Below, piece after piece: positions 1 through 64,000 of a stretch of 64,000 bases of DNA. Numbering within the stretch: the first letter of the stretch is position 1; the number at the start of each line of letters is the position of its first letter. The stretch lies in assembly GCA_030390025.1 (NCBI GenBank), contig CM059431.1, positions 133,736,001-133,800,000 of the forward strand. Reading direction: 5' to 3'. The notes beneath the pieces are model-generated. The model had not been told where the DNA came from. It saw only the letters and a program-made list of their open reading frames with translations, and did no database searches. The translations under genes were made by a program, and so were the position numbers. The DNA is from Squalus acanthias. Its lineage: Eukaryota.

Positions 1-26
1 TAATGTTTGGTTTCTTTCTTATCCAG

Positions 27-188
27 CTTATATTCAGGTCTGCAGAGGTCTCATGATTGCTGCTGTTTGTCTGGGATTTTTTGGTTGCATACTTTCACTG
101 GTGGGGATGAAGTGCACAAAAATTGGAGGCCCAGAAAGGATTAAAGGAAAAATTACCTTTTGCGCAGGAATGCTATTCATTCTTTCTG
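27..188 (+). CDS. CLDN10: Claudin-10 coding exon 2 (YIQVCRGLMIAAVCLGFFGCILSLVGMKCTKIGG...FILSG); exon 1 lies upstream of the window
   Basis: Pyrimidine tract + AG at 25-26 and GTAAG at 189; 162 bp; translation matches the claudin-10 TM2-TM3 region (CRGLMIAAV, GMKCTK). Confidence 0.93.
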
Positions 189-632
189 GTAAGGAGGATC
201 ACAAGTGTGTAAGAGGGGTCTATACAGTCCTCGGCTGGTTTTCACCGCACGTTTTACTCAGGATGCAATTCTAAAAAGGCAAAGGAACCAAGTTAGTCAC
301 TTGACTTAGAACAAAATAAGGCCCATACTGTGCTGCCAATCATTCATAAATACACAATCCTGTGCAAAACCATACATTATGCATTCTCAAACTGCATTTT
401 TAAAAATTCATTCTCAGAATGTGGGCTTCGATGGCAAGGCCAGCATTTATTGTCAATCCCTAGTTGCCTTTGAGAAGGTGGTGGTAGGACTTCTTGAACC
501 GCTGTAGTGTTCTTTGTAGTGGTTTGATACATTGAATGGCTTGTTATGCGACTTCAGAGGGCTGTTAACATGTGTTGATGTGGCACTGGAGTCACATATA
601 GGCCAGACAGAGTAAGGGTGGCAGGTTTCCTA

Positions 633-745
633 AGAACATAAGAAAATAAAAAATAGGAGCAGGCGTAGGCCATTCAGCCCTTCGAGCCTGATCCGCTATT
701 CAATAAGGTCATGGCTGATGGTTTACCTCAACTCCACCTTCCTGC
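633..745 (-). mobile_element. CR1 LINE 3' tail fragment
   Basis: Reverse complement of the GGCCTACTCCTGCTCCTATT..TTATGTTCTT tail seen on full CR1 copies. Confidence 0.7.
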
Positions 746-766
746 AGTAAAGGACATTAATGACAC

Positions 767-1125
767 AATAACAACTTGCATTTATATAGTGCCTTTCATG
801 TAGTAAAACGTTCCAAGCTGCTTCACAGGAGTGTTATCAAACAAAATTTGACATTGAGCCACATAAGGAGATATTAAGACAGGTGACCTTGGTCAAAGAG
901 GTAGGTTTTAAGGAACCTCTTAAAGGAGGAGAGAGAGGTAGAGAAGCGGAGAGGCTTAAGGAGGGAATACCAGGGCCTAGAGCCCAGACAGCTGAAGGCA
1001 CAGCAGCCAATGGTGGAGCGATTAAAATTGGAATTGCGCAAGAGGCCAGAATTGGTGCAGCGCAGAGATCTTGGAGGGTTGAAGGGCTGGTGGAGGTGAC
1101 AGAGATAAGGAGGAGCGAGGCGAGT
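767..1125 (-). mobile_element. L2-type LINE 3' fragment
   Basis: CAACAACTTGCATTTATATAG tail; minus-strand LLKPLRFSTSLSSFKRFLKTYLF; homologous to 37800-38655. Confidence 0.75.
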
Positions 1126-1283
1126 TGGATTTCTACGACAATCCAAAAGTTTCATGGTCACTTTTATTGATACCAGCTGTTTATTACCAAACTTTTTAAA
1201 ACTGAATACAAATTCTCAAACTGCTATGGTGGGATTTGAACTCACATTCGCTGGATTATTAGTCCAGGCCCCCTGGATTACTA

Positions 1284-2221
1284 ATACAAAAGCAAAGTAC
1301 TGTGGATGCTGGAAATCTGAAATAAAAACAGAAAATGCTGGAAATACTCAGCTGTCAGGCAGCATCTGTGGAGGGAGAAACAGAGTTAATGGGCTGGATT
1401 TTCATTGACCCATGGAGGCGGGTTTGGAGGCGTGTGGGGGGTTAAAATTGCGAAAACTGGCGAGTGGGCACAAGCCCGCCTCCACGCAATTTTCATTAAA
1501 TCGTGTCTGCTGGTCCTGACTCCGTCCCGCCTTTAAGAGGCGGGATAGGCTGTTAAGGCCCTTAACAAGCACTAAATTGGCTCTAGAATGCCATTTTGAA
1601 AGGCCTTTGTGATTTTAACCCTTGTTGTATGTGAAGCACGCCTGTTCTGAACCACGATTGTGAAACCTAGCGGGAGCACATTTGGATATGGATAGTTGAC
1701 GCTGGCTGACTGGCTGGCTGGCTATGGGGATGCATATATGGATGGCTATGTGGATGGATGTATATATGGATGGATGGAGAGGAGACATATCTGGGAGTGG
1801 TGGTGTAAAAATATCTGCGCGTAGACTTAGGGCTGCTGCTGCTCATTTTGCAGGTCCTCTCACAGCAAAGGCCTGGCAGTGTTTGAAGACCTTCAATGCA
1901 GCAGCAATGATGACATCATCAGAGGCGACTTTCAGACTGAAAACACTAATTGGGTCATGGGTTCCCACATGCTGGAACTCAATTGCCCAATTAGGTGAAA
2001 ATTGCATCAATCTCCCACATCCAATTGCAGTCGGGTGGATAACACGAAATGCGGATGACACGACCCCAACCCGCCCCAGTATCAAAATCCAGCCCAATGT
2101 TTCAGGTCGATGACCTTTCATCAGAACTGAAAAAAGTTAGAGATACAACACGTTTAAGCAAGTGCAGAGGCAGGGGAAGTGGGGAGTGGTGAAACAACAA
2201 AAGGGAAGGTCTGTGATAGGG
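1284..2221 (-). mobile_element. Penelope-like element terminal fragment, split by a MITE
   Basis: Homologous to 25571-25800; flanked by GGATTACTA duplication; contains an interrupted hammerhead core. Confidence 0.7.
1391..2095. mobile_element. Harbinger-type MITE
   Basis: TIR GGGCTGGATTTT / AAAATCCAGCCC; 3-bp TSD AAT. Confidence 0.8.
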
Positions 2222-2909
2222 ATTACTAGTCCAGTAACATAACGACTACAGTACCTCACATATATATCTTATTCATAACTGTTTACAAATGACAATGCAT
2301 GGCATCATGCTATAAAGTTTTGCGAGTATGTCCTCTATCAGCAAGGCTTCCCAGGTCGTATGGTTGTTTCCTGGACAACTAAATCCCAACATCCATTATG
2401 GTGCATTGACTGTTAGCCAATCTCCATTTTGTCTTTAACTTGCACGCCAGGTGTTATTAAACATGACAGCAGTCTCCTTGACAACAGCTGAGAGCACCAT
2501 TACATTTAGTATAATATTAAACACTTCAAGATTTCCACTTACGTTAGATCACAAACAACCACTTTCTATATTTCTTATATATCCAAGGCATTACATTTAA
2601 ACTATTACAATTAGAAATTAAAATATTTTTACTTTGATTGCTTCACAGCAAACCAAGTTGATTGCAAACATGGGGTCTGCATGAAATTTAGGTTCCCTGT
2701 TGGTTTTCTACTTTAGTTCTTGTACAATGGGTAGATTTTTATCTTTGCTGCCTGGATGTAAAGCATTGCATGCGCAGTACACAGTGAATGAAATGGGGCA
2801 GGTAGGATTGCACACCTGTAATGGAGCCCAGTCCGATTTCCTTCTATCAATTTACACCCAGACGACAAAGACAAAAATCTGTAACTGCTCATAGGTAATC
2901 TGTAATATT

Positions 2910-3924
2910 GGCCTGGATGTTGTGGTAAGAATAATGGTTTATTAAGGAGTTAAATTGGACAGCAACTTCCGGCATTTACACATGCGCAGTTAAACGTGGA
3001 AATCAGGATGTTGCTGTCCGAGTTGCCCTGCTCCTCCACAAGCTTTGTTCTAACAGTATCACACCAAGAGACTCTGCATTTACATACGTGGAAGGGCATG
3101 AAGTCGGGGTACTTACCCACAAAATACTCATGCTGGAAAATTAGGGCTTGTCCATTCAAGTGTAAGTGAATTTTTAACGGCGTGGTAAGTCTTAATTGCT
3201 GCAAATAACCTCTCTGGCATTGAAAATTTACTTTGACAGGTGTAGAGTATGATTCCTTCAGATTTTAATTATTGTTGGAGATTTAAAAAATATAAAAAAT
3301 TGAAATAATTTATTTTTTACTTTTTCTTTCTGTCTCTTTTAACTCTCTCTTAATCCCATCTTTCTTTCCCTCCATTTCACTTTCTGTACATGATTTTTCC
3401 ATTGAATTAAATGTTCTAACTTACACTTCCTGGTTTAGACTCTGTGGGGGAATTTTAACATAGGTGAGCCGGTGAGAGTGGGTGCGGGTGGGGTTAAATG
3501 AGGAAAAATTGGAAGCATGTCTGGAACCGGCTCCAACCCGCCGAGGTTCGACTTTTACTCAAGCGGGACAAGGGCAGCCAACCAGCTCCCAGGAGGTGGG
3601 GTGGCACTTTAAATATGATAATGAGACTGGAAGCCTCGGATTTAACCTGCTGTGTAGTTTTAACTGTGGCTGGCCGGGTTTCCTGGGTCTCAGGAATCCC
3701 GACAGCTGCAGCAAGGTGTAAACAACCTCAGGGAGCACTCCTTATGGGCTGCAAGGAGCAGGATTGCTTTCTCCTGGCCCCCAAACTCCCCCCCCCCGGA
3801 TCGAACTCCCCCTGGGGTCAGGGATTGCACTGTTTCAGCTCTCTAATTATTGCAAATCGCAGTGTAAAAGCTCACAGAAAGTCTGTGGGCACATTCTTGT
3901 GCCGCTGACTGCAAAATCCGGGCC
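2910..3924. mobile_element. Harbinger-type non-autonomous element(s), probably nested
   Basis: Imperfect TIR GGCCTGGATGTTG / CAAAATCCGGGCC; second GGGGGAATTTT end near 3445; no clear TSD. Confidence 0.5.
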
Positions 3925-4078
3925 AACATTTCACTACCTTTAACAGTTTAATCTATGTTCACTTCAAGCTATTATATGAATGGGCTACCTATGACATAAA
4001 TTTAACTTGTTGTATAAGGAATTTACAGTTCTTTAATTCATTATTCAGCTTGGACTAATGCAAATCTATTCCCTACAG

Positions 4079-4160
4079 GGTTATCATCTGTAATTGCTTT
4101 TTCATGGTATGCAAATCGAATTACTGCAGAATTCTATGATCCCATGATTGTAGAACAAAA
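4079..4160 (+). CDS. CLDN10: Claudin-10 coding exon 3 (GLSSVIAFSWYANRITAEFYDPMIVEQK)
   Basis: ccctacAG acceptor, GTAAGT donor; 82 bp; phase compatible with the flanking exons; claudin ECL2 motif. Confidence 0.93.
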
Positions 4161-4693
4161 GTAAGTTTTCACTATGGTACCAGCTTAATTTTCTTCTAAG
4201 CTATTAAATTTAATGACTGACAAATGGAGTGAAGCTGAGATTGTCATCACTATCAAATAAAACTATTAGCAATACTTCAGAACAGCATTCTTTTTAAGAT
4301 TTATTAATTTAACATTTTAGTATTGAAACTTTGATTATTCATTTGTATTGTTAAATGAAATGATTCCCTAAAACAATTTTGATTCTTTAACTAGTTTGAT
4401 CCACACTTTCTTTCATTGTGATAAAATATTATTTGTTCCATTGCAATGAATAGAAGCAAGGAATTGGTGCTAAATAATGGCGAATTTTGTGATTTGTACT
4501 ATGGCTTATATTAAGCATGTGTTACTAATATTAGTTAGTCACTTTTGGTCCAAATGTAATGTTGATGAATCCTTCTTTGATTTGTTACTGGATTCTGAAT
4601 ATGTTCCACTAGATTTTTCAAATTGGGAAAAGAAAATTAACTAGAAGTGGAAAAATGGAACATCCTCATTCTCATCCTTTTCTGCAGGGTGTA

Positions 4694-4753
4694 GCTGCAC
4701 CAGGATCTATACACTTCCTTCATGCTGCACCAGGATCTATACACTTCCTTCAT
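4694..4753 (+). repeat. Perfect 30-bp tandem duplication
   Basis: GCTGCACCAGGATCTATACACTTCCTTCAT x2. Confidence 0.9.
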
Positions 4754-5602
4754 ACTGGACTTTTAGGGATTCTCATTTATGGTTCTTCATGGTAAAGGGA
4801 GAAAATATAAAATTGCCTACTTTGTTCATGTGCTAATTGTGCCATTAGAATATTTAAGATTGAGTGTGCGTACAAGGCAATCATATTTAAGCTACCCTAC
4901 TTTGCAAAGAGATAAGTAGTCATGCAGACAGGAGATATTTAGGCTGAAAAGTACCTCACTTGGAATGCTGTATTTTGACCTAATCTCCAAGATTTAAAAA
5001 AAACACAGGTGAACCATAAGGAGGCAAAGAAGCTTACTGGGGCCAAGGTCTAAAGTTTAGATGGTTCTGCTGCATGCAAACTATACTAAAAGAGAATGCC
5101 AAATAGGGCAGAGAAGGATGTGACTTACAGGAGCACAGTGACAACCCAACAGAGCATTCAGCTCTGAAGTTGGCAACGGCAACTGGTTTGCACAAGGCTC
5201 AGAGCAGTGGGACGAGAGTCATCAGAAAAGGAAAATGAAAAGTACAAAAAAACTGACAACAAAAAACAAATCTCCCTGCTAGTAATGACAATTTAGGTTA
5301 ACACTGAGAGATCCCCCATGGATTTAGTCGTGGTAAGTTGGAGGATGCATTATTTTATAAGGGCAGGAGAATTCTACGATGTAACACACAATGTATTATT
5401 CTGCTACTAAGGTGGAATGGCCTGTAACCAAGCATGTCCTTTTAAAGCCACTGGGGGTTCAATTGGATAACGCTGACAACAGGAGTGGGGGTCGTGGTAT
5501 ACGGTTAACTGGCACCTATTCATTGCGTTGCAAGCAGCACGTTAAATTCGTGCTGGCTGCTGTTTTACATGATTGTTGCATGCAGCTAACACTAGAATCA
5601 TA

Positions 5603-6491
5603 GGGGGAAAAATTCAGTTGGTTGCACCTCCCGTTAGCGCCTTAAGAGGGCGCTAATGGGGCGCAAAGCATCTAGCACCCAGGCGCGGCGAAGTTTGCGC
5701 CGCTCGCAACATTAACTAGACATTTTGCGGCAGCGCTAAACACTACTGCCACGATCTCCTGCGCCGGCAGATTGTGACATCAGTCGAGTGCGCAACGCCC
5801 CGGTATCACCCCGGAGCGGATATTGAGTGGCGCCCCCTGCCTTACCGCCTGACGCTAGCAACGACAGGTTGAGGGGAGCGTTCTCCAGTCATGAAGGGAA
5901 AGGGGGAGCACTATTTAAAGGTGACCGCTTCCTGCCTTTTATTGTTGGTGCCATTTTTGAACTACGCATTCTGAGAGAGAGAGAGACTTCTGGAGAGATT
6001 CAACGTTGTGTGAAGGAGTTTTGGGTACTGAGCAGCACTTTGCAGGTTCATTTTGATTTGCCATTCCTTGTATCGATTTAGAAGAGACTGTGGGGACTGC
6101 ACTCTGAGCTCTTTGCCTGGTACTCTCCATTGTTCTTTCCAGCAGATTTGATGTGCAGGTCTCTCCAGGCCGAGATTCAAGGCTGCAATGAGCAGGATGT
6201 GGATGGAAAGCAAGATTAACCATCCCCTTTAAGAACTGGCCCGTGCCATTGTGTGTGTGTTCCATTGCTGACTGACATTACATGAGCTTCGCCAGCGCTC
6301 TGAGGTAGCGCCTCGCTCCTCGGCCTTTGCGCCTTAAGACAGGTGTGAAGCGCCTGATTTAGCGCTCCAATCACCTCCAGGGGCGATAAAAGTCAAGTTT
6401 GCAGTCGGTGGCGATAATTAGTGCCAGGCGCTAATCTTTGCGCCCGGCCGATAATTGCGCCCCAAGTGGGGTGATACTGAATTTCTCCCCC
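5603..6491. mobile_element. Harbinger-type MITE, copy A
   Basis: TIR GGGGGAAAAATTCAG / CTGAATTTCTCCCCC; TSD ATA; near-identical to 36719-37612. Confidence 0.88.
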
Positions 6492-7478
6492 ATAGAATCA
6501 TAGAAATTTACTGCACAGAAGGAGGCCAGTTGGCCCATCTTGTCCATACCAGCCGACAAAGAGCTATCCACCCTAATCCCACTTTCCAGCTCTTGGTCCG
6601 TAGCCTTGTAGGTTACGGAATTTCAAGTGCACATCCAAGTACTTTTTAAATGTGATGACGGTCTCTGCCTCTACCACCCTTTCAGGCAGTGAGTTCCAGA
6701 CCCCCCTCTACCCTCTGGGTGAAAAAAATTCTCCTCAAATCCCCTCTAAACCTCTGACCAATTACTTTAAATCTATGCCCCCTGGTTATTGACTCTTCTG
6801 CTAAGGGAAATAATTCCTTCCTATCCACTCTATCAAGGCTCCTTATAATTTTATACATCTCAATTAGATCTCCCCTCAGCCTCCTCTGTTCCAAAGAAAA
6901 CAACCCCAGCCTCTCCAAACCTTCCTCATAGCTAAAATTCTCCAGTCCAGGCAACATCCTCGTAAATCTCCTCTGCACCCCCTCTAGTGCAATCACATCT
7001 TTCCTGTAATGTGGTGACCAGAACTGTATGGTGTACTCTAGCTGAAGCCTAACTCGTGTTTTACACAGTTCAAGCATAACCTCCCTGCTCTTATATTCTA
7101 TGCCTCGGCTAATAAAGGCAAGTGCCCCGTATGCCTTCTTAACCACCTTATCTACCTGTCCTGCTACCTTCCGGGATCTGTGGACATGCACTCCAAGGTC
7201 CCTCTGTTCCTCTACACTTCTCAGTGTCCTACCATTTATTGTGTATTCCCCTTGCCTTGTTAGCCCTCCCCAAATACATTACCTCGCACTTGTCCGGATT
7301 GAATTCCATTTGCCACTGTTCTGCCCACCTGACCAATTTATTGATATCTTCCTGCAGTCTGCAGCTTTTTTCTTCATTATCAACCACACGGCCAATTTTT
7401 GTATCATCTGCAAACTTCTTAATCATACCTCCTACATTCAAGTCTAAATCGTTGATATATATCACAAAAAGCAAGGGA
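6492..7478 (-). mobile_element. 5'-truncated CR1 LINE (RT C-terminus)
   Basis: ORFs with KFADDTK and RRLRGDLIE; (TAGAATCA)n tail. Confidence 0.9.
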
Positions 7479-7642
7479 CTTGCGCTGTTCATTGGCTGCA
7501 TGCATCAGCAGGGGCCCCGATATTGCAGATGGCTAGCGTTACTTAAAGGCAGCCTGCATCTCTTAAAGGGGAGGTGCATTGAGAATGCAAGAAGTGGTGG
7601 GAGTCCTTTGTGAGCTTAATCTGTATTCTAATATATTGAAGA

Positions 7643-9521
7643 ATGGCTGAACATGCGAAAGAGCATGCACCAAGGTTTTCTAATAATGCACTGGAGGCCT
7701 TTGTGCAGGAGGAGGAGAGGAGGAGGGACATCCTCTATCCACAGAGGGGACAGGAGGCCCTCAAGATATATGTCTCAAGGAGGCAGTGGGAAGAAGTATA
7801 TATGGAGGTCAGGAGTATAGGAGGATGCAATGCAGGAAGAGGTTTAATGAACTGACACAAGTTGTCAAGGTGAGTGAGTTCAATCTTCAAATGGCATACC
7901 CTACAAACTGCACCACTAGCCTCATCCCTTGCTCAATTCACTACACTCCATTCACCCACCTACCAACAATCTCTATCAATCAGGACTCAACCCTTCAATT
8001 CATATGGTTTACCGCACCATCACATACTTAACACTGTTGCAGGCCTCACACCCACAACTCATAGCTCACAAACACTGGCAGCTATTCAACCATTACAGCC
8101 ACATCAGCCAAACATATTCTAGGACACTCACTGACACACTTCCCTCTTTCTTGCAGGAGAAGTTGATATATAACGGGCAGCAGCAGGAAAGAACTGGAGG
8201 AGGAAAAGCGCACCTGCATGTTTTAACCTCCATGAAGGAGAGAGTCCTGGCCATCATGGGAAGGGGCATCACTGAGGCGGTGGCCACTGGCAGGACTGGA
8301 GGATTGATGATGCGGGTACCTGCATACCTAATCCTCGTTCTCTCTTCCCACTCCTCCCTCATCCCACAATCTCTTCTGACTCACAAGCTACAGATGGTGT
8401 AAGCACACACTTCTTACTCTCTCCTTGCCCCTCACCACAACACAACCTTTGTCCCTTTTTCATTTTAGATAGCCAAGAACAGGAACCTTTCCAGTCAGAG
8501 GAGGAAGACAGTGAAGATGAATAGACACCGTCACTCTACCTTACACTCGCAGCCACCAGTTCAGAGACTGACACTGAGTATAATTTAAAGGTTAGGATAG
8601 AGAATTGATCTGCACGTGGTGAGACACCAGGTACAAGTGTGCAGGAGCCACGATGGGGGGAAAGGATAGCGCAGGAACCACCTTGCCAGAGGGCAAGGTC
8701 GCACACTAGTTCTGCTCCATAGGAGTAGTTGAGGACTTTGATGGCCCAGGCCCAGGCTACAGAAGGAGGCTGATCGGTGTACACAACTTGGTGCATTGGA
8801 AAGCTTGCCAGAAAGCCCAAGGAGCATGGAGGAGTCCAACTCCAACTTGACACAGGGATTTGCGCAGAGCTTGGAGCCCATCCTTTCCAACATGGAACGG
8901 GTGGTCACCTCCATGAGCATACCTGTGGAACCCACCATGATGCAGCGTCTGATAGCCAATGTCACAACTTCCATTGCAGCACAAACAGCTTCCATTGCAG
9001 CACAAACAGGTGTTATCAAAGGTCAGACTGCCGCATTGGAATCTCAGACTGCTGCCCTGCAAGCTTAGACTGCTGCCATCGTGGCTCTGAAAAGCACTGT
9101 TTAAAGTACCAGGGCATCACAGCAGTGCCTTAATCTATTCTCCAACAGATCACCAGGATTGCTGAGGCACTGTCCCAGGAGAGTGGCAGTGGTTCCATGG
9201 AACAGGAACCTGCTTTCCTTTCTCAGGACACAGTATTCCTGCTCCCACCCACTGCCACTCTGCCAATGCCCCAGCTGCTACTTGTCAGTCAATCAGCACA
9301 GATTGCTGCAGCCCAGGCCGAGATGGTGCAGTCTGAAGCTGGGCTCTCTAGGCCCAGAGCTGCTTGAGGTCGTCCTCCAAGGCCATCTGCAGTCTCCTCA
9401 ATTAAAGGTCAGCAGCCATCCACCTCACTTGCTGCAGCCACTGGAGAAGCACCTGGTAGGAGCACTCGGAAAAGCACAGGCACACGGAACACAGGCACTA
9501 AGGGAATGCGCAAAGGTGATT
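7643..9521 (+). pseudogene. Harbinger Myb/SANT-like DNA-binding protein gene remnant (multi-exon)
   Basis: APRFSNNALEAFVQE...RRQWEEV...QCRKRFNEL then GTGAGT donor; acceptor near 8156; stops and frameshifts. Confidence 0.75.
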
Positions 9522-9769
9522 AATTTCATTTTGGATGCATTATTTAATGAATGAATATATAAAATTGGATTTAAATTAGCATCTTCTGGTTGGTTTTAAT
9601 TTTGTGTTGTCAGAAAGAGGACGATGTGATGGTCAGTGATTGAGGAAAGGTAAGGAGTTGGTGAATAGGGAGGTATAGTTGAAGTTACTGGTATCGCTCA
9701 TGAATAATCTGATCACGTAGAGCCAGGTATAAAGGGGCTGTCTACATTGTAGCCTCCCTTCCTCTTCAT

Positions 9770-11408
9770 CTTTAGCCAAAAGGGCCAAGTGGATGATTCA
9801 TCTCAGCCTCCACCTGAGGTTCCCGCCATCACAGATGCCAGCCTTCAGCAATTCAATTCACTCCACGTGATATCAAAAAATGGCTGAGTGCACTAGATAT
9901 GCCAAAGGCTATAAGCACCAACAACATCACTGCTGCAGTGCTGAAGACTTGTGCTCCAGAACGAGCCACGCTTCTAGCCAATCTGTTCCAATACAGCTAC
10001 AAATCTGGCCTCTATCCAACAAAGTGGAAAATTGCCCAGGTATGTTCTGTCCACAAAAAGCAAGAAAAATCAAATCCGGTCAATTACCGCCCCATCAGTC
10101 TTCTCTCAATCATCAGCAATGTGATGGAAGGTGTCATCGACAGTGCTATCAAGTGACACTTACTCACCAATAATCTGCTAACCGATGCCCAGTTTGGGTT
10201 CCGCCAAGATCACTCGGCTCCAGACCTCAGTACAGCCTTGGCCCAAACATGGACAAAAGGGCTGAATTCCAAGGTGAGGTGAGATTGCCCTTGACATCAA
10301 GGCAGCATTTGACTGAGTGTGGCACCAAGGAGCCTGAGTAAAACTGAAGTCAATGGGAATTGGGGGAAAACTCTCCACTGGCTGGAGTCATGCCTAGCAC
10401 AAAGGAAGATGGTTGTGTTTGTTGGAGGCCAATCATCTCAGCCCCAGGACATTGCTGCAGGAGTTCCTCAGAGCAGTGTCCTAAGCCCAACTATCTTCAG
10501 CTGCTTCATCAATGACCTGCCCTCATCTTAAGGTCAGAAGTGGGGATGTTCGCTGATGATTGCACAGTGCTCAATTCCATTTGTAACTCCTCAGATAATG
10601 AAGCAGTCCATGCCCACATGCAGCAAGGCCTGGACAACATTCAGGCTTGGGCAGGTAAGTGGCAAGTAACATTCGCGCCACACAAGTGCCAGGCAATGAC
10701 TATCTCCAACAAGAGAGGGTCTAACCACCGCCCCTTGACATTCAATGGCATTACCATAATTGAATCCCCCACCATTAACATCCTGGGGGTCACCATTGAC
10801 CAGAAACTTAACAGGACCAGTCACAAAAATATTGTGGCTACAAGAGTGGGTCAGAGGCTGGGTATTCTGTAGTGAGTGACTCACCTCCTGACTCCCCAAA
10901 GCCTTTCCACCATCTACAAGGCAAAAGTCAGGAGTGTGATGGAATACTCTCCACTTGCCCGGATGAGTGCAGCTCCAACAACACTCAAGAGCTCGAAACC
11001 ATCCAGAACAAAGCAGCCTGCTTGATCAGCACCCCATCCACCACCTTAAACATTCACTCCCTCCAGTACAAGATGCACTGCAGCAACTCGCCAGGGCTTC
11101 TTCAACAGCACATCCCAAACCTGCAAACTCTACCACCAAGAAGGACAAGGGCAGCAGGCGCATGGGAACACCACCACCTCCAAGTTCCTCTCTAAGTCAC
11201 ACACCATCCTGACTTGGAAATATATCGCCATTCCTTAAGTGTCGCTGGGTCAAAATCCTGGAACTCCTTCCCTAACAGTACCTTCACCACGTGGACTGCA
11301 GCGGTTCAAGAAGGCAGCTCACCACCACCTTCTCAAGGGCAATTTGGGATGGGCAATAAATGCTGGTCTTGCCAGCGATGCCGACATTCCGCGAATGAAC
11401 AAAAAAAA
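9770..11408 (+). mobile_element. CR1/L2-clade LINE RT fragment (second family)
   Basis: NYRPISLLSIIS, GVPQSSVLSP and MFADD motifs; A-rich end at 11401-11408. Confidence 0.85.
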
Positions 11409-11419
11409 GTCAAAAATTC

Positions 11420-12441
11420 CTCTTGCACTTCTTCCTCCTCCTCCTCCTCTTCCTCCTGCTCGTCAGCTCTTGCCTGATAGGTGGTGGCAAGGGCTGTTCC
11501 CTCATAATGGCCAGGTTGTGCAGCATACTACCACAAAGCTTGATTCCCGTTCAGCTGTGTGGTGCTCGGCTCCTCCAGAGCAGTCCAGGCAGTGGAAGTG
11601 CGCTTGAGGATGCCGATGGTGTGCTCTATAATGTTCCTTATGGCAGCATGACTCTCATTGTAGGCCTGCTGTGCACGTGTGTGGGTTTTAGACTGGAGTC
11701 ATCAGCCATGTCATGAGGTACCTTGTTGCCCAGTAGCCAGCCTTTGACTTGCCATGGTGGGTCAAATAGAGGTGGAGCAGAAGACTGCCGCAGAATAAAA
11801 GAATCGTGACTGCTGCCAGGATAAGAGGCAGCCGCCTGCATGATGTGCTGGCTATGGTAGCACAGCAGCTGCACATTGAGGGACTGCAATCCCTTTCAGT
11901 TAATGAAAATGGCAATGTGCTGTCAATGGCACCCTGCACCCTGCAATCTATGCAAAACCTCATGCTCGCTCCGCCTGCTTGTCTCTGGCAAGGCAAAATG
12001 AGATGAGTGTGTTTCTCATTGTATAGAGAGCCTCAGTGAGCTCCTTTATACAGCAGTGCACTGCAAACTGTGAGATGTCGCTTATATCTCCAGTTCCATC
12101 CTGAAAGGAGACAAACACATAAAACTTAAGAGCCCCGGTCACCTTGACAGCCATAGGCAATGCTGTCGTTGCCTTGCTCTGAGGCAGCTGTTGACAGTTT
12201 TCACTCACGACCTCCTTAGTGAACCAAAGAAGTCTTATGCTTTGGTCGTCACTGAAGGTGAGTTAAGAGAATTGCTTCCTAAAGACCCTCTGCGGATATG
12301 GCCTCCTGCTGAGTAACTTTCTCCCCTCCTCCTCCTCCCTCTTCTCACAGCTTGTCCTGCTCTACATGGCCTCTCTTCATTCTCCCAGTCATGCTCAATT
12401 CCCAGAGAAACCCCTACCAGGCCATCCATGTCTGGAAGCAA
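11420..12441 (-). pseudogene. Harbinger (HARBI1-like) DDE transposase remnant
   Basis: AVKVTGALKFY, VQGAIDST, SLNVQLLC and YPGSSHDSFILRQS motifs; frameshifted. Confidence 0.85.
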
Positions 12442-12479
12442 CTGCTTTCAGCACAATATTTTATACATTATAATACATT

Positions 12480-15400
12480 ATAATGGGGAATAAGGAAATG
12501 GCAAAGTCCTTAAACAAATATTTTGTATCTGTCTTCACACAAAACGTATACCAAAAATAGTGGGAAACAGAGGGGCTAATGAGAGCGAGGAACTTAGAAT
12601 AATTAAGATCAGTAGAGAAAAAGTACTTGAGAAACTAATGGGACTAAAAGCCAACAAATCCCCTGGACCTGATGGCCTACATCCTAGGGTCTAAAAGAGG
12701 TGGCTGCAGAGATAGTGGATGCATTGGTTGTGATCTTCCCAAATTCCCTAGATTCTAGAATGGTCCCAGCAGATTGGAAGGTAGCAAATGTAACCCCGCT
12801 ATTCAAGAATGGAGGGAGAGAGAAAACAGGAAACTACAGGCCAGTTAGCCTGACATCAGTTGTCGGGAAAATGCCGGAATACATTATTAAGGAAGTGGTA
12901 ACAGGGCATTAGAAAACCATATTATGATTAGGCAGAGTCAACATGGTTTTATGAAAGGGAAATCGTGTTTAACAAATTTATTAGAGTTCTTGCGGATGTA
13001 ACTAGCAGGGTAGATAAAGGGGAATCAGTGGATGTAGTATGTTTGGATTTCCAAAAGACATTCGATAAGGTGCCACGTAAAAGGTTGTTATGCAAGAAAA
13101 GGGCTCATGGGGTTGGGGATAATATATTAGCATGGATAGAGGATTGGTTAAGGAACAGAAAACAGAGAATAGGGATAAACGGGTCATTTTCAGGTTGGCA
13201 GGCTGTAACTAGTGGGGTGCCGCAAGGATCAGTGCTTGGGCCTTAGCTAGTTACAATTTATATTATAGGGGCAAAAGGGAGGGAGGAACTTAAAACAATC
13301 ACTATCATGAGAGAAAAATTGTTAGGCAAACTTATGGGTCTAAAGGCTGACAAGTCCCCTGGACCTGATGGCCTGCATCCTAGGGTCTTAAAAGAAGTGG
13401 CTACAGAGATAGTGGATGCATTGGTTGTAATCTTCCAAAATTCCCTTGACTCTGGAAAAGTCCCAGCGGATTGGAAAACCACAAATGTAACACCCTTATT
13501 CAAAAAAGGAGGGAGACAGAAAGCAGGAAACTATAGGCCAGTTAGCCTAACATCTGTCATTGGCAAAATGCTTGAATCCATTATTAAGGAAGTAGTAGCA
13601 GGGCATTTAGAATATCAATATACAATCAAACAGAGTCAGCATGGTTTTATGAAAGTGAAATCGTGTTTGACAAATTTATTAGAGTTCTTTGAGGAGGTAA
13701 CGAGCAGGGTGGATAAATGGCAAACAGCAGATGTAGTGTATTTGGATTTCCAAAAGGCATTTGACAAGGTGCCACATAAAAGGTTACTGCATAAGATAAG
13801 AGCTCATGGTGTTGGGGGTAATATATTAGCATGGATAGAGGATTGGCTAACTAACAGAAAACAGAGAGTCGCGATAAATGGGTCATTTTCAGGATGGCAA
13901 TCTGTAACTAGTGGGGAGCCACAGGGATCAGTGCTGGGGCCTCAACTATTTTCAATCTCTATTAATGACTTGGACGAAGGGACTGAGTGTACTGTTGCTG
14001 ATGATACAAAGATAGGTGGGAAAGCAAGTTGTGAGGAGGACATAACCTATCTATATCCCTTTGCAGATTCTTTAAGAGAGTTGGCAAGAATTTGGCAGAT
14101 GGAGTATTATGTGGGAAAATGTGAAGTTATCCACTATGGTAGGAAGAATAGAAAAGAAAAATATTATTTAAATGGAGAAAGAGTACAGAATGTGGCAGTA
14201 CAGAGGGATTTGGGTGTCCTCGTACATGAAACACAAAAAGTTAACATGCAGGTGCAGCAAGTAATTAAGAAGGCAAATGGAATGTTGGCCTTTATTTCAA
14301 GGGGGGTAGAGTATAAAAGTAGGAAAGTCTTGCTACAACTGTACAGGGTATTGGTGAGACCACACCTGGAGTACTGCGTACAGTTTTAGTCCAATTATTT
14401 AAGGAAGGATATACTTGCATTGGCGGCAGTTCAGAGAAGGTTCACGCGGTTGATTCCTGGGATGGAAGGGTTGTCTTATGAGGAAAGGTTGAGCAGGTTG
14501 GGCCTATACTCATTGGAGTTTAGAAGAATGAGAGGGGATCTTATTGAAACATGTAAGATTCTGAGGGGGTTGCTGAGAGGATGTTTCCCCTCATGCGGGA
14601 ATCTAGAACGAGGGAGCATAATCTCAGAATAAGGGGTTGCCCATTTAAGATGGAGATGAGGAGGAATTTCTTCTCTCAGAGGGTCGTGAATCTTTGGAAT
14701 TCTTTACCCCAGAGAGCTGTGGAAGCTGAGTCATTGAATATATTCAAGGCTGAGATAGACAGATTTTTGAGGAACAGGGGAGTCAAGGGTTATGGGGAAC
14801 AGGTAGGATAGTGGAGTTGAGGCCAAAATCAGATCAGCCACGATCTCATTCAATGGCGGAGCAGGCTCGAGGGGCAGAATGGCCTACTCCTGCTCCTATT
14901 TTTTATGTTCTTATATTCTTATTACTGACTTAGATGAAGGGACCGAGTGTAATGTATCCAAGGTTGCTGATGACACAAAGCTAGGTGGGAACGTGAGCTG
15001 TGAAGAGGACACAAAGAATCTGCAAAGGTATATAGACAGGTTAAGTGAGTAGGCAATAAGGTAGCAGATGGAGTATAATGTGGGGAAATGTGAGGTTATT
15101 CACTTTGGTAGGAAGAATAGAAAAACAGAATATTTTTTAAATGGTGAGAAACTATTAAATGTTGGTGTTCAGAGAGATTGAGGTGTCCTCGTACAGGAAA
15201 CACAGAGTTAGCATGCAGGTACAGCAAGCAATTAGGAAGGCAAATGGCATGTTGGCCTTTATTGCAAGGAGGTTGGAATACAAGAGTAAGGAAGTCTTGC
15301 TACAATTGTACAGGGCGTTGGTGAGACCACACATTGAGTTTAAGTCTCATTATCTGAGGAAGGATATACTTGCCTTAGCGGTGGTGCAACAAAGGTTCAC

Positions 15401-15875
15401 TAGATTGATTCCTGGGATGGGAGGGTTGTCCTATGAGGAGAGATTGAGTAGATTGAGCCTATACTCTCTGGAGTTTAAAAGAATGAGATGTGATCTCGTT
15501 GAAACATGTAAGATTCTGAGGGGGATTGACAGGGTAGATGCTGTGAGGTTGTTTCCCCTGGCTGGAGTGTCTAGTACTAGGGGGCATAGTCTCAGGATAA
15601 GGGGTTGGCCATTTAAGACTGAGATGAGGAGGAATTTCTTCACTCAGACGGTTATGAATCTTTGGAATTTTCTACCCAAAAGAGCTGTGGATGCTGAATC
15701 GTTGAGTATATTCAAGGTTGAGATAGATAGATTTTTGGATTCTAGGGATATCAAGGGATATGGAGATTGGGCAGGAAAGTGGAGTTGAGGTCATGATCTT
15801 ATTGAATGGTGGAGCAGACTCGAGGCGCCAAATGGCCTACTCCTGCTCCTAATTCTTGTGTACTTATGTTCTTAT
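12480..15875 (+). mobile_element. CR1 LINE (12480-13262 + 14916-15875) with a second CR1 (13263-14915) nested inside it
   Basis: Outer RT breaks after GVPQGSVLGP and resumes at DLDEGTEC; the inner copy has a 360-aa ORF and its own tail. Confidence 0.88.
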
Positions 15876-16489
15876 GACAGAAGAAGTACTCCAAGTCCAG
15901 CCAGACCACTGCCTGCAGAGTAATCAAACTTTAGACTAGTATAGGAAACCTCCAAAAATGTGTGCAATTGCACCAGCAGCCAGAATAAATAATCCAGCAA
16001 CAAACCTGTAAGTACTTCATGATTCCTTTAAATAGCGCTGGTGGGGGATCCTTAATTCGTTTAACATCATATTCAGCTGTGCGATGATAAGACAAGGCTT
16101 TGGTTGGAGTGTGGAGTTGCAAAATGGTAGCGGTGGGTTTAACTCAGCGTTTCACAATGATTCACATCATCATCTCTCTGCTCTGCATGCTGCCGGTGGT
16201 CGTTAGGTGTGTACATGCAAACCCCTTGATCAAATTGGCGTCCTGCACACTTCCCGTTGAAAGTGCGAGCGCACATCTCCAGAGGCGTGGTGGCCTGATA
16301 GTGCTGTGCCCCCGCCGGTATCGAATCTTAGTTGGCTCCGTAGCACTTAAAAAATGGGCAATACAGGGCCCAATTTAACCCCCACAAGGTCTAATTTCTG
16401 TAATTAGGCGCACCTTTAGGTCACTTAGAGGCTAATAACTGATAGGCATATTAGGTTCATTAGAAGATCGTTCTATCGTTGATGAGAAA

Positions 16490-19008
16490 GTTTTTCTGTA
16501 AATTCAAATAGCTTGTAAATACCTTGCATCTCTCAAAAAAGCTAATGCACCCTGGATAACAAAGGAAATAAAAGTTAAAATAAAACAGAAAAACGAGCCT
16601 TATGACAAATGCCAGGAGCAAGATTCAGTTAATAACCAGGAAGATTATTGAAAGTACAGGAGGGAATTGAAAATGTTAATACAGGAGGCAAAGAGAGGTT
16701 GCCTCCAGGGGGCGCTAACAGGGTGCAAAGGGCTTATCGCCCGGGCGGTGGGGGAGGGGGAAAGCACCTCCCGAGGAATCTGGCAGGGCGTTGCTGAGGC
16801 ACTACCCGTAGTGCTGCGCCCCCGCCGGTATCGCCCCGTGCCACCGCGCCTCTGGTGATGACATCATCACCGTGCGCCGCAGACCCTTACCGCCCTGCGG
16901 CAGAAATTTGGCTGCGCCCCGTGAGGCTGCTGTGGGCAGTGTCAGCGCCAGACTCATGGGTTGTGAGCCGGGCCAACCTCCGCTCGTGGGGTGGCATTTA
17001 AAGGGGAGGTGCGGCCACGACCCACGCTGCATTTTCCTTTTTTGGCTGACCTCCAGGTCGGCCCTCCATGGTGGGCCGTGGCGTGGTCCTGGCTGCCATC
17101 GTGGCCTAGTGTGGGCCTTCCGAGGCCCTGCAGAGTGCGTAATGGCCCTCCCCTTTAACTGAAGGGGAGGGGCATGAAACGTGGCAGCGCACCGCGGAGC
17201 TTCCGCAGAGTGCTGCCAAACGCGCCCTGACATCACCTCGGTTACTGCCCCACCAGGAGGTGGAGCGCCCGACAACTGAATTTCGCACCCCCAAAGTATA
17301 AGTGGTTTGCTAGGGAAAAAGTTGGGTCTATTAAGGACCCAAAGGGAAATCTTCCTGTAGAGGCAGAGGACATGGCAGAAGTATTAAATGAGTACTTTGC
17401 ATTTGTCTTCACAAAGGAAACAGATGATATGAAGGTTACACTAAAAGAGGAGATGGAAGTTATGGGCAGGATAGTAATAGATAGAGAAGACATATGAAAA
17501 AGATTAGCATTGCTGAAAGTTGGTAAGTCACCTGGTCTGGATGGAATGCATCCTAGGTTGCTGAAAGAAGCAAAGGTAGAAATAGCAGAGGCATTGATCT
17601 CAATCTTTCAATCCTCATTGGATACAGGAGTAGTGCCGGAGTACTGGAGGATTTCTAATGTTATACCACTATTCAGGAAATGGGAGAGGGATAAATCAAG
17701 AAACTACAGGCTAGTCAGCCTAACATCAGTGTGGGGAAGTTATTAGAAACCATTATCAGGGACAAAATAAACTTTCATTTGGAAAGGCATGGGTTAATCA
17801 AGGAGAGCCAGCATGGATTTGTTAAAGGCAAATTGTGTCTGACTAACTTGATTGAATTCTTTGATGAGGTAACAGAGAAGGTTGATCAAGGTAGCGCAGT
17901 AGATGTATATATGGACTTTCAGAAGGCATTCAACAAAGTGCCACACAGGAGGTTTATTAAAAAGACGGAAGCCCATGGAATTAAGGGGAAAGTGGTGGTA
18001 TGGATACGAAATTGGCTCAGTGACGGGAAGCAAAGGGTGGTGGTGAATGAATATGTTTCAGGTGGTTTGCAGTGGTGTTCCCCAAGGGTCAGTTTTGGGT
18101 CCATTACTCTTCGATTTTTATAAATGACCTAGACTCGGATGTAGGGAGCAGCATTATAAGGTTTGCAGATGATAAAAACTTAGCAAATATCAAAATAGTA
18201 GACAGTGATGAGGATAGTTATAGGCTTCAGGATGACATAGACAGGATGGTGAAATGGGCAGAAGAAAAGTGCAGATCAGCAGAGAGACCTTGGTGTCCAT
18301 ATACACAAATCCTTAAAGGTGGCACGGCACGTTGATATGGTGGTTAATAAAGCATATGGGTTACTTGCATTTATAAATAGAGGAATAGAATATAAAAGCA
18401 AAGATATCATGGTAGAACTTTACAAATCACTGGTTAGCCCTCAGCTGGAGTATTGCGGACAATTCTGGGCACCACACATCATGAAATATGTAGGAACAAA
18501 GGACATAGCATACTTAGAAAATGTACAGAGGCAGTTTACCAGGATGTTACCAGGGATGAGGGACTTCAGTTATGAGGAGAGGTTGGAAAAGTTAGGACTG
18601 TTCTCCTTGGAACAGAGAAGATTAAGAGACCTCATCGAGGTTTTCAAGATGATGACAGGTTTTAATAGAATAGATAGAGAAAAACTATTCCCTCTGACGA
18701 GTGGATCAATAACCAGAGGTCAGAGATTCAAAATAATTGGCAAAAGATCTAGAGGGGAAATGAGGAGAATTCTTTTCACTCAGAGTTGTTGGGGTCTGGA
18801 AAGCCCTACCCGGAAAGGTGGTGGAAGCTGATTCCATAAATAATTTTAAAAGGGAGTTGGACAGGTGCTTGAGGATGAGGAACTTACAGGGTTACGGACA
18901 AAAAGCAGGAATGTGGGAATAAGCACGACTGCTCTTTCTAAGAGCCAGCACAGGCAGGACGGGACGAATGGCCTCCTCCCGTGCTGTAAGTTTCTATGAT
19001 TTCTATGA
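16490..19008 (+). mobile_element. CR1 LINE ORF2 fragment with MITE insertion
   Basis: KSPGLDGMHP, QHGFVKG and RFADD motifs; (TTTCTATGA) tail. Confidence 0.88.
16698..17292. mobile_element. GC-rich Harbinger-type MITE, one end missing
   Basis: Right end CTGAATTTCGCACCCCC; similar to 20988-21727 and 52308-52931. Confidence 0.65.
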
Positions 19009-20987
19009 AAAGTCAGAAGAAATGATCACCCCCTTTCTCTGCCTTTAACTGCCTTTCTCTCTTTAATACTTAAAAAAAAAATTGTAACAGAAACTTGCAT
19101 TGAAAGCTGGCCGGTAGGAATGATAACAGCTGGTTAGAGAGGTGGAGTCATCGAAGTAAATGTGGCAGATGGGGTTTCTTCCAGGCCTGTTTTCTCACTG
19201 CCCTCCACATTTCCCAGTTGCCATGGTTCGTGTTGGATAGCAGAATTGTTTCAATGGCTTATGCAGTTATCCTGATTGCCTCAACAGACAGCTCTTGAGG
19301 ACTCTCAGAAGGTGTCAGCTTGCAGAAATAGAAACAAGATAATCTGTTCCTTCTTTTCTCCCACAAGAAGCTTTACATCATAACGTCCGACATGACTCTG
19401 TGTGGAAATTGATTTATTTTACATGAAATATATGAATGAATAGAAGACAGAGTTCACAGAAAGAGTAATAAATTCCTTACCGCTCGTTGTACTATAAAAA
19501 TAAATAAAATGCGCAATTCTACCACTGCGCTATGCCAAACTCACCTTCAAGCACGCAGTTCCTCAGCTAACTTCCCTCTGTACTGTAATTAGGGTGCAGG
19601 CAGTATGTGTTCACTCTGCCATTCTGGAGCCTATGTGTGATTATTACTGACTCATGCTGACCCTCCAGAGAGTGAAAGAAGGAAGGACAGTCTTCCCTGA
19701 ACTGTGTGTGTTGAGAATTGGCCTGTCAAGTTGCAAATCAACGTTACCCACCTTGAATGAAATGTAAATATCTTGTTTAGTCAAACCATTTGCTTGGCAT
19801 ATTGAATGAAAACCATTTTGTCACAATGATGAGAAATTCTCAAGACCAAACCAAATGAACTTCATTGTTTCAAAGATAATGTAACATTCAACAGTAAGAA
19901 AATTGACATCTGGTCGGTCTGGTGTCAAACTGCTAGGAACTATTCTATGACCAGGACGTGAACTGCTATAGAATGTACTGAATGACTTCCCATTGTTTCC
20001 TACATAATATCCTGAATGGCACTAAATGGTAAGTTAAAAAATATATCTCAGGGAGCTATATTCAAATATTATATGGTTCAATGCCAATTTGGCATTTTGC
20101 CAATTCCTGAATGTAGCTTATTCAATTCAAAGCCCTAATTTAGACTAGGAATTTCATATCTGTCCTGAAAGATGAGGCTTGCTGGAGATGCAGAGGAGAC
20201 AATCATCCACATTTTAGGAGATGATTTTTTCATTACATGTTTCGGATGCTAAGGAAGTACATTCTGAAAGATCGTACCATCTGCTAGGCTTTTTGTGCGA
20301 TGCCTCACTTAAGAATGAAAGAATATAAAAAGGATGGAACAAGAGAAGGCCATTTGGCCCATCAAGCTCATTGCTTCCGCAGACCATGCAGAATTGGTTA
20401 TTCTAAACCAAACCAATTAATTTTTTGAGAAATGTTTCTGCAAACTGTCCCAAAGTTAGAGCAAACAAAACTCCAGAATGCTTATCCTTGCATCTAAATT
20501 ATACATTCTAAACGAACTGCCTTGATATGGTATTTCCATAAACCCAAAAGCTCAGGAACCATCGTGCTCCAAAGAACATTCAATTATCCCTATATGAGCT
20601 TATTCTTATAACCTTTAAATCCCATTACAGTTTGCAGAAACATTTCTCACAAAATTAATTGATATTCATCTAGCTCTTTTCAAATGTATTAATCGGCATA
20701 TTAAGTGGGAACTTATTCCATAAATTCAAAATGCAGTGGATGAAAAATGCCTTCTAGCCTGAAGATTTGTGTAAGGCATGTGAATTTTATCTTCCTGTCC
20801 TCCAGTGTTTACAGTCCAATCAAATAACATGCTTATATCTATATTATCCATTCCTCTTAGCATTCTACACAACTGTATTTTTACTCTATATCTTTACTTT
20901 GATGGAAATAGTAACAGATTGTTACATTTACCATGGATTTTTAATGTTGGATATAGAATCTGTGACTATTAATTGATTAGATACTTA

Positions 20988-21727
20988 GGGGGCTAAATTC
21001 GTTTGATTTGCGCCTCCCGCTAGCGTCCTAAGAGGGCGCTAACGGGGTGCAAATCAACTAGCGCCTGGGCATGGCGCCGCTAATGCCTCCCGCGAAATTC
21101 AGCGGGAGGTTAGCGGTGGCACTAACCGTTAGCGCCGCACGGCACTGCGCCGCCGGTGATGACGTTATCGCTGTGCGCAGCGCCCCGTTCGCGCCCCAGT
21201 TGTAATATTGGGTAGCGCCCCCTGACTTACCACCGGACGCTATGTCCGCCGGGGTCAGGGGGGCCTACCTGCAGCCGGGGCGGCGCTAGTTAAAGAGGAG
21301 GTGGCGGGCGGCCATTTTTGTTGCTGACCGCCTGCCAGCACCTGCCCCCGTTGCTGTCCCCGGCCCCTGTGAAGCCCCCTGCGTGGTGCCGGCTGCACTC
21401 CGTGAGCCCGGCACTCCTCTTGAGTGCCGGGCTCGTCTGCCAGCACTCCCGATCACTGGTGGCCCAGCTGGGCGCCGGGACGCACTGCATCAGGCCCACC
21501 CCCTTTAATAAGGGGAGGAAGGCCTGCAGTACCGCGGCGCAACGTGCCGCAGAGCGTGCTGCTGCACCACACAGCACCGCGATATTGGCTCGCAGCGCCC
21601 CAAGAGGGACGTGGGGCACTTCCAGTAGTGCCCCTCCTCCCTCTCGGGTCACTACCTGGGAAAATCGGCCGCGGGGGCGCTAACTTTTTCGGGGGGCTAA
21701 AAGGGGGCGCTACCCAATTTTTACACC
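20988..21727. mobile_element. GC-rich Harbinger-type MITE
   Basis: Starts GGGGGCTAAATTC with the subterminal TAGCG..TAAGAGGGCGCTAA block shared with copy A; body homologous to 52308-52931. Confidence 0.75.
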
Positions 21728-22111
21728 TATCAGTTGTAGTATTTTAAAGCCATTCTTCACTTTCTTTTGCAGCCTTTATGTGGGTTTGCATCACCTCATT
21801 TCATCATGTTGTTTTAGATATATGCTCATTTCTACACATTAAATGTTTACATACAAAAGGATTTAATTGCAGTTTCAAACAATATAGATATGAATTTGTA
21901 ACAATTGACAGAGTTCAACATACCATGCATTTTAATGTTGTGCTGACCCCATGTTTTGAATTCCTGATGTGTACTCCTGTCACCAAAGCTCTATACTAGG
22001 AATGCTAACTCATAACATCGACCCTGTAATCTACTAAGATCATTGCAGGTTTTAAACATTTAGCCAACCTGTCAGGGAGAAATTTTTTTAAATGTTTATC
22101 TTGCTTTGCAG

Positions 22112-22219
22112 ATATGAATTAGGAGCTGCTTTATTTATTGGCTGGGCTGGATCGTCACTTTCCATGATGGGAGGTGTGGTATTTTGTTTCTCCTTATCTG
22201 ATGGTGAAGATTCTCCAAG
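22112..22219 (+). CDS. CLDN10: Claudin-10 coding exon 4 (YELGAALFIGWAGSSLSMMGGVVFCFSLSDGEDSPR)
   Basis: ttgctttgcAG acceptor, GTAAG donor; 108 bp; YELGAALFIGW TM4 signature. Confidence 0.95.
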
Positions 22220-22464
22220 GTAAGATAAAATAGGCCTACTGAGATATTATATGGTTTGAAGAAATGCATTTGGAATCCTACTCTTATGGAGTTGAACATG
22301 TCGTGATGAACGTACAAAGCAACCGAGGCACTCATTAGAAGTTGTAATGTTAACATTATAGTAGACCTGCTCCTTTATCATGTTGTCTTTGCGAGTTATA
22401 CAAGGGTTGTATTTAACTTAAAAACTATTACATTTATCTATATCTTATTAAATATTTTGGGGTA

Positions 22465-22840
22465 AAAACAAGGATGAGAATTTTAACCGGGAACCAATGT
22501 AGCGAGCACAGGGATGATGGGTGAATGGGACTTGGTGCGAGTTAGGACACGGGCAGCAGAGTTTTGGATGACCTCAAGTTTACAGAGGGTAGAACGTGGG
22601 AGGCTGGCCAGGAGTGCGTTGGACTAGTCAAGTCTAAAGGGAACAAAGGCATGGATGAGGGTTTCAGCAGCGGATGAACTGATGCAGGGGTGGAGTCGGG
22701 TGATGGTACGGAGGTGGAAATAGGTGGTCTTAGTGATGGCACGGATATGTGGTCGGAAGCTCATTTCAAGGTCAAATATGACACCAAGGATGTAAACAGG
22801 CTGGCTCAGCCTCAGACAGTTGCCATGGAGAGGGATGGAA
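22465..22840 (-). mobile_element. L2-type LINE fragment
   Basis: LGVIFDLEMSFRPHI...AETLIHAFV..RLD; homologous to 38190-38590. Confidence 0.8.
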
Positions 22841-22844
22841 TCAA

Positions 22845-24449
22845 AGAATAATAGAGTACTGATGGAGGCCATTCAGCCCATCAAGTCTGTGCCAGCTCTT
22901 TCGAAGAGCAATTCAGTTAATCACTTTCCCCATTCCCTGCAATTTTTCTATTTCAAGTATTTATCCGATTCCCTTTTGAAGGCTACTATTGAATCTGTTT
23001 CCACCACCCTATCAGGCAGCGCATTCCAAATCCTAACCACTCGTTCCGTAAAAAAGATTTCCTCATGTCGCCTCTAGTTCTTTTGCCAATCACCGTAAAT
23101 CTGTGTCCTCTGGTTATCGACCTTTCAGCCATTAGAAACAGTTTCTCTTTATTTACCCTATATTTTAAACACCTCAATCGAATCTCCTCTTAGCCTTCTC
23201 TGCTCTAAGGAGAACAACCGCAGCTTCTCCAGTCTATCCACATAACTGTAATCCCTTATCATAGAATCATAGAAAGAATCATAGAAAGTTACAGTACGGA
23301 AGGAGGCCATTTCAGCCCATCGTGTCCATGACGGCCAACAAAGAGCTATCCAGCCTAATCCCACTTCCCAGCTCTTGGTCCATAGCCCTGCAGGTTACAG
23401 CATCCCAAGAGCACATCCAAGTACTTTTTAAATGTGGTTAGGGTTTCTGCCTTTACCACCCTTTCAGGCAGTGAGTTCCAGACCCCCACAACCCACTGGG
23501 TGAAGAAATTTCCCCTCAAATCCCCTTTAAACCTTCCACCAATTACTTTAAATCTGTGCCCCTGGTTTTTGACCCCTCTGCTAAGGGAAATAAGTCCTTT
23601 CTATCCACTCTATCTAGGCCCCTCATAATTTTATACACCTCAATAAGGTCTCCCCTCAGCCTCCTCTGTTTCAAGGAAAACAAACCCAGCCTATCCAGTC
23701 TTTCCTCATAGCTAAGATTCTCTACTCCTGGCAACATCCTTGTAAATCTCCTCTGTACCCTCTCTCGTGCAATCACATCTTTCCTGTAATGTGCTGACCA
23801 GAACTGCATGCAGTACTCTAGCTGAGGCCTAACTAGTGTTTTATACAGTTGAAGCATAACCCCCCTGCTCTTGTATTCTATGCCACAGCTAATAAAGGCA
23901 AGCATCCTGTATGCCTTCTTAACCACCTTATCTACCTGGCCTGCTACCTTCAGGGATCTGTGGACATGCACTCCAAGGTCCCTTTGTTCCTCTACACTAT
24001 TCAGTGTCCTACCATTTAATGTGTATTCCCTTTCCTTGTTAGCCCTCCCCAAATGTATTACCTCACACTTCTCCGGATTGAATTCCATTTGCCACTGTTC
24101 TGCCCACCTGACCAATTTATTGATATCTTCCTGCAGTCTACAGCTTCCTTCTTCAGTATCAACCACACAGCCGACTTTAGTATCATCTGCAAACTTCTTA
24201 ATCATACCCCCTATATTCAAGCCTAGATCATTGATATAAACCACAAAAAGCAAGGGACCTAGTGCTGAGCCCTGCGGAACCCCACTGGAAACAGCCTTCC
24301 AGTCACAAAACACCCATCAACCATTACCCTCTGCTTCCTGCCTCCGAGCCAGTTTTGAATCCCTCGAACTATTCTAGTAAATCTCTTCTGTACCCTCTCC
24401 AAAGCCTTTACATCCTTCCTAAAGTGTGATGACCAGAATTGGACACAAT
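22845..24449 (-). mobile_element. CR1 LINE with a second CR1 (about 23260-24360) nested; outer copy continues at 31766-31863
   Basis: 256-aa RT ORF 23543-24313; outer CR1 rejoins across the Harbinger TSD AAT. Confidence 0.85.
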
Positions 24450-25671
24450 GGCCGGAATCTTAACCTTGGAGTTGGGTCGGATGCGTGCAGGTCACATAGC
24501 GGGTCGCGTAGTGGATCGCCATCACGAAGATTTCAACAGCGCGTTCTGCACTGCACGTTTAACTCAATAGCACCAATTGAAAGAGTCATACGGGTTTCCT
24601 GGCCCAGTTAAATGGAATGGGTCTGATGACGTCACCGATGACTCGTTTTCAGTGCGGATATTTAAAGCAGCATTGCACAGATCTCATTTGAAGGTTGCTG
24701 TAGGAGTGTTCAAGGTGCTTTGAAAAGCTACACACTGCTGAATAAGATTGAGAATTCTGTGCGTCATGGAGACACAAAGACAGAGGGCTGCGCCAAGATT
24801 CCCAGATGCCTCCCTGGAAGTGCTAGTCCAGGGAGTACGAGCACGCAGGGAGGTTCTCTTCCGTGTGGATGGCCGAAAAAGACCAGCCTGAGACACTAAG
24901 AGGGCATGGCTAGAGATCGCAGAGGAGGTCAGCAGCAGGGATGTGGTGAGGAGCATGTGGATCCAGTGCCGCAAATGATTCAATAATCTCATGAGGTCAG
25001 GAAAGGTGAGTGCAATGCCACATTAGCCTACATCCTGATGTGCGTGTCACCCCAATCCCATCACTCTGCCTTCCCAAGCGTACTCCTGCACATCACTCCT
25101 CACACCAACCTGCCTTGCAGGTACACCCATCCCTCTCTGTCTATGCACCTACTCACATCCCCATCTGACAAACCACCACTGACACTCACCCTCATCCTAA
25201 TGCAATTATAGCAAGTAACACCACAGAAGGAGGCCATTTGACAATGGTCACGCCACTCCCTCATAGTCACCCTCTGCAGATGTTGCCCATCCATTCCTTA
25301 CACTCATTCCATCACTCTCACTCAAAGTTCTCTTCTTTCCCTCCTTGCCAGAGAGGAGAGCCCACAACAACAGGGAGAGGTAGAGAACCAGAGATGGCCC
25401 TCCAATATTCACATATTTGACTCCAGCAGAGGAGGAGGCCCTAGAAATCTCTGGAGTTGTAGAGCTGCTGGCGGTTGGAGACAGAGAGAGGGGGACCTCC
25501 CAGCAACCTGATGACAAAATTAAATCTCATACAGCCACATGACGCGATAGCCTGAGCCTCCTTTGGCACTAATACAATAGCAAAATACTGCGGATGCTGG
25601 AAATCTGAAATAACAACAGAAAATGCTGGAAACACTCAGCAGGTCAGGCAGCATCGAGGAGAGAGAAACAG

Positions 25672-25708
25672 AGTCAACGTTTCGGGTCGAGGACCCTTCG
25701 TCAGAACT
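25672..25708 (-). ncRNA. Minimal type I hammerhead ribozyme (Penelope pLTR)
   Basis: AGTT-CTGACGA-A-GGGTC(CTC)GACCC-GAAA-CG-TT-GACT. Confidence 0.8.
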
Positions 25709-26159
25709 GGAAAAGGTTAGAGAAGAGAGATTTTTAAGCAGGGGCAGGGAGGAGGGGAGGAAAGACAAAGGGAAGGTCTGTGACAGGCTGGAAGGCAGGA
25801 GAGATTGACTGACAAAAGGGATGATGGTGCAAGGCATAAAGAGAGGTAATGGGACAAGTTAAGAAACAAAAGATGACTTTAGATGAGGTGTGAATAGCGA
25901 TGGCAGAATCATCAACAGCTACCATGTGAGATGACAAGGGGAAAAAATAATTAAAAATTTAGAGGCCGAGGTTATAGTGTGAAATTGTTGAACTCAATGT
26001 TAAGTCCAGAAGACTGTAAAGTGCCTAATCGAAAGATAAGGTGCTGTTCCTCAAGCTTACGTTGAGCTTCGCTGGAACAGTGTAAGAGGCCGAGGAAGGA
26101 GAGATCAGAGTGGGAGTGGAGCGGAGAATTAAAGTGACAGGTGACCGGAAGCTCGGGGT

Positions 26160-29100
26160 TGTTGTGGCTGCCGCGAAGCACGAATTGAGGCCGAGTCAAT
26201 ATGTGGAACACATAGCTTTTAATTTCATCTCTGCTGGTCAAAATGGCTGCGACCACATTTCTCTCCAAAACCCTGAGGCCCCGCCCACTCCTTTTTTCCT
26301 GCCTTAAAGGCAGCATGCGCCTTAAAGGCAAGGTGCCCGATTTATTGTCCACGGACGGAAAAGTGGATTGCGCCCGTTTAGGTGGCGATCCGCCACACAG
26401 CTCCCCCCAGAATCCGCTTAGGAGGTGTGGACGAGATGGTGCGGCGGTCTGATGGGCCGGCCGAAGCGGCTCTTGTAGGATGCCGGTGGACGTGGAACGG
26501 CCGGCGTGGAGCAGCCGGGTGAACTGGCTTGAGGGCAGGTCGGCCGTGTGGTGGTGGACGAGCTACAGGGACCTGCTCACCGGGCTCCGAGTGTGCTGGC
26601 TTGAGTCGGTCAACCGACACTTTTTCGGTCCTGTCGCCCACTTGCAGGGTGAAAAATTAGTCCCCAGCCTGTAGCACCTTGTAGGGCCCGTCGTACGGGG
26701 GTTGAAGGGGTCCACGGTGGGCGTCGTGCAGGACGAAAACAAACCGTGCCTGGTGCAGGCTTAGTGGGACGTGTGAGGTGGATTCGCCGTGTCGGGCAAT
26801 GGGCACCGGGGCGAACTGTAGCGCTGGTGAGGCGCAGTCGTGGCGTTGCTGGTCGGCTGACCAGGGTGTCATGGCGGTGGGCAGGAACTCGCCGGATACG
26901 CGCAGTGGCTGACCGTACACGAGCTCTGCCGCCGATGCGTGGAGGTATTCTTTAACCGCGGTGCGCAGGCCGAGGAGGACCCACGGGAGTCGGTCGATCC
27001 AGGCGCCGTTCTGGAGGCTGGCTCGAAGAGATGCCTTCAAGGATCTGTGGGACCGCTCACACAGTCCGTTGGCTTGGGGGTGGTACGCTGTGGTGCGGTG
27101 AATGGTCACCCCGAGATTGCGTGCGACGGCGGTCCAGAGTTCAGAGGTAAATTGCGGACCTCTGTCCGACGTCATGTCGGAGGGGACGCCGAACCGTGCG
27201 ACCCAGGTGCTGACGAAGGCTCTGGCGATGTCGGCGGTGGTGGTAGAGGTCAGTGGAATTGCCTCGGGCCAGCGCGTGGTGCGGTCAACGATCGTCAGCA
27301 AGTGCGTGTGGCCTTGCGACGGCGGCAGGGGCCTGACGATGTCCTCGTGGATGTGGTCGAATCTACGCGAAGGGACGGTAAACTCCTCGAGGGGTGCTTT
27401 TGTGTGTTGCTGCACCTTGGCCCGTTGGCAGGCTAGGCAGGAGTTGGCCCAAGTACGCACATCCTTGCGAAGGCCGCGCCAGACAAAGTGGTTGGCTACC
27501 AATTTGATGGATGTGCGGGCGCCGGGGTGGGAGAGGTTGTGGAGAATGTCGAATACCCGGCGGCGCCAGGACGCTGGGACGACGGGCCGAGGTTGACATA
27601 GGGATATGTCGCACTTGACCGTGACTGCGGTCGGGCCACAGGCGACATCGGCCAGGCGTAGCCCTGGTAGGTTGGTAGGTGTGGAGAGCAGATCAGGGTC
27701 GGTGATCTGGTCTGCTGCGAGTTGAGCGTAGTCGACTGCCAGGTGTGCGGCATGGATGGCGGGGCGGGATAGGCAGTCGGCTAACACATTGTCTTGGCCG
27801 GAGACGTGTTGGATGTCCGTGGTGAACTCGGACACTGCCGCGAGCTGGCGCTGCTGCCTGGCGGACCAGGGGTCGGTTGTCTTTGCCATTACGAATGTCA
27901 GGGGTTTGTGGTCGACAAACGCAGTGAAGGGGTGGCCCTCCAGCAAAAACCGAAAATGGCGGACCGCCAGGAACGGCGCGAGGAGCTCGCAGACGAAGGT
28001 ACTGTACTTGCCCTCTGGGGGGCGTAGTTGGCGGCTGAAGAAGGTAAGTGGTTGCCAGGCGCTGTCGACCCACTGCTCATACACGACGCCGACTGCGTGG
28101 TCGGAGGCGTCCGTGGTTAGCGCTACCCTGGCATTGGGCCGTGGGTGCGCGAGCAGGGTGGCGTTGGCGAGCGCGGTCTTGGTGGAGTCGAAGGCGGCGG
28201 ACGCGTCTGCCGTCCATTCGACCGCCATAATGCCGCTCCTGCCCCGGAGGGCTTCATACAGGGGCCTCATGAGGGACGCCGCTTTGGGGATGAAGTGGTT
28301 GTAGAAATTCACCATCCCGAGGAACTCCTGGAGGCCTTTGATGGTGGTGGGGCGGGGAAATTGTTGGACGGCCTGCACCTTGGTGGGCAGGGGAATGGCC
28401 CCAGCATGGGTGATGTGGTGGCCGAGGAAGTCGATCTTGTCCAGGCCGAACTGGCATTTGGCGGGGCTGAGGATGAGCCCGTGGTCGCTGAGGTGCCCGA
28501 ACAGGATGCGAAGGTGTTCGAGGTGTTCCTGCTTGGAGGAACTGGCTACCAGGATGTCGTCCAGGTAGACGAACAGGAACTTCAGGTCCCGAAGGACCGA
28601 GTCCATGAGCCGTTGGAATGCCTGGGCTGCGTTTTTGAGGCCGAAGGGCATCCGCAGGAACTCGAAAAGACCGAAGGGGGTGATTTCGGCCGTCTTGGGG
28701 ACGTCTGCGGGGTGGATGGGGGCTTGGTGGTAGCCGCGCACCAGGTCGACCTTGGAAAAGACTGAGCGGCCGGCCAGTCTAGCCGAGAAGTCCTGGATGT
28801 GCGGCATGGGGTACCGATCATGGGTGGTGGCGTCGTTGAAGCGGCGGTAATCCTTGCAGGGGCGCCAACCCCCGCCTGGTTTGGGGGCGATGTGGAGTGG
28901 GGAGGCCCAGGGACTGTTGGAGCGGCGGATGATGCTGAGCTGTTCCATGGTGGCAAACTCGGTCCGCGCGATCTGCAGTTTGGCCGGGTCCAGCCTGCGG
29001 GCGTGGGCGTACACTGGGGGTCCTGTGGTGGGGATGAAGTGTTCCACCCCGTGTTTGGCGGCCTCCGCGGAGAAGGTCGGATTGGTAAGGGCCGGGAATT

Positions 29101-30506
29101 CGGCCAGGAGTGCCGAGTAGTCATCCGTGGCCCGGGCGTGGCACTGTGATGCCATGTCGGCGGGTTGACGGGGGGCCATGGTGCCCAGGATGGGGGACAT
29201 GGTGTTCATGTCCACGAGGCGGTGTCGAGGGATGTCTACCAGTAGGCCGTGGGTGCACAGGAAATCTGCGCCGATGAGAGGGGAGAGCACCTTGGCAGTG
29301 ATGAACTCCCATCGGTAGCGGCGACCAGCGAGGTCGAGGGTGACTGTACGGGTGCCGTACGTCCGGATGTCCGAGCTGTTAGCAGCAGCCAGCGCCGGTC
29401 CTCGTTCGCCCTTTTGGATGTCGAGGGCGGAGGCCGGGATGATGCTGTGCTGAGCTCCAGTGTCGCACAGGAACCGGTGGCCGGTTTTGTCATCCGTGAC
29501 GTACAGCAGGGAGCCCGCGTGGCCCACGGCCATCGCAGGGGCTGGTGCGGGGGCGGACTTAAAAGAGCAGGGAGGTGTGCACCGTTGTGCCCTGGCGCCA
29601 AACCGTGCGTGGTAGTAACAGTGGCCCGGGTTAGTGGGGCGCGAAGGCCCCGTGAGCCCGGTGGCTGGGCCTTGTGGCCGCGTGGTGGCCGGTGAGGGGC
29701 ACGCCCAGGCAGTGGCTGCCAGGTCCGGAGTGACGTCGCGGCTGGAGTGAGCGGACAGCAGCTTGTCGGCCTCATCGGCCAGGGCTTCCAGGTCCGTGAG
29801 GCCGGACGCCATGATCGCTGGGCGGATGCTGAGAGGTAGCTGGCGGTTGAACAGTGTGCGGAAGAGGGATCCGGATGGGCTCTCGTCGGTGAGGGAGAGC
29901 ATGTGGGAGATGAGGTCTGATGGTGAGGCATCACCGAGGCCTGGAAGGTCGAGGAGGTGGCAGTTTCGCTGGTATGTCGAGGCGTAAATTTTTTAAGGAG
30001 CGCGGCCTTAAGATGTGCATACTTGCCCTCCTCTGGTGGGTTCTGCAGCGCTGTCCAGACCTTCGTAACTGTGGAGCTACCGAGTGATGTGACGAGGTAG
30101 TCGTACTTCGTCCCATCTGTAGTGATGAGTTGCAGCCGAAATCGTGACTCGGCTTGGAGGAACAAGGCTTCGGGCTGGTTTTCCCAAAACTCCGGCAGTT
30201 TCACGGAAACTGCGTTCGTGTCCGCCATTGCAGTGCTCGGAATATGTTCTGAGCATCGGGGTCACCAATGTTGTGGCTGCTGCGAAACACGAATTGAGGC
30301 CGAGTCAAAAGTGGAACACATAGCTTTTAATTTCATCTCTGCTGGTCAAAATGGCTGCGACCACATTTCTCTCCAAAATCCTAGAGGCCCCGCCCACTCC
30401 TTTTTTCCTGCCTTAAAGGCAGCATGCACCTTAAAGGCAAGGTGCCCGATTTAATGTCCACGGACGGAAAAGTGGATTGCGCCCGTTTAGGTGGCGATCC
30501 GCCACA
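26160..30506 (-). mobile_element. Full-length Ty3/Gypsy LTR retrotransposon, CsRn1-like clade
   Basis: 238-bp TG..CA LTRs (30269-30506, 26160-26397); TSD GGGT; tRNA-Trp-type PBS TGGTGACCCCGA; PPT GGGGGGAGCTG; CHCC knuckle. Confidence 0.95.
26378..30228 (-). pseudogene. Gag-Pol polyprotein (Gag, protease DTGA, RT YLDD, RNase H, integrase with GPY), with one frameshift near 29980 and a stop at 26657
   Basis: ORFs 29236-30228 (N-terminal part), 26657-29902 (1081 aa) and 26378-26641. Confidence 0.92.
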
Positions 30507-31141
30507 GGGTCATGCTTGCGTTTGGTCTCCCCAATGTAGAGGAGACCGCATCGTGAGCAGAGAATACAGTATACTAAATTGTAAGAAGTACAAGTAAATC
30601 GCTGTTTCACCTGGAAGGGGTGTTTGGGGCCCTGGACAGTGGGAAGAGAGGAGGTAAAAGGGCAGGTATTGCATCTCCTGCACTTGCACGGGAAGGTGCC
30701 GGGTGAAGGGGAAGGGATGTTGGGGGTGATAGAGGAGTGGACCAGGGTGTTGCGGAGGGAGCAGTCCCTCCTTTGGCACTGCTGGTCAGTCATGTCCAGG
30801 AAGCTCATCCTCTGCCTGTATACCCTGTGTTGGGGGTATCGTCTCCGGCGCAGTGCAGCCCTGTGCTGACTCCCTCTCTCCTGTGGAGCATCAGGTCGTT
30901 GAGGAGAAGGCTGCTGTTGTGGTTGCTGCTGCTGCTGGTGTGGCTGGTGTTGGTGCTGGGGCTCATCTGAGGTCCAAGGTGAGACAGCATAAGCGACACC
31001 CATGCTGATCTAATTGATTAACTTTATCACACCTCGGCAGATAAACAGTCAGGATGATTGAATTCAGTTGTCTGCAATTGTAAGTTACACATGCATTGTT
31101 CTCTATCTATATATGCTTTGACGATTCTGTATCTCCTCACT

Positions 31142-31179
31142 TCACCTGACGAAGGAGTTGTAACTCCGAAAGCTTGTGA
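31142..31179 (+). ncRNA. Minimal type I hammerhead ribozyme in a Penelope terminal fragment (about 31085-31225)
   Basis: TCAC-CTGACGA-A-GGAGTT(GT)AACTCC-GAAA-GC-TT-GTGA, followed by AATAAA. Confidence 0.8.
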
Positions 31180-31863
31180 TTTAAAATAAAACTGTTGGAC
31201 TATAACCTGGTGTTGTGCGACCTCTCAATTTTGATCTAATAGATGGCAGGTAAAGTGGAGATCAAAGGCACAATACTTCAATGTTGTGATAGTGAGTAGC
31301 AATGTGGTGAGAGTGGCTTCTGAAGTTGCAGAAATGACTTGCAAACTCCTGACAACTAAATCTCTGCACAAAATGGTGTCAGCAAGAGCCTTTCCCTTAG
31401 GCAAGGAAGCAGGTGTAATGTGTGAGTATTTGTGTTTTTTCCAGTTGTCACTTAATGGACTTGCACAATGGCCACTGAGCTTCCGCCTCCCCTTCACAGG
31501 CGAGGTTCCTGAGGTGCGCAAATCCCATGCGCAACAAGTTAAAGCCAAAACCTGATGTTAAAAAGGCAGTTAAGGGTCTCTCAATGAGCAGTAAAGTAAC
31601 TTAATGAGATCGCCCGTCTCTCAACGAATGGGTCCATGGCATGCCTCGAAATGCGCCCAAGTTAAATGCAGAAGTCGGTGGGATGACGGCGGGTTCCCGA
31701 CACGCTGTCGATTTCCGTGCTTTTAACTGCCAACCCATATGCTCGTCAATGGGAAAATTGTGGCCAATGCTCCAGTTGGGCCCCAACAAGTATTTTATAT
31801 AGGTTTAGCATAACTTCCTGGCTTTTGTATTCTATGCCTCTATTTATAAAGCCCAGGATCTCC

Positions 31864-33120
31864 TATGTGTCCAATTCTTGGCACCGCACTTTAGGAAGGA
31901 TGTGAAGGCCTTAGAGAGGGTGCAGAAAGATTTACAAGAATGGTTCCAGGGATGAGGAACTTCAGTTACGTGGATAGACTGGAGAAGCTGGGGTTGTTCT
32001 CCTTAGAGCAGAGAAGATTGAGAGGAGATTTGATAGAAGTGTTCAAAATCATGGGGGGTGTAGACAGACTAGATAGAGAGAAAATGTTCCCATTGGCAGA
32101 AAGGTCAAGAACCAGAGGACACAGATTTAAGGTAATTGGCAGAAGAACCAAAGGCAACATCAGGAAAAACTTCTCTTGTTAAGCGAGTGGTTAGGATCTG
32201 GAATGCACTGCCTGAAAGGGTGGTGGAGGCAGATTCAATCGTGGTTTTCAAAAGGGATTTGGATAAGTACCTGAAGGAAAAAAATTGAAGGGCTATGGGG
32301 AAAGGGCAGGGGAGTGGGACTAGCTGAAGTGCTCTTGCAGAGAGCTAGCATGGGCTTGATGGGCCAAATGGCCTCCTTCTGTGCTGTAACCATTCTATGA
32401 TTCTATATTTCTGCCTGCCAGTCTTTGACTCCAATTTACCCGGGCCAGATCCCTCCTCAATTCGCTGAAATTAGCCCTCCTCCAGTTAAGAATTTTTATT
32501 CTAGATTGCTCCTTGTCCTTCTCCATAAATAATCTAAACCTTATGATACTATGATTACTATTCTCGAGATGCTCCCCCACTATGACAATCTCCACTTGAC
32601 TCACTTTAATCCCCAGCACTAGATCCAGTAATGCCTTGTTCCTCTGACATACTGATCAAGAAAATTCTCCTGAACACACTTCAGAAATTCTTCCCCTTCT
32701 CTGCCCTTAACACAATCACTGCTCCGTTTAAGTGCCTTGGGACATTTTACTACGTTAAAGGCGCTATATAAATGCAAGTTGTTGTTGTTCAATATTGGTG
32801 TAGTTAAATTCTCCCATTATCACTACTCTATAGCTCATGCACCTTTCAGTAACTATGCAAATCTGCTCCTCTATCTCCTTCTCACTATTTGGGGGCCTAT
32901 AAAATACACCAAGTAGCGTAATAACTCCTTTATTGTTTCTTAAGTCCAGCCAAATAGATTCTGCCTTTGATCTCTCAAGGACATTCTTTATTTCTAGCAC
33001 TGTAATATTTTCCTTAATCAAAACCGCTACAACTCCTATTTTTATTTCTTTCCTATCTTTCCTGAATACCATATACCCAGGAATACTAAGCAGCCAATCC
33101 TCTGCTTTTTTGAGTCGGGT
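31864..33120. mobile_element. CR1 fragments (+ 3' end 31864-32405; - endonuclease region 32405-33120) with a short L2 tail at 32725-32790
   Basis: RRLRGDLIEVFKIM; GVFYRPPN; NWRRANF; GCAAGTTGTTGTTG tail. Confidence 0.8.
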
Positions 33121-33379
33121 CTCAGAGGCGCAGGAATTGCAGGCTATGGGTTGTAGCTACCCCTCCATTCTAATTAGAAACTTAACTATAAAGGTGATTA
33201 TTTATATAATTGCTGTTAATTAGGTCTAAACTATTTTAATGTATTAAATTATACTGCTACTTTTCTATTCGCTCCTCAAAGCGAACTAACCAAAGACTAA
33301 TTATTTACTCAAGTGTAATAAGAATCACTGAGATCACTAAAGAAGCACTAAGATTACTATCACTTTTTTGTGTCAATGT

Positions 33380-36300
33380 ATATCATTATAAATTGCTTTA
33401 GTTACCTATAATGGAAAACCCCTATGTATACTGGCGCCTGCCACTGTATAATTACATATTCTGGTCACGAGGTGGTACTCTGCATTGGGCCGCAATTTGC
33501 TTATGGAGGGAGTCACAGCACACAGGGAGGTTCTCTTCCCTTCCCATGGGCAGAAGAGACCTCCCCAGGAGATCAACGCAGCCTGGTTGCACATTGCACA
33601 TGAGGGCACAAGCAGGGATGTCGTCAGGAGGACCAGGCTGCAGTGGTGCAAGCCTTTCAATGATCTCAGTAGATCACAAAACATTACTGCCAAGCCACAC
33701 TCAACCTCATCCTCCTGTGCCACTCATCACATCCCCACACTCTGCCTTCCCTACCCTACTCCTGCACATCCTTACTCACACCAACTTACCTTGCACCTCC
33801 ACCCATCCCTCTATCTACATTATCACTTCCCCATCTCACTAGCCACCCCTCACACTCACCCTCATCCTAGTGCAATCATACCAACTAACAACACACAAGG
33901 ATAGGCACTTGGGTGTTTTATGCAATGTTCATGTAAATTTTCTGTTAATGTGCTGTCAAACATTGAAGTCTTTATTTTCAACACTTTACCTTATTGGACA
34001 GATCTGTGCTCACCTTTGGAAGTGTCTTAGTGAGTTCCAGTGAATGTTGAGACATAACTTCCGCCCCCACCCCCCACAATTGTGATGAGTGTGAAAGGAA
34101 TGGCTTGGACATTGTAGGGATGCTTTATGGTGCTGGTGTGGGGTGGTGTCAACCTGGCACATCATGTGGCAGCCAGGGTGTACAGCGTCAAGTGAAGTAA
34201 ATCTGGCCATCCCTGGCCTCCCGGGCAGCAATGTTGTCAAGTGCTGATGCCCTCTGTAAGGGGTTTCGGTTCGTAGGTGCTTGTGTGGGGTTGGGCCTTC
34301 GTTGCCTAATACTATTGCTTGCTCTGGTCTCCGGCCAGCCTTGTTGCAATAAGCACCTGTGAGTGGTTCGACCCACTCGCCCTTACGGTTCTAACACTGG
34401 ACTTAGGTGCGAGAGCAGTAATGCAGAGAAAAACTCAAATAGACTCGGTTGAATAGTACGAAATGGAAATCTTTATTGCATAACGTCCAAAATCATGAAG
34501 TACATGTCATAGGCACAAATTAATGACAGTACAAGTATACATACATTCATAAAACTTGGTCTAGGGTAATGAGGAACGCACGGCACATCGTAAAAAGGGG
34601 AACACATTATATTTATCCTTAATAAAACCACCCTTCCCTATCAATACCTACACTAATCTAGATTTGTAGGATCGGGAAACATGCTCACCAATCGTGATAC
34701 TTCAGAGAATTTTAAACGAGGCACTCGGCTTATTTTGCTGCAACACCTGACTGTCACGTGTTGGAAGGGGTCTCTGTACCCCACTTGTTGATCTTCCCTG
34801 CTCCGGCTAGCAGGCTGGGCTCCCCGTTGTCATGAAGAACTTGACAGTGCTCGGGCCCGGTTCGAAGAACAGTCTTCCTGTGTCCGACACCGGTTGCCGG
34901 TAGAATTCGAAAAAGAGTCTTTGACTGGTTAGAGTTCAAAAATGGTCTTTATATTTACGGGCGCGGTCGGGGTTTACTGACCGCGGCGGCACGTGGATTC
35001 TTGTTCTTTTCTTCTCATCTCGTCTTGTCGGGCCTTCGGGTCCAAAAACACCGTTTACCGACGCTCGGGATGGTGCACCCGGTCACTGGCCTTCGTCGGG
35101 GCGGCTCGTCCTGCTTGAGCTCCACCCAACATTCGAGTAACTGTCCAGCACGGCTAGAGTCAACAGATGGTTGCTCGTCCAGCAGGATTCAGCCTGAGTC
35201 AAGAGTCCACAGAGATAAGAGCACGAATCAAGGGAATAAGAGAATAAGCACCAGCCGAGAGAATAAGCCAAAGATGGACGTTTGTTGTCTATAGTTATAG
35301 TGCTGGGTTCCCTTATCTCCCGCCCAAATCTTAATGTTCATCTTTTGTAAAATCTTGGCGCTCAAAATTCCCAGTATGGGGTGATTCTTGTCTTGTAATG
35401 GGTTTCGGTAGCACCTGAGACTGGCCAACTACCCGTTAATGTCTTCCCCATTGTGGAACCGGCTAGGAGCCTCCCTGGCTGGGTTTTGGGGGCCTCCGAA
35501 TACTTGTGTAAGTACCTGAGAATGGCTCTCTCATTGTAGAGCCGTGGGAATTTGCGTATTGATGTATCTGGATGGGCCTTCGATTGCCCAGTACAATGGT
35601 CTTTACTTGTGCATGGAAAACGATTCCAGCACTTATATCTCTTGCTATTGTGTCGAAAGCAGACAGGTTGCGACCTGTCTTTATCAGTGTTTGCTGCGTA
35701 TTAACCAATCTTATACTGAAATGTTTATTCGAACGCCATCTTGTCTGCCCACTGAAAATTCTGGAAGCTTCTGCCACGAGGCGCGGCGGCCATTTTACAG
35801 GCTTCTGTGTCCTGTTTAATCATGACAGCATTTCGTTGAAATAAAACTGATGAAACGAATCTGCTACTATCTTGTTATTTCGAATCGCGATAATTGCGAA
35901 TTTTACACCTGTGTCCTGTGCAGCATAAGGTGATTGCGGAGAAGGCTGGTGTTGTTGCTGGTGATTTTGGTGTGCCTGGTGATGTTGGTGTTGTGGCTGA
36001 TCGTGGAGGGATTCAGAGGACCAAGGTGAGATTTTTACAAAGGCACCGATGTTGTTGGAATAGATGGCAGCTGAAGTTGAGATGACAGAAGCGATCTGTC
36101 AGTGGTGAGAGAGCGTGCTCCAAGGAGGTGACAGTGGATAGAGAGTTTACTCCAAACACTTCCAAACTGCATAAAGCTCAAAAGTGTCTTCCAAGGCCTG
36201 AAGGCTCAAGCTTCTGACATTGGAAAGTGACCAACTGTGAAATGGTAGCTTTCATATCACCTTTGCAGCTGTCACCTATTCACAGCAATGGGGGGACATA

Positions 36301-36589
36301 GAGAACCCGACCTACTTACCTGACGTGATCTCCGAACGACGTGAACCTCATTAAAAAAGTGGTAAAATAGAAACAGGCTGGCAAAATAGTAGTTAACAAG
36401 CACTTAACAAGCATTTAACTATCTTAAATGCGTCCCCCGCTGCTTGGTGTCGGGTCTGTTCTGAAATCGCAGACCCGACACTTTAGAAACTTACATAGAG
36501 GCGGGTTCAGAGCGGGCTCCCAACCCGCTGTCAAACATTTCGATTTTGACAGTGGACCCACCTCTGAACCCGCACTCTGAATCGTGGCC
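33380..36589. mobile_element. Harbinger remnant (Myb-like + right end) interrupted by a solo LTR
   Basis: REVLFP...AAWLHIAHE..QWCKPFNDLSRS; right end TGAATCGTGGCC; 36030-36590 homologous to 38660-39240. Confidence 0.65.
34255..35907 (-). mobile_element. Solo LTR (1653 bp) of the long-LTR env-carrying family
   Basis: TG..CA termini; TSD CCTC/CCTG; colinear with 60105-61710; AATAAA on - at 34472-34477. Confidence 0.88.
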
Positions 36590-36718
36590 ATTATCTTTCC
36601 ACTACAATTAGCTGAATAAGCTTTCTCAATTTTTTTCATCTGCCATATTTTCTCAGTCATTGAGTTTTCTAATTTCCAAGATAAGTATTTAAACAAAATA
36701 AAAAATTCAAAAGATTAC

Positions 36719-37612
36719 GGGGGGAAAATTCAGTTGGTTGCGCCTCCCATTAGCGCCTTAAGAGGGCGCTAATGGGGCGCAAAGCATCTAGCGCCCAGGC
36801 GTGGCGAAGTTTGCGCCACTCGTGAAATTAACTAGACATTTTGCGGCGGCGCTAAACACTACCGCCACGATCTCCTGCGCCGGCAGATCGTGACATCAGT
36901 CGAGTGCGCAACGCCCCAGTATCGCCCCGGAGCGGATATTGAGTGGCGCCCCCTGCCTTACCGCCTGACGCTAGCAACGACAGTTTGAGTGGAGCGTTCT
37001 CCAGTCATGAAGGGAAAGGGGGAGCGCTATTTAAAGGTGACCGCTTCCTACCTTTTATTGTTGGTGCCATTTTTGAACTACGCATTCTAGAGAGAGAGAG
37101 AGAGAGACTTCTGGAGAGTTTCAACGTTGTGTGAAGGAGTTTTGGGTACTGAGCAGCACTTTGCAGGTTCATTTTGATTTGCCATTCCTTGTATCGATTT
37201 AGAAGAAACTGTGGGGGCTGCACTCTGAGCTCTTTGCCTGGTACTCTCCATTGTTCTTTCCAGCAGATTTGATGTACAGGTCTCTCCAGGCCGAGATTCA
37301 AGGCAGTAATTAGCAGGATCTGGATGGAAAGTGAGATTAACCATCCCCTTTAAGAACAGGCCCATGCCATTGTGTGTGTGTTCCATTGCTGACTGACATT
37401 ACATGAGCTTCGCCAGCGCTCTGAGGTAGCGCCTCGCTCCTCGGCCTTTGCGCCTTAAGACAGGTGTGAAGCGCCTGATTTAGCGCTCCAATCACCTCCA
37501 GGGGCGATAAAAGTGAAGTTTGCAGTCGGTGGCGATAATTAGTGCCAGGCGCTAATCTTTGCGCCCGGCCGATAATTGCGCCCCAAATGGGGCGATACTG
37601 AATTTCTCCCCC
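36719..37612. mobile_element. Harbinger-type MITE, copy B
   Basis: 15-bp TIR; TSD TAC; near-identical to 5603-6491. Confidence 0.88.
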
Positions 37613-37799
37613 TACATATTTTATTGAATTGCCCTTTGTGTCTTTTAATACCTTCATTAAAGCTTATACTTGAAGGCTTCAGCCTCTCCCAAAAGCCAGG
37701 GCTTTGACTTGATATTCTGCTGTTAGCTGAATTCAGTTTGTGCAGTGTGAGCATGTGCAGTGTACCCAACATTCCATGGTGCATCAGTAGCAGAACTGT

Positions 37800-38655
37800 T
37801 ACAACAACAACAACGTGTATTTATATAGTGTCTTTAATGTAGTAAAATGTCCCAAGGTGCTTCACAGGAGTATTATAAAACAAAATTTGACACCGAACCA
37901 CATAAGGAGAAATTAGGGCAGATGAAAGAGGTGGGTTTTAAGGAGCATCTTAAAGAAGGAGAGAGAGGTAGAGAGGCGGAGAGGCTTTAGGGAGGGGAAT
38001 TCCAGAGCTTCAGGCCTAGGCAGCTGAAGGCACGGCCGCCAATGGTTGGGCGATTAAAATTAGAGATGCTCAAGAGGCTAGAATTAGAGAAGCGCAGATA
38101 TCTCAGGGGGCTGGGGTGGGGGGGGGGGGGGTGCGGTTGTGGGACTGAAGGAGATTACAGAGATAGGGAGGAGTGAGGCCATGGAGGGATTTGAAAACAA
38201 GGATGAGAATTTTAAAATCGAGGCATTGCTTAACCGGAAGCCAATGTAGGTCAGCAAGCACGGGGGTGATGGGTGAATGAGACTTGATGCGAGTTAGGAC
38301 ATGGGCAGTGAGTTTTGGATGACCTGAAGTTTACGTAGCGTGGAATGTTAGAGGCCAGTCAGGAGTGCGTTGGAATAATCAAGTCTAGAGGTAACAAAGG
38401 CATGGATGAGGGTTTCAGCTGCAGATGAGCTGAGGTAGGGGCGGAATTGGGCAATATTACAGAGGTGGCAATAGGCATTCTTAGTGATGGCGTGGATATG
38501 TGGTCGGAAACTAATTTCAGGGTCAAATATGACACCAAGGTTGCAAACAGTCTGGTTCAGCCTCAGACAGCTGATAGGGAGAGGGTTGGAGTTGGTGGCT
38601 AGGGAGCAGAGTTTGTGGTGGGGACCGAAGACAATATTTAATTGGAGAAAATTGC
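37800..38655 (-). mobile_element. L2-type LINE 3' fragment
   Basis: (CAA)n tail; NLGVIFDPEISF...HAFVTSRLDYSNALL. Confidence 0.85.
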
Positions 38656-38659
38656 AGAG

Positions 38660-39240
38660 AGCCGGCACGGGATTTTTTCAAGGGCACCGATGCTGATGGA
38701 ATAGATGGCAGGTGAGATTGAGATGACAGAAGTAACCGGTCAATGTTGAGATAGGTTGTTCCAAGGAGGTGACAGTGGATAGAGAGATTACTCCAAACAC
38801 TTCAAAAGTGCATAAAGCTCAAAAGTGGGTTCCAAATCCTGAAGGCTCCAGCTTCTAAGATTGGGAAGTGAACAGCTGTGAAATGGTAGGTTTTATACCA
38901 CTTTTGCAGCTTTCACCTATTCACAGTAGTCCAGTCATTGAGAACCCAACACACTTACCCGACGTGATAGCCACTCTCCGGGAACCTCGTTGAACACCTG
39001 GTAAAATGGTAAGTACATGGTAAAATGGTTCTTAACTGCCTTTTAATAAGCTTTTAACTCTCTAAATTGGCTGACCCGCCACTTGGTGGTCGGGTTTGTT
39101 CAGGGACGACAGACCCGACACCTGGGAAACTGACAAGGAGGCGGGTTTACAGCAGGATACTGACGCGCTGTCAATCTTTGTGATTTTGACATCGGACCCG
39201 CCTCCAAACCCGCACTCTGGGCGCCGGCAAAATTCAGCCC
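38660..39240. mobile_element. Harbinger right-end fragment
   Basis: Ends AAAATTCAGCCC; homologous to 36030-36590. Confidence 0.6.
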
Positions 39241-39804
39241 TAAAGTCTGGTAGAACTGAGTGCTGGCAGAAGATGTGCTCACTTCCAAAGTGGCTTGTGT
39301 ATGCAAATGACAGGATAATGAGGGCAAAACTTGCTCTCTCAGAAATTTACAGGCTTTGCCCATGATCTTTGTCTGAAATATTAGCTTTGACTGGAGTGAT
39401 TAGAAAAATAATTTCTCAGCTCTGCTGCTAAGAAGGTATTTTGTAAGCTGCCTTTCAGCAGTTTCAGGCAAGAAATGCTTTTTCTTCCTACACTTCTATC
39501 ATGGATTCTTTACCATAGGCTCAGTATGACCATTCCTATATATTTTCTTATGCTGGAGACACAACAGGAACAGGAGGAAGAGGACATATGACAGGCATGC
39601 AGAATAAGGCTACACCAAAGGAAAAGACCAATTAGGGAGGTACCCTTGCACCAGTGTTTGCAGATCACACTGCTACCTTGGGAATGTATCAATGGAGATC
39701 TTTATAAGGAGGCAATGGTTCATGAAGGAGCCTGTTGCAAGCTGATCTCTCAACAGGTTCTTAAACACAAAAAATAAACAAACAGGCATGCCTCAAAACA
39801 CAGT

Positions 39805-40566
39805 GGGCCAAAAATTCGGCCCTTCCCGGGTGAGTACACAGTGCGTACTCACCCGTAACGCGTCCCGAAGTGCCGGTTTCCTGCATGCACTGCGCATGTG
39901 CGGGAAACCGGAACTTCCGGTATGGTGAAGGGGGCAGTTCCTAGGTGAACCGCGTGCATGGTAGAGGCTGCGCGCACGCAGCGAACTTAGATTTTTTTTC
40001 AGGTTTCTACGGGAGGGTAAGTAGTGAAGAACCTACGCTTATAAAAAGGAGGCGCAGGACCCATTTTCAACAAGGTAAGTGGTTAATTAAGTATAATTTA
40101 AAAAAAATTTCAACAGGTTTATCTTTTTTAGATACTTTAAAGAAAGGTAAGTTTATTTTTATCACTTTTAAAAAGTATTTTAATTTTTTCAAAAATTAAA
40201 ATTTTTGTTTAAAGTGGTTAATTTATTTAACTATAGTTATTTTATAAATGTGATGGTTTTTTTAAATTTATTTTAAGTTTAACTGTTCTTTTGGGGCCGA
40301 TTTCAATTCACAGATTTGACAGGTCTCCTGTCAAATCTATGAATGAAAGATGGTCTGCTGCCATTGGCTCTCCATGGCCCACGTGATCCCAAGGGACGCA
40401 TCGCACTAACTACGCCCCTGGGACACGCAAGCACTGCGCGCCGGCACTTGGAGCAGGCCCAGGAGCTGAAGTTCCCGTGGGCCCAAAACACAATGGCAGG
40501 CACGGTAGGTAAGTGCGCGCGTGATCCTTACCCCCGCGGCAAGCCGGAGAGGCGAATTTCTGGGCC
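39805..40566. mobile_element. Hairpin-rich MITE, copy 1
   Basis: TIR GGGCCAAAAATTCG / CGAATTTCTGGGCC; homologous to 61860-62593. Confidence 0.8.
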
Positions 40567-41359
40567 ATAATTTGGAAAAGATAAAAAAAACTCCACAAAT
40601 CCAAAGCAAGTCTAAAATAAGCTTTAAGCTGATCTGACAAAGGTTGATGCTTGGTTCTTTAAATTCTCTTCCGCCTTCTGCTGTGCACCTAGCAACCCTG
40701 GACACCTGTTTTAGATGGACAAGATGAGAGTGGAGATTAGGTGGTAATAACAGGAAAATGGAGCTCGCGATGCTATGATATCATTTTCACCTCAGTCTTA
40801 TGGAACCACCTATCTTGCCATTCATCTTTGTACCCCAGATCTGATCAGAAAATTCAGGCTGCTGTGTTTTTCATCCTTTGCTTTTCAGGCATAATGCTAA
40901 GAATTAAATAAAGTTGTACCCTAAAACCTGAATGGTCATTCTACTCATTCTCCTCATATCTTCCAAGGTCTTACTGCTTTGGCGGGGGAGGAGCTAAATC
41001 CCTGATTGAACTTATATCATTGTTGATTTGAAACTTTTATTTAATTTGCAGCATTGTACCTAAAGTTCAAACAATGAGACACAGGAAATGTGGGTTCAAA
41101 ATAAATTCTACCAATTTAAAAGTATGTTTGTTGTCCACAACTTCCTTTGCTGTTCTCTACTGTTTTACATTGTTTTGCAGTGTTGTGTAATACAATAATC
41201 TGTGGCAAGATAATTATCACAACTGTCTCTTTACACGAGCATTTGCTAATTGGACTGAGGTAGCTGATACAAAGAATACATATACATTAAGCCATGTAAA
41301 ATTACGCTGTAAACTGGAAAGAATTGTAAAATAGTAATTCATTTTGTGTAAGAGTTCAG

Positions 41360-41770
41360 AAGCAGGCCCCGTGATGGCAAAGTTGCTAAGTGTGGAACTG
41401 AACCGTTTTGGACTCAGAAGGTTCCCAGGTGTGAACTTCAGTGTATGCTGAATTAGCTGATCTCAGTGTGATGACGGGGTGCTACAATTGGCCTCAGTGC
41501 TGGTTGTTGAGGGATAGAAAAAAAACATCAGCCAGGGTTTCTACCTCCTAATCACCATCCAAGTACTCCTGATGTTACTGCACACATGTAGCTGTTGGAT
41601 GAGGACAGGACTTGCCTCGGATGTGATGTCCACCATGGTAACTAACTTGCCAAATGTGTCTGAGCTCACACATGAAGAATGGTCACTTGGGGGAAGTACT
41701 GGAGGGTGTCTGACACTTGTTCTGCAGCATGAGTCAGTGCCTTTGGAGAGGGAGAGGAAACTGGAGGAAA
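41360..41770 (+). mobile_element. AmnSINE2-like tRNA-derived SINE
   Basis: GCTGAATTAGCTGATCTCAG, GTGCTACAATTGGCCTCAG and GCTCACACATGAAGAATGG blocks match AmnSINE2 as recalled; not searched. Confidence 0.55.
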
Positions 41771-42050
41771 GAAATAAAGTTCAGAAGCACTATTGTTTTA
41801 AGAATGAGAGATTTGTCAGTTATGATGAAGTAACTTTGGAAAAACGACTTCCTGATTTCTCTACCAAGGAACCAGGAACTAGCATTGCAAATTTGCCATC
41901 ATCACTATGATTGAGGTAATTGGGATCAGTGCGAGAACAGTCAAAACAAGACAGCTGAAATATGATTTTTATAGGTAAATTAAATTCAGAGCTTTAATAT
42001 GGAATCAAATTGATTACTGGACATACCAACTTTATGTATTTTTCTTTCAG

Positions 42051-42186
42051 AGTGGGTTATGGCTACAGTGCTACAGCATCTGTTTTCTCTTCTCGGACAA
42101 AGGCACACAATGTTGCAGAAGACATGAGGTCAGCAAGGAACACAGGGATCCCACCAAAGCAATTTGATAAGAATGCTTATGTTTAA
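42051..42186 (+). CDS. CLDN10: Claudin-10 last coding exon, ending KQFDKNAYV* (PDZ-binding YV)
   Basis: tttctttcAG acceptor; frame continues from exon 4; C-terminus matches vertebrate CLDN10; TAA at 42184-42186. Confidence 0.95.
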
Positions 42187-42768
42187 TAAAAACAACCCAC
42201 AAATAAGATAAAGATATGATTACTTTAATCAAGTTCAGACCATAAGAACATTTCCTTTAATTTACAAAAATATATAACATTTGCCTTTGTTTCTCACAAT
42301 AATTCCAAAAACAACATTTTAGAATTTTTTTTTACCTGATGGAATGTTTTTGTCTATACATAGCTTTATGGAAAAATAGATCATTCTGAGTTAACTATTG
42401 ATCTTTAGATGCAACTCATTTTCTTGTTTTCAAGAATATTATATTTCAATTCCTCAGTGGTTAATTTGGTAAAAACATGCAAACAGAGTTGAGTACTGCA
42501 TCAATGAATGATTTACTGTTAAGTGAAAAACATATTTTAAGTCTTTTGACAAGTTTTAGCTGATTATTTAGTTACAAGAAAAAGAAAATGCATTAATTCT
42601 TGACTGTTTATTATTTAGATAGCACAAAACTTGTTGCAATGGAACTTTCAAAACAAATACAATCATTGTCAAGTGTTCAATCAAACTTAATGGAAATGTA
42701 TCCCTTTTTATGCCGAAGAGTTTTAGAGTTTACCATATATATATTCTATGTATCTATATCTTATTAAA
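42185..42768 (+). promoter_or_regulatory. CLDN10 3' UTR with candidate poly(A) signals
   Basis: AATAAA at 42185-42190 overlaps the stop codon; ATTAAA at 42763-42768; AT-rich, non-repetitive sequence. Confidence 0.45.
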
Positions 42769-43028
42769 AATCTTACATCCGCACAAATTTCCTGTCTGCT
42801 CAACTTGACTCTCTGTTATTTTTTTTGGATGTCATCTTAACCTAACCGATACTGGCGGGATCAGGTCAAACGAAAGTTTGACAGCCCGCCCAATTTTACT
42901 CTCCATTGACTTTCCCACTGTTAGGTTAACATGACCCCTCAAATTTTCGAGCGGGCCTTAAAATGGGTGACCAATGCTCCCACCCAAAACAGGCGGAAGC
43001 CTTATTTCAATATCTAAATCAGGCGCCT

Positions 43029-43908
43029 TGTAAGATTTCCAAAATTTGCAGATCCCCAAAAATATATCGAAAGGAAAAAAATAAGGACTTTGGAACTTTA
43101 AAGGAAACATGCCTGGACATGTCCGGCACATGGATGGTCTGGGAGTTCAAAGACCAGCAAACATTAACATTTGGACAATAGGCCCTGGGGAAAGGCCGCC
43201 CCACCCAAAACACAGAGCCCAGCAAGGAACCCAAAGCAGGAGAACAATGCAAGCTTCCGTGGAACAACAACGCAACAGGATCTAAGCCATTTGATTTGGT
43301 TTAGCACAGTTGAAAGCCCATCAAAATTTCAACAAAGACAATGAACAGGCCTCACCTGAAAACTCACTGCATCACGAAACCAGTTTTTCGTGAGGAGTTT
43401 TGTGGGGGGTGGGGGGGAGGGGGCGGGGGCGAAAAAGGACTATATCTATAGCAGGACCCAAGAGCTCTCTCTTTCGACTCGCTGACTATGCTGGAAACAA
43501 GGCTCTCTCGCAGCACTGCCCAGAAGCCACATGGTAAAGGAAGACGTTCGATGACCAGAATCACCATCGACTTACCTGGCTGGATTTCGTACTGTTAATA
43601 CCCCTGTCTGGTGAGCATTATCCCTGATCTCCTGAAACCCAAACCTAGATAGAAGTGGGATTTTTGGGAGGGATAAAGGTTTTTTTTTTCTTGTATACTG
43701 TAACCTGTTTAAGTGTGAAGTATGTTTAAGTTTGTTACCTTTTAACTTTAATAAAAGTTATAGTTCTTTCATTGGAACCTGTGGTCTACTGCATCTTTAT
43801 TCACAACCCCTAAATAAGTCCAAGTTTTGAACCTGGGGCGTGGGAGCGATTCGAACCGCTCACTGAGTCAGGGGAAAGGCTGACTCCTACCACAACCCAC
43901 ACCCTACA
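43029..43908 (+). repeat. 5' LTR (880 bp)
   Basis: TATA-like box near 43441; donor GTGAGC at 43611; AATAAA at 43750; direct repeat of 49482-50375. Confidence 0.95.
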
Positions 43909-43910
43909 AA

Positions 43911-45710
43911 ATGGCGACTGTGGCAAGGACTTGGCAAAAGGGTTGTGAAGCAGTAGACACTGATTCAGAAGAGAGAACTGTAATGGAAGAGAGGATTTCA
44001 GATTATGTATTCAGCAAAGTGAATATGGAAAAGAAGTGGGTCACTAATCTATTAAAAACTGGGTGTCCGGTAGATGCAGCAGCTAAATGGACAGAAGGGA
44101 AGGATCATAAAAAATCCTTAGAAAAGGCAGTCTGGCTGATGTGCTTCAAGAAACAGATCCAACTTTTGGACAGACTCGTTGAAGCACAGGCAGCCGAGAT
44201 TCGGGAGTCGGCCCTGGAAGTCCAAACGTAGGCCCTAGCAGGGGAGAAGTTACTGTTAGCATTGCAGGCACTAAACCAGGAAAGGGTGCAGTTAGTGGGG
44301 GAACACAAGTCCCGGCAGGATTATTTACAGTGCCAGGTCACTGAGGCCAAGAACAATGAGCTGAGGTTGCGGGAAAAGAATGCCCGCCTGGCAAAACAAG
44401 TAAGAGAGCAGGAGGAGACAGTAAAAGGCTTACAGGCAGCCTATAAGGTAATGAGCGCACAGGGGTTTGAGGATGCGGACCATGGCCCCTGCCAGAAGCA
44501 GATAGAGAGTCTCAGCCTTGCTCTAAGGAAGGCAAGAGGCGTGGCGTGCCTCATAAGCCCAAGTGCAGCCCAGGTCGACTTTACAGGGAACCTGGGGAGA
44601 ACGGTTCAGACACCAAAGATAGCGCCAAGGGACGACCCGGTTGAGGAGCGGGAGGGCCCACGACCACCACCCATAGCGCCAAGCTTTAGCGACAGTCTGG
44701 CAAGAAGAAGGGGTGGAGTTAGGGGCAGAAGCTGAGGTGGAAAAAACCCCGCAAGAGAGCTGGGACCGGGGCCGATGTGCCCGGCCCGGCAGGACAGATT
44801 TGGCCCACCCGCTGATAACGGGGATGCGGGACCCCTCCAAAGCCAGTTCGTGGCTCCCCACGGTACATAACAGCTTAGGGTAATGGTAAGCCACCTGAGT
44901 AAACTCACCCAACAAGGGGACCCCTCAGTTCACTTCATAGAGGTAGAGCAGGCAGCAGGCGTCAACGGCTGTGACGATGCCGAGATGGCAAAAATGCTCC
45001 TGTTCTCACTGGACAGCCGGTTATACCAGTCTCTCTCTGCTGAGAGCAAGAGAGGACAGAATGGGTATGCGGCCATCAGAGAGGAAGTTTTAGAGGCAAT
45101 GGGGATGAATGAGGGAAGTCCTTTCTCCCAGGTGGAGAAAACAGTGCAGCTCGCAGGAGAGACCCCACAGGCTTTTGCAGACAGGCTGTGGCCCGTGTAC
45201 AGGGGTGCTTGTGGTGGGGATCTTAACAGGGCTCACCTAAACCGGGACGAGCTGGCCCACTGGCTCCGTAGCCTAGTGGCAAACAGCTTGCCTCGGATCA
45301 AAACCCAGGCTGAGCTTTGGTTTGACCCGAAAGACCCCCGGGTCACCGAGGAGGCAGTGGTCAGACAGCTGAACCTGGCCTACCGGAACGGGAGAGGGGC
45401 GGAAGAGCCCCCACAAAAAGGGAAAGTACATGAAATAAAACCCGGCCAGAGTAGGAAGGAGTGGCATCAGGAGGGGAATAACCCTTCCAGCACAAAGCTT
45501 AACTGTTATGGGTGTGGGAAGGATGGTCACTGGAGGAAGGAGTGTAAGAATCCTTGGAAGGATAACAAGGGAAAGAATTCCTCAGCCCCAGCCCAAAAGG
45601 CAGAGACAGGGATCCCTCCCGCCACGGTCAAGTCATTTTTGGACACCATGAGGTCCCTATTGACTGGCCCAGGGAAGGTAGCAGCAGCCCAATACAACCC
45701 AGACTTCTGA
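43911..45710 (+). pseudogene. gag: gag (600 codons in one frame, with three premature stops at 44229, 44733 and 44868)
   Basis: N-terminal coiled-coil; MHR-like QLAGETPQAFADRL; CCHC knuckle CYGCGKDGHWRKEC. Confidence 0.85.
43912..43931 (+). promoter_or_regulatory. Primer-binding site, tRNA-Arg(TCG)-like
   Basis: TGGCGACTGTGGCAAGGACT 3 nt after the LTR; tRNA assignment is from memory and allows G-U pairs and one bulge. Confidence 0.6.
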
Positions 45711-46520
45711 CTGGAACCAGCGCAGCCTGCCTACCTGTGTCCCCTTGAAAGACACGCACAGGAAGAGACCTCCCGTAAGGAGGCCAGGTTAAATGAGCAG
45801 GCCTTACGGGAGGAGAACGCCCGCTTAACGGGGAAAGTAGACGGGCTAGAGGGGCAGCTTAGAGACAGGGTAGCCAGGAGCAGGGAGTATGAGGATTTAA
45901 ACCATGGGCCCTGTGAGGAAAGGATAAAAGGTCTGACCCAAGCCCTATCCAAAGCCAGAGGGATGGTTTGCTCAACAACCCCAGGGGAATTCACCACCCC
46001 GCAGTTGCAAGCCATGGTAGCAGAGTTGACCAAACTAAAACAGAATAGAAATCCTCAGCCTCCAGCAGGCGAGATTACTCAGAATGCACAAGCAGGGGCG
46101 CTGGCCTGTCTTGAGGGAGGAGTCACCCAGGCCCCTGTTCAAACCACCCCCCCTCTCTTCTGGGACTCAGGTGGGGAGGAGGAGGAGCCCGAACCAGATA
46201 GCCCCGCCCCCGATCCAGGTGTTGAACCAGCACCAGGCTGCGAAGAGTCACCTGACCCTGAAACAGGTTTAGAAGAGGTACAGCCTGAGGATAGAAATCC
46301 CCAGCCAGTGGCAGTGGAAGATTCACAGACCACACAACAGGGGCAGTGGCTCGTGTTAAAGACCCACCAGCCAGAAAACCCCCACCAGCCAGAGCCCCTG
46401 GAAGGTCCCCACGTACGCCACAGCCAAAGAAACCGTGGTCACCGGCTCCCCAATTTAAAAGGGCCGCCCCTCAAGCCAGGGGTCGATCTGAGGACAGAGG
46501 TTCCCGGCCAGCAGCCATAG
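45711..46520 (+). CDS. In-frame post-gag ORF: duplicated Gag coiled-coil plus acidic/proline-rich tail; no pol motifs
   Basis: Open from the gag TGA; LREENARL...NHGPCEERIKGLTQALSKARGMVC parallels gag LREKNARL...DHGPCQKQIESLSLALRKARGVAC. Confidence 0.6.
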   Translation: MEPAQPAYLCPLERHAQEETSRKEARLNEQALREENARLTGKVDGLEGQLRDRVARSREYEDLNHGPCEERIKGLTQALSKARGMVCSTTPGEFTTPQLQAMVAELTKLKQNRNPQPPAGEITQNAQAGALACLEGGVTQAPVQTTPPLFWDSGGEEEEPEPDSPAPDPGVEPAPGCEESPDPETGLEEVQPEDRNPQPVAVEDSQTTQQGQWLVLKTHQPENPHQPEPLEGPHVRHSQRNRGHRLPNLKGPPLKPGVDLRTEVPGQQP

Positions 46521-46841
46521 GCTGCAAGGGACCAAAGGTACAGGACACGGCCACACCAAAGGGAGTAGGGTGCTGCAGCCCGAACAGGGCTTAGTCTGGC
46601 CGCTCGGAGATGGGCGGCGAATGTACATAGTTTTTGTTTGTTAAATTTTGAGATTGTTAAGTTTGGGTGTTTTTAGTTAAATTTTAAGTAAGGTGGTTGG
46701 TAGTTTTAAAATGTTATAATTTCAAGAGTGTTTTGTATTGAGTCGAGGTCGCAAGACCCGACTATGCTTCACCCAAGCCAGAGAATCTACTTGGGACCTG
46801 GCTATATGCTCTTGTGTCTCCTTACAGAAGGGATTGTCGAT

Positions 46842-49193
46842 ATGAAGGGGGGCATACTCCTACTCGCTCTGATAGGAATGAGCGCTGGGAGGCGAGGTGA
46901 CGTGGAGGACTCCCACATTTTTGGGTGCTCAGGAGAGAGAGCACCGGTGGTGACTGCGGGTGGCAGCAAGCGAGGCGTGAAGGAGCTCGCTACCTATTCC
47001 CACGTGGGAAGATGGCCAGGGTGGCTGGGATCTAACTCCACCCGATACTCCAGTCAGACCGGGCTCACCTACGGGGAGGCCTCCCTCCCCTGTCCCAGCA
47101 TACAGGTTGTAGCCACTCGGGTCGGGGTCACTGAGGGGAAACGCGTGTGCCTGACCTGCAGAGGACAGATTCCCCTGGGAAGGTGGTGGTGGCTCAGGAA
47201 GCTGAGCAGAGACATGGGGGACCGTACAGCTGACTGGGAGCGACTGGGGAATGACACCCATCGGACCATTACGGGGGACCATAGGGGGGTGAGCGTGTGC
47301 TGGGACAAGTGGTGGAAATCGGAACAGGGGATTTATGTCTGCATGTGGGGGTCGCGGAAGGCCTGCCCCACGGGCATATCCATTATCTTTTCCGCAGCAT
47401 GGCTGGATAAGGGGAAGGGGGTGGAATGGGATTCCCACCTACACACTTGCATAGTCCCGCCCTCTCCAGCCCCAGTCAAGGCCACTGAACTCGTGGCACA
47501 CGCCCGTAAGCCCCTGCCCACGACCCAGACAGCAAGGACACGCACAGAGACATGCCCTACCACCACCAAGGGACCAGGGAATGGGCTGGTACTAGTGCCA
47601 ACCGAAAAGGTGCTATACCAGGGGGTACACTACGCGGTAGCTTCCGTGATCCTAAACCTCACGGAGGTACACTTACCTGAGTGGTGCCCCAAAGAGACGG
47701 AACAGCTATACCAGGCCCTGTTCAGAGAAATGTTCAGGAAGTTCTACGAGTTCGATTTCGCAAACATAGACAAAGCAGAACTGTACACTGCACACACTGA
47801 GTATTTTAGCAATACGGGGAGACAAAGGAGGGGAGCCTGGAATGATATTTTTACAGCGTATAATACAGGGTCCTCTGTCATCAACAGTCTGGATGACATA
47901 GAATTGCAGACACAAATAAATGGTTTAAAAACACAATTGCGCAAAATCTTAATGGATGAAAATACAGTAGTGGGCTCAGAGTTACACGAGGACCAAGCTA
48001 TGACGGTTCATTTAAAAGAAATCATTGCTGAGCTGGAAAGGCACGCAAAGACGGTAAATGCACTCATACGGGAGGACAGGAATGCATCAGACCAGGCTGC
48101 ACAGAACGAGGTGTGCGTACTGTACGGGGCATGGTTGCTAGGCGAGGGCCGGAGTAACCTGGAGGATTTAAAGCAAGGTTTAGTCCCCTCCTGGATCAGC
48201 AACAAGCACCTCGCAGCCCTCCACCCATTTGAGAATTCACTAAGCCCGTGTCAGCTCTGTCTAGCCTCTGAAGCCTACACTGTACCAGTAGATTGTGGGT
48301 GTTCCAATCACACTATCATGGGGATAGTGGTGAGGATGCCGGTCATGGGTGGGACTGCCCGACCCGCACCGGTATACAGGGTGGAGAACATTGGAGTCAT
48401 TCAAGGGGGTGCACACATCCGTTTCACAGCGGTCCCACCTTATGTCATAAAGTGGGAGCACGCTATGACAGGTACTGACCTCTCCGGGTGGCGGAGCCGG
48501 GGTCCACACATAATACTGTGTCCCCAGCACTTGAACGCCTATTCTAAACCACAGTGTGGGTTTAAAGCTGCGAGCACACGACCTATAAATTGTACCATGG
48601 AAGCCATGGCACAAGACCATGTTCCCCCACAGGTAACATATATAGGAGGTGGGACATATTGTGTCACCACCAGCGCGCCTCACTACCAGTATGGACAGCA
48701 TACCTGGTGTCCGGTAAGTGACAGCAGTTTCTGCTTTAAACCCGAGGCAGAAGTTCAAGTTGCCCAGGAACAGATTGTCCCCATTCCTGAACCCTCCACT
48801 GTTCACCTCACTGTAACACAAAATTTCACCAACCTGCAAAAATATGTAGCACATTTTGGCTACGAAATTCCCCCTCTACCAGAACGCCTTACCAAGTTAC
48901 TAAAAGCTGTAGAGCTCTCTCAAAAACATTTCTACACTTTAGAACAGAATACACACGAGATAGAGAGAGAGATTCAAGGTATCACAGTCCCACCCTGGTG
49001 GGACATCTTCGAAAACATAGAGGTCCCTTCATGGGTCAGAATGGCTTCCCACCTCCTCGTAGTTTGCCAACTGGGAATAGTATTGTACCTGGTGTGCACT
49101 CAGTGCAAGGGAAAGGGCAGAATACTACAGTTCCGAAATGAAAGGACTTGGAGGAAGCATTATGCTGAGGTGGAGAGAGATACACCTGTTTGA
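46842..49193 (+). CDS. env: Intact envelope/fusion glycoprotein, 783 aa
   Basis: Splice acceptor at 46827; signal peptide MKGGILLLALIGMSAG; Ig-like domain; furin site RQRR at 47820-47831; heptad; Cys-rich core; TM near 49041-49105. Confidence 0.88.
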   Translation: MKGGILLLALIGMSAGRRGDVEDSHIFGCSGERAPVVTAGGSKRGVKELATYSHVGRWPGWLGSNSTRYSSQTGLTYGEASLPCPSIQVVATRVGVTEGKRVCLTCRGQIPLGRWWWLRKLSRDMGDRTADWERLGNDTHRTITGDHRGVSVCWDKWWKSEQGIYVCMWGSRKACPTGISIIFSAAWLDKGKGVEWDSHLHTCIVPPSPAPVKATELVAHARKPLPTTQTARTRTETCPTTTKGPGNGLVLVPTEKVLYQGVHYAVASVILNLTEVHLPEWCPKETEQLYQALFREMFRKFYEFDFANIDKAELYTAHTEYFSNTGRQRRGAWNDIFTAYNTGSSVINSLDDIELQTQINGLKTQLRKILMDENTVVGSELHEDQAMTVHLKEIIAELERHAKTVNALIREDRNASDQAAQNEVCVLYGAWLLGEGRSNLEDLKQGLVPSWISNKHLAALHPFENSLSPCQLCLASEAYTVPVDCGCSNHTIMGIVVRMPVMGGTARPAPVYRVENIGVIQGGAHIRFTAVPPYVIKWEHAMTGTDLSGWRSRGPHIILCPQHLNAYSKPQCGFKAASTRPINCTMEAMAQDHVPPQVTYIGGGTYCVTTSAPHYQYGQHTWCPVSDSSFCFKPEAEVQVAQEQIVPIPEPSTVHLTVTQNFTNLQKYVAHFGYEIPPLPERLTKLLKAVELSQKHFYTLEQNTHEIEREIQGITVPPWWDIFENIEVPSWVRMASHLLVVCQLGIVLYLVCTQCKGKGRILQFRNERTWRKHYAEVERDTPV

Positions 49194-49481
49194 ATTTTTT
49201 TATTCTGTGTTCCTGAATAAAGATTGTTGTTTTTTTGTGTTTTGTTCTTTTTAATAAAGATATGTGTTTTCCCAAGCAGTGCAGGGGTGTCGGACCCTCT
49301 CCGTGCTTGGTTGTGAAATAAAGATTTTCTTACCTGTATGTACCTAAAACACCACATTTAAAGGGGAATGTATGTTTGGGGTTTTAGTTTAGGTAATACA
49401 GGGGAAGGTTGGTTTTCGGGGATCAGGAATTTTGTCCACCCAGGACGATACTGTAGTGAACTGAAGTATCGCAGGAGGGAC

Positions 49482-50375
49482 TGTAAGATTTCCAAAATTT
49501 GCAGATCCCCAAAAATATATCGAAAGGAAAAAAATAAGGACTTTGGAACTTTAAAGGAAACATGTCTGGACATGTCCGGCACGTCGATGGACTGGGAATT
49601 CAAAGACCAGCAAACATTAACATTTGGACAATAGGCCCTGGGGAAAGGCCGCCCCACCCAAAACACAGAGCCCATGGGAATGCTAGGACCAGCAAGGAAC
49701 CCAAAGCAGGAGAACAATGCAAGCTTCCATTGAACAACAACGCAACAGGATGTAAGCCATTTGATTTGGTTTAGCACAGTTGAAAGCCCATCAAAATTTC
49801 AACAAAGACAATGAACAGGCCTCACCTGAAAACTCACTGCATCACGAAACCAGTTTTTCGTGAGGAGTTTTGTGGGGGGGGGGGGGGGGGGCGGGGACGA
49901 AAAAGGACTATATCTATAGCAGGACCCAAGAGCTCTCTCTTTCGACTCGCCGACTATGCTGGAAACAAGGCTCTCTCGCAGCACTGCCCAGAAGCCACAT
50001 GGTAAAGGAAGACGTTCGATGACCAGAATCACCATCGACTTACCTGGCTGGATTTCGTACTGTTAATACCCCTGTCTGGTGAGCATTATCCCTGATCTCC
50101 TGAAACCCAAACCTAGATAGAAGTGGGATTTTTGGGAGGGATAAAGGTTTTTTTTTCTTGTATACTGTAACCTGTTTAAGTGTGAAGTGTGTTTAAGTTT
50201 GTTACCTTTTAACTTTAATAAAAGTTATAGTTCTTTCATCGGAACCTGTGGTCTACTGCATCTTTATTCACAACCCCTAAATAAGTCCAAGTTTTGAACC
50301 TGGGGCGTGGGAGCGATTCGAACCGCTCACTGAGTCAGGGGAAAGGCTGACTCCTACCACAACCCACACCCTACA
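49482..50375 (+). repeat. 3' LTR (894 bp)
   Basis: Direct repeat of the 5' LTR with about 11 substitutions, a 17-bp indel and G-tract variation. Confidence 0.95.
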
Positions 50376-51394
50376 GCCTACACCGGTTGTAGGACTTCGA
50401 TGCAATTTTCGAGTACGTATGGGTGGTCCTACCACTGGAGGCCACTCCTAAATGCCCAAAACAAGATCAGGTTTTCCTACCCCCCTTCAAGCGCTGACTC
50501 CCGACTCAGTTCTGTGAAGGAGCTGCCAAAATTCTGTCCCCTCCCCACCCTGAGCAGCAACTCACTGATTCCATTCAAATGAGGCTCGAACACAAAAATG
50601 ATTCGTGCCTTTCACTAACGCCATCAAGTGGGCAATGTGATTACTGCACCCACTGCCTGCCTGATGCATATATATATTCTTAAGGAGCAGAGTAAAGGAT
50701 TGTTTTATATCTCCTGAAGCTCTATATGTAAATTGGCCCTCATATGTCCACATTTTAATGGATTTTATTTGTCACCATCTGTAATTAGACAATTTGGCTC
50801 TGTGAACCAAATCTCTGAGTTGTTTCTCTGTGTTTGTCACCATACTGAATGCCTCCTTTTAGGTGAGTAAGTTTCCAGATAACCAGACCAACTGGCTTCA
50901 CTCCAGGAGATATAAAATAATCCTTCATTTTGCACCTTAAAAATATATATATTTTTTATTGTGCCCTGAGACAAATATTTCTTCCTCTGTTGGGCTGCAA
51001 TTCTGTTAATGTTGATGTTGCCGCCACAGCTGTTAGCAGCTTTGAACCTTAAGGCAACATTTTCCTAACCCACCCACTTTTTCTAAGGCTCCAGAGTGGC
51101 TATTCAGGCCTCAAGAGGTACCTCCAGCTCAGATTCACTCCTCAAAGTTGTCTATCCTTCCACCCCGTCTCCCATCCATCAAGTCCTAAGGACTCCATCT
51201 CCTCTCCCCTCCTGACTGCCTCCCGTTTTATCACTTACTGCTCACTTGATTGCCCACCCATTTCCAACCAACTCTTTAATGTTCAGGCCTTATCTCCCAC
51301 TCAGCGCCTTTCGTTACAGCAATCAGTGTGCTCCCCATCTCTTGAAATTGGCTTCCTTGCTTTTGGGATTCATACCCTTCCTCAGTTGCTCCCC

Positions 51395-51760
51395 TGTTGT
51401 GGTTGAAAAGGACTCAGCAGAGACTTCAGTACGGTACAACGATCGCTTTATTCAAGTGCACACAGGAAGAGATCCTTCTTCCCATCAAAGGTTGAGAGGA
51501 TTCTCTGATTTTACAACAAGCAACAGTTGCTTTTATGCCCGAAAACCGCAAAAATGAACATGTTATTTTGCACGCATGCATTTACTTAGAAAAACCACAG
51601 ACATTGTTGCTCTATATGTGCAGAAGTTACTGTCTGCCACCTGAGCTGTAGAAGCTACCCACATCCTCTGTCTAGAGAGGTTGTTTCCATGACTACACTT
51701 ATCTACACACCTTGTGGTTTCTGTTATCTGGGTCACAATGTTAGACTCAGCTTTCCACAA
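51395..51760 (-). mobile_element. Possible solo LTR
   Basis: TGTTGTGG..CCACAA inverted ends; AATAAA on -; no clean TSD. Confidence 0.35.
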
Positions 51761-52307
51761 TGCTCAGCGTTTAACAGTTTAGGTACAGCTTCCCAGCGCT
51801 CTCTGCGTTTTTAGCCTGTGCTAGCTTTAGTTATTTGCGATACCCTAACACTCCCTGAGCCTGCTACCTGTTGTGCAGCTTCTCCAATAACATTTCCTTG
51901 GCTTGTGGATGCACATCAGAAGGTAAATGGTATCATATTGGAGACTGATGGTGAAGGTGATGTTAGTAAGGGAGAGAGAAATTTTAAGGAGTATTTGATA
52001 GAGGGAGATGTTGACACCTCACAAGGGAATATTAGAGGGACAAAGGATCACAAGGGCGTATTAGGAGCACACAGTCCTTTGTTAGGTAGGCAACTGCAGA
52101 AAGACAGCAATATCAGGAGATTAAAGGGGCATATTACGAAATTGAATGTGATATTTGGGGGGAAAGCAATAGAGAATAAGAAGACCAGTGAAAGGGAAAG
52201 GGTAGCATGGAGTAAGAGCAAAAATGATTTTGGGCATTCAGAACTACCAGGATATTAAGGGCAGTATGGCACCAGAGGGGCATATTATGGGAGCAGAATT
52301 AAAGGTT

Positions 52308-52931
52308 AGCGGCGGCGATAACCATTAACGCCTCGCGGCGCTGCGCCTCCGGCGATGATGTTATCGACTTGCGCAGCGCCCCGCTCATGCCCCGGCCGCG
52401 ATCTTCGGTAGCGCCCCCTGACTTACTGCTGGACGCTATGTCCGACTGGGTCAAGGGGGCTTACCTGCGGCCGGGGAGGCGCAAATTAAAGGGGAGGTGC
52501 CGGGCGGCCATTTTTGTTGCTGGCCTGCCTGCCAGCACCTGCCCCTGTTGCTGTCCCTGGCCTCCTGTGAAGCCCCCCCGTGGAGTGCCAGGTGCGCTCC
52601 GTAAGCCTGGCACTTCTCTTGAGTGCCGGTGCTCTTTGCCGGAACTCCGATCCCTGGTGGCACAGCTGGGCCCCGGGTCGCACTGCGCTAGGGCCCTCCC
52701 CTCTAACAAGAGGAGGTAGGCCTGCAGTACCGCGGCACGACGTGCCGCAGAGCGTGGCGCTGTAGCACGTAGCGCCGCGATATTCACTCGCAGCGCCCCA
52801 AGAGGGAGGCAGGGTGCTTCCAGTAGCGCCCCACCTCCCTCTTGAGGCACTACCAGTGAATTTCGGGTGTGGGGGGTGGCTATTTTTTCAGGGCGCTAAA
52901 ACTAAAGGTGGCGTGACCCAATTTTGGCCCC
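52308..52931. mobile_element. GC-rich Harbinger-type MITE, left end missing
   Basis: Homologous to 21110-21720; ends CCAATTTTGGCCCC. Confidence 0.7.
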
Positions 52932-55900
52932 ATAGAGTCATAACGGCACAGAAGGAGGCCATTCAGCCCATCGAGTCTGTGCCAGCTCTCTGTAGAGCAA
53001 TCCATTCAGTCCCATTCCCCCGCTCTATCCCCGTAGCCCTGCAAGTTTATTTCCATCAAGTGCCTATCCAGTCTCCCCTTGAAAACATTGAGTGTCTCCA
53101 CTTCCACCACTTCCATCGACAGCGAGTTCCAGGTCCTCACCACTCGCTGCATAAAAATGTTTTTCCTCACGTCCCCCCTGTATATCTTGGCCAAAACCTT
53201 AAATCTGTGTCCCCTAGTCCTTGTACCATCAACTAGTGGGAACAGCCTTTCCCGGTCTAGCCTATCCAAACCTGTCATAATCTTGTACACCTCTATCAAA
53301 TTACCCCTCAACCTCCTTTGCTCTAATGAAAACAAATCCAGCTTCTCCAACCTGTCCTTGTAGCTAAGATCCCTCATCTCCGGAACCATTCTGGTAAATC
53401 TCCTCTGCACCCTCTTAAGGGCCTTCACATCCTTCCTAAAGTGTGGTGACCAGAACTGGACGCAATACTGCAGTTGTGGCCTAACCAGCACTTTATAAAG
53501 GTTCAGCATAACTTCTCTACTTTTGTACTCAATACCTCTATTTATGAAGCCCAAGATCCCATATGCTTTGCTAACCACTCTCTCAATATGTCCTGCCACC
53601 TTCAGGGACTTATGCACATTAACTCCCAGGTCCCTCTTTTCCTGCACACTCTTTAAAACTGTGCCATTAAGTGTATATTGCCTCTCCCTGTCCCTTCTGC
53701 CAAAATGCATCACCTCACACTTCTCTGTATTAAATTCCATCTGCCACTTGTCTGCCCAGTCTGCTAGCCTTTCTATGTCCTGTTGCAGTCGATTGATATC
53801 ATCATCACTGTTTGCCACACCCCCAAGTTTGGTGTCATCGGCAAATTTAGAAATTCTACTCTGTATTCCAATATCCAGGTCATTTATATATATTTTAAAA
53901 AGCAGTGGCCCCAGCACTGACCCTTGGGAAACACCACTGTCTACCATCCTCCAGTCTGAAAAACAGCCATTTACCACAACTCGCTGTTTTTTATCCTTAA
54001 GCCAATTCCTTATCCAAGCTGCCATTGACCCACCTATTCCATGAGCCTCAAATTTGTTAACCAGCCTTCTATGTGGCACTTTGTCAAACGCCTTCCGAAA
54101 ATCCATGTAGACAACATCCATTGCATTCCCTTCATCAATCCTTCCTGTTACTTCATCAAAAAATTAAATTAGATTAGTCAAACACGATTTGCCTTTTACA
54201 AAACTGTGTTGGCTCTCCTGAATGAGCTTAAACCTCTCCAAGTGCCCGTTAATATTTTCCTTGATTAATGATTCTAAAATTTTACCCACTACTAATGTTA
54301 AACTGACCGACCTGTAGTTACTAGGATTGTCCTTACACCCTTTCTTGAACAATGGTGTCACATTTGCCACTTTCCAATCCTCAGGCACCTCCCCCGCATC
54401 TAGGGAAGATTGGAAAATTATGGCAAGCCCTTCCACTATCTCCTCCCCCAATTCCCTTAGCAACTTGGGATGCAAGCTATTTGGACCAGGCAACCTGTCC
54501 ACTCTAAGCATACCCAGCCTTTTTAGTACATCCTGTCTATCAATTTTCGCCCCGTCCATTGCTTCTACCTTTTCCACTTCATCGATATTTTGTCAGCATC
54601 CACCTCCTTAGTAAACACCGATACAAAGTACTCATTGAGTATTCTAGCCATGCCCTGCGCCTCTAAAAGCATATATCACCTTCTTTATCCCTAATAGGCC
54701 CCACCCCGCCTCTTACTACCCGCTTACTGTTTACATGTCAGTAGAAGATTTTTGTGTTCCCTTTTATGTTAACCGCCATTCTACTCTCATATTCTCTCTT
54801 TGCCAATCTTATTTTCATCTTCACTTCCCCTCTCAACCACCTCATTCCCCAGCACCAGATCCAGCAATGCCTCCTTCCTAGTTGGGCCAAGAACATACCG
54901 GTCAAGGAAATTCTCCTGAACACATTTCAGAAATTCCTCCCCCTCCTTTCCCTTTACCCTAGCATTATCCCAATCGCTATTTGGGTAATTATCACCACTC
55001 TATAGCTCTTGCATATCTCTGCGGTTTCCCTGTAGATTTGCTCCTCTACCTCCCTCTCAGTATTTGGAGGCCTATAGAATACCCCCAAGAGCATGATCAT
55101 ACCCTTTTTGCTCCTCAATTCTAACCAAATGGACTCTGTCCTTGTCCCCTCAGGAACATCCTCCCTTTCCAACACTACAATGTCTTCCTTAATCAGCACT
55201 GCCACCCACCTCCCTTTTTTCCTTCTCTATCTTTTCTGAACACCTTGTACCCTTAAATATTAAGTGCCCAGTCCTTACAAAGATAGGTGGGTTAGCAAGT
55301 TGTGAGGAGGACACAAACAGTCTGCAAAGGGATATAGATCGGTTAAGTGAGTGGTCAAAAATTTGGCACATGGAGTATAATGTGGGAAAATGTGAGGTTA
55401 TCCACTTTGGAAGGAAGAATGAAAAAGCAAATTATTATTTAAATGGAGTGAGACTACAAAATGCTGTGGTACAAAGGGATCTGGGGGTCCGAGTACATGA
55501 AACACAAAAAGTTAGCATGCAGGTACAGCAAGTAATTAGGAAGGCTAATGGAATGTTGGCCTTTATTGCAAGGGGTATGGAGTATAAAAGTAAGGAAGTT
55601 TTGATGCATCTTTACAGGGCACTGGTGAGACCTGGAGTACTGCGTACAGTTTTGGTCTCCATATTTAAGGAAGGATATACTTGCATTGGAGGCAGTGCAG
55701 AGAAGGTTCACTAGGTTGATTCCTGGGATGACGAAAGGTTGAGCAGGTTGGGCCTATACTCATTGGAGTTTAGAAGAATGAGAGGTGATCTTATTGAAAC
55801 ATAAGATTCTGAGGGGGATTGACAGTGTGGATGCTGAGAGGATGTTTCCCCTAGTGGGGGAATCTAGAACGAGGAGGCATAGTTTCAGAATAAGGGGTCG

Positions 55901-58140
55901 CCCATTTAAGACGGAGATGAGGAGGAATTTCTTCTCTCAGAGGGTCGTGAATCTTTGGAATTCTCTACCCCAGAGAGCTGTGGAGGCGGAGTCACTGAAT
56001 ATATTCAAGGAGGAGATTGACAGACATTTGAACTACAAGGGAGTCGAGGCGTATGGGGAGAGAGCGGGAAAGTGGTGTTGAGGCCAAGATTGGATCAGCC
56101 ACGATCTTATTGAATGGCGGAGCAGGCTCGAGGGGCCGATTGGCCTACTCCTGCTCTGTTTCTTATGTTCACCGTTTTTAAGCCACGTTTCCGTTATTGC
56201 CATAACATCATATTGTCACACGGCTAATTGTGCTTGTAGCTCACCAACCTTATTCACCACACTTTGTGCGTTTACATACATGCATTCTAAACCCATTTTT
56301 GAATTTTTCATAGTCTTTCTTAGTCTGCTCCTATCTAATATGGTACTACTTCCGCCTCTAGTACTACTTTCTTCTCTAGTAGTATCCAACACACTCACTC
56401 TTTTATGCACCTTATTCCTCTTTTCTACTCCTATATGCTGCTGCCCATCCCCCTGCCAAGCTAGTTTAAACCCTCCCCAACAGCACTAGCAAACTTCCCC
56501 ACGAGAATATTGGTCCCGGCTCTGTTGAGGTGTAACCCGTCCGGCTTGTACAGGTCCCACCTTCCCCAGAAATGGTCCCAATGCCTCAGGAATCTAAAGC
56601 TCTCCCTCCTGCACCATCTCTCCAGCCACGCATTCATCTGTTCTATCCTTCTATTCCTGTACTCACTAGCATGTAGCACTGGGAGTAATCCGGAGATTAC
56701 TACCTTTGAGGTCCTGCTTTTTAATCTCTCTCCTAGCTCCCTAAACTCTGCCTGCAGGACCTCATCCCTCTTTCTGCCTATGTCATATGGACAACGACCT
56801 CTGGCTGTTCACCCTCCACCCTCAGAGTGTCCTGCTGCCGCTGCGGAAGTGCAGTTTTTGTCTCGGACAAAATGGTGTCCTTGAATTTAAACTAATAAAA
56901 TGGCCGACTCTGACTTGTGTGGAAAAGGAAAAAAATCCATTGTTATGTTCTTTTCTGAAAATAACTTTAAATTCTTAGACTATGCTGTCAGCAAAAGACT
57001 GCCTGCACAAAAGAAAACAGGCTTAATATTGAGATAACCAAGGGCTAGTAAAGTAAACAAACCAGTCGCCTTGGCCTTGGTGCGAGAAGTAAAATAGATA
57101 GACTCCATTTTATTGAGATTAGCTAGTCTCATTGTAAGGCATTTCTAATGTGTTTTTTCTAATTGTTAACTTAGCTTACCTTAAACAACATGTCATGTGA
57201 TATTATACTGTATAAGAATACTCCATTTTCTGTGATTCTTCAGTCTGTCATCATAGCTAATTGGGCTATGGTTGCAGTCTCCTTGCAAGTAAAATATAAT
57301 AAAAAGCCTTCTTTGACGATATTGTTTACAAGAGTCTTTAATCGGAAGTCAAACTTCGACACCGCTCAGTGACATCCTTGACCCTGGCACGAGGGAGGCA
57401 ACATACCATCCTGGAGTCACGCCTGCGGCCGCAGAAACACCTGTCTATTCCCCTAACTATCGAATCCCCTACCACTATTGCTCTTCCACTCTTTTTCCTC
57501 CCCCTCTGTGCAGCTGAGCCACCCGTGGTCCCGTGGACTTGACTCTGGCTGCACTCCCCAGAGGAACCATCGCCCCCATCAGTATCCAGAACTGAATACT
57601 GGTTGGAGAGCGAGATGCACTCCGGGGACTCCTGCACTACCTGCCTGGTCCTCCTCTTCTGTCTGACGGTCACCCATTCCCTCTCTGCCTACATACTCTT
57701 AAGCTGCGGGGTGACCACTTCCTGAAACGTGCTATCCACGTAACTCCCAGCCTCGCGGATGCTCTGCAGTGACTCCAGCTGCCGCTCAAGCTCTGAAACA
57801 CGGATCTCAAGCTGCTGTAGCTGGTGACACTTCCTGCACATGTGTTCGTCCAGGCTACGTGAAGCGTCCAGGGCTTCCCACATGGCACAGGATGTGCATT
57901 CCACGGGACTGAGCTGCCCTGCCTTGCCTCTATTTAATACACTAAGAACTAACTTAGCAGAAATAAACTTAAAACTTAAAAAAAACACTCACCAGCTACT
58001 CACCAATCAGCTCCTTCCATTGTGCCAACGTCACTTTTTCTATGCTGACGTCACTCTTTCGAATTCTGCCTGTTGAGTTGCTGCCTCTCTTGCTCTGCTC
58101 CCGCTCTGGTCTCGCCCAGGTCCGCTGCCTCCTCCGGTCT
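52932..58140 (-). mobile_element. Near full-length CR1 LINE (ORF1 zinc finger + SGNH esterase; ORF2 EN/RT), with a + strand CR1 nested at about 55275-56170
   Basis: ORF1 CTSCAMWE..CRKC, VVGDSIVRG, DGLHLNRAG; ORF2 GVFYRPPN and 371-aa RT ORF 53006-54121. Confidence 0.88.
56842..57361 (+). mobile_element. Solo LTR (520 bp) inserted in CR1 ORF1
   Basis: TGCGGAAGT..ACTTCGACA; TSD CCGC; TATAAG at 57211; AATAAA at 57298. Confidence 0.8.
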
Positions 58141-58149
58141 TATACTCAA

Positions 58150-59495
58150 ATCCTCTTGTAACAAAGGCCAATAATTACTTGCTGTACCTGCATGTTACCT
58201 TTCAGTGATTCGTGTACAAGGACACCCAGGTCCCTCTGAACACCAACATTTCCCAATCTCTCACCATTTAAAAAATACTCTGCTTTCTATTTTTCCTACC
58301 AAAGTGGATAATTTCACATTTCTCCACATTTGCCATGTTCTTGCCCACTCACTTAGCCTGTCTATATCCCCTTGAAGCCTCTTTGCATCCTCCTCACAAC
58401 TTATATTCCCACCTAGCTTTGTATCATCAGTAAACTTGGATACATTACATTTGGTTCCTTCATCCAAATCATTGATATAGATTGTGAATAGCTGAGGCCC
58501 AAGCGTACAGTTCTGGTTGCCATATTATAAAATGGATATAGAGGCATTGGAGAGGGTGCAGTGAAGATTTACAAGGATGATACCAGAAATGCGAGGGTAT
58601 ACAGATCAGGAAAGGAAGAACAGGCTGGGTCTCTTTTCTCTGGAAAAAAGAAGGCTGAGGGGTGACCTAATAGAGGTCTTTAAAATTATGAAAAATGTTG
58701 ATAAAGTGGATACAGAGAGAATGTTTCCACTTGTGGGGAAGAGCATAACTAGAGGCCATCAAAATAAATAGTCACCAAGAAATCCAATAGGAAATTCAGA
58801 AGAAACTTCTTTACCCAAAGAGTGGTGAGAATATGGAACTCGCTACCACAGGGAGTGGTTGAAGCGAATATGAGGGAAAAGGGAATTTTGCTGATAGATT
58901 TAGATGAGGAAAGATGGGAGGAGACTCATATGGAGCATAAATGCCGGTATGGACTGGTTGGGCCGACTGGCCTGTTTCTGTGCCGTATATCCTATGTAAT
59001 CCTATGTATACAACCTAATAGTCTGGGGACATCACTAATCATAAATAAGAACCTGAACTTGTTTTCTGCTTTGGTCAGATACATAGAACAACTTCAATCT
59101 GATAGTCTGACTGCCTTTCAGACCCCTAAAAATTTTGTGCTGTGGAATTTCAGCCTCCCTGCTCTATTCAGAAAAGAGAGTCATTGTTCAGGAAAGCTTT
59201 TGGGTGTTAAGGCTTACCCCTTGCTGTAGTAACAAGAACAGAAAGAAAAATTCAGTAGAATGAGGCCAATTCGGCGATTCAAACTGTAATTAAACAAAAT
59301 ATCATAAAATGCACTGCCTGGAAGTGTGGTGGAAGCAGATTCAATAATAACTTTCGAAAGGGTATTGGATATATACTAAAAAAGGAAAAGTTTGCAGGGC
59401 TTTGGGGAAAGAGCAGAGGAGTGGGACTAATTGGTAGCTCGTTCAGAGAGCACGATCAGCCCAATGGCCTTCTTCTGTGCTGTATGATTCTATGA
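58150..59495. mobile_element. Further CR1 fragments (- 58150-58500; + 58505-59010; + tail 59310-59495)
   Basis: KFTDDTKLGG; RRLRGDLIEVFKIM; TATGATTCTATG tails. Confidence 0.8.
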
Positions 59496-59764
59496 TATCT
59501 ATCTTTGTCAACACTACTCAAACATATCACTTTGCCCCTGTCACAGGTTGCAAAACACTATAACAGCAAGAAAAATCCATGCAGTGTGTTTGGCTCTCCC
59601 AGAGGAATACTCATCCTCACCACTTTGTAAAGTGCAATTTAAATGATAATAGCAACAAAGAATAATAAAGGAAAGCATTGGCAGGAAGAAAAATCCCAAA
59701 ATGCTAAATATGGTAGACTGTCAAAATCAACTAATACATGGAACAAAATGAAACTCTGCTTTTC

Positions 59765-60104
59765 TCTGCTTTGCACCCAGTTTGTGTTTCTCTCTCTTCC
59801 TTTCCCCAGTTTGTGTTTCACTCTATCCCTCCCTCCCCAGTTTGTGTTTCTCTCCCTCTCCCCAGTTTGTGTTACTCTCCCCCGCCAGTTTGAGATTCTC
59901 TCTCTCTCTCTCTGCCGTTTGTGTTTCTCTGACTCTCCCCAGTTTGTGTTTCTCTCCCACTCCTCAGTTTGTTTCTTTGTCTCCTTCCCCAGTTTGTGTT
60001 TTTCCCTCTCGCCCTCTCCCCAGTTTGTGTTTCACTCTCTCCCCCGTTTGTGTTTCTCTCTCTCCCTCTCCCCAGTTTGTGTTTCTCTCTCCCTCCCCAG
60101 TTTG
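59765..60104 (+). repeat. Minisatellite, unit approx. (CT)n-CCCCAGTTTGTGTTT
   Basis: About a dozen imperfect units; interrupted by the LTR at 60105. Confidence 0.9.
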
Positions 60105-61859
60105 TGTTAAGGGGGCGTGTCTCAGACGGTGCTGGTGCGAGGTTAGGCCTTCGTTGCCTATACTATTGCTTGCTCTGGTCTCCGGCCAGCCTTTTTGCAA
60201 TAAGCACCTGTGAGTGGTTCGACCCACTCGCCCTTACGGTTCTGACACCTGGACTTAGATGCAAGGAGCAGTAATGCAGAGAAAACTCAATAGACCCGGT
60301 TGAATAGCACGAAACGAATATCTTTATTGCATGGCGTCTAAAATCATGAAATACATGTCATAGGCGCAAATCAAAGAGAGTACAAGTATACACACATTCA
60401 TAAAACTTGGTCTATGGAAATGGAGAACACACGGCACATTGTAAAAAGGGGAACACATTATACCTTAACCTTATAAAAACCACCCTCCCTTAACAATACC
60501 TACACTACGTCTGGATTTGTAGGATCGGAAATCATGCTCACCACTCGGTTTACTTCGGAGATTTTAAAATGAGGCACTCAGCTCGTTTCGCTGCAGCGCC
60601 TGACTGTCACGTGTTTGGAAGGGTTTCTGCACCCCACTTCTTTACTTTCGCTGCTGCGAAAGGCAAGCCAGACTCCCTGTTGTCATGAAGCAGTCGATGG
60701 ACTCAAACCGTCTTAGAATTCAAAGAAGGATCTTCCTGTGTTGCGGTACATGTAGAAGTCGGTAGAACTCAAAGGAAAGTTCTGTCGTTATATTTTTCCC
60801 CGCGCAGGTCGGGTTTTACTGACCGTGGCGGCACGTGGAATTTCTTCTCGTCTTTCTTCTCGTCACTCGGGCCTCCGGGTCCAGACACCGTTTACCGACA
60901 CTCGGGATGGTGTACCCTGTTACTTGCCCTTGTCGAGGCGGCTCGTTCCGATTGAGCTCCACCCAACACTCGAATAACCGACCAGTACGGCTAAGAGTCA
61001 AGAGTCAACAGAGTCCAGAGAGAAAATCAAGAGGCTGACAGTCCAGGAGAGCGATACAAGAGACCGATGGACATTTGTCCTCTATAGTTATACTGTTGTG
61101 TCCGCTTTATCTCCCGCTCAAATCTAAATGTTTATCCTTTGTGTGATTTTGGCGCTTAAAACTCCCAGCATGGGGCGATTCTCTTCTTAACGGGTTTCGG
61201 TGGCACCTGAAACTGGCCAACTATTCGTTAATGTCTTCCCCATTGTTGAGCCAGCCAGGATGTGTATGAATCGTCTCCTCGACTGGTTTTGGGGCCCCCC
61301 GAATACTGGCTTAATCACCCGCCAATGTCTCTCTCATTGTTGAGCCGGGGGGGTATTTGTGTATTGATGTGTCTGGATGGGCCTTCGATTGCCCAGTTCA
61401 ATGATCCTTACTGTGCATAGGAAAACGATTCCAGCACTTATATCATTGCTATTGTTCAAAATGCAAACGGGTTGCATCCTGTCTTTATCAATGTGTACCG
61501 AGTATGATCCAATCTCATACTGAATGTATATTCGACACCATCTTGTCTGCCCACTGTGTCTCTGGAAGCTTCTGCCACGATGCGCGGCGGCCATTTTACA
61601 GGCTTCTGTGTCCTTTATATTATCAGGACAGCATTTCGTTTAATAAAACTGATCAATTGAATCTGCTTCTCTCATGTTATTTTGAATCGCGATAATTACG
61701 AAACTCTACAGTCCCTCCTGTTGATGCGAATAACTCCGCTTATCGTATCAATTAAATGCTGGTGAGCAAAATTATCCCGATTCTCCACATCCAAACATTC
61801 CCGGTAATTAAACTATCTATGGCCTCCATGCAGTCCTCATTTCCCAGAGAAAACACATT

Positions 61860-62593
61860 GGCCCAAAAATTAGTCTCACTACGCAAGAGTACGCACTGTG
61901 TACTCTCGCGTATTCTGTCTCCAATTGCCGGTTTTCTGCATGCGCTGAAAACCGGCACTTGGTGATTTCAAAAGGGGGCGGTTCCTAAGTGAACCGCGTG
62001 CGCGCTACAGGCTGCGCGCACGCAGTGCACTTAGTGCTTTGAACGCGCAGGTAAGCATGGAAGATTTTGCACATAAAGAAAGGAGGCGTAAGACCCTCTT
62101 TTAACAAGGTAAGTAGTTAATTAAGTATTATTTTAATTTTTTTTCAACAGGTTTATCTTTTTTAGAGACTTTAAAGAAAGGTAAGTTTATTTTTATAACT
62201 TTTAAAAAGATTTTAAATTTTTTCAAAAATTTAATTTTTTGTTTAAAGTGGTTAATTTATTTAACTATACTTATTTTATTAATGTGATGGTTTTGTAAAA
62301 AAATTTAATTGAGGTTTAGCTGTTCTTTTGGGGGGGGTATAGATTCATAGCTTTGACAGCCCTTGCTGTCAAAACTATGAATGAAAGATGGTGTGCTGCC
62401 ATTGGCTCTAACTGAATCACGTGATCCCAGAGCTCGCACGAATTAACTGTGTCTGTGGGATACGCACACACTGCGCGGTTGCAACCTTGAAACTAAAGTT
62501 CGTGTGAGCTCGGAAGGAAAAGGCAGGCGCGCAGTGAGATATCGTGGGGAAGCCTTACCCCCGCAGGAACGCTCCGTCTTTAATTTCTGGGCC
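61860..62593. mobile_element. Hairpin-rich MITE, copy 2, inserted between env and the 3' LTR
   Basis: TIR GGCCCAAAAATTA / TAATTTCTGGGCC; TSD ATT. Confidence 0.85.
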
Positions 62594-62840
62594 ATTGTCT
62601 ATCTTGGGCAAATCGTAGGCAGCATTGCCTTTAAACTTACACTGCGTATATGCCTTTCAGGTGCAAAAGGCCGATGCCTCTCGCACCACCTGTATATGCA
62701 TGTTTTATTACAAAAGGAAAAATAATTAAACCAAACTATTTTGAAAATACAAAAGTTCCAAACTTAGTCACAAATACTCATAACTAACAACAATTACAAA
62801 AATACACACGGTAAAAATGGAGGGGCGTCATCCTGGCCGT

Positions 62841-64000
62841 TTACGTGACACTTTCCTCGTTCACGCGAATGTAACGTTCTCTCCACTCACCTGTGTTCTC
62901 CTGCCTCGTGAGGCGTTTGCCTCTTTTGCAGTGCACGAACAGCAGGTACACTACAATTACAACTTGACACACTACCAAAATGTGGGAGGCTATCCTGATC
63001 CATGACGGGACTTCGATATTAGTGAACAGATCCCACCACGGTGGGGTTACTATGTCCAATATCTTTGCCCCTATCTCTACAGTTTTCTGTTTCAGGGTGT
63101 AAAAATGATTCTGTGATACCATGACGGCTTTTAAAATCTTGGTGAGGTGTTCAGGGAGAGGGGGAATGATGTATCCGAAATGCGCGATGAATCGCTGCAA
63201 GTCTGTGAAATTCTCTTTTACAGTGAGGTGAACAGTGGATGGTTCAGGGATCGGGTCAATTCGCTGCTGTGCCACTTGAACTTCAGCCCTGGGTTTAAAA
63301 CAGAAACTGCTGTCACTCACCGGACACCGGCTGTGCTGTCCATGCTGGTAGTGTTGCGCTGCAGTGGTAACGCAATACGTTCCACCCCCTATGTATGCCA
63401 CCTGTGGGGGCACATGATCTTGTGTCATTGCTTCCATGGTGCAATTCATGGGCTTCGCGCCAGCCGTTCTGAACCCGCATTGTGGTGTTAAAAAGGCATT
63501 CAAGTGCTGGGGACACAGTATGATGTGTGCTCCCCGGCCACGACAACCCGAGAGGTCGGTACCTGTCATCGTTTGCTCCCAGCGGATGACGTAAGGTGGG
63601 ACCGCTGCGTAGCGAATGTGGGCTCCCCCTTGAATGACACCAATGTTCTCCACCCGGTACACCGGGGCGGGCTTTGCTGTGTCGCCCAACACCGGCATCC
63701 GTACTACTATCCCCATGATAGTGTGATTTGACTGTCCGCAGTCCACTGGGACTGGGTATGCCTCTGAGGCTAGCCTGAGCTGGCACGGGCTTAATGCGTT
63801 CTGAAAAGGGTGGAGCGCCTGCAGGTGTTTGTTGCTTATCCAGGACGGGACCAAACCTTGTTTTAAATCCTCCAAATTACTGCGGCCTTCGCCCAGTAAC
63901 CACGCCCCGTATAGTACGCACACCTCGTTCTGCGCAGCTTGATCGGATGCATTACGATCTTCCCTGATCAGGGCATTTACCGTTCTCGCATGCTTCTCCA
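62841..64000 (-). CDS. env: Envelope glycoprotein paralog, C-terminal part (open to the window edge)
   Basis: Colinear with the env at 48040-49193 (LYGAWLLGEGRSNLEDLKQGLVPSWISNKHL...PPWWD..NIEVPSW, TM). Confidence 0.88.
   Translation of the reverse strand, partial: EKHARTVNALIREDRNASDQAAQNEVCVLYGAWLLGEGRSNLEDLKQGLVPSWISNKHLQALHPFQNALSPCQLRLASEAYPVPVDCGQSNHTIMGIVVRMPVLGDTAKPAPVYRVENIGVIQGGAHIRYAAVPPYVIRWEQTMTGTDLSGCRGRGAHIILCPQHLNAFLTPQCGFRTAGAKPMNCTMEAMTQDHVPPQVAYIGGGTYCVTTAAQHYQHGQHSRCPVSDSSFCFKPRAEVQVAQQRIDPIPEPSTVHLTVKENFTDLQRFIAHFGYIIPPLPEHLTKILKAVMVSQNHFYTLKQKTVEIGAKILDIVTPPWWDLFTNIEVPSWIRIASHILVVCQVVIVVYLLFVHCKRGKRLTRQENTGEWRERYIRVNEESVT

Follow-up and report, generated by a model that had tools for sequence, protein, structure and literature searches.

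A pol-deleted endogenous retrovirus lineage carrying gag and env in Squalus acanthias, very probably spread with the enzymes of its relatives

In mouse, koala, cattle and human, some endogenous retroviruses (ERVs) are known to travel as passengers of competent relatives, and none of these passengers has working genes. In cattle, the defective D-type form of ERVK[2-1-LTR] accounts for 85% and the competent form for 15%, and the D-type is thought to be trans-complemented (PMC10924933, in the sections of the article available). The pol-less Athila elements of Arabidopsis have intact gag and env-like open reading frames under purifying selection and are mobilised in trans, and recombination among Athila lineages creates new gene combinations (accessible part of PMC2410132). 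The Env of lokiretroviruses matches the Pfam family PF00523 (E 2.2e-7), and the terms "cartilaginous", "shark" and "Chondrichthyes" are absent from the available portion of the main text of the lokiretrovirus paper (PMC7947760). The element described here is a non-autonomous ERV of a kind already known from ETn/MusD, recKoRV, the bovine ERVK D-type and pol-less Athila. What it adds is a pol-less form that keeps full-length gag and env, present in over a thousand copies versus a few dozen cognate helpers in an early-branching vertebrate. It very probably belongs to a non-autonomous, pol-deleted lineage of a class-I-like elasmobranch ERV that spread via the enzymes of its relatives, a mobilisation that we infer from one assembly.

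The window, a stretch of 64,000 nt of S. acanthias DNA to which all coordinates refer, contains at 43029-50375 an integrated provirus in which pol is absent, env is open and gag is interrupted. Its features are as follows.

43025-43028, + strand: left copy of the 4-bp target site duplication (TSD) GCCT, in the flanking sequence
43029-43908, + strand: 5' LTR, 880 nt, TG..CA, found as a direct repeat
43912-43929, + strand: candidate primer-binding site (PBS) TGGCGACTGTGGCAAGGA (TGG...), overlapping the first ATG of the gag frame
43911-45710, + strand: gag, 600 codons with TGA at the end, broken
44871-45401, + strand: Gag capsid (CA) domains, with a fold nearest MLV CA in the predicted structure
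45501-45551, + strand: nucleocapsid CCHC zinc knuckle (Pfam zf-CCHC)
45711-45749, + strand: protease (PR) codons 1-13, in frame after the gag TGA, the sole 5' pol remnant
45750-46041, + strand: gag-like filler where about 3.7 kb of pol should be
46042-46594, + strand: 3' pol remnant, the acidic and proline-rich C-terminal tail of integrase (IN)
46764-49193, + strand: env, 809 codons, an intact open reading frame
47820-47831, + strand: single furin-type motif RQRR of Env, residues 353-356, from a motif scan
49035-49109, + strand: Env membrane anchor, residues about 758-782, a hydrophobic segment
49471-49481, + strand: polypurine tract (PPT) gcaggagggac, directly before the 3' LTR
49482-50375, + strand: 3' LTR, 894 nt, found as a direct repeat
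50376-50379, + strand: right copy of the TSD GCCT, in the flanking sequence

The LTR pair was found as four direct-repeat blocks that are 96-98% alike, and pairwise alignment of the two LTRs gave 13 substitutions in 877 aligned sites (K2P 0.015) together with indels of 17, 2 and 1 nt. Both LTRs start with TG and end with CA, and GCCT flanks both ends, so that the two LTRs and the 4-bp duplication recorded in the first-pass annotation were borne out. A candidate PBS and a candidate PPT, both recorded there too, were located at the positions given above, in the expected places, and both are conserved in other copies; AGGGAC ahead of the LTR was also seen in copies L008, L009 and L021. The gag frame begins at the PBS without a leader. 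When tRNA genes were searched with one guessed pattern (T-loop plus acceptor end), none matched the PBS. Judged from its sequence, the window copy appears to be a fairly young insertion that is already decaying, with gag broken and env still open.

The gag gene with a CCHC knuckle claimed for this locus is present as a frame of 600 codons, but in the window copy it is broken by three in-frame stops, at 44229, 44736 and 44868. The stop at 44736 lies inside a short out-of-frame stretch (about 44692-44758) that is absent from 28-29 of the 29 other copies. The window gag aligns end to end with an intact 619-aa protein of another source (334 of 605 residues identical), and its knuckle scored just below the Pfam zf-CCHC cut-off (E 0.0011, 19.4 bits against 20.8). 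A Gag search of 1.84 billion representatives returned 44 matches, the real relatives among which are stand-alone Gags of about 310-630 aa. A Gag-Pol fusion sought among longer proteins gave one match, and the one long match in the larger search was rejected as a copia-type repeat protein aligning at the zinc knuckle only. The predicted structure of the Gag CA reached a pLDDT of 84-96 over residues 1-177, with one block at 71, and the model was closest to the C-terminal domain of MLV CA over 85 residues (Z 11.8, rmsd 2.3 A), followed by the full-length MLV CA (Z 11.6 and 11.4). The top Foldseek rows for this model were all capsids, none of them at E<=0.001. The modelled CA has the retroviral capsid fold, with MLV CA the nearest.

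A search of the six frames of 45601-46901 at E<=1 detected none of the PR, RT, RNase H and IN families, in agreement with the earlier statement that no enzyme motif lies between gag and env. The 1.1 kb between the two genes contains the first 13 PR codons, followed by the filler of gag-like sequence and by the C-terminal tail of integrase; in comparison with a complete relative, about 3.7 kb of pol has been replaced by about 292 nt. The filler corresponds to the N-terminal half of a gag, distantly related and shortened internally, with 41-43% amino acid identity to the known gags of the ERV family. Three possible sources were considered and rejected: the window's own gag (41% amino acid identity), the gag of the sister lineage (43%) and the database homologues of Gag (32-44% over alignments of 43 residues or more); a single 16-residue match to these homologues reached 75%. 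In the window copy, a private 1-nt deletion near 46339 shifts the reading frame that the family has in the integrase-tail remnant.

We searched for the gag/replacement junction elsewhere in the genome, and it recurs. A 32-mer across it, counted with at most 3 mismatches, gave 1343 matches in the 3.7-Gb genome, and the reversed control gave 0; this number overstates the independent insertions because some copies are segmental duplicates. The same 32-mer was present with at most 2 mismatches in all 29 fetched copies, and among 40 candidates scored, 28 other places matched the 1401-nt stretch 45500-46900 colinearly at 92-96%. The pol-less copies form subfamilies with common private changes and with one junction in all. 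Thus, the absence of pol is a family trait with the same junction genome-wide, and the earlier view that the structured replacement of pol argues against a random post-insertion deletion was upheld by the foreign gag-like filler and the recurring junction. By comparison, a 31-mer across the LTR and PBS of the window copy had only 13 matches genome-wide, and it provides no usable census because the window copy has private changes there. Of the 29 fetched pol-less copies, 8 have an open gag part, 11 an open post-gag frame (about 298 aa) and 8 an open env part (at least 552 aa). Parts of the window stretch were also contained in nine sequencing runs, none of them listed as RNA and eight of them RNA by guess only. 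Contigs of these runs, under two organism labels, bridge both pol-less junctions, 45749/45750 by one contig and 46041/46042 by two contigs, one per label. Among the run-contig matches listed, no spliced env mRNA joint was seen.

Pol-containing elements with the same LTR and PBS were sought as well, and they exist, with the same gag and env, but are far rarer. The order of the complete relative is gag, TGA, PR-RT-RNase H-IN and env, with gag and pol in one frame and a single stop between them. Its junction 33-mer, a pattern based on a single copy, had 26 matches genome-wide, and that of the sister lineage had 155; the deleted form thus stands to the cognate complete form at about 50 to 1 (1343 versus 26 junction matches). 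One pol-bearing copy (L063) runs from the 3' end of gag (92%) through PR, a frame for RT, tether and RNase H and an IN frame into a tail that equals the window sequence from 46042 onward. Another (L025) has the same LTR (88-90%), PBS and gag (93%) as the window element, and directly downstream of four pol-bearing copies lies an env that is 87-96% identical to that of the window. Matches to RT-RNase H were free of stops in 6 of 9 cognate rows and in 45 of 50 sister rows, and open pol frames in the relatives reach about 1500 aa. The best solved matches of their RT were MLV/XMRV RT (E 6e-67) and, about equal, foamy virus RT (1e-61). In copy L064 of the sister lineage, no PBS or LTR was seen. A 1111-aa pol frame neighbouring the provirus (26660-29992) was rejected as the pol of this ERV; it is 26% identical to its RT and belongs to another element.

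Seen from a single locus alone, with its decayed gag, the loss of pol could be a later deletion private to this locus in a complete provirus that had landed here; the same junction found 1343 times and in every fetched copy, with about 292 nt of foreign, gag-like DNA occupying the gap, leaves this explanation with practically no credence. It is also highly improbable that segmental or tandem duplication of DNA, rather than reverse transcription and integration, was the main route by which the pol-less form multiplied. One pair of solo LTRs (L018/L026) has both flanks in common and represents segmental duplicates, a same-strand cluster of copies on contig C6 (55-57 Mb) may do so too, and some pairs of junction matches sit 7-8 kb apart. 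However, the matches are spread over many contigs in both orientations (653 forward, 690 reverse), and L018/L026 is the only such pair among 19 solo LTRs, which leaves 18 of the 19 sites distinct. Moreover, perfect and differing 4-bp duplications were found at 9 of these 19 solo LTRs and at the two full-length pol-less copies that were checked, the second of which (L017/L012) has its own duplication TGTG; the 9-kb copies L061 and L062 are end-truncated at one LTR.

Retroviral RT switches templates frequently, and in other ERV families deleted forms have emerged repeatedly, so the pol-less genomes could be repeated dead-end products of a recombination hot spot in the complete virus rather than a self-propagating lineage. 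The recurrence pattern of deleted ERV forms is discussed in the part of PMC10924933 available. We consider such a recurrent origin distinctly unlikely: the filler was not copied from the helper each time, because its amino acid identity to the gags of both pol-bearing lineages is only 41-43%, the pol-less subfamilies combine common private changes with a single junction, and about 50 pol-less copies exist for each complete one. A further explanation, to which we likewise give little chance, is that the host keeps the window env, e.g., because the protein blocks a receptor as a restriction factor or works as a fusogen, and that the rest of the provirus is irrelevant. This env is the sole intact gene of the copy and the best-scoring env match in the genome. 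However, among 57 env rows elsewhere, 13 likewise lack stops, and the LTR divergence (K2P 0.015) points to a young insertion; the open 2.4-kb env frame needs no host selection because the insertion is young.

Spread of a pol-deleted lineage through the enzymes of its relatives probably began with a single ancestral recombination event, in its simplest form a pair of template switches while co-packaged RNAs were being reverse transcribed. This event would have removed PR-RT-RNase H-IN from PR codon 14 to the integrase tail and substituted about 292 nt from a distant gag for pol. The recombinant kept both LTRs, the PBS, the PPT, full gag and full env. Its RNA would be transcribed from the LTR and packaged in particles of its own or helper Gag, which are 93-97% alike, and the complete relatives would provide Gag-Pol, which they would make by reading through the same in-frame TGA at the end of gag. 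RT borrowed from these relatives could then copy the pol-less RNA from the common PBS and PPT, and the borrowed integrase would recognise the common TG..CA ends of the LTRs and insert with a 4-bp duplication, while Env might allow re-infection of germline cells.

The dN/dS of gag was 0.28-0.63 in frame versus 0.61-3.1 off frame. For env, the values within subfamilies (0.38-0.48 versus 0.64-1.21 off frame) were higher than the value of 0.13 measured between subfamilies (dS 0.77), where the off-frame controls gave 1.55-1.86. The within-subfamily dN/dS is only moderately below the off-frame controls, and the between-subfamily signal may come from pol-bearing lineages before recombination. No selection signal was detected in the filler (0.38-0.71 versus 0.28-0.56 in one wrong frame) or in the integrase-tail remnant (about 1.0). 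These comparisons only suggest that the pol-less copies require the Gag and Env that they encode, rather than just carrying both. In two pol-less subfamilies, gag is 97-98% alike and the env alleles are 75-82% alike; from env types that differ on near-identical backbones we infer that env alleles were probably exchanged between the pol-less form and the helper by recombination.

The intact env reported earlier was confirmed, as its 809 codons contain no stop. The predicted layout of Env comprises a signal peptide, one furin site, a fusion subunit of about 450 residues and a C-terminal anchor, with hydrophobic segments at residues 16-42 and 758-782 and heptad-like helices, read from the sequence, near both ends of the fusion subunit. 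No CX6CC motif was present in the 809 residues. The whole Env had no match to Pfam PF00523 at E<=1, and 13 members of the Env family matched no Pfam family, PF00523 included, at E<=10. Against the PDB there was no match by sequence and one chance match by profile (E 0.45), and a language-model search among named clusters yielded nothing usable for the whole Env. Judged by its sequence, Env is an orphan. The AlphaFold2 model built from a 13-row alignment had a mean pLDDT of 36.6 and was unusable for fold search. When residues 300-809 were used, the language-model neighbours were the clusters Gypsy/Baculo_F (0.95, with 208 of 256 features) and Fusion_gly (0.93). On this single language-model lead, Env may be F-like, and would then broaden the set of non-gamma retroviral envelopes of the F-like type.

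The first-pass annotation had proposed a satellite that supplies Gag and Env and borrows Pol in trans. The recurring junction and the complete relatives favour this idea, but the window copy itself is unable to supply Gag because its gag is broken. A vertebrate "satellite retrovirus" in the full sense would have its own working Gag and Env, the latter possibly of an F-type unreported in cartilaginous fishes, borrow enzymes only, infect the germline, out-replicate its helper 50-fold as one parasite living on another, trade env genes with it, and keep gag and env by selection at the level of the satellite; we regard this picture as possible, though doubtful. Should the passenger depend on its gag and env in order to spread, retroviruses would be capable of dividing into a "satellite" that provides the structural proteins and a "helper" that provides the enzymes. 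Such a split, if true, bears on how ERV families expand and die, on the shuffling of env genes among lineages, and on the retention of env in a high-copy family, against the env-less rule; Magiorkinis and colleagues reportedly found in 2012 that env-less ERVs spread best.

Compared with known systems, the shark element is like lokiretroviruses, as described in the available portion of PMC7947760, in its non-mammalian vertebrate host, its MLV-CA-like capsid and a non-gamma, possibly F-like Env with a predicted furin site, coiled coils and membrane anchor; unlike the lokiretrovirus Env, its own has no Pfam match at a threshold as loose as E<=10. It resembles MLV and other class I retroviruses of the gamma/epsilon type in having gag and pol of the family in one frame with a single stop, a 4-bp TSD and matches to MLV RT and CA. 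In contrast to MLV, its Env has no CX6CC, the fusion subunit of about 450 residues is far above the size of a gamma-type TM, gag starts at the PBS without a leader, and the integrase tail is long, acidic and proline-rich. Like Athila, it is a non-autonomous LTR element without pol that retains gag and env; Athila, however, is a plant Ty3/Gypsy element whose env-like function is unproven in the part of PMC2410132 available, whereas the shark element is a retrovirus-like provirus of a vertebrate, with a capsid similar to that of MLV, MLV-like RT in its family and a predicted furin-cleaved, membrane-anchored glycoprotein.

The enzyme-less shark element has the LTRs, PBS and flanking genes of a competent family in the same genome, and its identical deletion junction occurs at many insertions, with own TSDs at 2 full copies and 9 solo LTRs. 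As in the pairs of bovine D-type, MusD/ETn, IAP/IAP I-delta-1 and KoRV-A/recKoRV, the defective form has the LTRs and the flanking gag and env sequence of a rarer competent form, and the old piece that it carries, as the bovine D-type does, is a distant gag fragment (available sections of PMC10924933). According to the same sections, the bovine D-type, ETn and recKoRV are without functional genes, whereas the full-length gag and env of the shark element are open in some copies and under some purifying selection. The excess of the defective form, about 1343 to 26, is also larger than that in cattle (PMC10924933, in part), and the host is a cartilaginous fish.

The element at 43029-50375 of the window is a genuine integrated LTR element, and the observation made in the first-pass annotation, that of a pol-less LTR-gag-env structure with target-site duplication, PBS, PPT and an intact env, was confirmed. 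The LTR pair was detected as four direct-repeat blocks that are 96-98% alike, and the LTR-LTR alignment contains 13 substitutions over 877 sites (K2P 0.015) and three indels of 17, 2 and 1 nt. Both LTRs start with TG and end with CA, and the tetranucleotide GCCT stands on either side of the element. The 809 codons of the env frame are free of stops.

Features of the window element
43029-43908: 5' LTR, direct-repeat match to the 3' LTR
downstream of the 5' LTR: three A's, then the PBS-like sequence TGGCGACTGTGGCAAGGA
43911 to TGA 45708-45710: gag frame, 600 codons with three internal stops
45708-46594: region of the family's post-gag ORF (13 PR codons, gag-like filler, integrase tail)
45750-46041: gag-like filler, about 292 nt
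46764-49193: env frame, open, 809 codons
adjoining the 3' LTR: purine tract gcaggagggac
49482-50375: 3' LTR, direct-repeat match to the 5' LTR

The claimed absence of pol motifs between gag and env was borne out: at E ≤ 1, none of the six frames of 45601-46901 matched a PR, RT, RNase H or IN family. When the 1401-nt stretch 45500-46900 was used as a query, it was found colinear and 92-96% identical at 28 other places (40 candidates scored), and all 29 fetched copies contained the 32-mer of the 5' junction with no more than 2 mismatches. When up to 3 mismatches were allowed, this 32-mer matched the 3.7-Gb assembly (G000) 1343 times across many contigs (forward 653, reverse 690; reversed control 0), and the first 100 among the matches listed were all exact. 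For the pol-bearing form, the equivalent 33-mer had 26 matches (8 exact), and the corresponding junction pattern of a sister pol-bearing lineage had 155 (78 exact). The pol-less junction recurs genome-wide, and the pol-less state is a family trait, not a local accident.

Nineteen of the 28 other LTR loci are solo LTRs, nine of which have perfect, mutually different 4-bp duplications; both flanks are shared by just one solo-LTR pair, L018/L026, which is a segmental duplicate. A second full pol-less element (fetched as L017, L036 and L012) carries TGTG on both flanks, and two additional 9-kb copies have one truncated LTR and hence yielded no target-site duplication. Pol-less junctions were also seen in pairs 7-8 kb apart on one strand (contig positions C3:51942513/51950422, C3:163241296/163248745 and C6:35644204/35651403), and seven LTRs are clustered in 18 kb at C1:158978241-158995826, which suggests tandem LTR-internal-LTR-internal arrays or local duplications. 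At C5:61807041-61808891 (L008/L009) two family LTRs stand head to head with a 10-nt spacing, one ending a pol-less element and the other inverted. In another pol-less copy (L038:2989-3654) a retroelement with a LINE-like RT frame splits env at the equivalent of window position 46995 as a nested insertion.

Three matches of the junction query took in only its 3' part. One of these, extended upstream by 5 kb, yielded L063, the complete, pol-bearing relative, whose features are read on its minus strand.

Order of features in L063
1: gag 3' end, 92% identical to window 45146-45746, likewise with TGA
2: PR, with a frameshift near the active-site motif
3: 755-aa frame with RVT_1, RT_RNaseH_2/RT_RNaseH and RNase_H
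4: private insertion of 477 nt
5: 487-aa frame with Integrase_H2C2, rve and an SH3-like domain

The C-terminal tail of the 487-aa IN frame corresponds to window 46042 onward (84% identical). This, together with the gene order of L063, implies that the window element is the complete form minus pol, plus filler: about 3.7 kb of pol, from PR codon 14 to the integrase tail, has been swapped for the filler, in agreement with the structured replacement of pol proposed earlier. Part of the gap resembles the N-terminal half of the element's own gag (31/75 identical, E 2e-14). As sources of the filler, the gag of the family itself or of the sister lineage was rejected because the protein identity is only 41-43%, and so were Gag homologues from the databases, which reach 32-44% over alignments of at least 43 residues, with one 16-residue match at 75%. 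A filler variant in public contigs skips 45898-46035 (138 nt). The gag reading frame goes on past its TGA into a family ORF of about 298 codons, so that read-through would yield a Gag-X fusion. This ORF is open in 11 of the 29 fetched copies (L034, L036, L039, L042-L044, L046-L048, L050 and L054) and showed no clear selection signal; the 1-nt deletion near 46339 is private to the window copy. In three copies (C12:32531683-32533280, C8:30781514-30783112 and C6:59810158-59811736) about 180 nt of the integrase-tail remnant, equivalent to window 46049-46228, are tandemly duplicated.

A helper of the pol-less form is identifiable in the same genome. L025, which runs on into a pol-bearing junction match, shares with the window element its LTR (88-90% identical), its gag (93%) and its PBS (one mismatch), and four pol-bearing copies are directly followed by env frames 87-96% identical to the window env. 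In the cognate lineage 6 of 9 RT-RNase H rows have no internal stop, as do 45 of 50 in the sister lineage, and open frames reach about 1420-1520 aa, so that sources of the enzymes are plausible. At the DNA level the sister lineage shows 83-85% identity in pol and 77% in gag. In the pol-less copies and their relatives, gag is stop-free in 31 of 80 rows and env in 13 of 57. The central inference that Pol is borrowed in trans is thus supported by a helper in the same genome, shared cis elements and a repeated junction.

Two groups can be told apart among the fetched copies: A, with 96-97% identity to the window, comprises the window and 15 loci, and B, with about 90% identity, 8-9 loci. The groups are 96-99% alike across gag and the greater part of the post-gag frame, whereas most 200-nt windows at about 47000-48000 are only 75-82% alike.

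In-frame and wrong-frame dN/dS
env, A vs B (dS 0.77): in-frame 0.13; wrong-frame 1.55 and 1.86
env, within groups: in-frame 0.38-0.48; wrong-frame 0.64-1.21
gag: in-frame 0.28-0.63; wrong-frame 0.61-3.1
filler: in-frame 0.38-0.71; wrong-frame 0.28-0.56 in one frame, 1.46-2.11 in the other
integrase-tail remnant: in-frame about 1.0; wrong-frame 0.53-1.08

The low env ratio between the groups and the divergence of env on near-identical pol-less backbones mean that two long-diverged, functional env alleles are present. Each type was also found next to pol-bearing copies (with 96% and 87% identity to the window env), a distribution best explained by recombination of co-packaged genomes. The within-group ratios suggest, rather than prove, that gag and env were selected while the pol-less genomes multiplied; the ratio of the filler was not separable from that of one wrong frame.

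The CCHC knuckle of gag was found in the C-terminal 279 residues, just below the Pfam cut-off (zf-CCHC, E 0.0011, 19.4 bits; cut-off 20.8), and the gag frame of the window copy is interrupted. Relative to 29 other copies, the nonsense codons at 44229 and 44868 are private, as is the short out-of-frame stretch at about 44692-44758, in which the third stop lies. When each stop is written as X, the window gag aligns full-length (334/605 identical) to a protein of 619 aa that is intact in a short public contig. The first ATG (43911) overlaps the PBS (43912-43929). An untranslated leader between the two is thus missing in the family, which leaves only R-U5 or gag itself as the place of the splice donor and the packaging signal. 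The predicted structure of the C-terminal 279 residues (mean pLDDT 75.4; 84-96 over residues 1-177 except one block at 71) matches retroviral capsids. Structure comparison gave Z 11.8 with the MLV CA C-terminal domain (rmsd 2.3 Å over 85 residues) and 11.6 and 11.4 with full MLV CA, followed by Copia, Arc, PEG10, HERV-K, HTLV and HIV capsids. MLV entries were again at the top in Foldseek (E 3e-3), which returned zero rows at E ≤ 0.001.

A hydrophobic segment lies at the N-terminus of Env, which also has seven N-glycosylation sequons, 25 cysteines, a single furin-type motif (RQRR, 353-356) and a membrane anchor at about 758-782. Its C-terminal subunit of 453 residues has heptad-like helical stretches after the cleavage site and ahead of the anchor. 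No CX6CC motif occurs in the 809 residues, the Pfam search matched no family, and sequence and profile searches of solved structures found no match. Only 15 related proteins or fragments were found (57-85% identical); those with a name come from annotations of Pristiophorus japonicus, Rhinoraja longicauda and Scyliorhinus torazame, and the others are unnamed contig translations. These relatives make an elasmobranch host very probable. A protein-language-model search with the whole Env gave no usable match; with residues 300-809 the Gypsy-Env/Baculo_F cluster was nearest (0.95, 208/256 features in common) and paramyxovirus Fusion_gly clusters scored 0.93. AlphaFold gave no usable model (pLDDT 36.6), and similarity of Env to PF00523, a lokiretrovirus Env trait according to passages of PMC7947760, was not found. 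An F-like Env would fit the architecture, which we regard as a lead, not a result.

Among solved proteins the RT frame was closest to MLV/XMRV RT (E 6e-67), followed by foamy virus PR-RT (1e-61), Ty3 (1e-40) and HIV (1e-15), and the IN frame to foamy virus integrase (2e-35). From these matches, the in-frame gag-TGA-pol arrangement, the 4-bp duplication and the MLV-like predicted capsid, the family appears to be a class-I-like retrovirus with a non-gamma Env.

The window is repeat-rich, and no host genes were recognised in its frames of at least 130 aa. It also contains:

26660-30261 (-): Ty3/Gypsy-like element, GC-rich (61-64%)
13247-14386 (+): RVT_1-only frame
17695-18120 (+): RVT_1-only frame
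23546-24316 (-): RVT_1-only frame
53009-54163 (-): RVT_1-only frame

The Ty3/Gypsy-like element has an intact 1111-aa pol frame (RVT_1, RT_RNaseH_2, Integrase_H2C2, rve) with a 341-aa DUF7041 frame upstream; this pol frame is only 26% identical to the ERV RT and is thus unrelated to the ERV. The four RVT_1-only frames are most likely LINE fragments.

The window element is a single copy of an elasmobranch ERV derivative that is non-autonomous and has been very successful. No pol-less gag-plus-env family of cartilaginous fishes was described in the titles and abstract openings of the literature searched. According to passages of PMC10924933, the D-type of bovine ERVK[2-1-LTR] lacks functional genes, makes up 85% of elements and prevails among new insertions, and in ERVK C/D, MusD/ETn and KoRV-A/recKoRV a central segment has been replaced by a piece of an old retroelement while the flanking gag and env (or pol) are retained. 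The present family repeats the pattern outlined there, with a central swap and retained flanks. In its retention of gag plus env, the closest analogue is the plant element Athila, in which, as summarised in parts of PMC2410132, pol is absent, the gag and env-like ORFs are under purifying selection, and lineages recombine with each other.

What the first reader, a model, noticed from the sequence alone, without database searches (positions are those of the whole stretch)
45708..46520. pol replaced by an in-frame, readthrough-positioned second Gag coiled-coil
Seen: the gag stop TGA-CTG is followed by about 270 open codons in the same frame. After LEPAQPAYLCPLER comes a diverged copy of the Gag segment at about 44340-44560 (shared LRExNARL, HGPC, ALxKARGxxC), then an acidic/proline-rich tail. 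Known: UGA-C is a leaky context and gag-pol readthrough occurs in gamma/epsilonretroviruses. Inference: readthrough would yield a Gag-X fusion in place of Gag-Pol; the divergence indicates an old duplication or capture from a sister element.
Basis: partly seen in the sequence, partly recalled or inferred. Interest (0 to 1): 0.7.

Follow-up and report, generated by a model that had tools for sequence, protein, structure and literature searches.

The report
Pol-less retrovirus keeps readthrough frame open
A young, many-copy endogenous retrovirus in a probable cartilaginous fish lost its polymerase gene and patched the gap, in frame, with gag scraps from sister viruses, and its relatives suggest that what is likely selected is an open reading frame past the leaky gag stop rather than a new protein.

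Summary
In detail: gag ends TGA-CTG and 269 open codons follow, 42% identical to the element's own Gag coil. But X is not a new gene or an old duplication. It is 12 codons of the protease start, a ~300-nt mosaic of gag from two sister lineages (D, E; 88-92% identical to E), and the native post-integrase tail of pol. At least 150 copies exist, and the cassette has moved into a lineage whose Gag is only ~52% identical. All 12 of 12 propagated rearrangement junctions, in X and in an independent coil-less pol-deleted family, keep the frame. One subfamily (45 hits) deletes half the coil. Gag is under clear purifying selection; X only weakly, yet it has no shared stops. Best reading: a non-autonomous ERV whose readthrough frame is kept open to the native pol stop, probably protecting its RNA from decay (untested). 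Readthrough itself is inferred, not measured. The window copy has a broken gag and a frameshifted X. New variant of a known kind.

The parts
43029..43908 (+). 5' LTR (TG...CA), preceded by the 4-bp target duplication GCCT
   Evidence: 13 mismatches in 877 aligned bases against the 3' LTR
43911..45710 (+). gag: N-terminal coiled coil, Ty3-like capsid, one zinc knuckle. Broken in this copy (stops at 44229 and 44868, short frameshifted stretch near 44690-44760). The first in-frame ATG overlaps the primer-binding-site-like TGGCG
   Evidence: capsid type from a lineage B copy
45708..45714 (+). gag stop TGA with CTGG context, the same junction that separates gag from pol in pol-bearing relatives (CTAG in most lineages)
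45711..45746 (+). first 12 codons of pro-pol; ends where the mature protease is predicted to begin
   Evidence: (query residue 15 aligns with HIV-1 protease residue 4, residue 12 with EIAV protease residue 1)
45747..46041 (+). captured gag mosaic: D-type start, 30-nt deletion near 45778, E-type coil to 45989, 177-nt deletion, D-type start of capsid helix; all in the gag frame
45769..45813 (+). predicted RNA hairpin (12-bp outer stem) spanning the 30-nt deletion; function unknown
   Evidence: predicted in 101 of 119 X copies
46042..46594 (+). native post-integrase tail of pol with the RRSPRTPQP motif and native stop (46592-46594); frameshifted near codon 210 of X in this copy
46710..49193 (+). 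env, 827 open codons, RQRR cleavage-like site, F-type fusion protein by language-model features
49482..50375 (+). 3' LTR, followed by GCCT

Best explanation
This is a non-autonomous endogenous retrovirus in which most of pol was replaced, in frame, by gag fragments from sister lineages, and selection likely keeps the predicted readthrough frame open to the native pol stop, probably to protect the genomic RNA from nonsense-mediated decay, with the coil mostly a passenger. Shown: the anatomy, the donors, the spread between lineages, in-frame junctions and purifying selection on gag. Inferred: the element makes its own Gag and Env and borrows Pol from pol-bearing copies; a few percent of ribosomes read through UGA-CU(A/G)G as they must in those copies; they stop at the native pol stop, so the RNA keeps the termination layout of a full element. 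Rearrangements that close the frame do not spread, whatever they encode.
For: 12 of 12 propagated junctions keep the pol frame. Eight are in X: pro|D, 30-nt and 177-nt deletions, D|tail; 69-nt duplication in 10 copies, two with one extra base; 138-nt deletion, 45 hits; 162-nt deletion in 2 copies; insert joined directly to B-type pol in 5 copies. Four are in the independent P family, which encodes only scraps of pol with a truncated protease. By hand, 12 of 12 has p about 2e-6 at one third and about 0.002 at the 60% in-frame rate of single-copy indels of 9 nt or more (18 of 30). In samples drawn by gag alone, all 46 pol-deleted copies among 60 loci were X or P type. Shared stops in X: 0 of 172 shared non-synonymous changes against 14 of 431 singletons, p 0.014. 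Amino-acid constraint is weak (insert dN/dS 0.76, tails 0.5-0.76, not different from singletons), while gag shows 0.14-0.34, p 0.023 or less. In pol-bearing copies no Met lies between the stop and the predicted protease start, so pol needs readthrough or splicing. UGA-CUAG is a known leaky motif (PMC4132726), and 1-5% readthrough can inhibit decay (PMC5360307).
Against: Neither readthrough nor RNA decay was measured, and the decay step is inference. PMC5360307 section 15 found that longer conditional frames are protected less well at low readthrough and did not test this layout. At the strictest threshold (8 or more copies) the insert shows dN/dS 0.38, p 0.062, a hint of protein constraint. 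Every X variant keeps the first ~28 codons of the coil, and one duplicates them. Young X copies have CTGG, not the stronger CTAG. No conserved stimulatory stem was found. Many copies were picked by protein score or open-frame length, which favours open frames. DNA-level deletion lengths for P junctions depended on the reference copy and gave non-zero remainders for three of the four against at least one reference; their frame was judged from the translation. Gag variation may partly be imported by recombination with pol-bearing copies.
Confidence: 0.45

Rival explanations
1. The frame is kept open to deliver the pol tail as a Gag fusion. Its conserved basic motif RRS(P/S)RTPQP would act in the particle, for example in chromatin tethering or nuclear entry (inferred), and could be released at the retained protease site.
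For: Both X and P end in the native tail. The motif is shared by otherwise unlike pol tails of lineages A, A2, B and, in variant form, E and is found in 101 of 119 X copies, 60 of them in the open frame. The retained 12 codons end at the predicted protease N-terminus. This rival predicts the same in-frame junctions.
Against: Tail dN/dS is 0.5-0.76, not different from singletons (p 0.14 pooled). Helper Gag-Pol must be in the particle anyway and would bring the same tail (inference). P copy L047 has an open frame without the motif (one copy).
Confidence: 0.25
2. One reading: Gag-X carries a working second coil, at least its first four heptads, that helps assembly or recruits the helper's Gag-Pol.
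For: Codons ~24-51 are kept by all X variants and duplicated in one. Lineage-defining changes give dN/dS 0.38, p 0.062. The cassette crossed between lineages with ~52% identical Gag.
Against: Half the coil is gone in a 45-hit subfamily. The insert is less constrained than the Gag coil (p 0.004 and 0.025 at two thresholds). Family P spreads without a coil. The kept stretch also holds an RNA hairpin, which could explain its retention.
Confidence: 0.15
3. X is a neutral by-product: template switching at microhomologies tends to keep the frame, and the cassette spread because the element is short and keeps its cis signals.
For: Junctions show microhomology. Single-copy indels of 9 nt or more are in frame in 18 of 30 cases. 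Insert and tail dN/dS are not significantly below singletons. The tail lies just upstream of env, where splice signals would be kept anyway (inference).
Against: 12 of 12 in frame is unlikely even at 60% (about 0.002, by hand). No shared stops (p 0.014). No propagated TAA or TAG variant of the gag stop.
Confidence: 0.15

Closest known systems
Non-autonomous pol-less ERVs such as zebrafish BHIKHARI Bik-1/Bik-2 (10.1101/2024.03.25.586437, passages read)
   Same: LTR element with a coding gag with N-terminal coiled coil and no RT or integrase, recently amplified, presumed to use a partner's Pol.
   Different: Bik-1 has one ORF and Bik-2 neither pol nor env. This family keeps env and an open frame after the gag stop, built from sister-lineage gag pieces and the pol tail.
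Lokiretroviruses (PMC7947760; parts 1-2 of 4 of the text, passages, supplement part 8 and searches)
   Same: F-type Env, dual RNase H, Ty3-like capsid, coiled coil at the front of Gag (the paper annotates smc-gag-pol genes).
   Different: RT core motifs look by eye nearer to snakehead retrovirus than to the published Loki set. The paper found 0 of 6 chondrichthyan genomes positive. Pol here has a 130-270 aa tail. The main text does not mention readthrough.
Gammaretroviral gag-pol readthrough (Moloney MLV; PMC4178896 seen as search listing only)
   Same: gag and pol in one frame, separated by one stop codon.
   Different: MLV uses UAG (listing) and a pseudoknot (PMC5360307 passages). Here the stop is UGA-CU(A/G)G, the motif of alphaviruses and four mammalian genes (PMC4132726 passages), with no conserved structure found.

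Membership tests
Non-autonomous endogenous retrovirus | Paired LTRs with target duplication | tested here: met
Non-autonomous endogenous retrovirus | No RT, RNase H or integrase core | tested here: met
   only 12 codons and the tail of pol remain
Non-autonomous endogenous retrovirus | Amplified as a family, with pol-bearing relatives in the same genome | tested here: met
   (150 matches, the listing cap)
Non-autonomous endogenous retrovirus | Mobilised in trans by those relatives | not testable with these tools
   inferred from shared tails and recombination
Lokiretrovirus | Env similar to Mononegavirales fusion glycoprotein | tested here: met
   (scores 0.93 Baculo_F, 0.92 Fusion_gly); weak Pfam hit E 0.036 on the neighbouring element; PDB profile search found nothing; the fold model was unusable
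Lokiretrovirus | Dual RNase H (tether plus RNase H) in pol | tested here: met
   on pol-bearing copy L032
Lokiretrovirus | RT falls in the Loki clade, sister to other retroviruses | tested here: inconclusive
Lokiretrovirus | Integrase related to CGIN1 | tested here: inconclusive
   closest named hit is labelled NYNRIN-like; equating NYNRIN with CGIN1 is recalled; no tree
Readthrough-expressed gag-pol | gag and pol in one frame, split by a single conserved stop in a leaky context | tested here: met
Readthrough-expressed gag-pol | Conserved 3' stimulatory RNA structure | tested here: inconclusive
   pairings differ between lineages, z-scores -2.1 to +1.2
Readthrough-expressed gag-pol | Measured readthrough product | not testable with these tools
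   needs a reporter, ribosome profiling or proteomics

The most novel reading that the evidence does not exclude
Pol-less ERVs of this clade carry a mobile readthrough cassette, passed between lineages with half-identical Gag, that makes a Gag fusion with a borrowed coil and the integrase tail, released by the helper's protease, and lets parasitic elements capture Pol from several helper lineages.
Probability: 0.15. Interest if true: 0.8.

Novelty: new variant of a known kind. Interest (0 to 1): 0.5.

Why it matters
Pol-deleted ERVs are usually treated as simple deletion mutants. Here two independent, successful families with unrelated junk in place of pol both keep the conditional frame open. 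That is population-level evidence of a cis requirement downstream of a leaky gag stop, and it gives a natural test of whether retroviral readthrough protects genomic RNA from decay apart from making Pol. The family also records multi-parent recombination (A, B, D, E) in one 300-nt patch, in an F-env retroviral lineage of cartilaginous fish that the published lokiretrovirus screen did not report.

Tried and rejected
Old in-cis duplication: rejected, donors found at 88-92% identity. X as a native extra gene between pol and env: rejected; all 20 copies fetched for differing frame lengths had X directly after gag. A donor gag already carrying the 177-nt deletion: 0 exact pattern hits, which does not show absence. 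Protein databases: no hit for whole X; 3 weak hits for the insert, one a Gag-like fragment; no meaningful Pfam hit on X. Conserved readthrough stem: not found. Env fold: mean pLDDT 33.6, so no fold search was run; PDB profile search 0 hits. Expression: no RNA holder listed; contigs from four runs only guessed to be RNA cover X, which is not evidence of transcription, but they showed the 138-nt joint that was then found in the genome. The env control failed (2 copies covered). Literature: searches returned 0 papers; the listings showed no matching case (titles and abstract starts only). Our-findings look-ups by sequence and by words were empty. No complex prediction was run. Supplements of the two bioRxiv papers could not be seen; figure S2 of PMC7947760 is an image and could bear on the smc comparison.

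Full report
Observation. The stop TGA lies at 45708-45710, followed by CTG and 269 open codons to 46520. X residues 24-92 match the window's Gag at about 44343-44564 with 42% identity, E 8e-15. The stretch sits in a 7.3-kb element with LTRs at 43029-43908 and 49482-50375 (13 mismatches in 877 bases, target duplication GCCT), a gag broken in this copy, and an open env. Named relatives of env and pol come from a skate and two sharks, so the host is probably a cartilaginous fish (inference).

What X is made of. Pol-bearing copies with 94-97% identical Gag exist in the genome (L031, L032, L034, L035). Their pol starts right after the same TGA with LEPAQPVYLC(S/P)L, so the first 12 codons of X are the start of pro-pol. 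The protease aligns with HIV-1 and EIAV proteases such that the mature enzyme would start near codon 12, and the first Met is at codon 24, so these copies need readthrough or an unseen splice. From 46042 on, X is 95-97% identical to the tail of pol behind the integrase in three of these four copies (91% in L034). The middle (45747-46041) is gag from other lineages. A pattern asking for the insert's end followed by capsid sequence gave 59 hits (lineage D; 20 read). A second pattern gave 84 hits of two types; the 20 E-type loci read matched the coil at about 88-92% (output partly cut). The insert is D-like at both ends and E-like in the middle, with deletions of 30 and 177 nt, both multiples of three.

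Spread. The protein search listed 150 copies at 87-100% identity, its cap. The cassette, from about ten codons before the stop to about 30 codons into the tail, also sits in lineage B, whose Gag is about 52% identical to the window's, and there continues in frame into a B-type tail. Of 99 copies, 94 have TGA, one TAA, two TGG, one CGA and one was misplaced; the next codon is CTG in 86 and CTA in 10. The frame is open for 250 codons or more in 30 of 54 A copies and 33 of 42 B copies, but part of this sample was chosen for open frames. The window copy is one of the damaged ones.

Selection. I compared variants shared by several copies with singletons, after dropping 7 near-duplicates of 119. Gag coil and capsid give shared dN/dS 0.14-0.34 against 0.58-1.05 for singletons, p 0.023 or less. 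The insert gives 0.76, 0.54 and 0.38 at thresholds of 3, 5 and 8 copies (p 0.55, 0.24, 0.062); tails give 0.5-0.76, not significant. The insert is less constrained than the Gag coil (p 0.004 and 0.025). No shared stop occurs among 172 shared non-synonymous changes, against 14 of 431 singletons (p 0.014). Recurrent mutation inflates the low thresholds, and recombination may import gag variation.

Junctions. Besides the four founding junctions, X has spawned subfamilies with a 69-nt duplication of the coil start (10 copies), a 138-nt deletion that removes HGPC and ALSKARG (45 exact hits; 8 of 10 loci read cleanly), a 162-nt deletion (2 copies) and a direct join to B-type pol (5 copies). All keep the frame. 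An independent family, P, has a truncated protease and three more pol scraps joined in the pol frame to the tail, with no coil (7 loci). For P, DNA-level lengths depended on the reference copy, which have their own frameshifts, so the frame was judged from translations. In 60 loci drawn by gag alone, 21 were X, 25 P, 13 pol-type and 1 unresolved; the queries came from an X and a P copy, which favours those families. Twelve of twelve in frame has p about 2e-6 at one third, and about 0.002 at the 60% seen for single-copy indels of 9 nt or more (18 of 30); both figures are by hand.

Mechanism. The pattern is an open frame with loose content. The simplest cause is at the RNA level: rare readthrough ribosomes run to the native pol stop and keep the RNA from decay. 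UGA-CUAG is a known leaky motif and UGA-CUA alone gave 1.5% readthrough (PMC4132726, passages). Low readthrough can inhibit decay, though less so on longer frames (PMC5360307, passages and section 15). This step is untested (0.45). Delivery of the pol tail, whose RRS(P/S)RTPQP motif is shared across lineages, predicts the same junctions (0.25). A minimal working coil is not excluded, since codons ~24-51 are always kept (0.15). Neutral bias remains possible (0.15). No conserved stem was found after the stop.

Comparison with what is known. The element works like a non-autonomous ERV such as zebrafish BHIKHARI (10.1101/2024.03.25.586437, passages) but keeps env and the conditional frame. Its parents share the F-type env, Ty3-like capsid and dual RNase H of lokiretroviruses (PMC7947760; PMC9040795 and 10.1101/2023.10.26.564294, passages). 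Their RT core looks by eye nearer snakehead retrovirus, and the Loki screen found none in 6 chondrichthyan genomes, so membership is left open. Searches showed no report of this arrangement, within the library's limits. Earlier scan notes agree on the env type and the non-Loki polymerase; they are unchecked AI notes, not support.

Verdict. A real, family-wide feature. New variant of a known kind; interest 0.5.

Noticed in passing
L037, L042, L044, L047-L050, L232-L261 (25 of 30): Family P: an independent pol-deleted family with a truncated protease and pol scraps from lineage D/E joined in frame to an A/A2 tail; L109-L111 and L241 look like its precursor.
   Followed up: partly
window 43909-43929: The first in-frame gag ATG overlaps the primer-binding-site-like TGGCG just after the 5' LTR; lineage B shows the same layout. 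The tRNA was not identified.
   Followed up: no
window 62841-64000 (-) and L051: A pol-type lineage B element of the same clade lies in opposite orientation at the window's end.
   Followed up: partly
L032 pol: RT core motifs resemble snakehead retrovirus while the thumb resembles Loki, in an element with F-type env and Ty3-like capsid; possibly a distinct basal retroviral lineage (by eye).
   Followed up: partly
window 47094-47342: Weak immunoglobulin-domain hit (E 0.064) in the N-terminal part of env.
   Followed up: no
window 45670-45710: Pol-bearing A and A2 Gags end with PSAP (a late-domain motif, recalled); window-type and B-type X copies have a shorter end without it.
   Followed up: no
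window 26657-29992 (-): An unrelated pol ORF of 1111 codons with RT, a single RNase H-like domain and integrase, probably Ty3/Gypsy.
   Followed up: no
L036:3400-10000: A lineage B element is inserted inside the pol of a lineage A element.
   Followed up: no
window 59786-60133: Degenerate tandem repeat with a period of about 25-30 nt.
   Followed up: no

Follow-up and report, generated by a model that had tools for sequence, protein, structure and literature searches.

The Env protein of an endogenous retrovirus in the shark Squalus acanthias very likely carries an immunoglobulin (Ig)-type fold at residues 84-186. As the initial annotation had proposed, this beta-sandwich is fused N-terminally to a fusogen resembling paramyxo- and pneumovirus F proteins, and a full-length structural model and its structural matches agree on this arrangement. 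We consider it fairly probable that the diverged Ig-superfamily (IgSF) domain is the attachment (receptor-binding) head in an entry machine made of a single protein.

Provirus and env gene

The window, that is, the whole 64-kb stretch of DNA analysed, contains a pol-less LTR provirus spanning 43029-50375 and part of a second one. Their features are as follows.

43029..43907, + strand: 5' LTR (TG...CA), with the GCCT target-site duplication before it and a PBS-like TGG stretch after it
43912..45710, + strand: gag, with a coiled-coil N-terminal part, a capsid-like part and a CCHC zinc knuckle; the same gene occurs in other copies
45711..46520, + strand: start of pro, then a second gag-like coiled-coil piece and a Pro-rich tail
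46842..49193, + strand: env, a 783-aa open frame from the likely start Met (ATG 46842)
46842..46889, + strand: signal peptide, hydrophobic, about residues 1-16, read from sequence
46890..47090, + strand: pre-Ig segment, residues 17-83, conserved, with C29, a GRWP motif and sequon N65
47091..47399, + strand: Ig-superfamily-like domain, residues 84-186, with C106, W117 and EQGIYVC167
47400..47552, + strand: linker and Thr/Pro-rich stalk, residues 187-237
47553..48791, + strand: paramyxo/pneumovirus-F-like (class Ib) fusion core, residues 238-650
47820..47831, + strand: furin-type site RQRR, residues 327-330, followed by a putative fusion peptide
49044..49106, + strand: transmembrane anchor
49482..50375, + strand: 3' LTR, with GCCT directly after it
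62841..63998, - strand: C-terminal half of the env of a second, related provirus, the rest of which runs past the window end

The two LTRs are 98.5% identical (13 mismatches in 876 aligned positions), and the target duplication is 4 nt (GCCT). Applying the shark rate assumed in the available text of PMC4422223 dates the provirus to about 34 million years, and applying the mammalian rate to about 3 million years, so that its age is uncertain tenfold. The gag gene of the window provirus is interrupted by frameshifts and stops; its zinc knuckle matched Pfam zf-CCHC (E 0.0011). The Pro-rich tail at 45711-46520 is the tail found downstream of integrase in other family copies. No reverse transcriptase (RT), RNase H or integrase was found in the window provirus, and other copies of the family have interrupted frames coding for PR, RT, tether, RNase H and integrase.

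The genome holds at least 58 matches to env (57 were scored, from 13052 candidates), and among the 56 long ones 13 are free of stops. The Ig region has at least 150 genomic matches; all 150 that were scored are env copies, with 81-100% identity. Among the data sets that contain the sequence, none is recorded as RNA. Contigs of four presumed-RNA runs cover the Ig region but cannot show transcription; they contain no splice joint between leader and env, and no Ig form that is secreted or spliced separately was seen in them.

Env has a signal peptide, a furin site, heptad repeats and a C-terminal transmembrane segment. Structure and language-model matches both assign its core to the class Ib F fold: pLDDT was mostly 75-95 over residues 245-650 outside 313-410, the core matched hPIV3 F at E 1.4e-10 and PIV5 F at Z 10.7, and the Atlas language-model labels were Baculo_F / Fusion_gly (0.90-0.92). 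The RQRR site, whose position is assigned by analogy to the sites in F and in lokiretrovirus Env, is the only R-x-x-R upstream of residue 400, and none lies between the Ig domain and the core. Residues 331-351 after it are small and only partly hydrophobic, with pLDDT under 50.

Ig hallmarks and fold of the N-terminal domain

The domain had been placed at 47106-47345, which corresponds to env residues 89-168 in the frame from ATG 46842. The location stands, but its extent was drawn slightly too short, because strands in the model cover 88-183 and structural matches cover 84-186 (47091-47399). The hallmarks given for it were all recovered in the env frame. The segment VGVTEGKRVCLTC ends at C106 (47157), WWW occupies residues 115-117 (9-11 residues past C106), and SEQGIYVC terminates at C167, 61 residues from C106. 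C106 marks the B strand, W117 the C strand and EQGIYVC167 the F strand. W117 falls within the 10-15 residues past the first Cys at which a C-strand Trp is sought, and it aligns with the Trp of CRTAM; the spacing of the putative pair C106-C167 is within the 55-75 residues sought for B/F Cys. The D-x-G-x-Y-x-C motif is represented by EQGIYVC in the window env and by DEGIYVC or DEGIYMC in relatives. The domain also has Cys 84, 103, 153 and 175 and sequon N137. The Thr/Pro-rich stalk ahead of the F-like core was likewise borne out, with T or P at 16 of 36 residues in 206-241 against 13.5% across the whole Env. Shuffling the N-terminal extension 100000 times produced a loose Ig pattern, written after the sequence had been seen, in 27 cases, and across the window's six frames this pattern was found only at the env Ig domain.

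The full-length AlphaFold model, built from a 50-row alignment (mean pLDDT 59), predicted seven strands in Ig order in this domain (88-94, 102-107, 115-121, 141-146, 149-154, 164-170 and 177-183) with pLDDT of about 50-66. Values were under 50 in residues 122-137 and 170-234, as well as in the pre-Ig segment 17-83. Among the structural matches listed, residues 84-186 aligned to I- or V-set domains at Z 8.1-9.4, rmsd 2.3-3.8 A and 8-19% identity, the best being Z 9.4 with rmsd 2.9 A over 91-100 residues; 38 of the 50 VIA structural matches listed align residues ~84-186 to Ig domains. The beta-sandwich that structure prediction was expected to give is therefore present in the model (seven strands, Z 9.4). 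I-set and V-set tie among the matches listed, and the C'/C'' region coincides with residues 122-137, where pLDDT is under 50. Modelled by themselves, the N-terminal 196 residues reached a mean pLDDT of 38.8 and gave no Foldseek match at E <= 0.001; all 50 structural matches listed for this model were Ig-containing chains, with a best Z of 6.5.

The evidence from sequence searches is weak and points in one direction. The domain had been expected to match Pfam Ig profiles, and this held in part: Ig_3 matched the whole Env at E 0.058 and was detected in 14 of 21 aligned members (best E 0.0014) as the sole Pfam family common to them, but at 12.5-18.6 bits it did not reach the curated cut-off of 30. 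Searching PDB sequences with the whole Env (phmmer) gave no match at E <= 1. With a ten-sequence Ig profile, the top PDB match was CRTAM (E 0.039), whose V domain aligned over positions 9-101 of the 103-position profile; six of the 11 matches were IgSF proteins or antibodies, and the other five were unrelated. Language-model neighbours of residues 80-190 included Ig, V-set and I-set clusters at 0.90-0.91 and, at the top, an unnamed protein at 0.92, on a scale where 4-10% of shuffled proteins reach 0.9.

Conservation and selection

Conservation of the two Cys and the Trp among family members, on which the Ig assignment had been made to depend, was confirmed: C106, W116, W117, C153, G163, Y165, C167 and C175 are kept in all 30 env loci compared within the genome. 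Of the WWW triplet, W117 alone is kept in all relatives reaching that position. The Ig domain of the second element, which the initial annotation had singled out for checking, lies ~0.6-1 kb past the window end (L031:3633-3956) and is 61% identical to the window Ig domain; it retains both Cys, with a canonical DEGIYVC. C106 and C167 also occur in proteins of Rhinoraja (skate) and Pristiophorus (sawshark).

We compared the natural open frames of six subfamilies in between-subfamily pairs. For the Ig domain, dN/dS was 0.07-0.16 in eight of 12 pairs, dS being saturated in the other four. The core gave 0.08-0.15, the pre-Ig segment 17-83 gave 0.07-0.28, and the stalk, the fastest-changing part of Env, gave 0.26-0.43. 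The Ig domain is under long-term purifying selection; it had a function while the virus replicated and is no passenger. In the deepest pairs, dN of the Ig domain (0.24-0.28) was about twofold that of the core (0.12-0.13), which is what a binding module exposed on the surface would be expected to show. A structural role would also account for purifying selection that equals the core's in strength.

No donor was recognised for the capture from a host gene that had been suggested. A profile search of 6768 candidates (word-limited) gave six matches at E <= 10, all from the env family; the nearest PDB sequence, CRTAM, stands at E 0.039, and identity to structural matches is 8-19%. Because the domain carries canonical IgSF marks, we regard an origin from a host IgSF exon as likely, with a donor now too old to recognise.

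Retroviral lineage

Membership in the lokiretroviruses was our first reading, suggested by the combination of an F-like Env and dual RNase H, and it was dropped on the RT motif. RT_RNaseH and RNase_H both match the pol of family copy L037, but a dual RNase H is common to all retroviruses. The RT motif of the shark family is LPQGFHNSP, and it does not fit the published lokiretrovirus signature PFG..SPAEF; PFG..SP was present in 13 of the 13 elements examined in the accessible part of PMC7947760. The closest RTs are those of amphibian and coelacanth endogenous retroviruses (ERVs; 50-52%), and the nearest solved RT is that of foamy virus (E 1.2e-51), followed by MLV (1.1e-48) and Ty3 (7.9e-33). 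A quick RT tree of 74 rows, without rows carrying the Loki motif and without named class III references, put the family outside the gamma/epsilon-like (99) and gypsy (100) clades and near amphibian and coelacanth ERVs, with unsupported placement. The description that suits the family best is that of a class III-like retrovirus whose Env is of the F type.

Relatives with other heads

Searching 1.84 billion representatives with a profile returned 54 matches. The long Env relatives come from sharks and frogs and have a common core start, C-P-x(3-4)-G-P, and their N-termini differ from one another. P0047 and P0052 are headless; P0014, P0026, L052 and L055 have Cys-rich heads; partial Ig motifs are seen in P0013 and L051, in P0020 and P0043, in P0039 and perhaps in P0055. 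Only two of the distant heads have an independent Ig label: P0013, labelled 'Ig-like domain-containing' in UniRef, and P0039, whose Cys-less head matched V-set at E 0.045 in one Pfam search and had no match in another. Pfam searches gave no Ig match for P0020/P0043, P0055 or L051, which are Ig-like by motif only.

A common origin of the heads was considered and rejected, since hhalign placed the family Ig profile at or near shuffle level (0.2-2.4%) against the distant heads (L051, L052, L055, P0013, P0014, P0020, P0026, P0039, P0043 and P0055); these heads were related only in the pairs P0013-L051, P0020-P0043 and P0014-P0026. In a core tree of 16 rows, four of them partial and with two long branches meeting, the window family was sister to the group with Cys-rich heads (100/100), and headless P0047 was sister to P0039 (100/99). 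The heads differ across this tree, so the N-terminal slot has changed content more than once. The N-terminus of Env is a swappable slot, with other heads or none on the same core.

Discussion

Receptor binding by the Ig head is a reasonable inference from its position and from analogy. The head would sit on a flexible T/P stalk ahead of the F-like core. After furin cleavage at RQRR it would stay on the N-terminal (F2/SU-like) subunit, because no other R-x-x-R precedes residue 400, and this subunit would be held to the fusion subunit, with C282-C425 as the likely link. On the predicted trimer, the head would be displayed three times and could bind a cell-surface ligand, plausibly through IgSF-type edge or face contacts, and attachment would precede refolding of the core. 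The head may thereby replace the separate attachment protein used by paramyxoviruses; the proviruses lack a distinct gene for attachment, so that this task must fall to Env. An F-type Env does not need a head, as seen in P0047 and P0052 and in lokiretrovirus Envs, where all 22 with a visible N-terminus in the accessible part of PMC7947760 are headless, the core beginning right after the signal peptide, and a 23rd is truncated.

The Ig domain could instead be a structural cap or folding aid that stabilises the prefusion trimer or shields epitopes, with attachment left to the core or to segment 17-83. Strong purifying selection, the extra conserved Cys pairs and the conserved sequon would suit such a part, as would the conservation of segment 17-83 (pLDDT < 50). 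Against this, the domain is borne on a variable T/P stalk (dN/dS 0.26-0.43) of the kind typical of a mobile head, and the same slot holds unrelated domains in the sister clade; we consider this account rather unlikely. If the domain were an immune mimic or decoy, taken from an immune receptor of the host (CRTAM, CD2/SLAM or TREM type) and engaging immune ligands from the virion or the infected-cell surface, this would explain why CRTAM is the best sequence match (E 0.039) and why many structural neighbours are immune receptors, and the Cys-less V-set-like head of the distant Env P0039 (E 0.045) would be in keeping with it. Solved Ig structures, however, are dominated by immune receptors anyway, no donor is recognisable, identity to any IgSF protein is < 20%, which is low for a mimic, and no secreted or separately spliced form was seen in the contigs, so that we judge a decoy improbable.

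It would be more surprising still, and we hold it to be very improbable, if the beta-sandwich were viral or only convergently Ig-like, as in the MLV receptor-binding domain, or if the Ig call were over-read. The sub-threshold HMM scores, the middling model confidence, the missing donor and the lack of detectable homology to distant Env heads are what such a reading would predict, but it has to account for three canonical IgSF marks in register, for D-x-G-x-Y-x-C in several relatives, and for four different methods that indicate IgSF and nothing else. The attachment head is the reading we prefer.

Among known systems, paramyxo- and pneumovirus F proteins (hPIV3 1ZTM, PIV5 2B9B, RSV F) resemble the shark Env in the core fold of residues 245-650, the cleavage site and the heptad repeats, but they have no N-terminal head and rely on a separate attachment protein. 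In MLV Env, the receptor-binding domain (RBD 1AOL) is followed by a proline-rich hinge. This N-terminal domain is described as Ig-like in the available part of bioRxiv 2023.10.07.561363 and so resembles the shark head in kind and position; the MLV fusion core, however, is unrelated to the shark core, its RBD is absent among the structural matches listed, and the shark head has canonical IgSF sequence marks. In the accessible text of PMC11468914, the F scaffold takes receptor-binding modules either N-terminally (coronavirus spike) or inserted (foamy Env). Foamy Env (PDB 8RM0) is likewise a retroviral Env on an F scaffold with its own receptor-binding module, and foamy virus is further like the shark family in the structural match of Env (Z 9.5), in having the nearest solved RT and in its 4-nt target duplication. 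The foamy RBD, however, is a novel fold inserted inside the core, whereas the shark Env has an Ig fold at the N-terminus, outside the core; foamy Env has a leader peptide and the shark Env only a short signal peptide. F and foamy Env also contain an Ig-fold 'domain II', but this belongs to the core and is distinct from the shark Ig head.

Coronavirus spike and the 'clade IV' class I glycoproteins also have an F-like core with an N-terminal receptor-binding extension, although in the part of PMC12583693 available these 'clade IV' extensions are several hundred residues long, are not described as Ig and belong to different virus groups. Lokiretrovirus Env, as far as PMC7947760 was accessible, comes with LTRs, a dual RNase H pol, an F-like Env, a furin site and a TM anchor, and its core starts with a similar xGP-x-x-G-[IL]-V-L motif. 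I- and V-set IgSF domains (obscurin-like 1, the shark UrIg2 V domain 9DMX, IL1RAPL1, CRTAM) have the same fold and B-C-F marks, and the shark head departs from them in its 8-19% identity, two extra Cys pairs and a Trp-rich E-F segment.

In the literature searched, the coverage of which is incomplete, no paper was found to describe an F-type Env with an Ig head; the word 'immunoglobulin' is absent from the errantivirus preprint, the Odin, Troyka, teleost and jawless-fish ERV papers and the 2026 ERV structure review. To this extent the view that the arrangement is undescribed in F proteins holds, but its logic is less unprecedented than had been implied, given the receptor-binding modules known on F scaffolds (PMC11468914, in part) and the Ig-like RBD of MLV (bioRxiv 2023.10.07.561363, in part). 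The shark Env is a further variation on the modular class Ib design.

It would give the F scaffold a third mode of carrying a receptor-binding module, and a compact IgSF domain lends itself readily to structural and ligand studies. The F-type Env here belongs to a lineage of retroviruses with an RT that does not look lokiretroviral, in hosts reported without lokiretroviruses (0 of 3 chondrichthyan genomes positive in the accessible part of PMC7947760). With at least 150 matches to the Ig region, the family is a large one and matters for shark genome annotation, where its pieces land in chimeric gene models. Because sister lineages have the same core with different heads or none, the clade makes it possible to study how class I fusogens gain, lose and exchange attachment domains, the step that is invoked for coronavirus spike and foamy Env and is otherwise too old to see. 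Tentatively, these proteins may belong to an undescribed clade of F-type Envs that is widespread among retroviruses of cartilaginous fishes and amphibians and whose free N-terminal slot was filled repeatedly and independently by host IgSF domains and other modules. If so, these viruses would have gained new receptors by borrowing adhesion domains, and the clade would be a natural record of a bare F scaffold acquiring a receptor-binding head.

Exchange of Env ectodomains between subfamilies

Codon-wise comparison of the copies revealed that the env gene of L018, a provirus locus of the same genome (contig G000:C3020), was 95-99% like that of subfamily L033 over codons ~51-650 and 99-100% like that of the window's copy from codon 651 on. 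The resemblance thus changes partner at codon ~650: the Ig-headed ectodomain has been swapped between subfamilies. The loci L019/L034 and L021/L035 also carried recombinant env genes.

Deleted provirus layout and other repeats

In the window's copy, a second gag-like coiled-coil piece (45711-46520) occupied the place of pol, and this pol-deleted layout was found again in L034. Judging from the common layout, a non-autonomous subfamily with intact env has spread. Gag and pro shared one frame with a lone stop between them, both in the window (45708-45710) and in the loci L033, L036, and L038, an arrangement that suggests stop read-through.

Other repeats in the window were as follows.

26657-30261, minus strand: element with a 1111-aa pol frame; Ty3/gypsy by its motifs
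39928-40400: direct repeat, 80-87% versus 61972-62438
61972-62438: its partner, at the expected place of the second provirus's 3' LTR

Given the position of its partner, 39928-40400 may be a related solo LTR. Elsewhere in the window lie many LINE fragments, CR1-like by their motifs.

Heads and relatives of the F-type Env

The same genome harbored further F-type env lineages, L051, L052, L054, and L055 (G000:C4, C8, C3, and C11), whose N-terminal heads were unrelated. Among matched database proteins, the amphibian Envs P0020 (Pelodytes) and P0043 (Mantella) had a furin-type site ahead of the head (REKR and RNKR, respectively), and P0020 had an internal hydrophobic segment close to the N-terminus; these features recall the foamy virus leader peptide. 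In the database gene models P0004, P0005, P0012, and P0034, env pieces were joined to genes encoding zinc-finger, Niban, cadherin, and F-box proteins; these fusions are probably annotation artefacts, possibly exonisation.

The top viral structure matches of the full-length AlphaFold model in BFVD were A0A384ZVF2, an unnamed protein of 928 aa aligned over 895 columns, and two walleye virus Envs, from walleye epidermal hyperplasia virus 1 (E 8.9e-16) and walleye dermal sarcoma virus (E 2.9e-12). These two epsilonretroviral Envs are described simply as 'distinct' in PMC9967133. The matches to the predicted model suggest that both walleye virus Envs are F-like.
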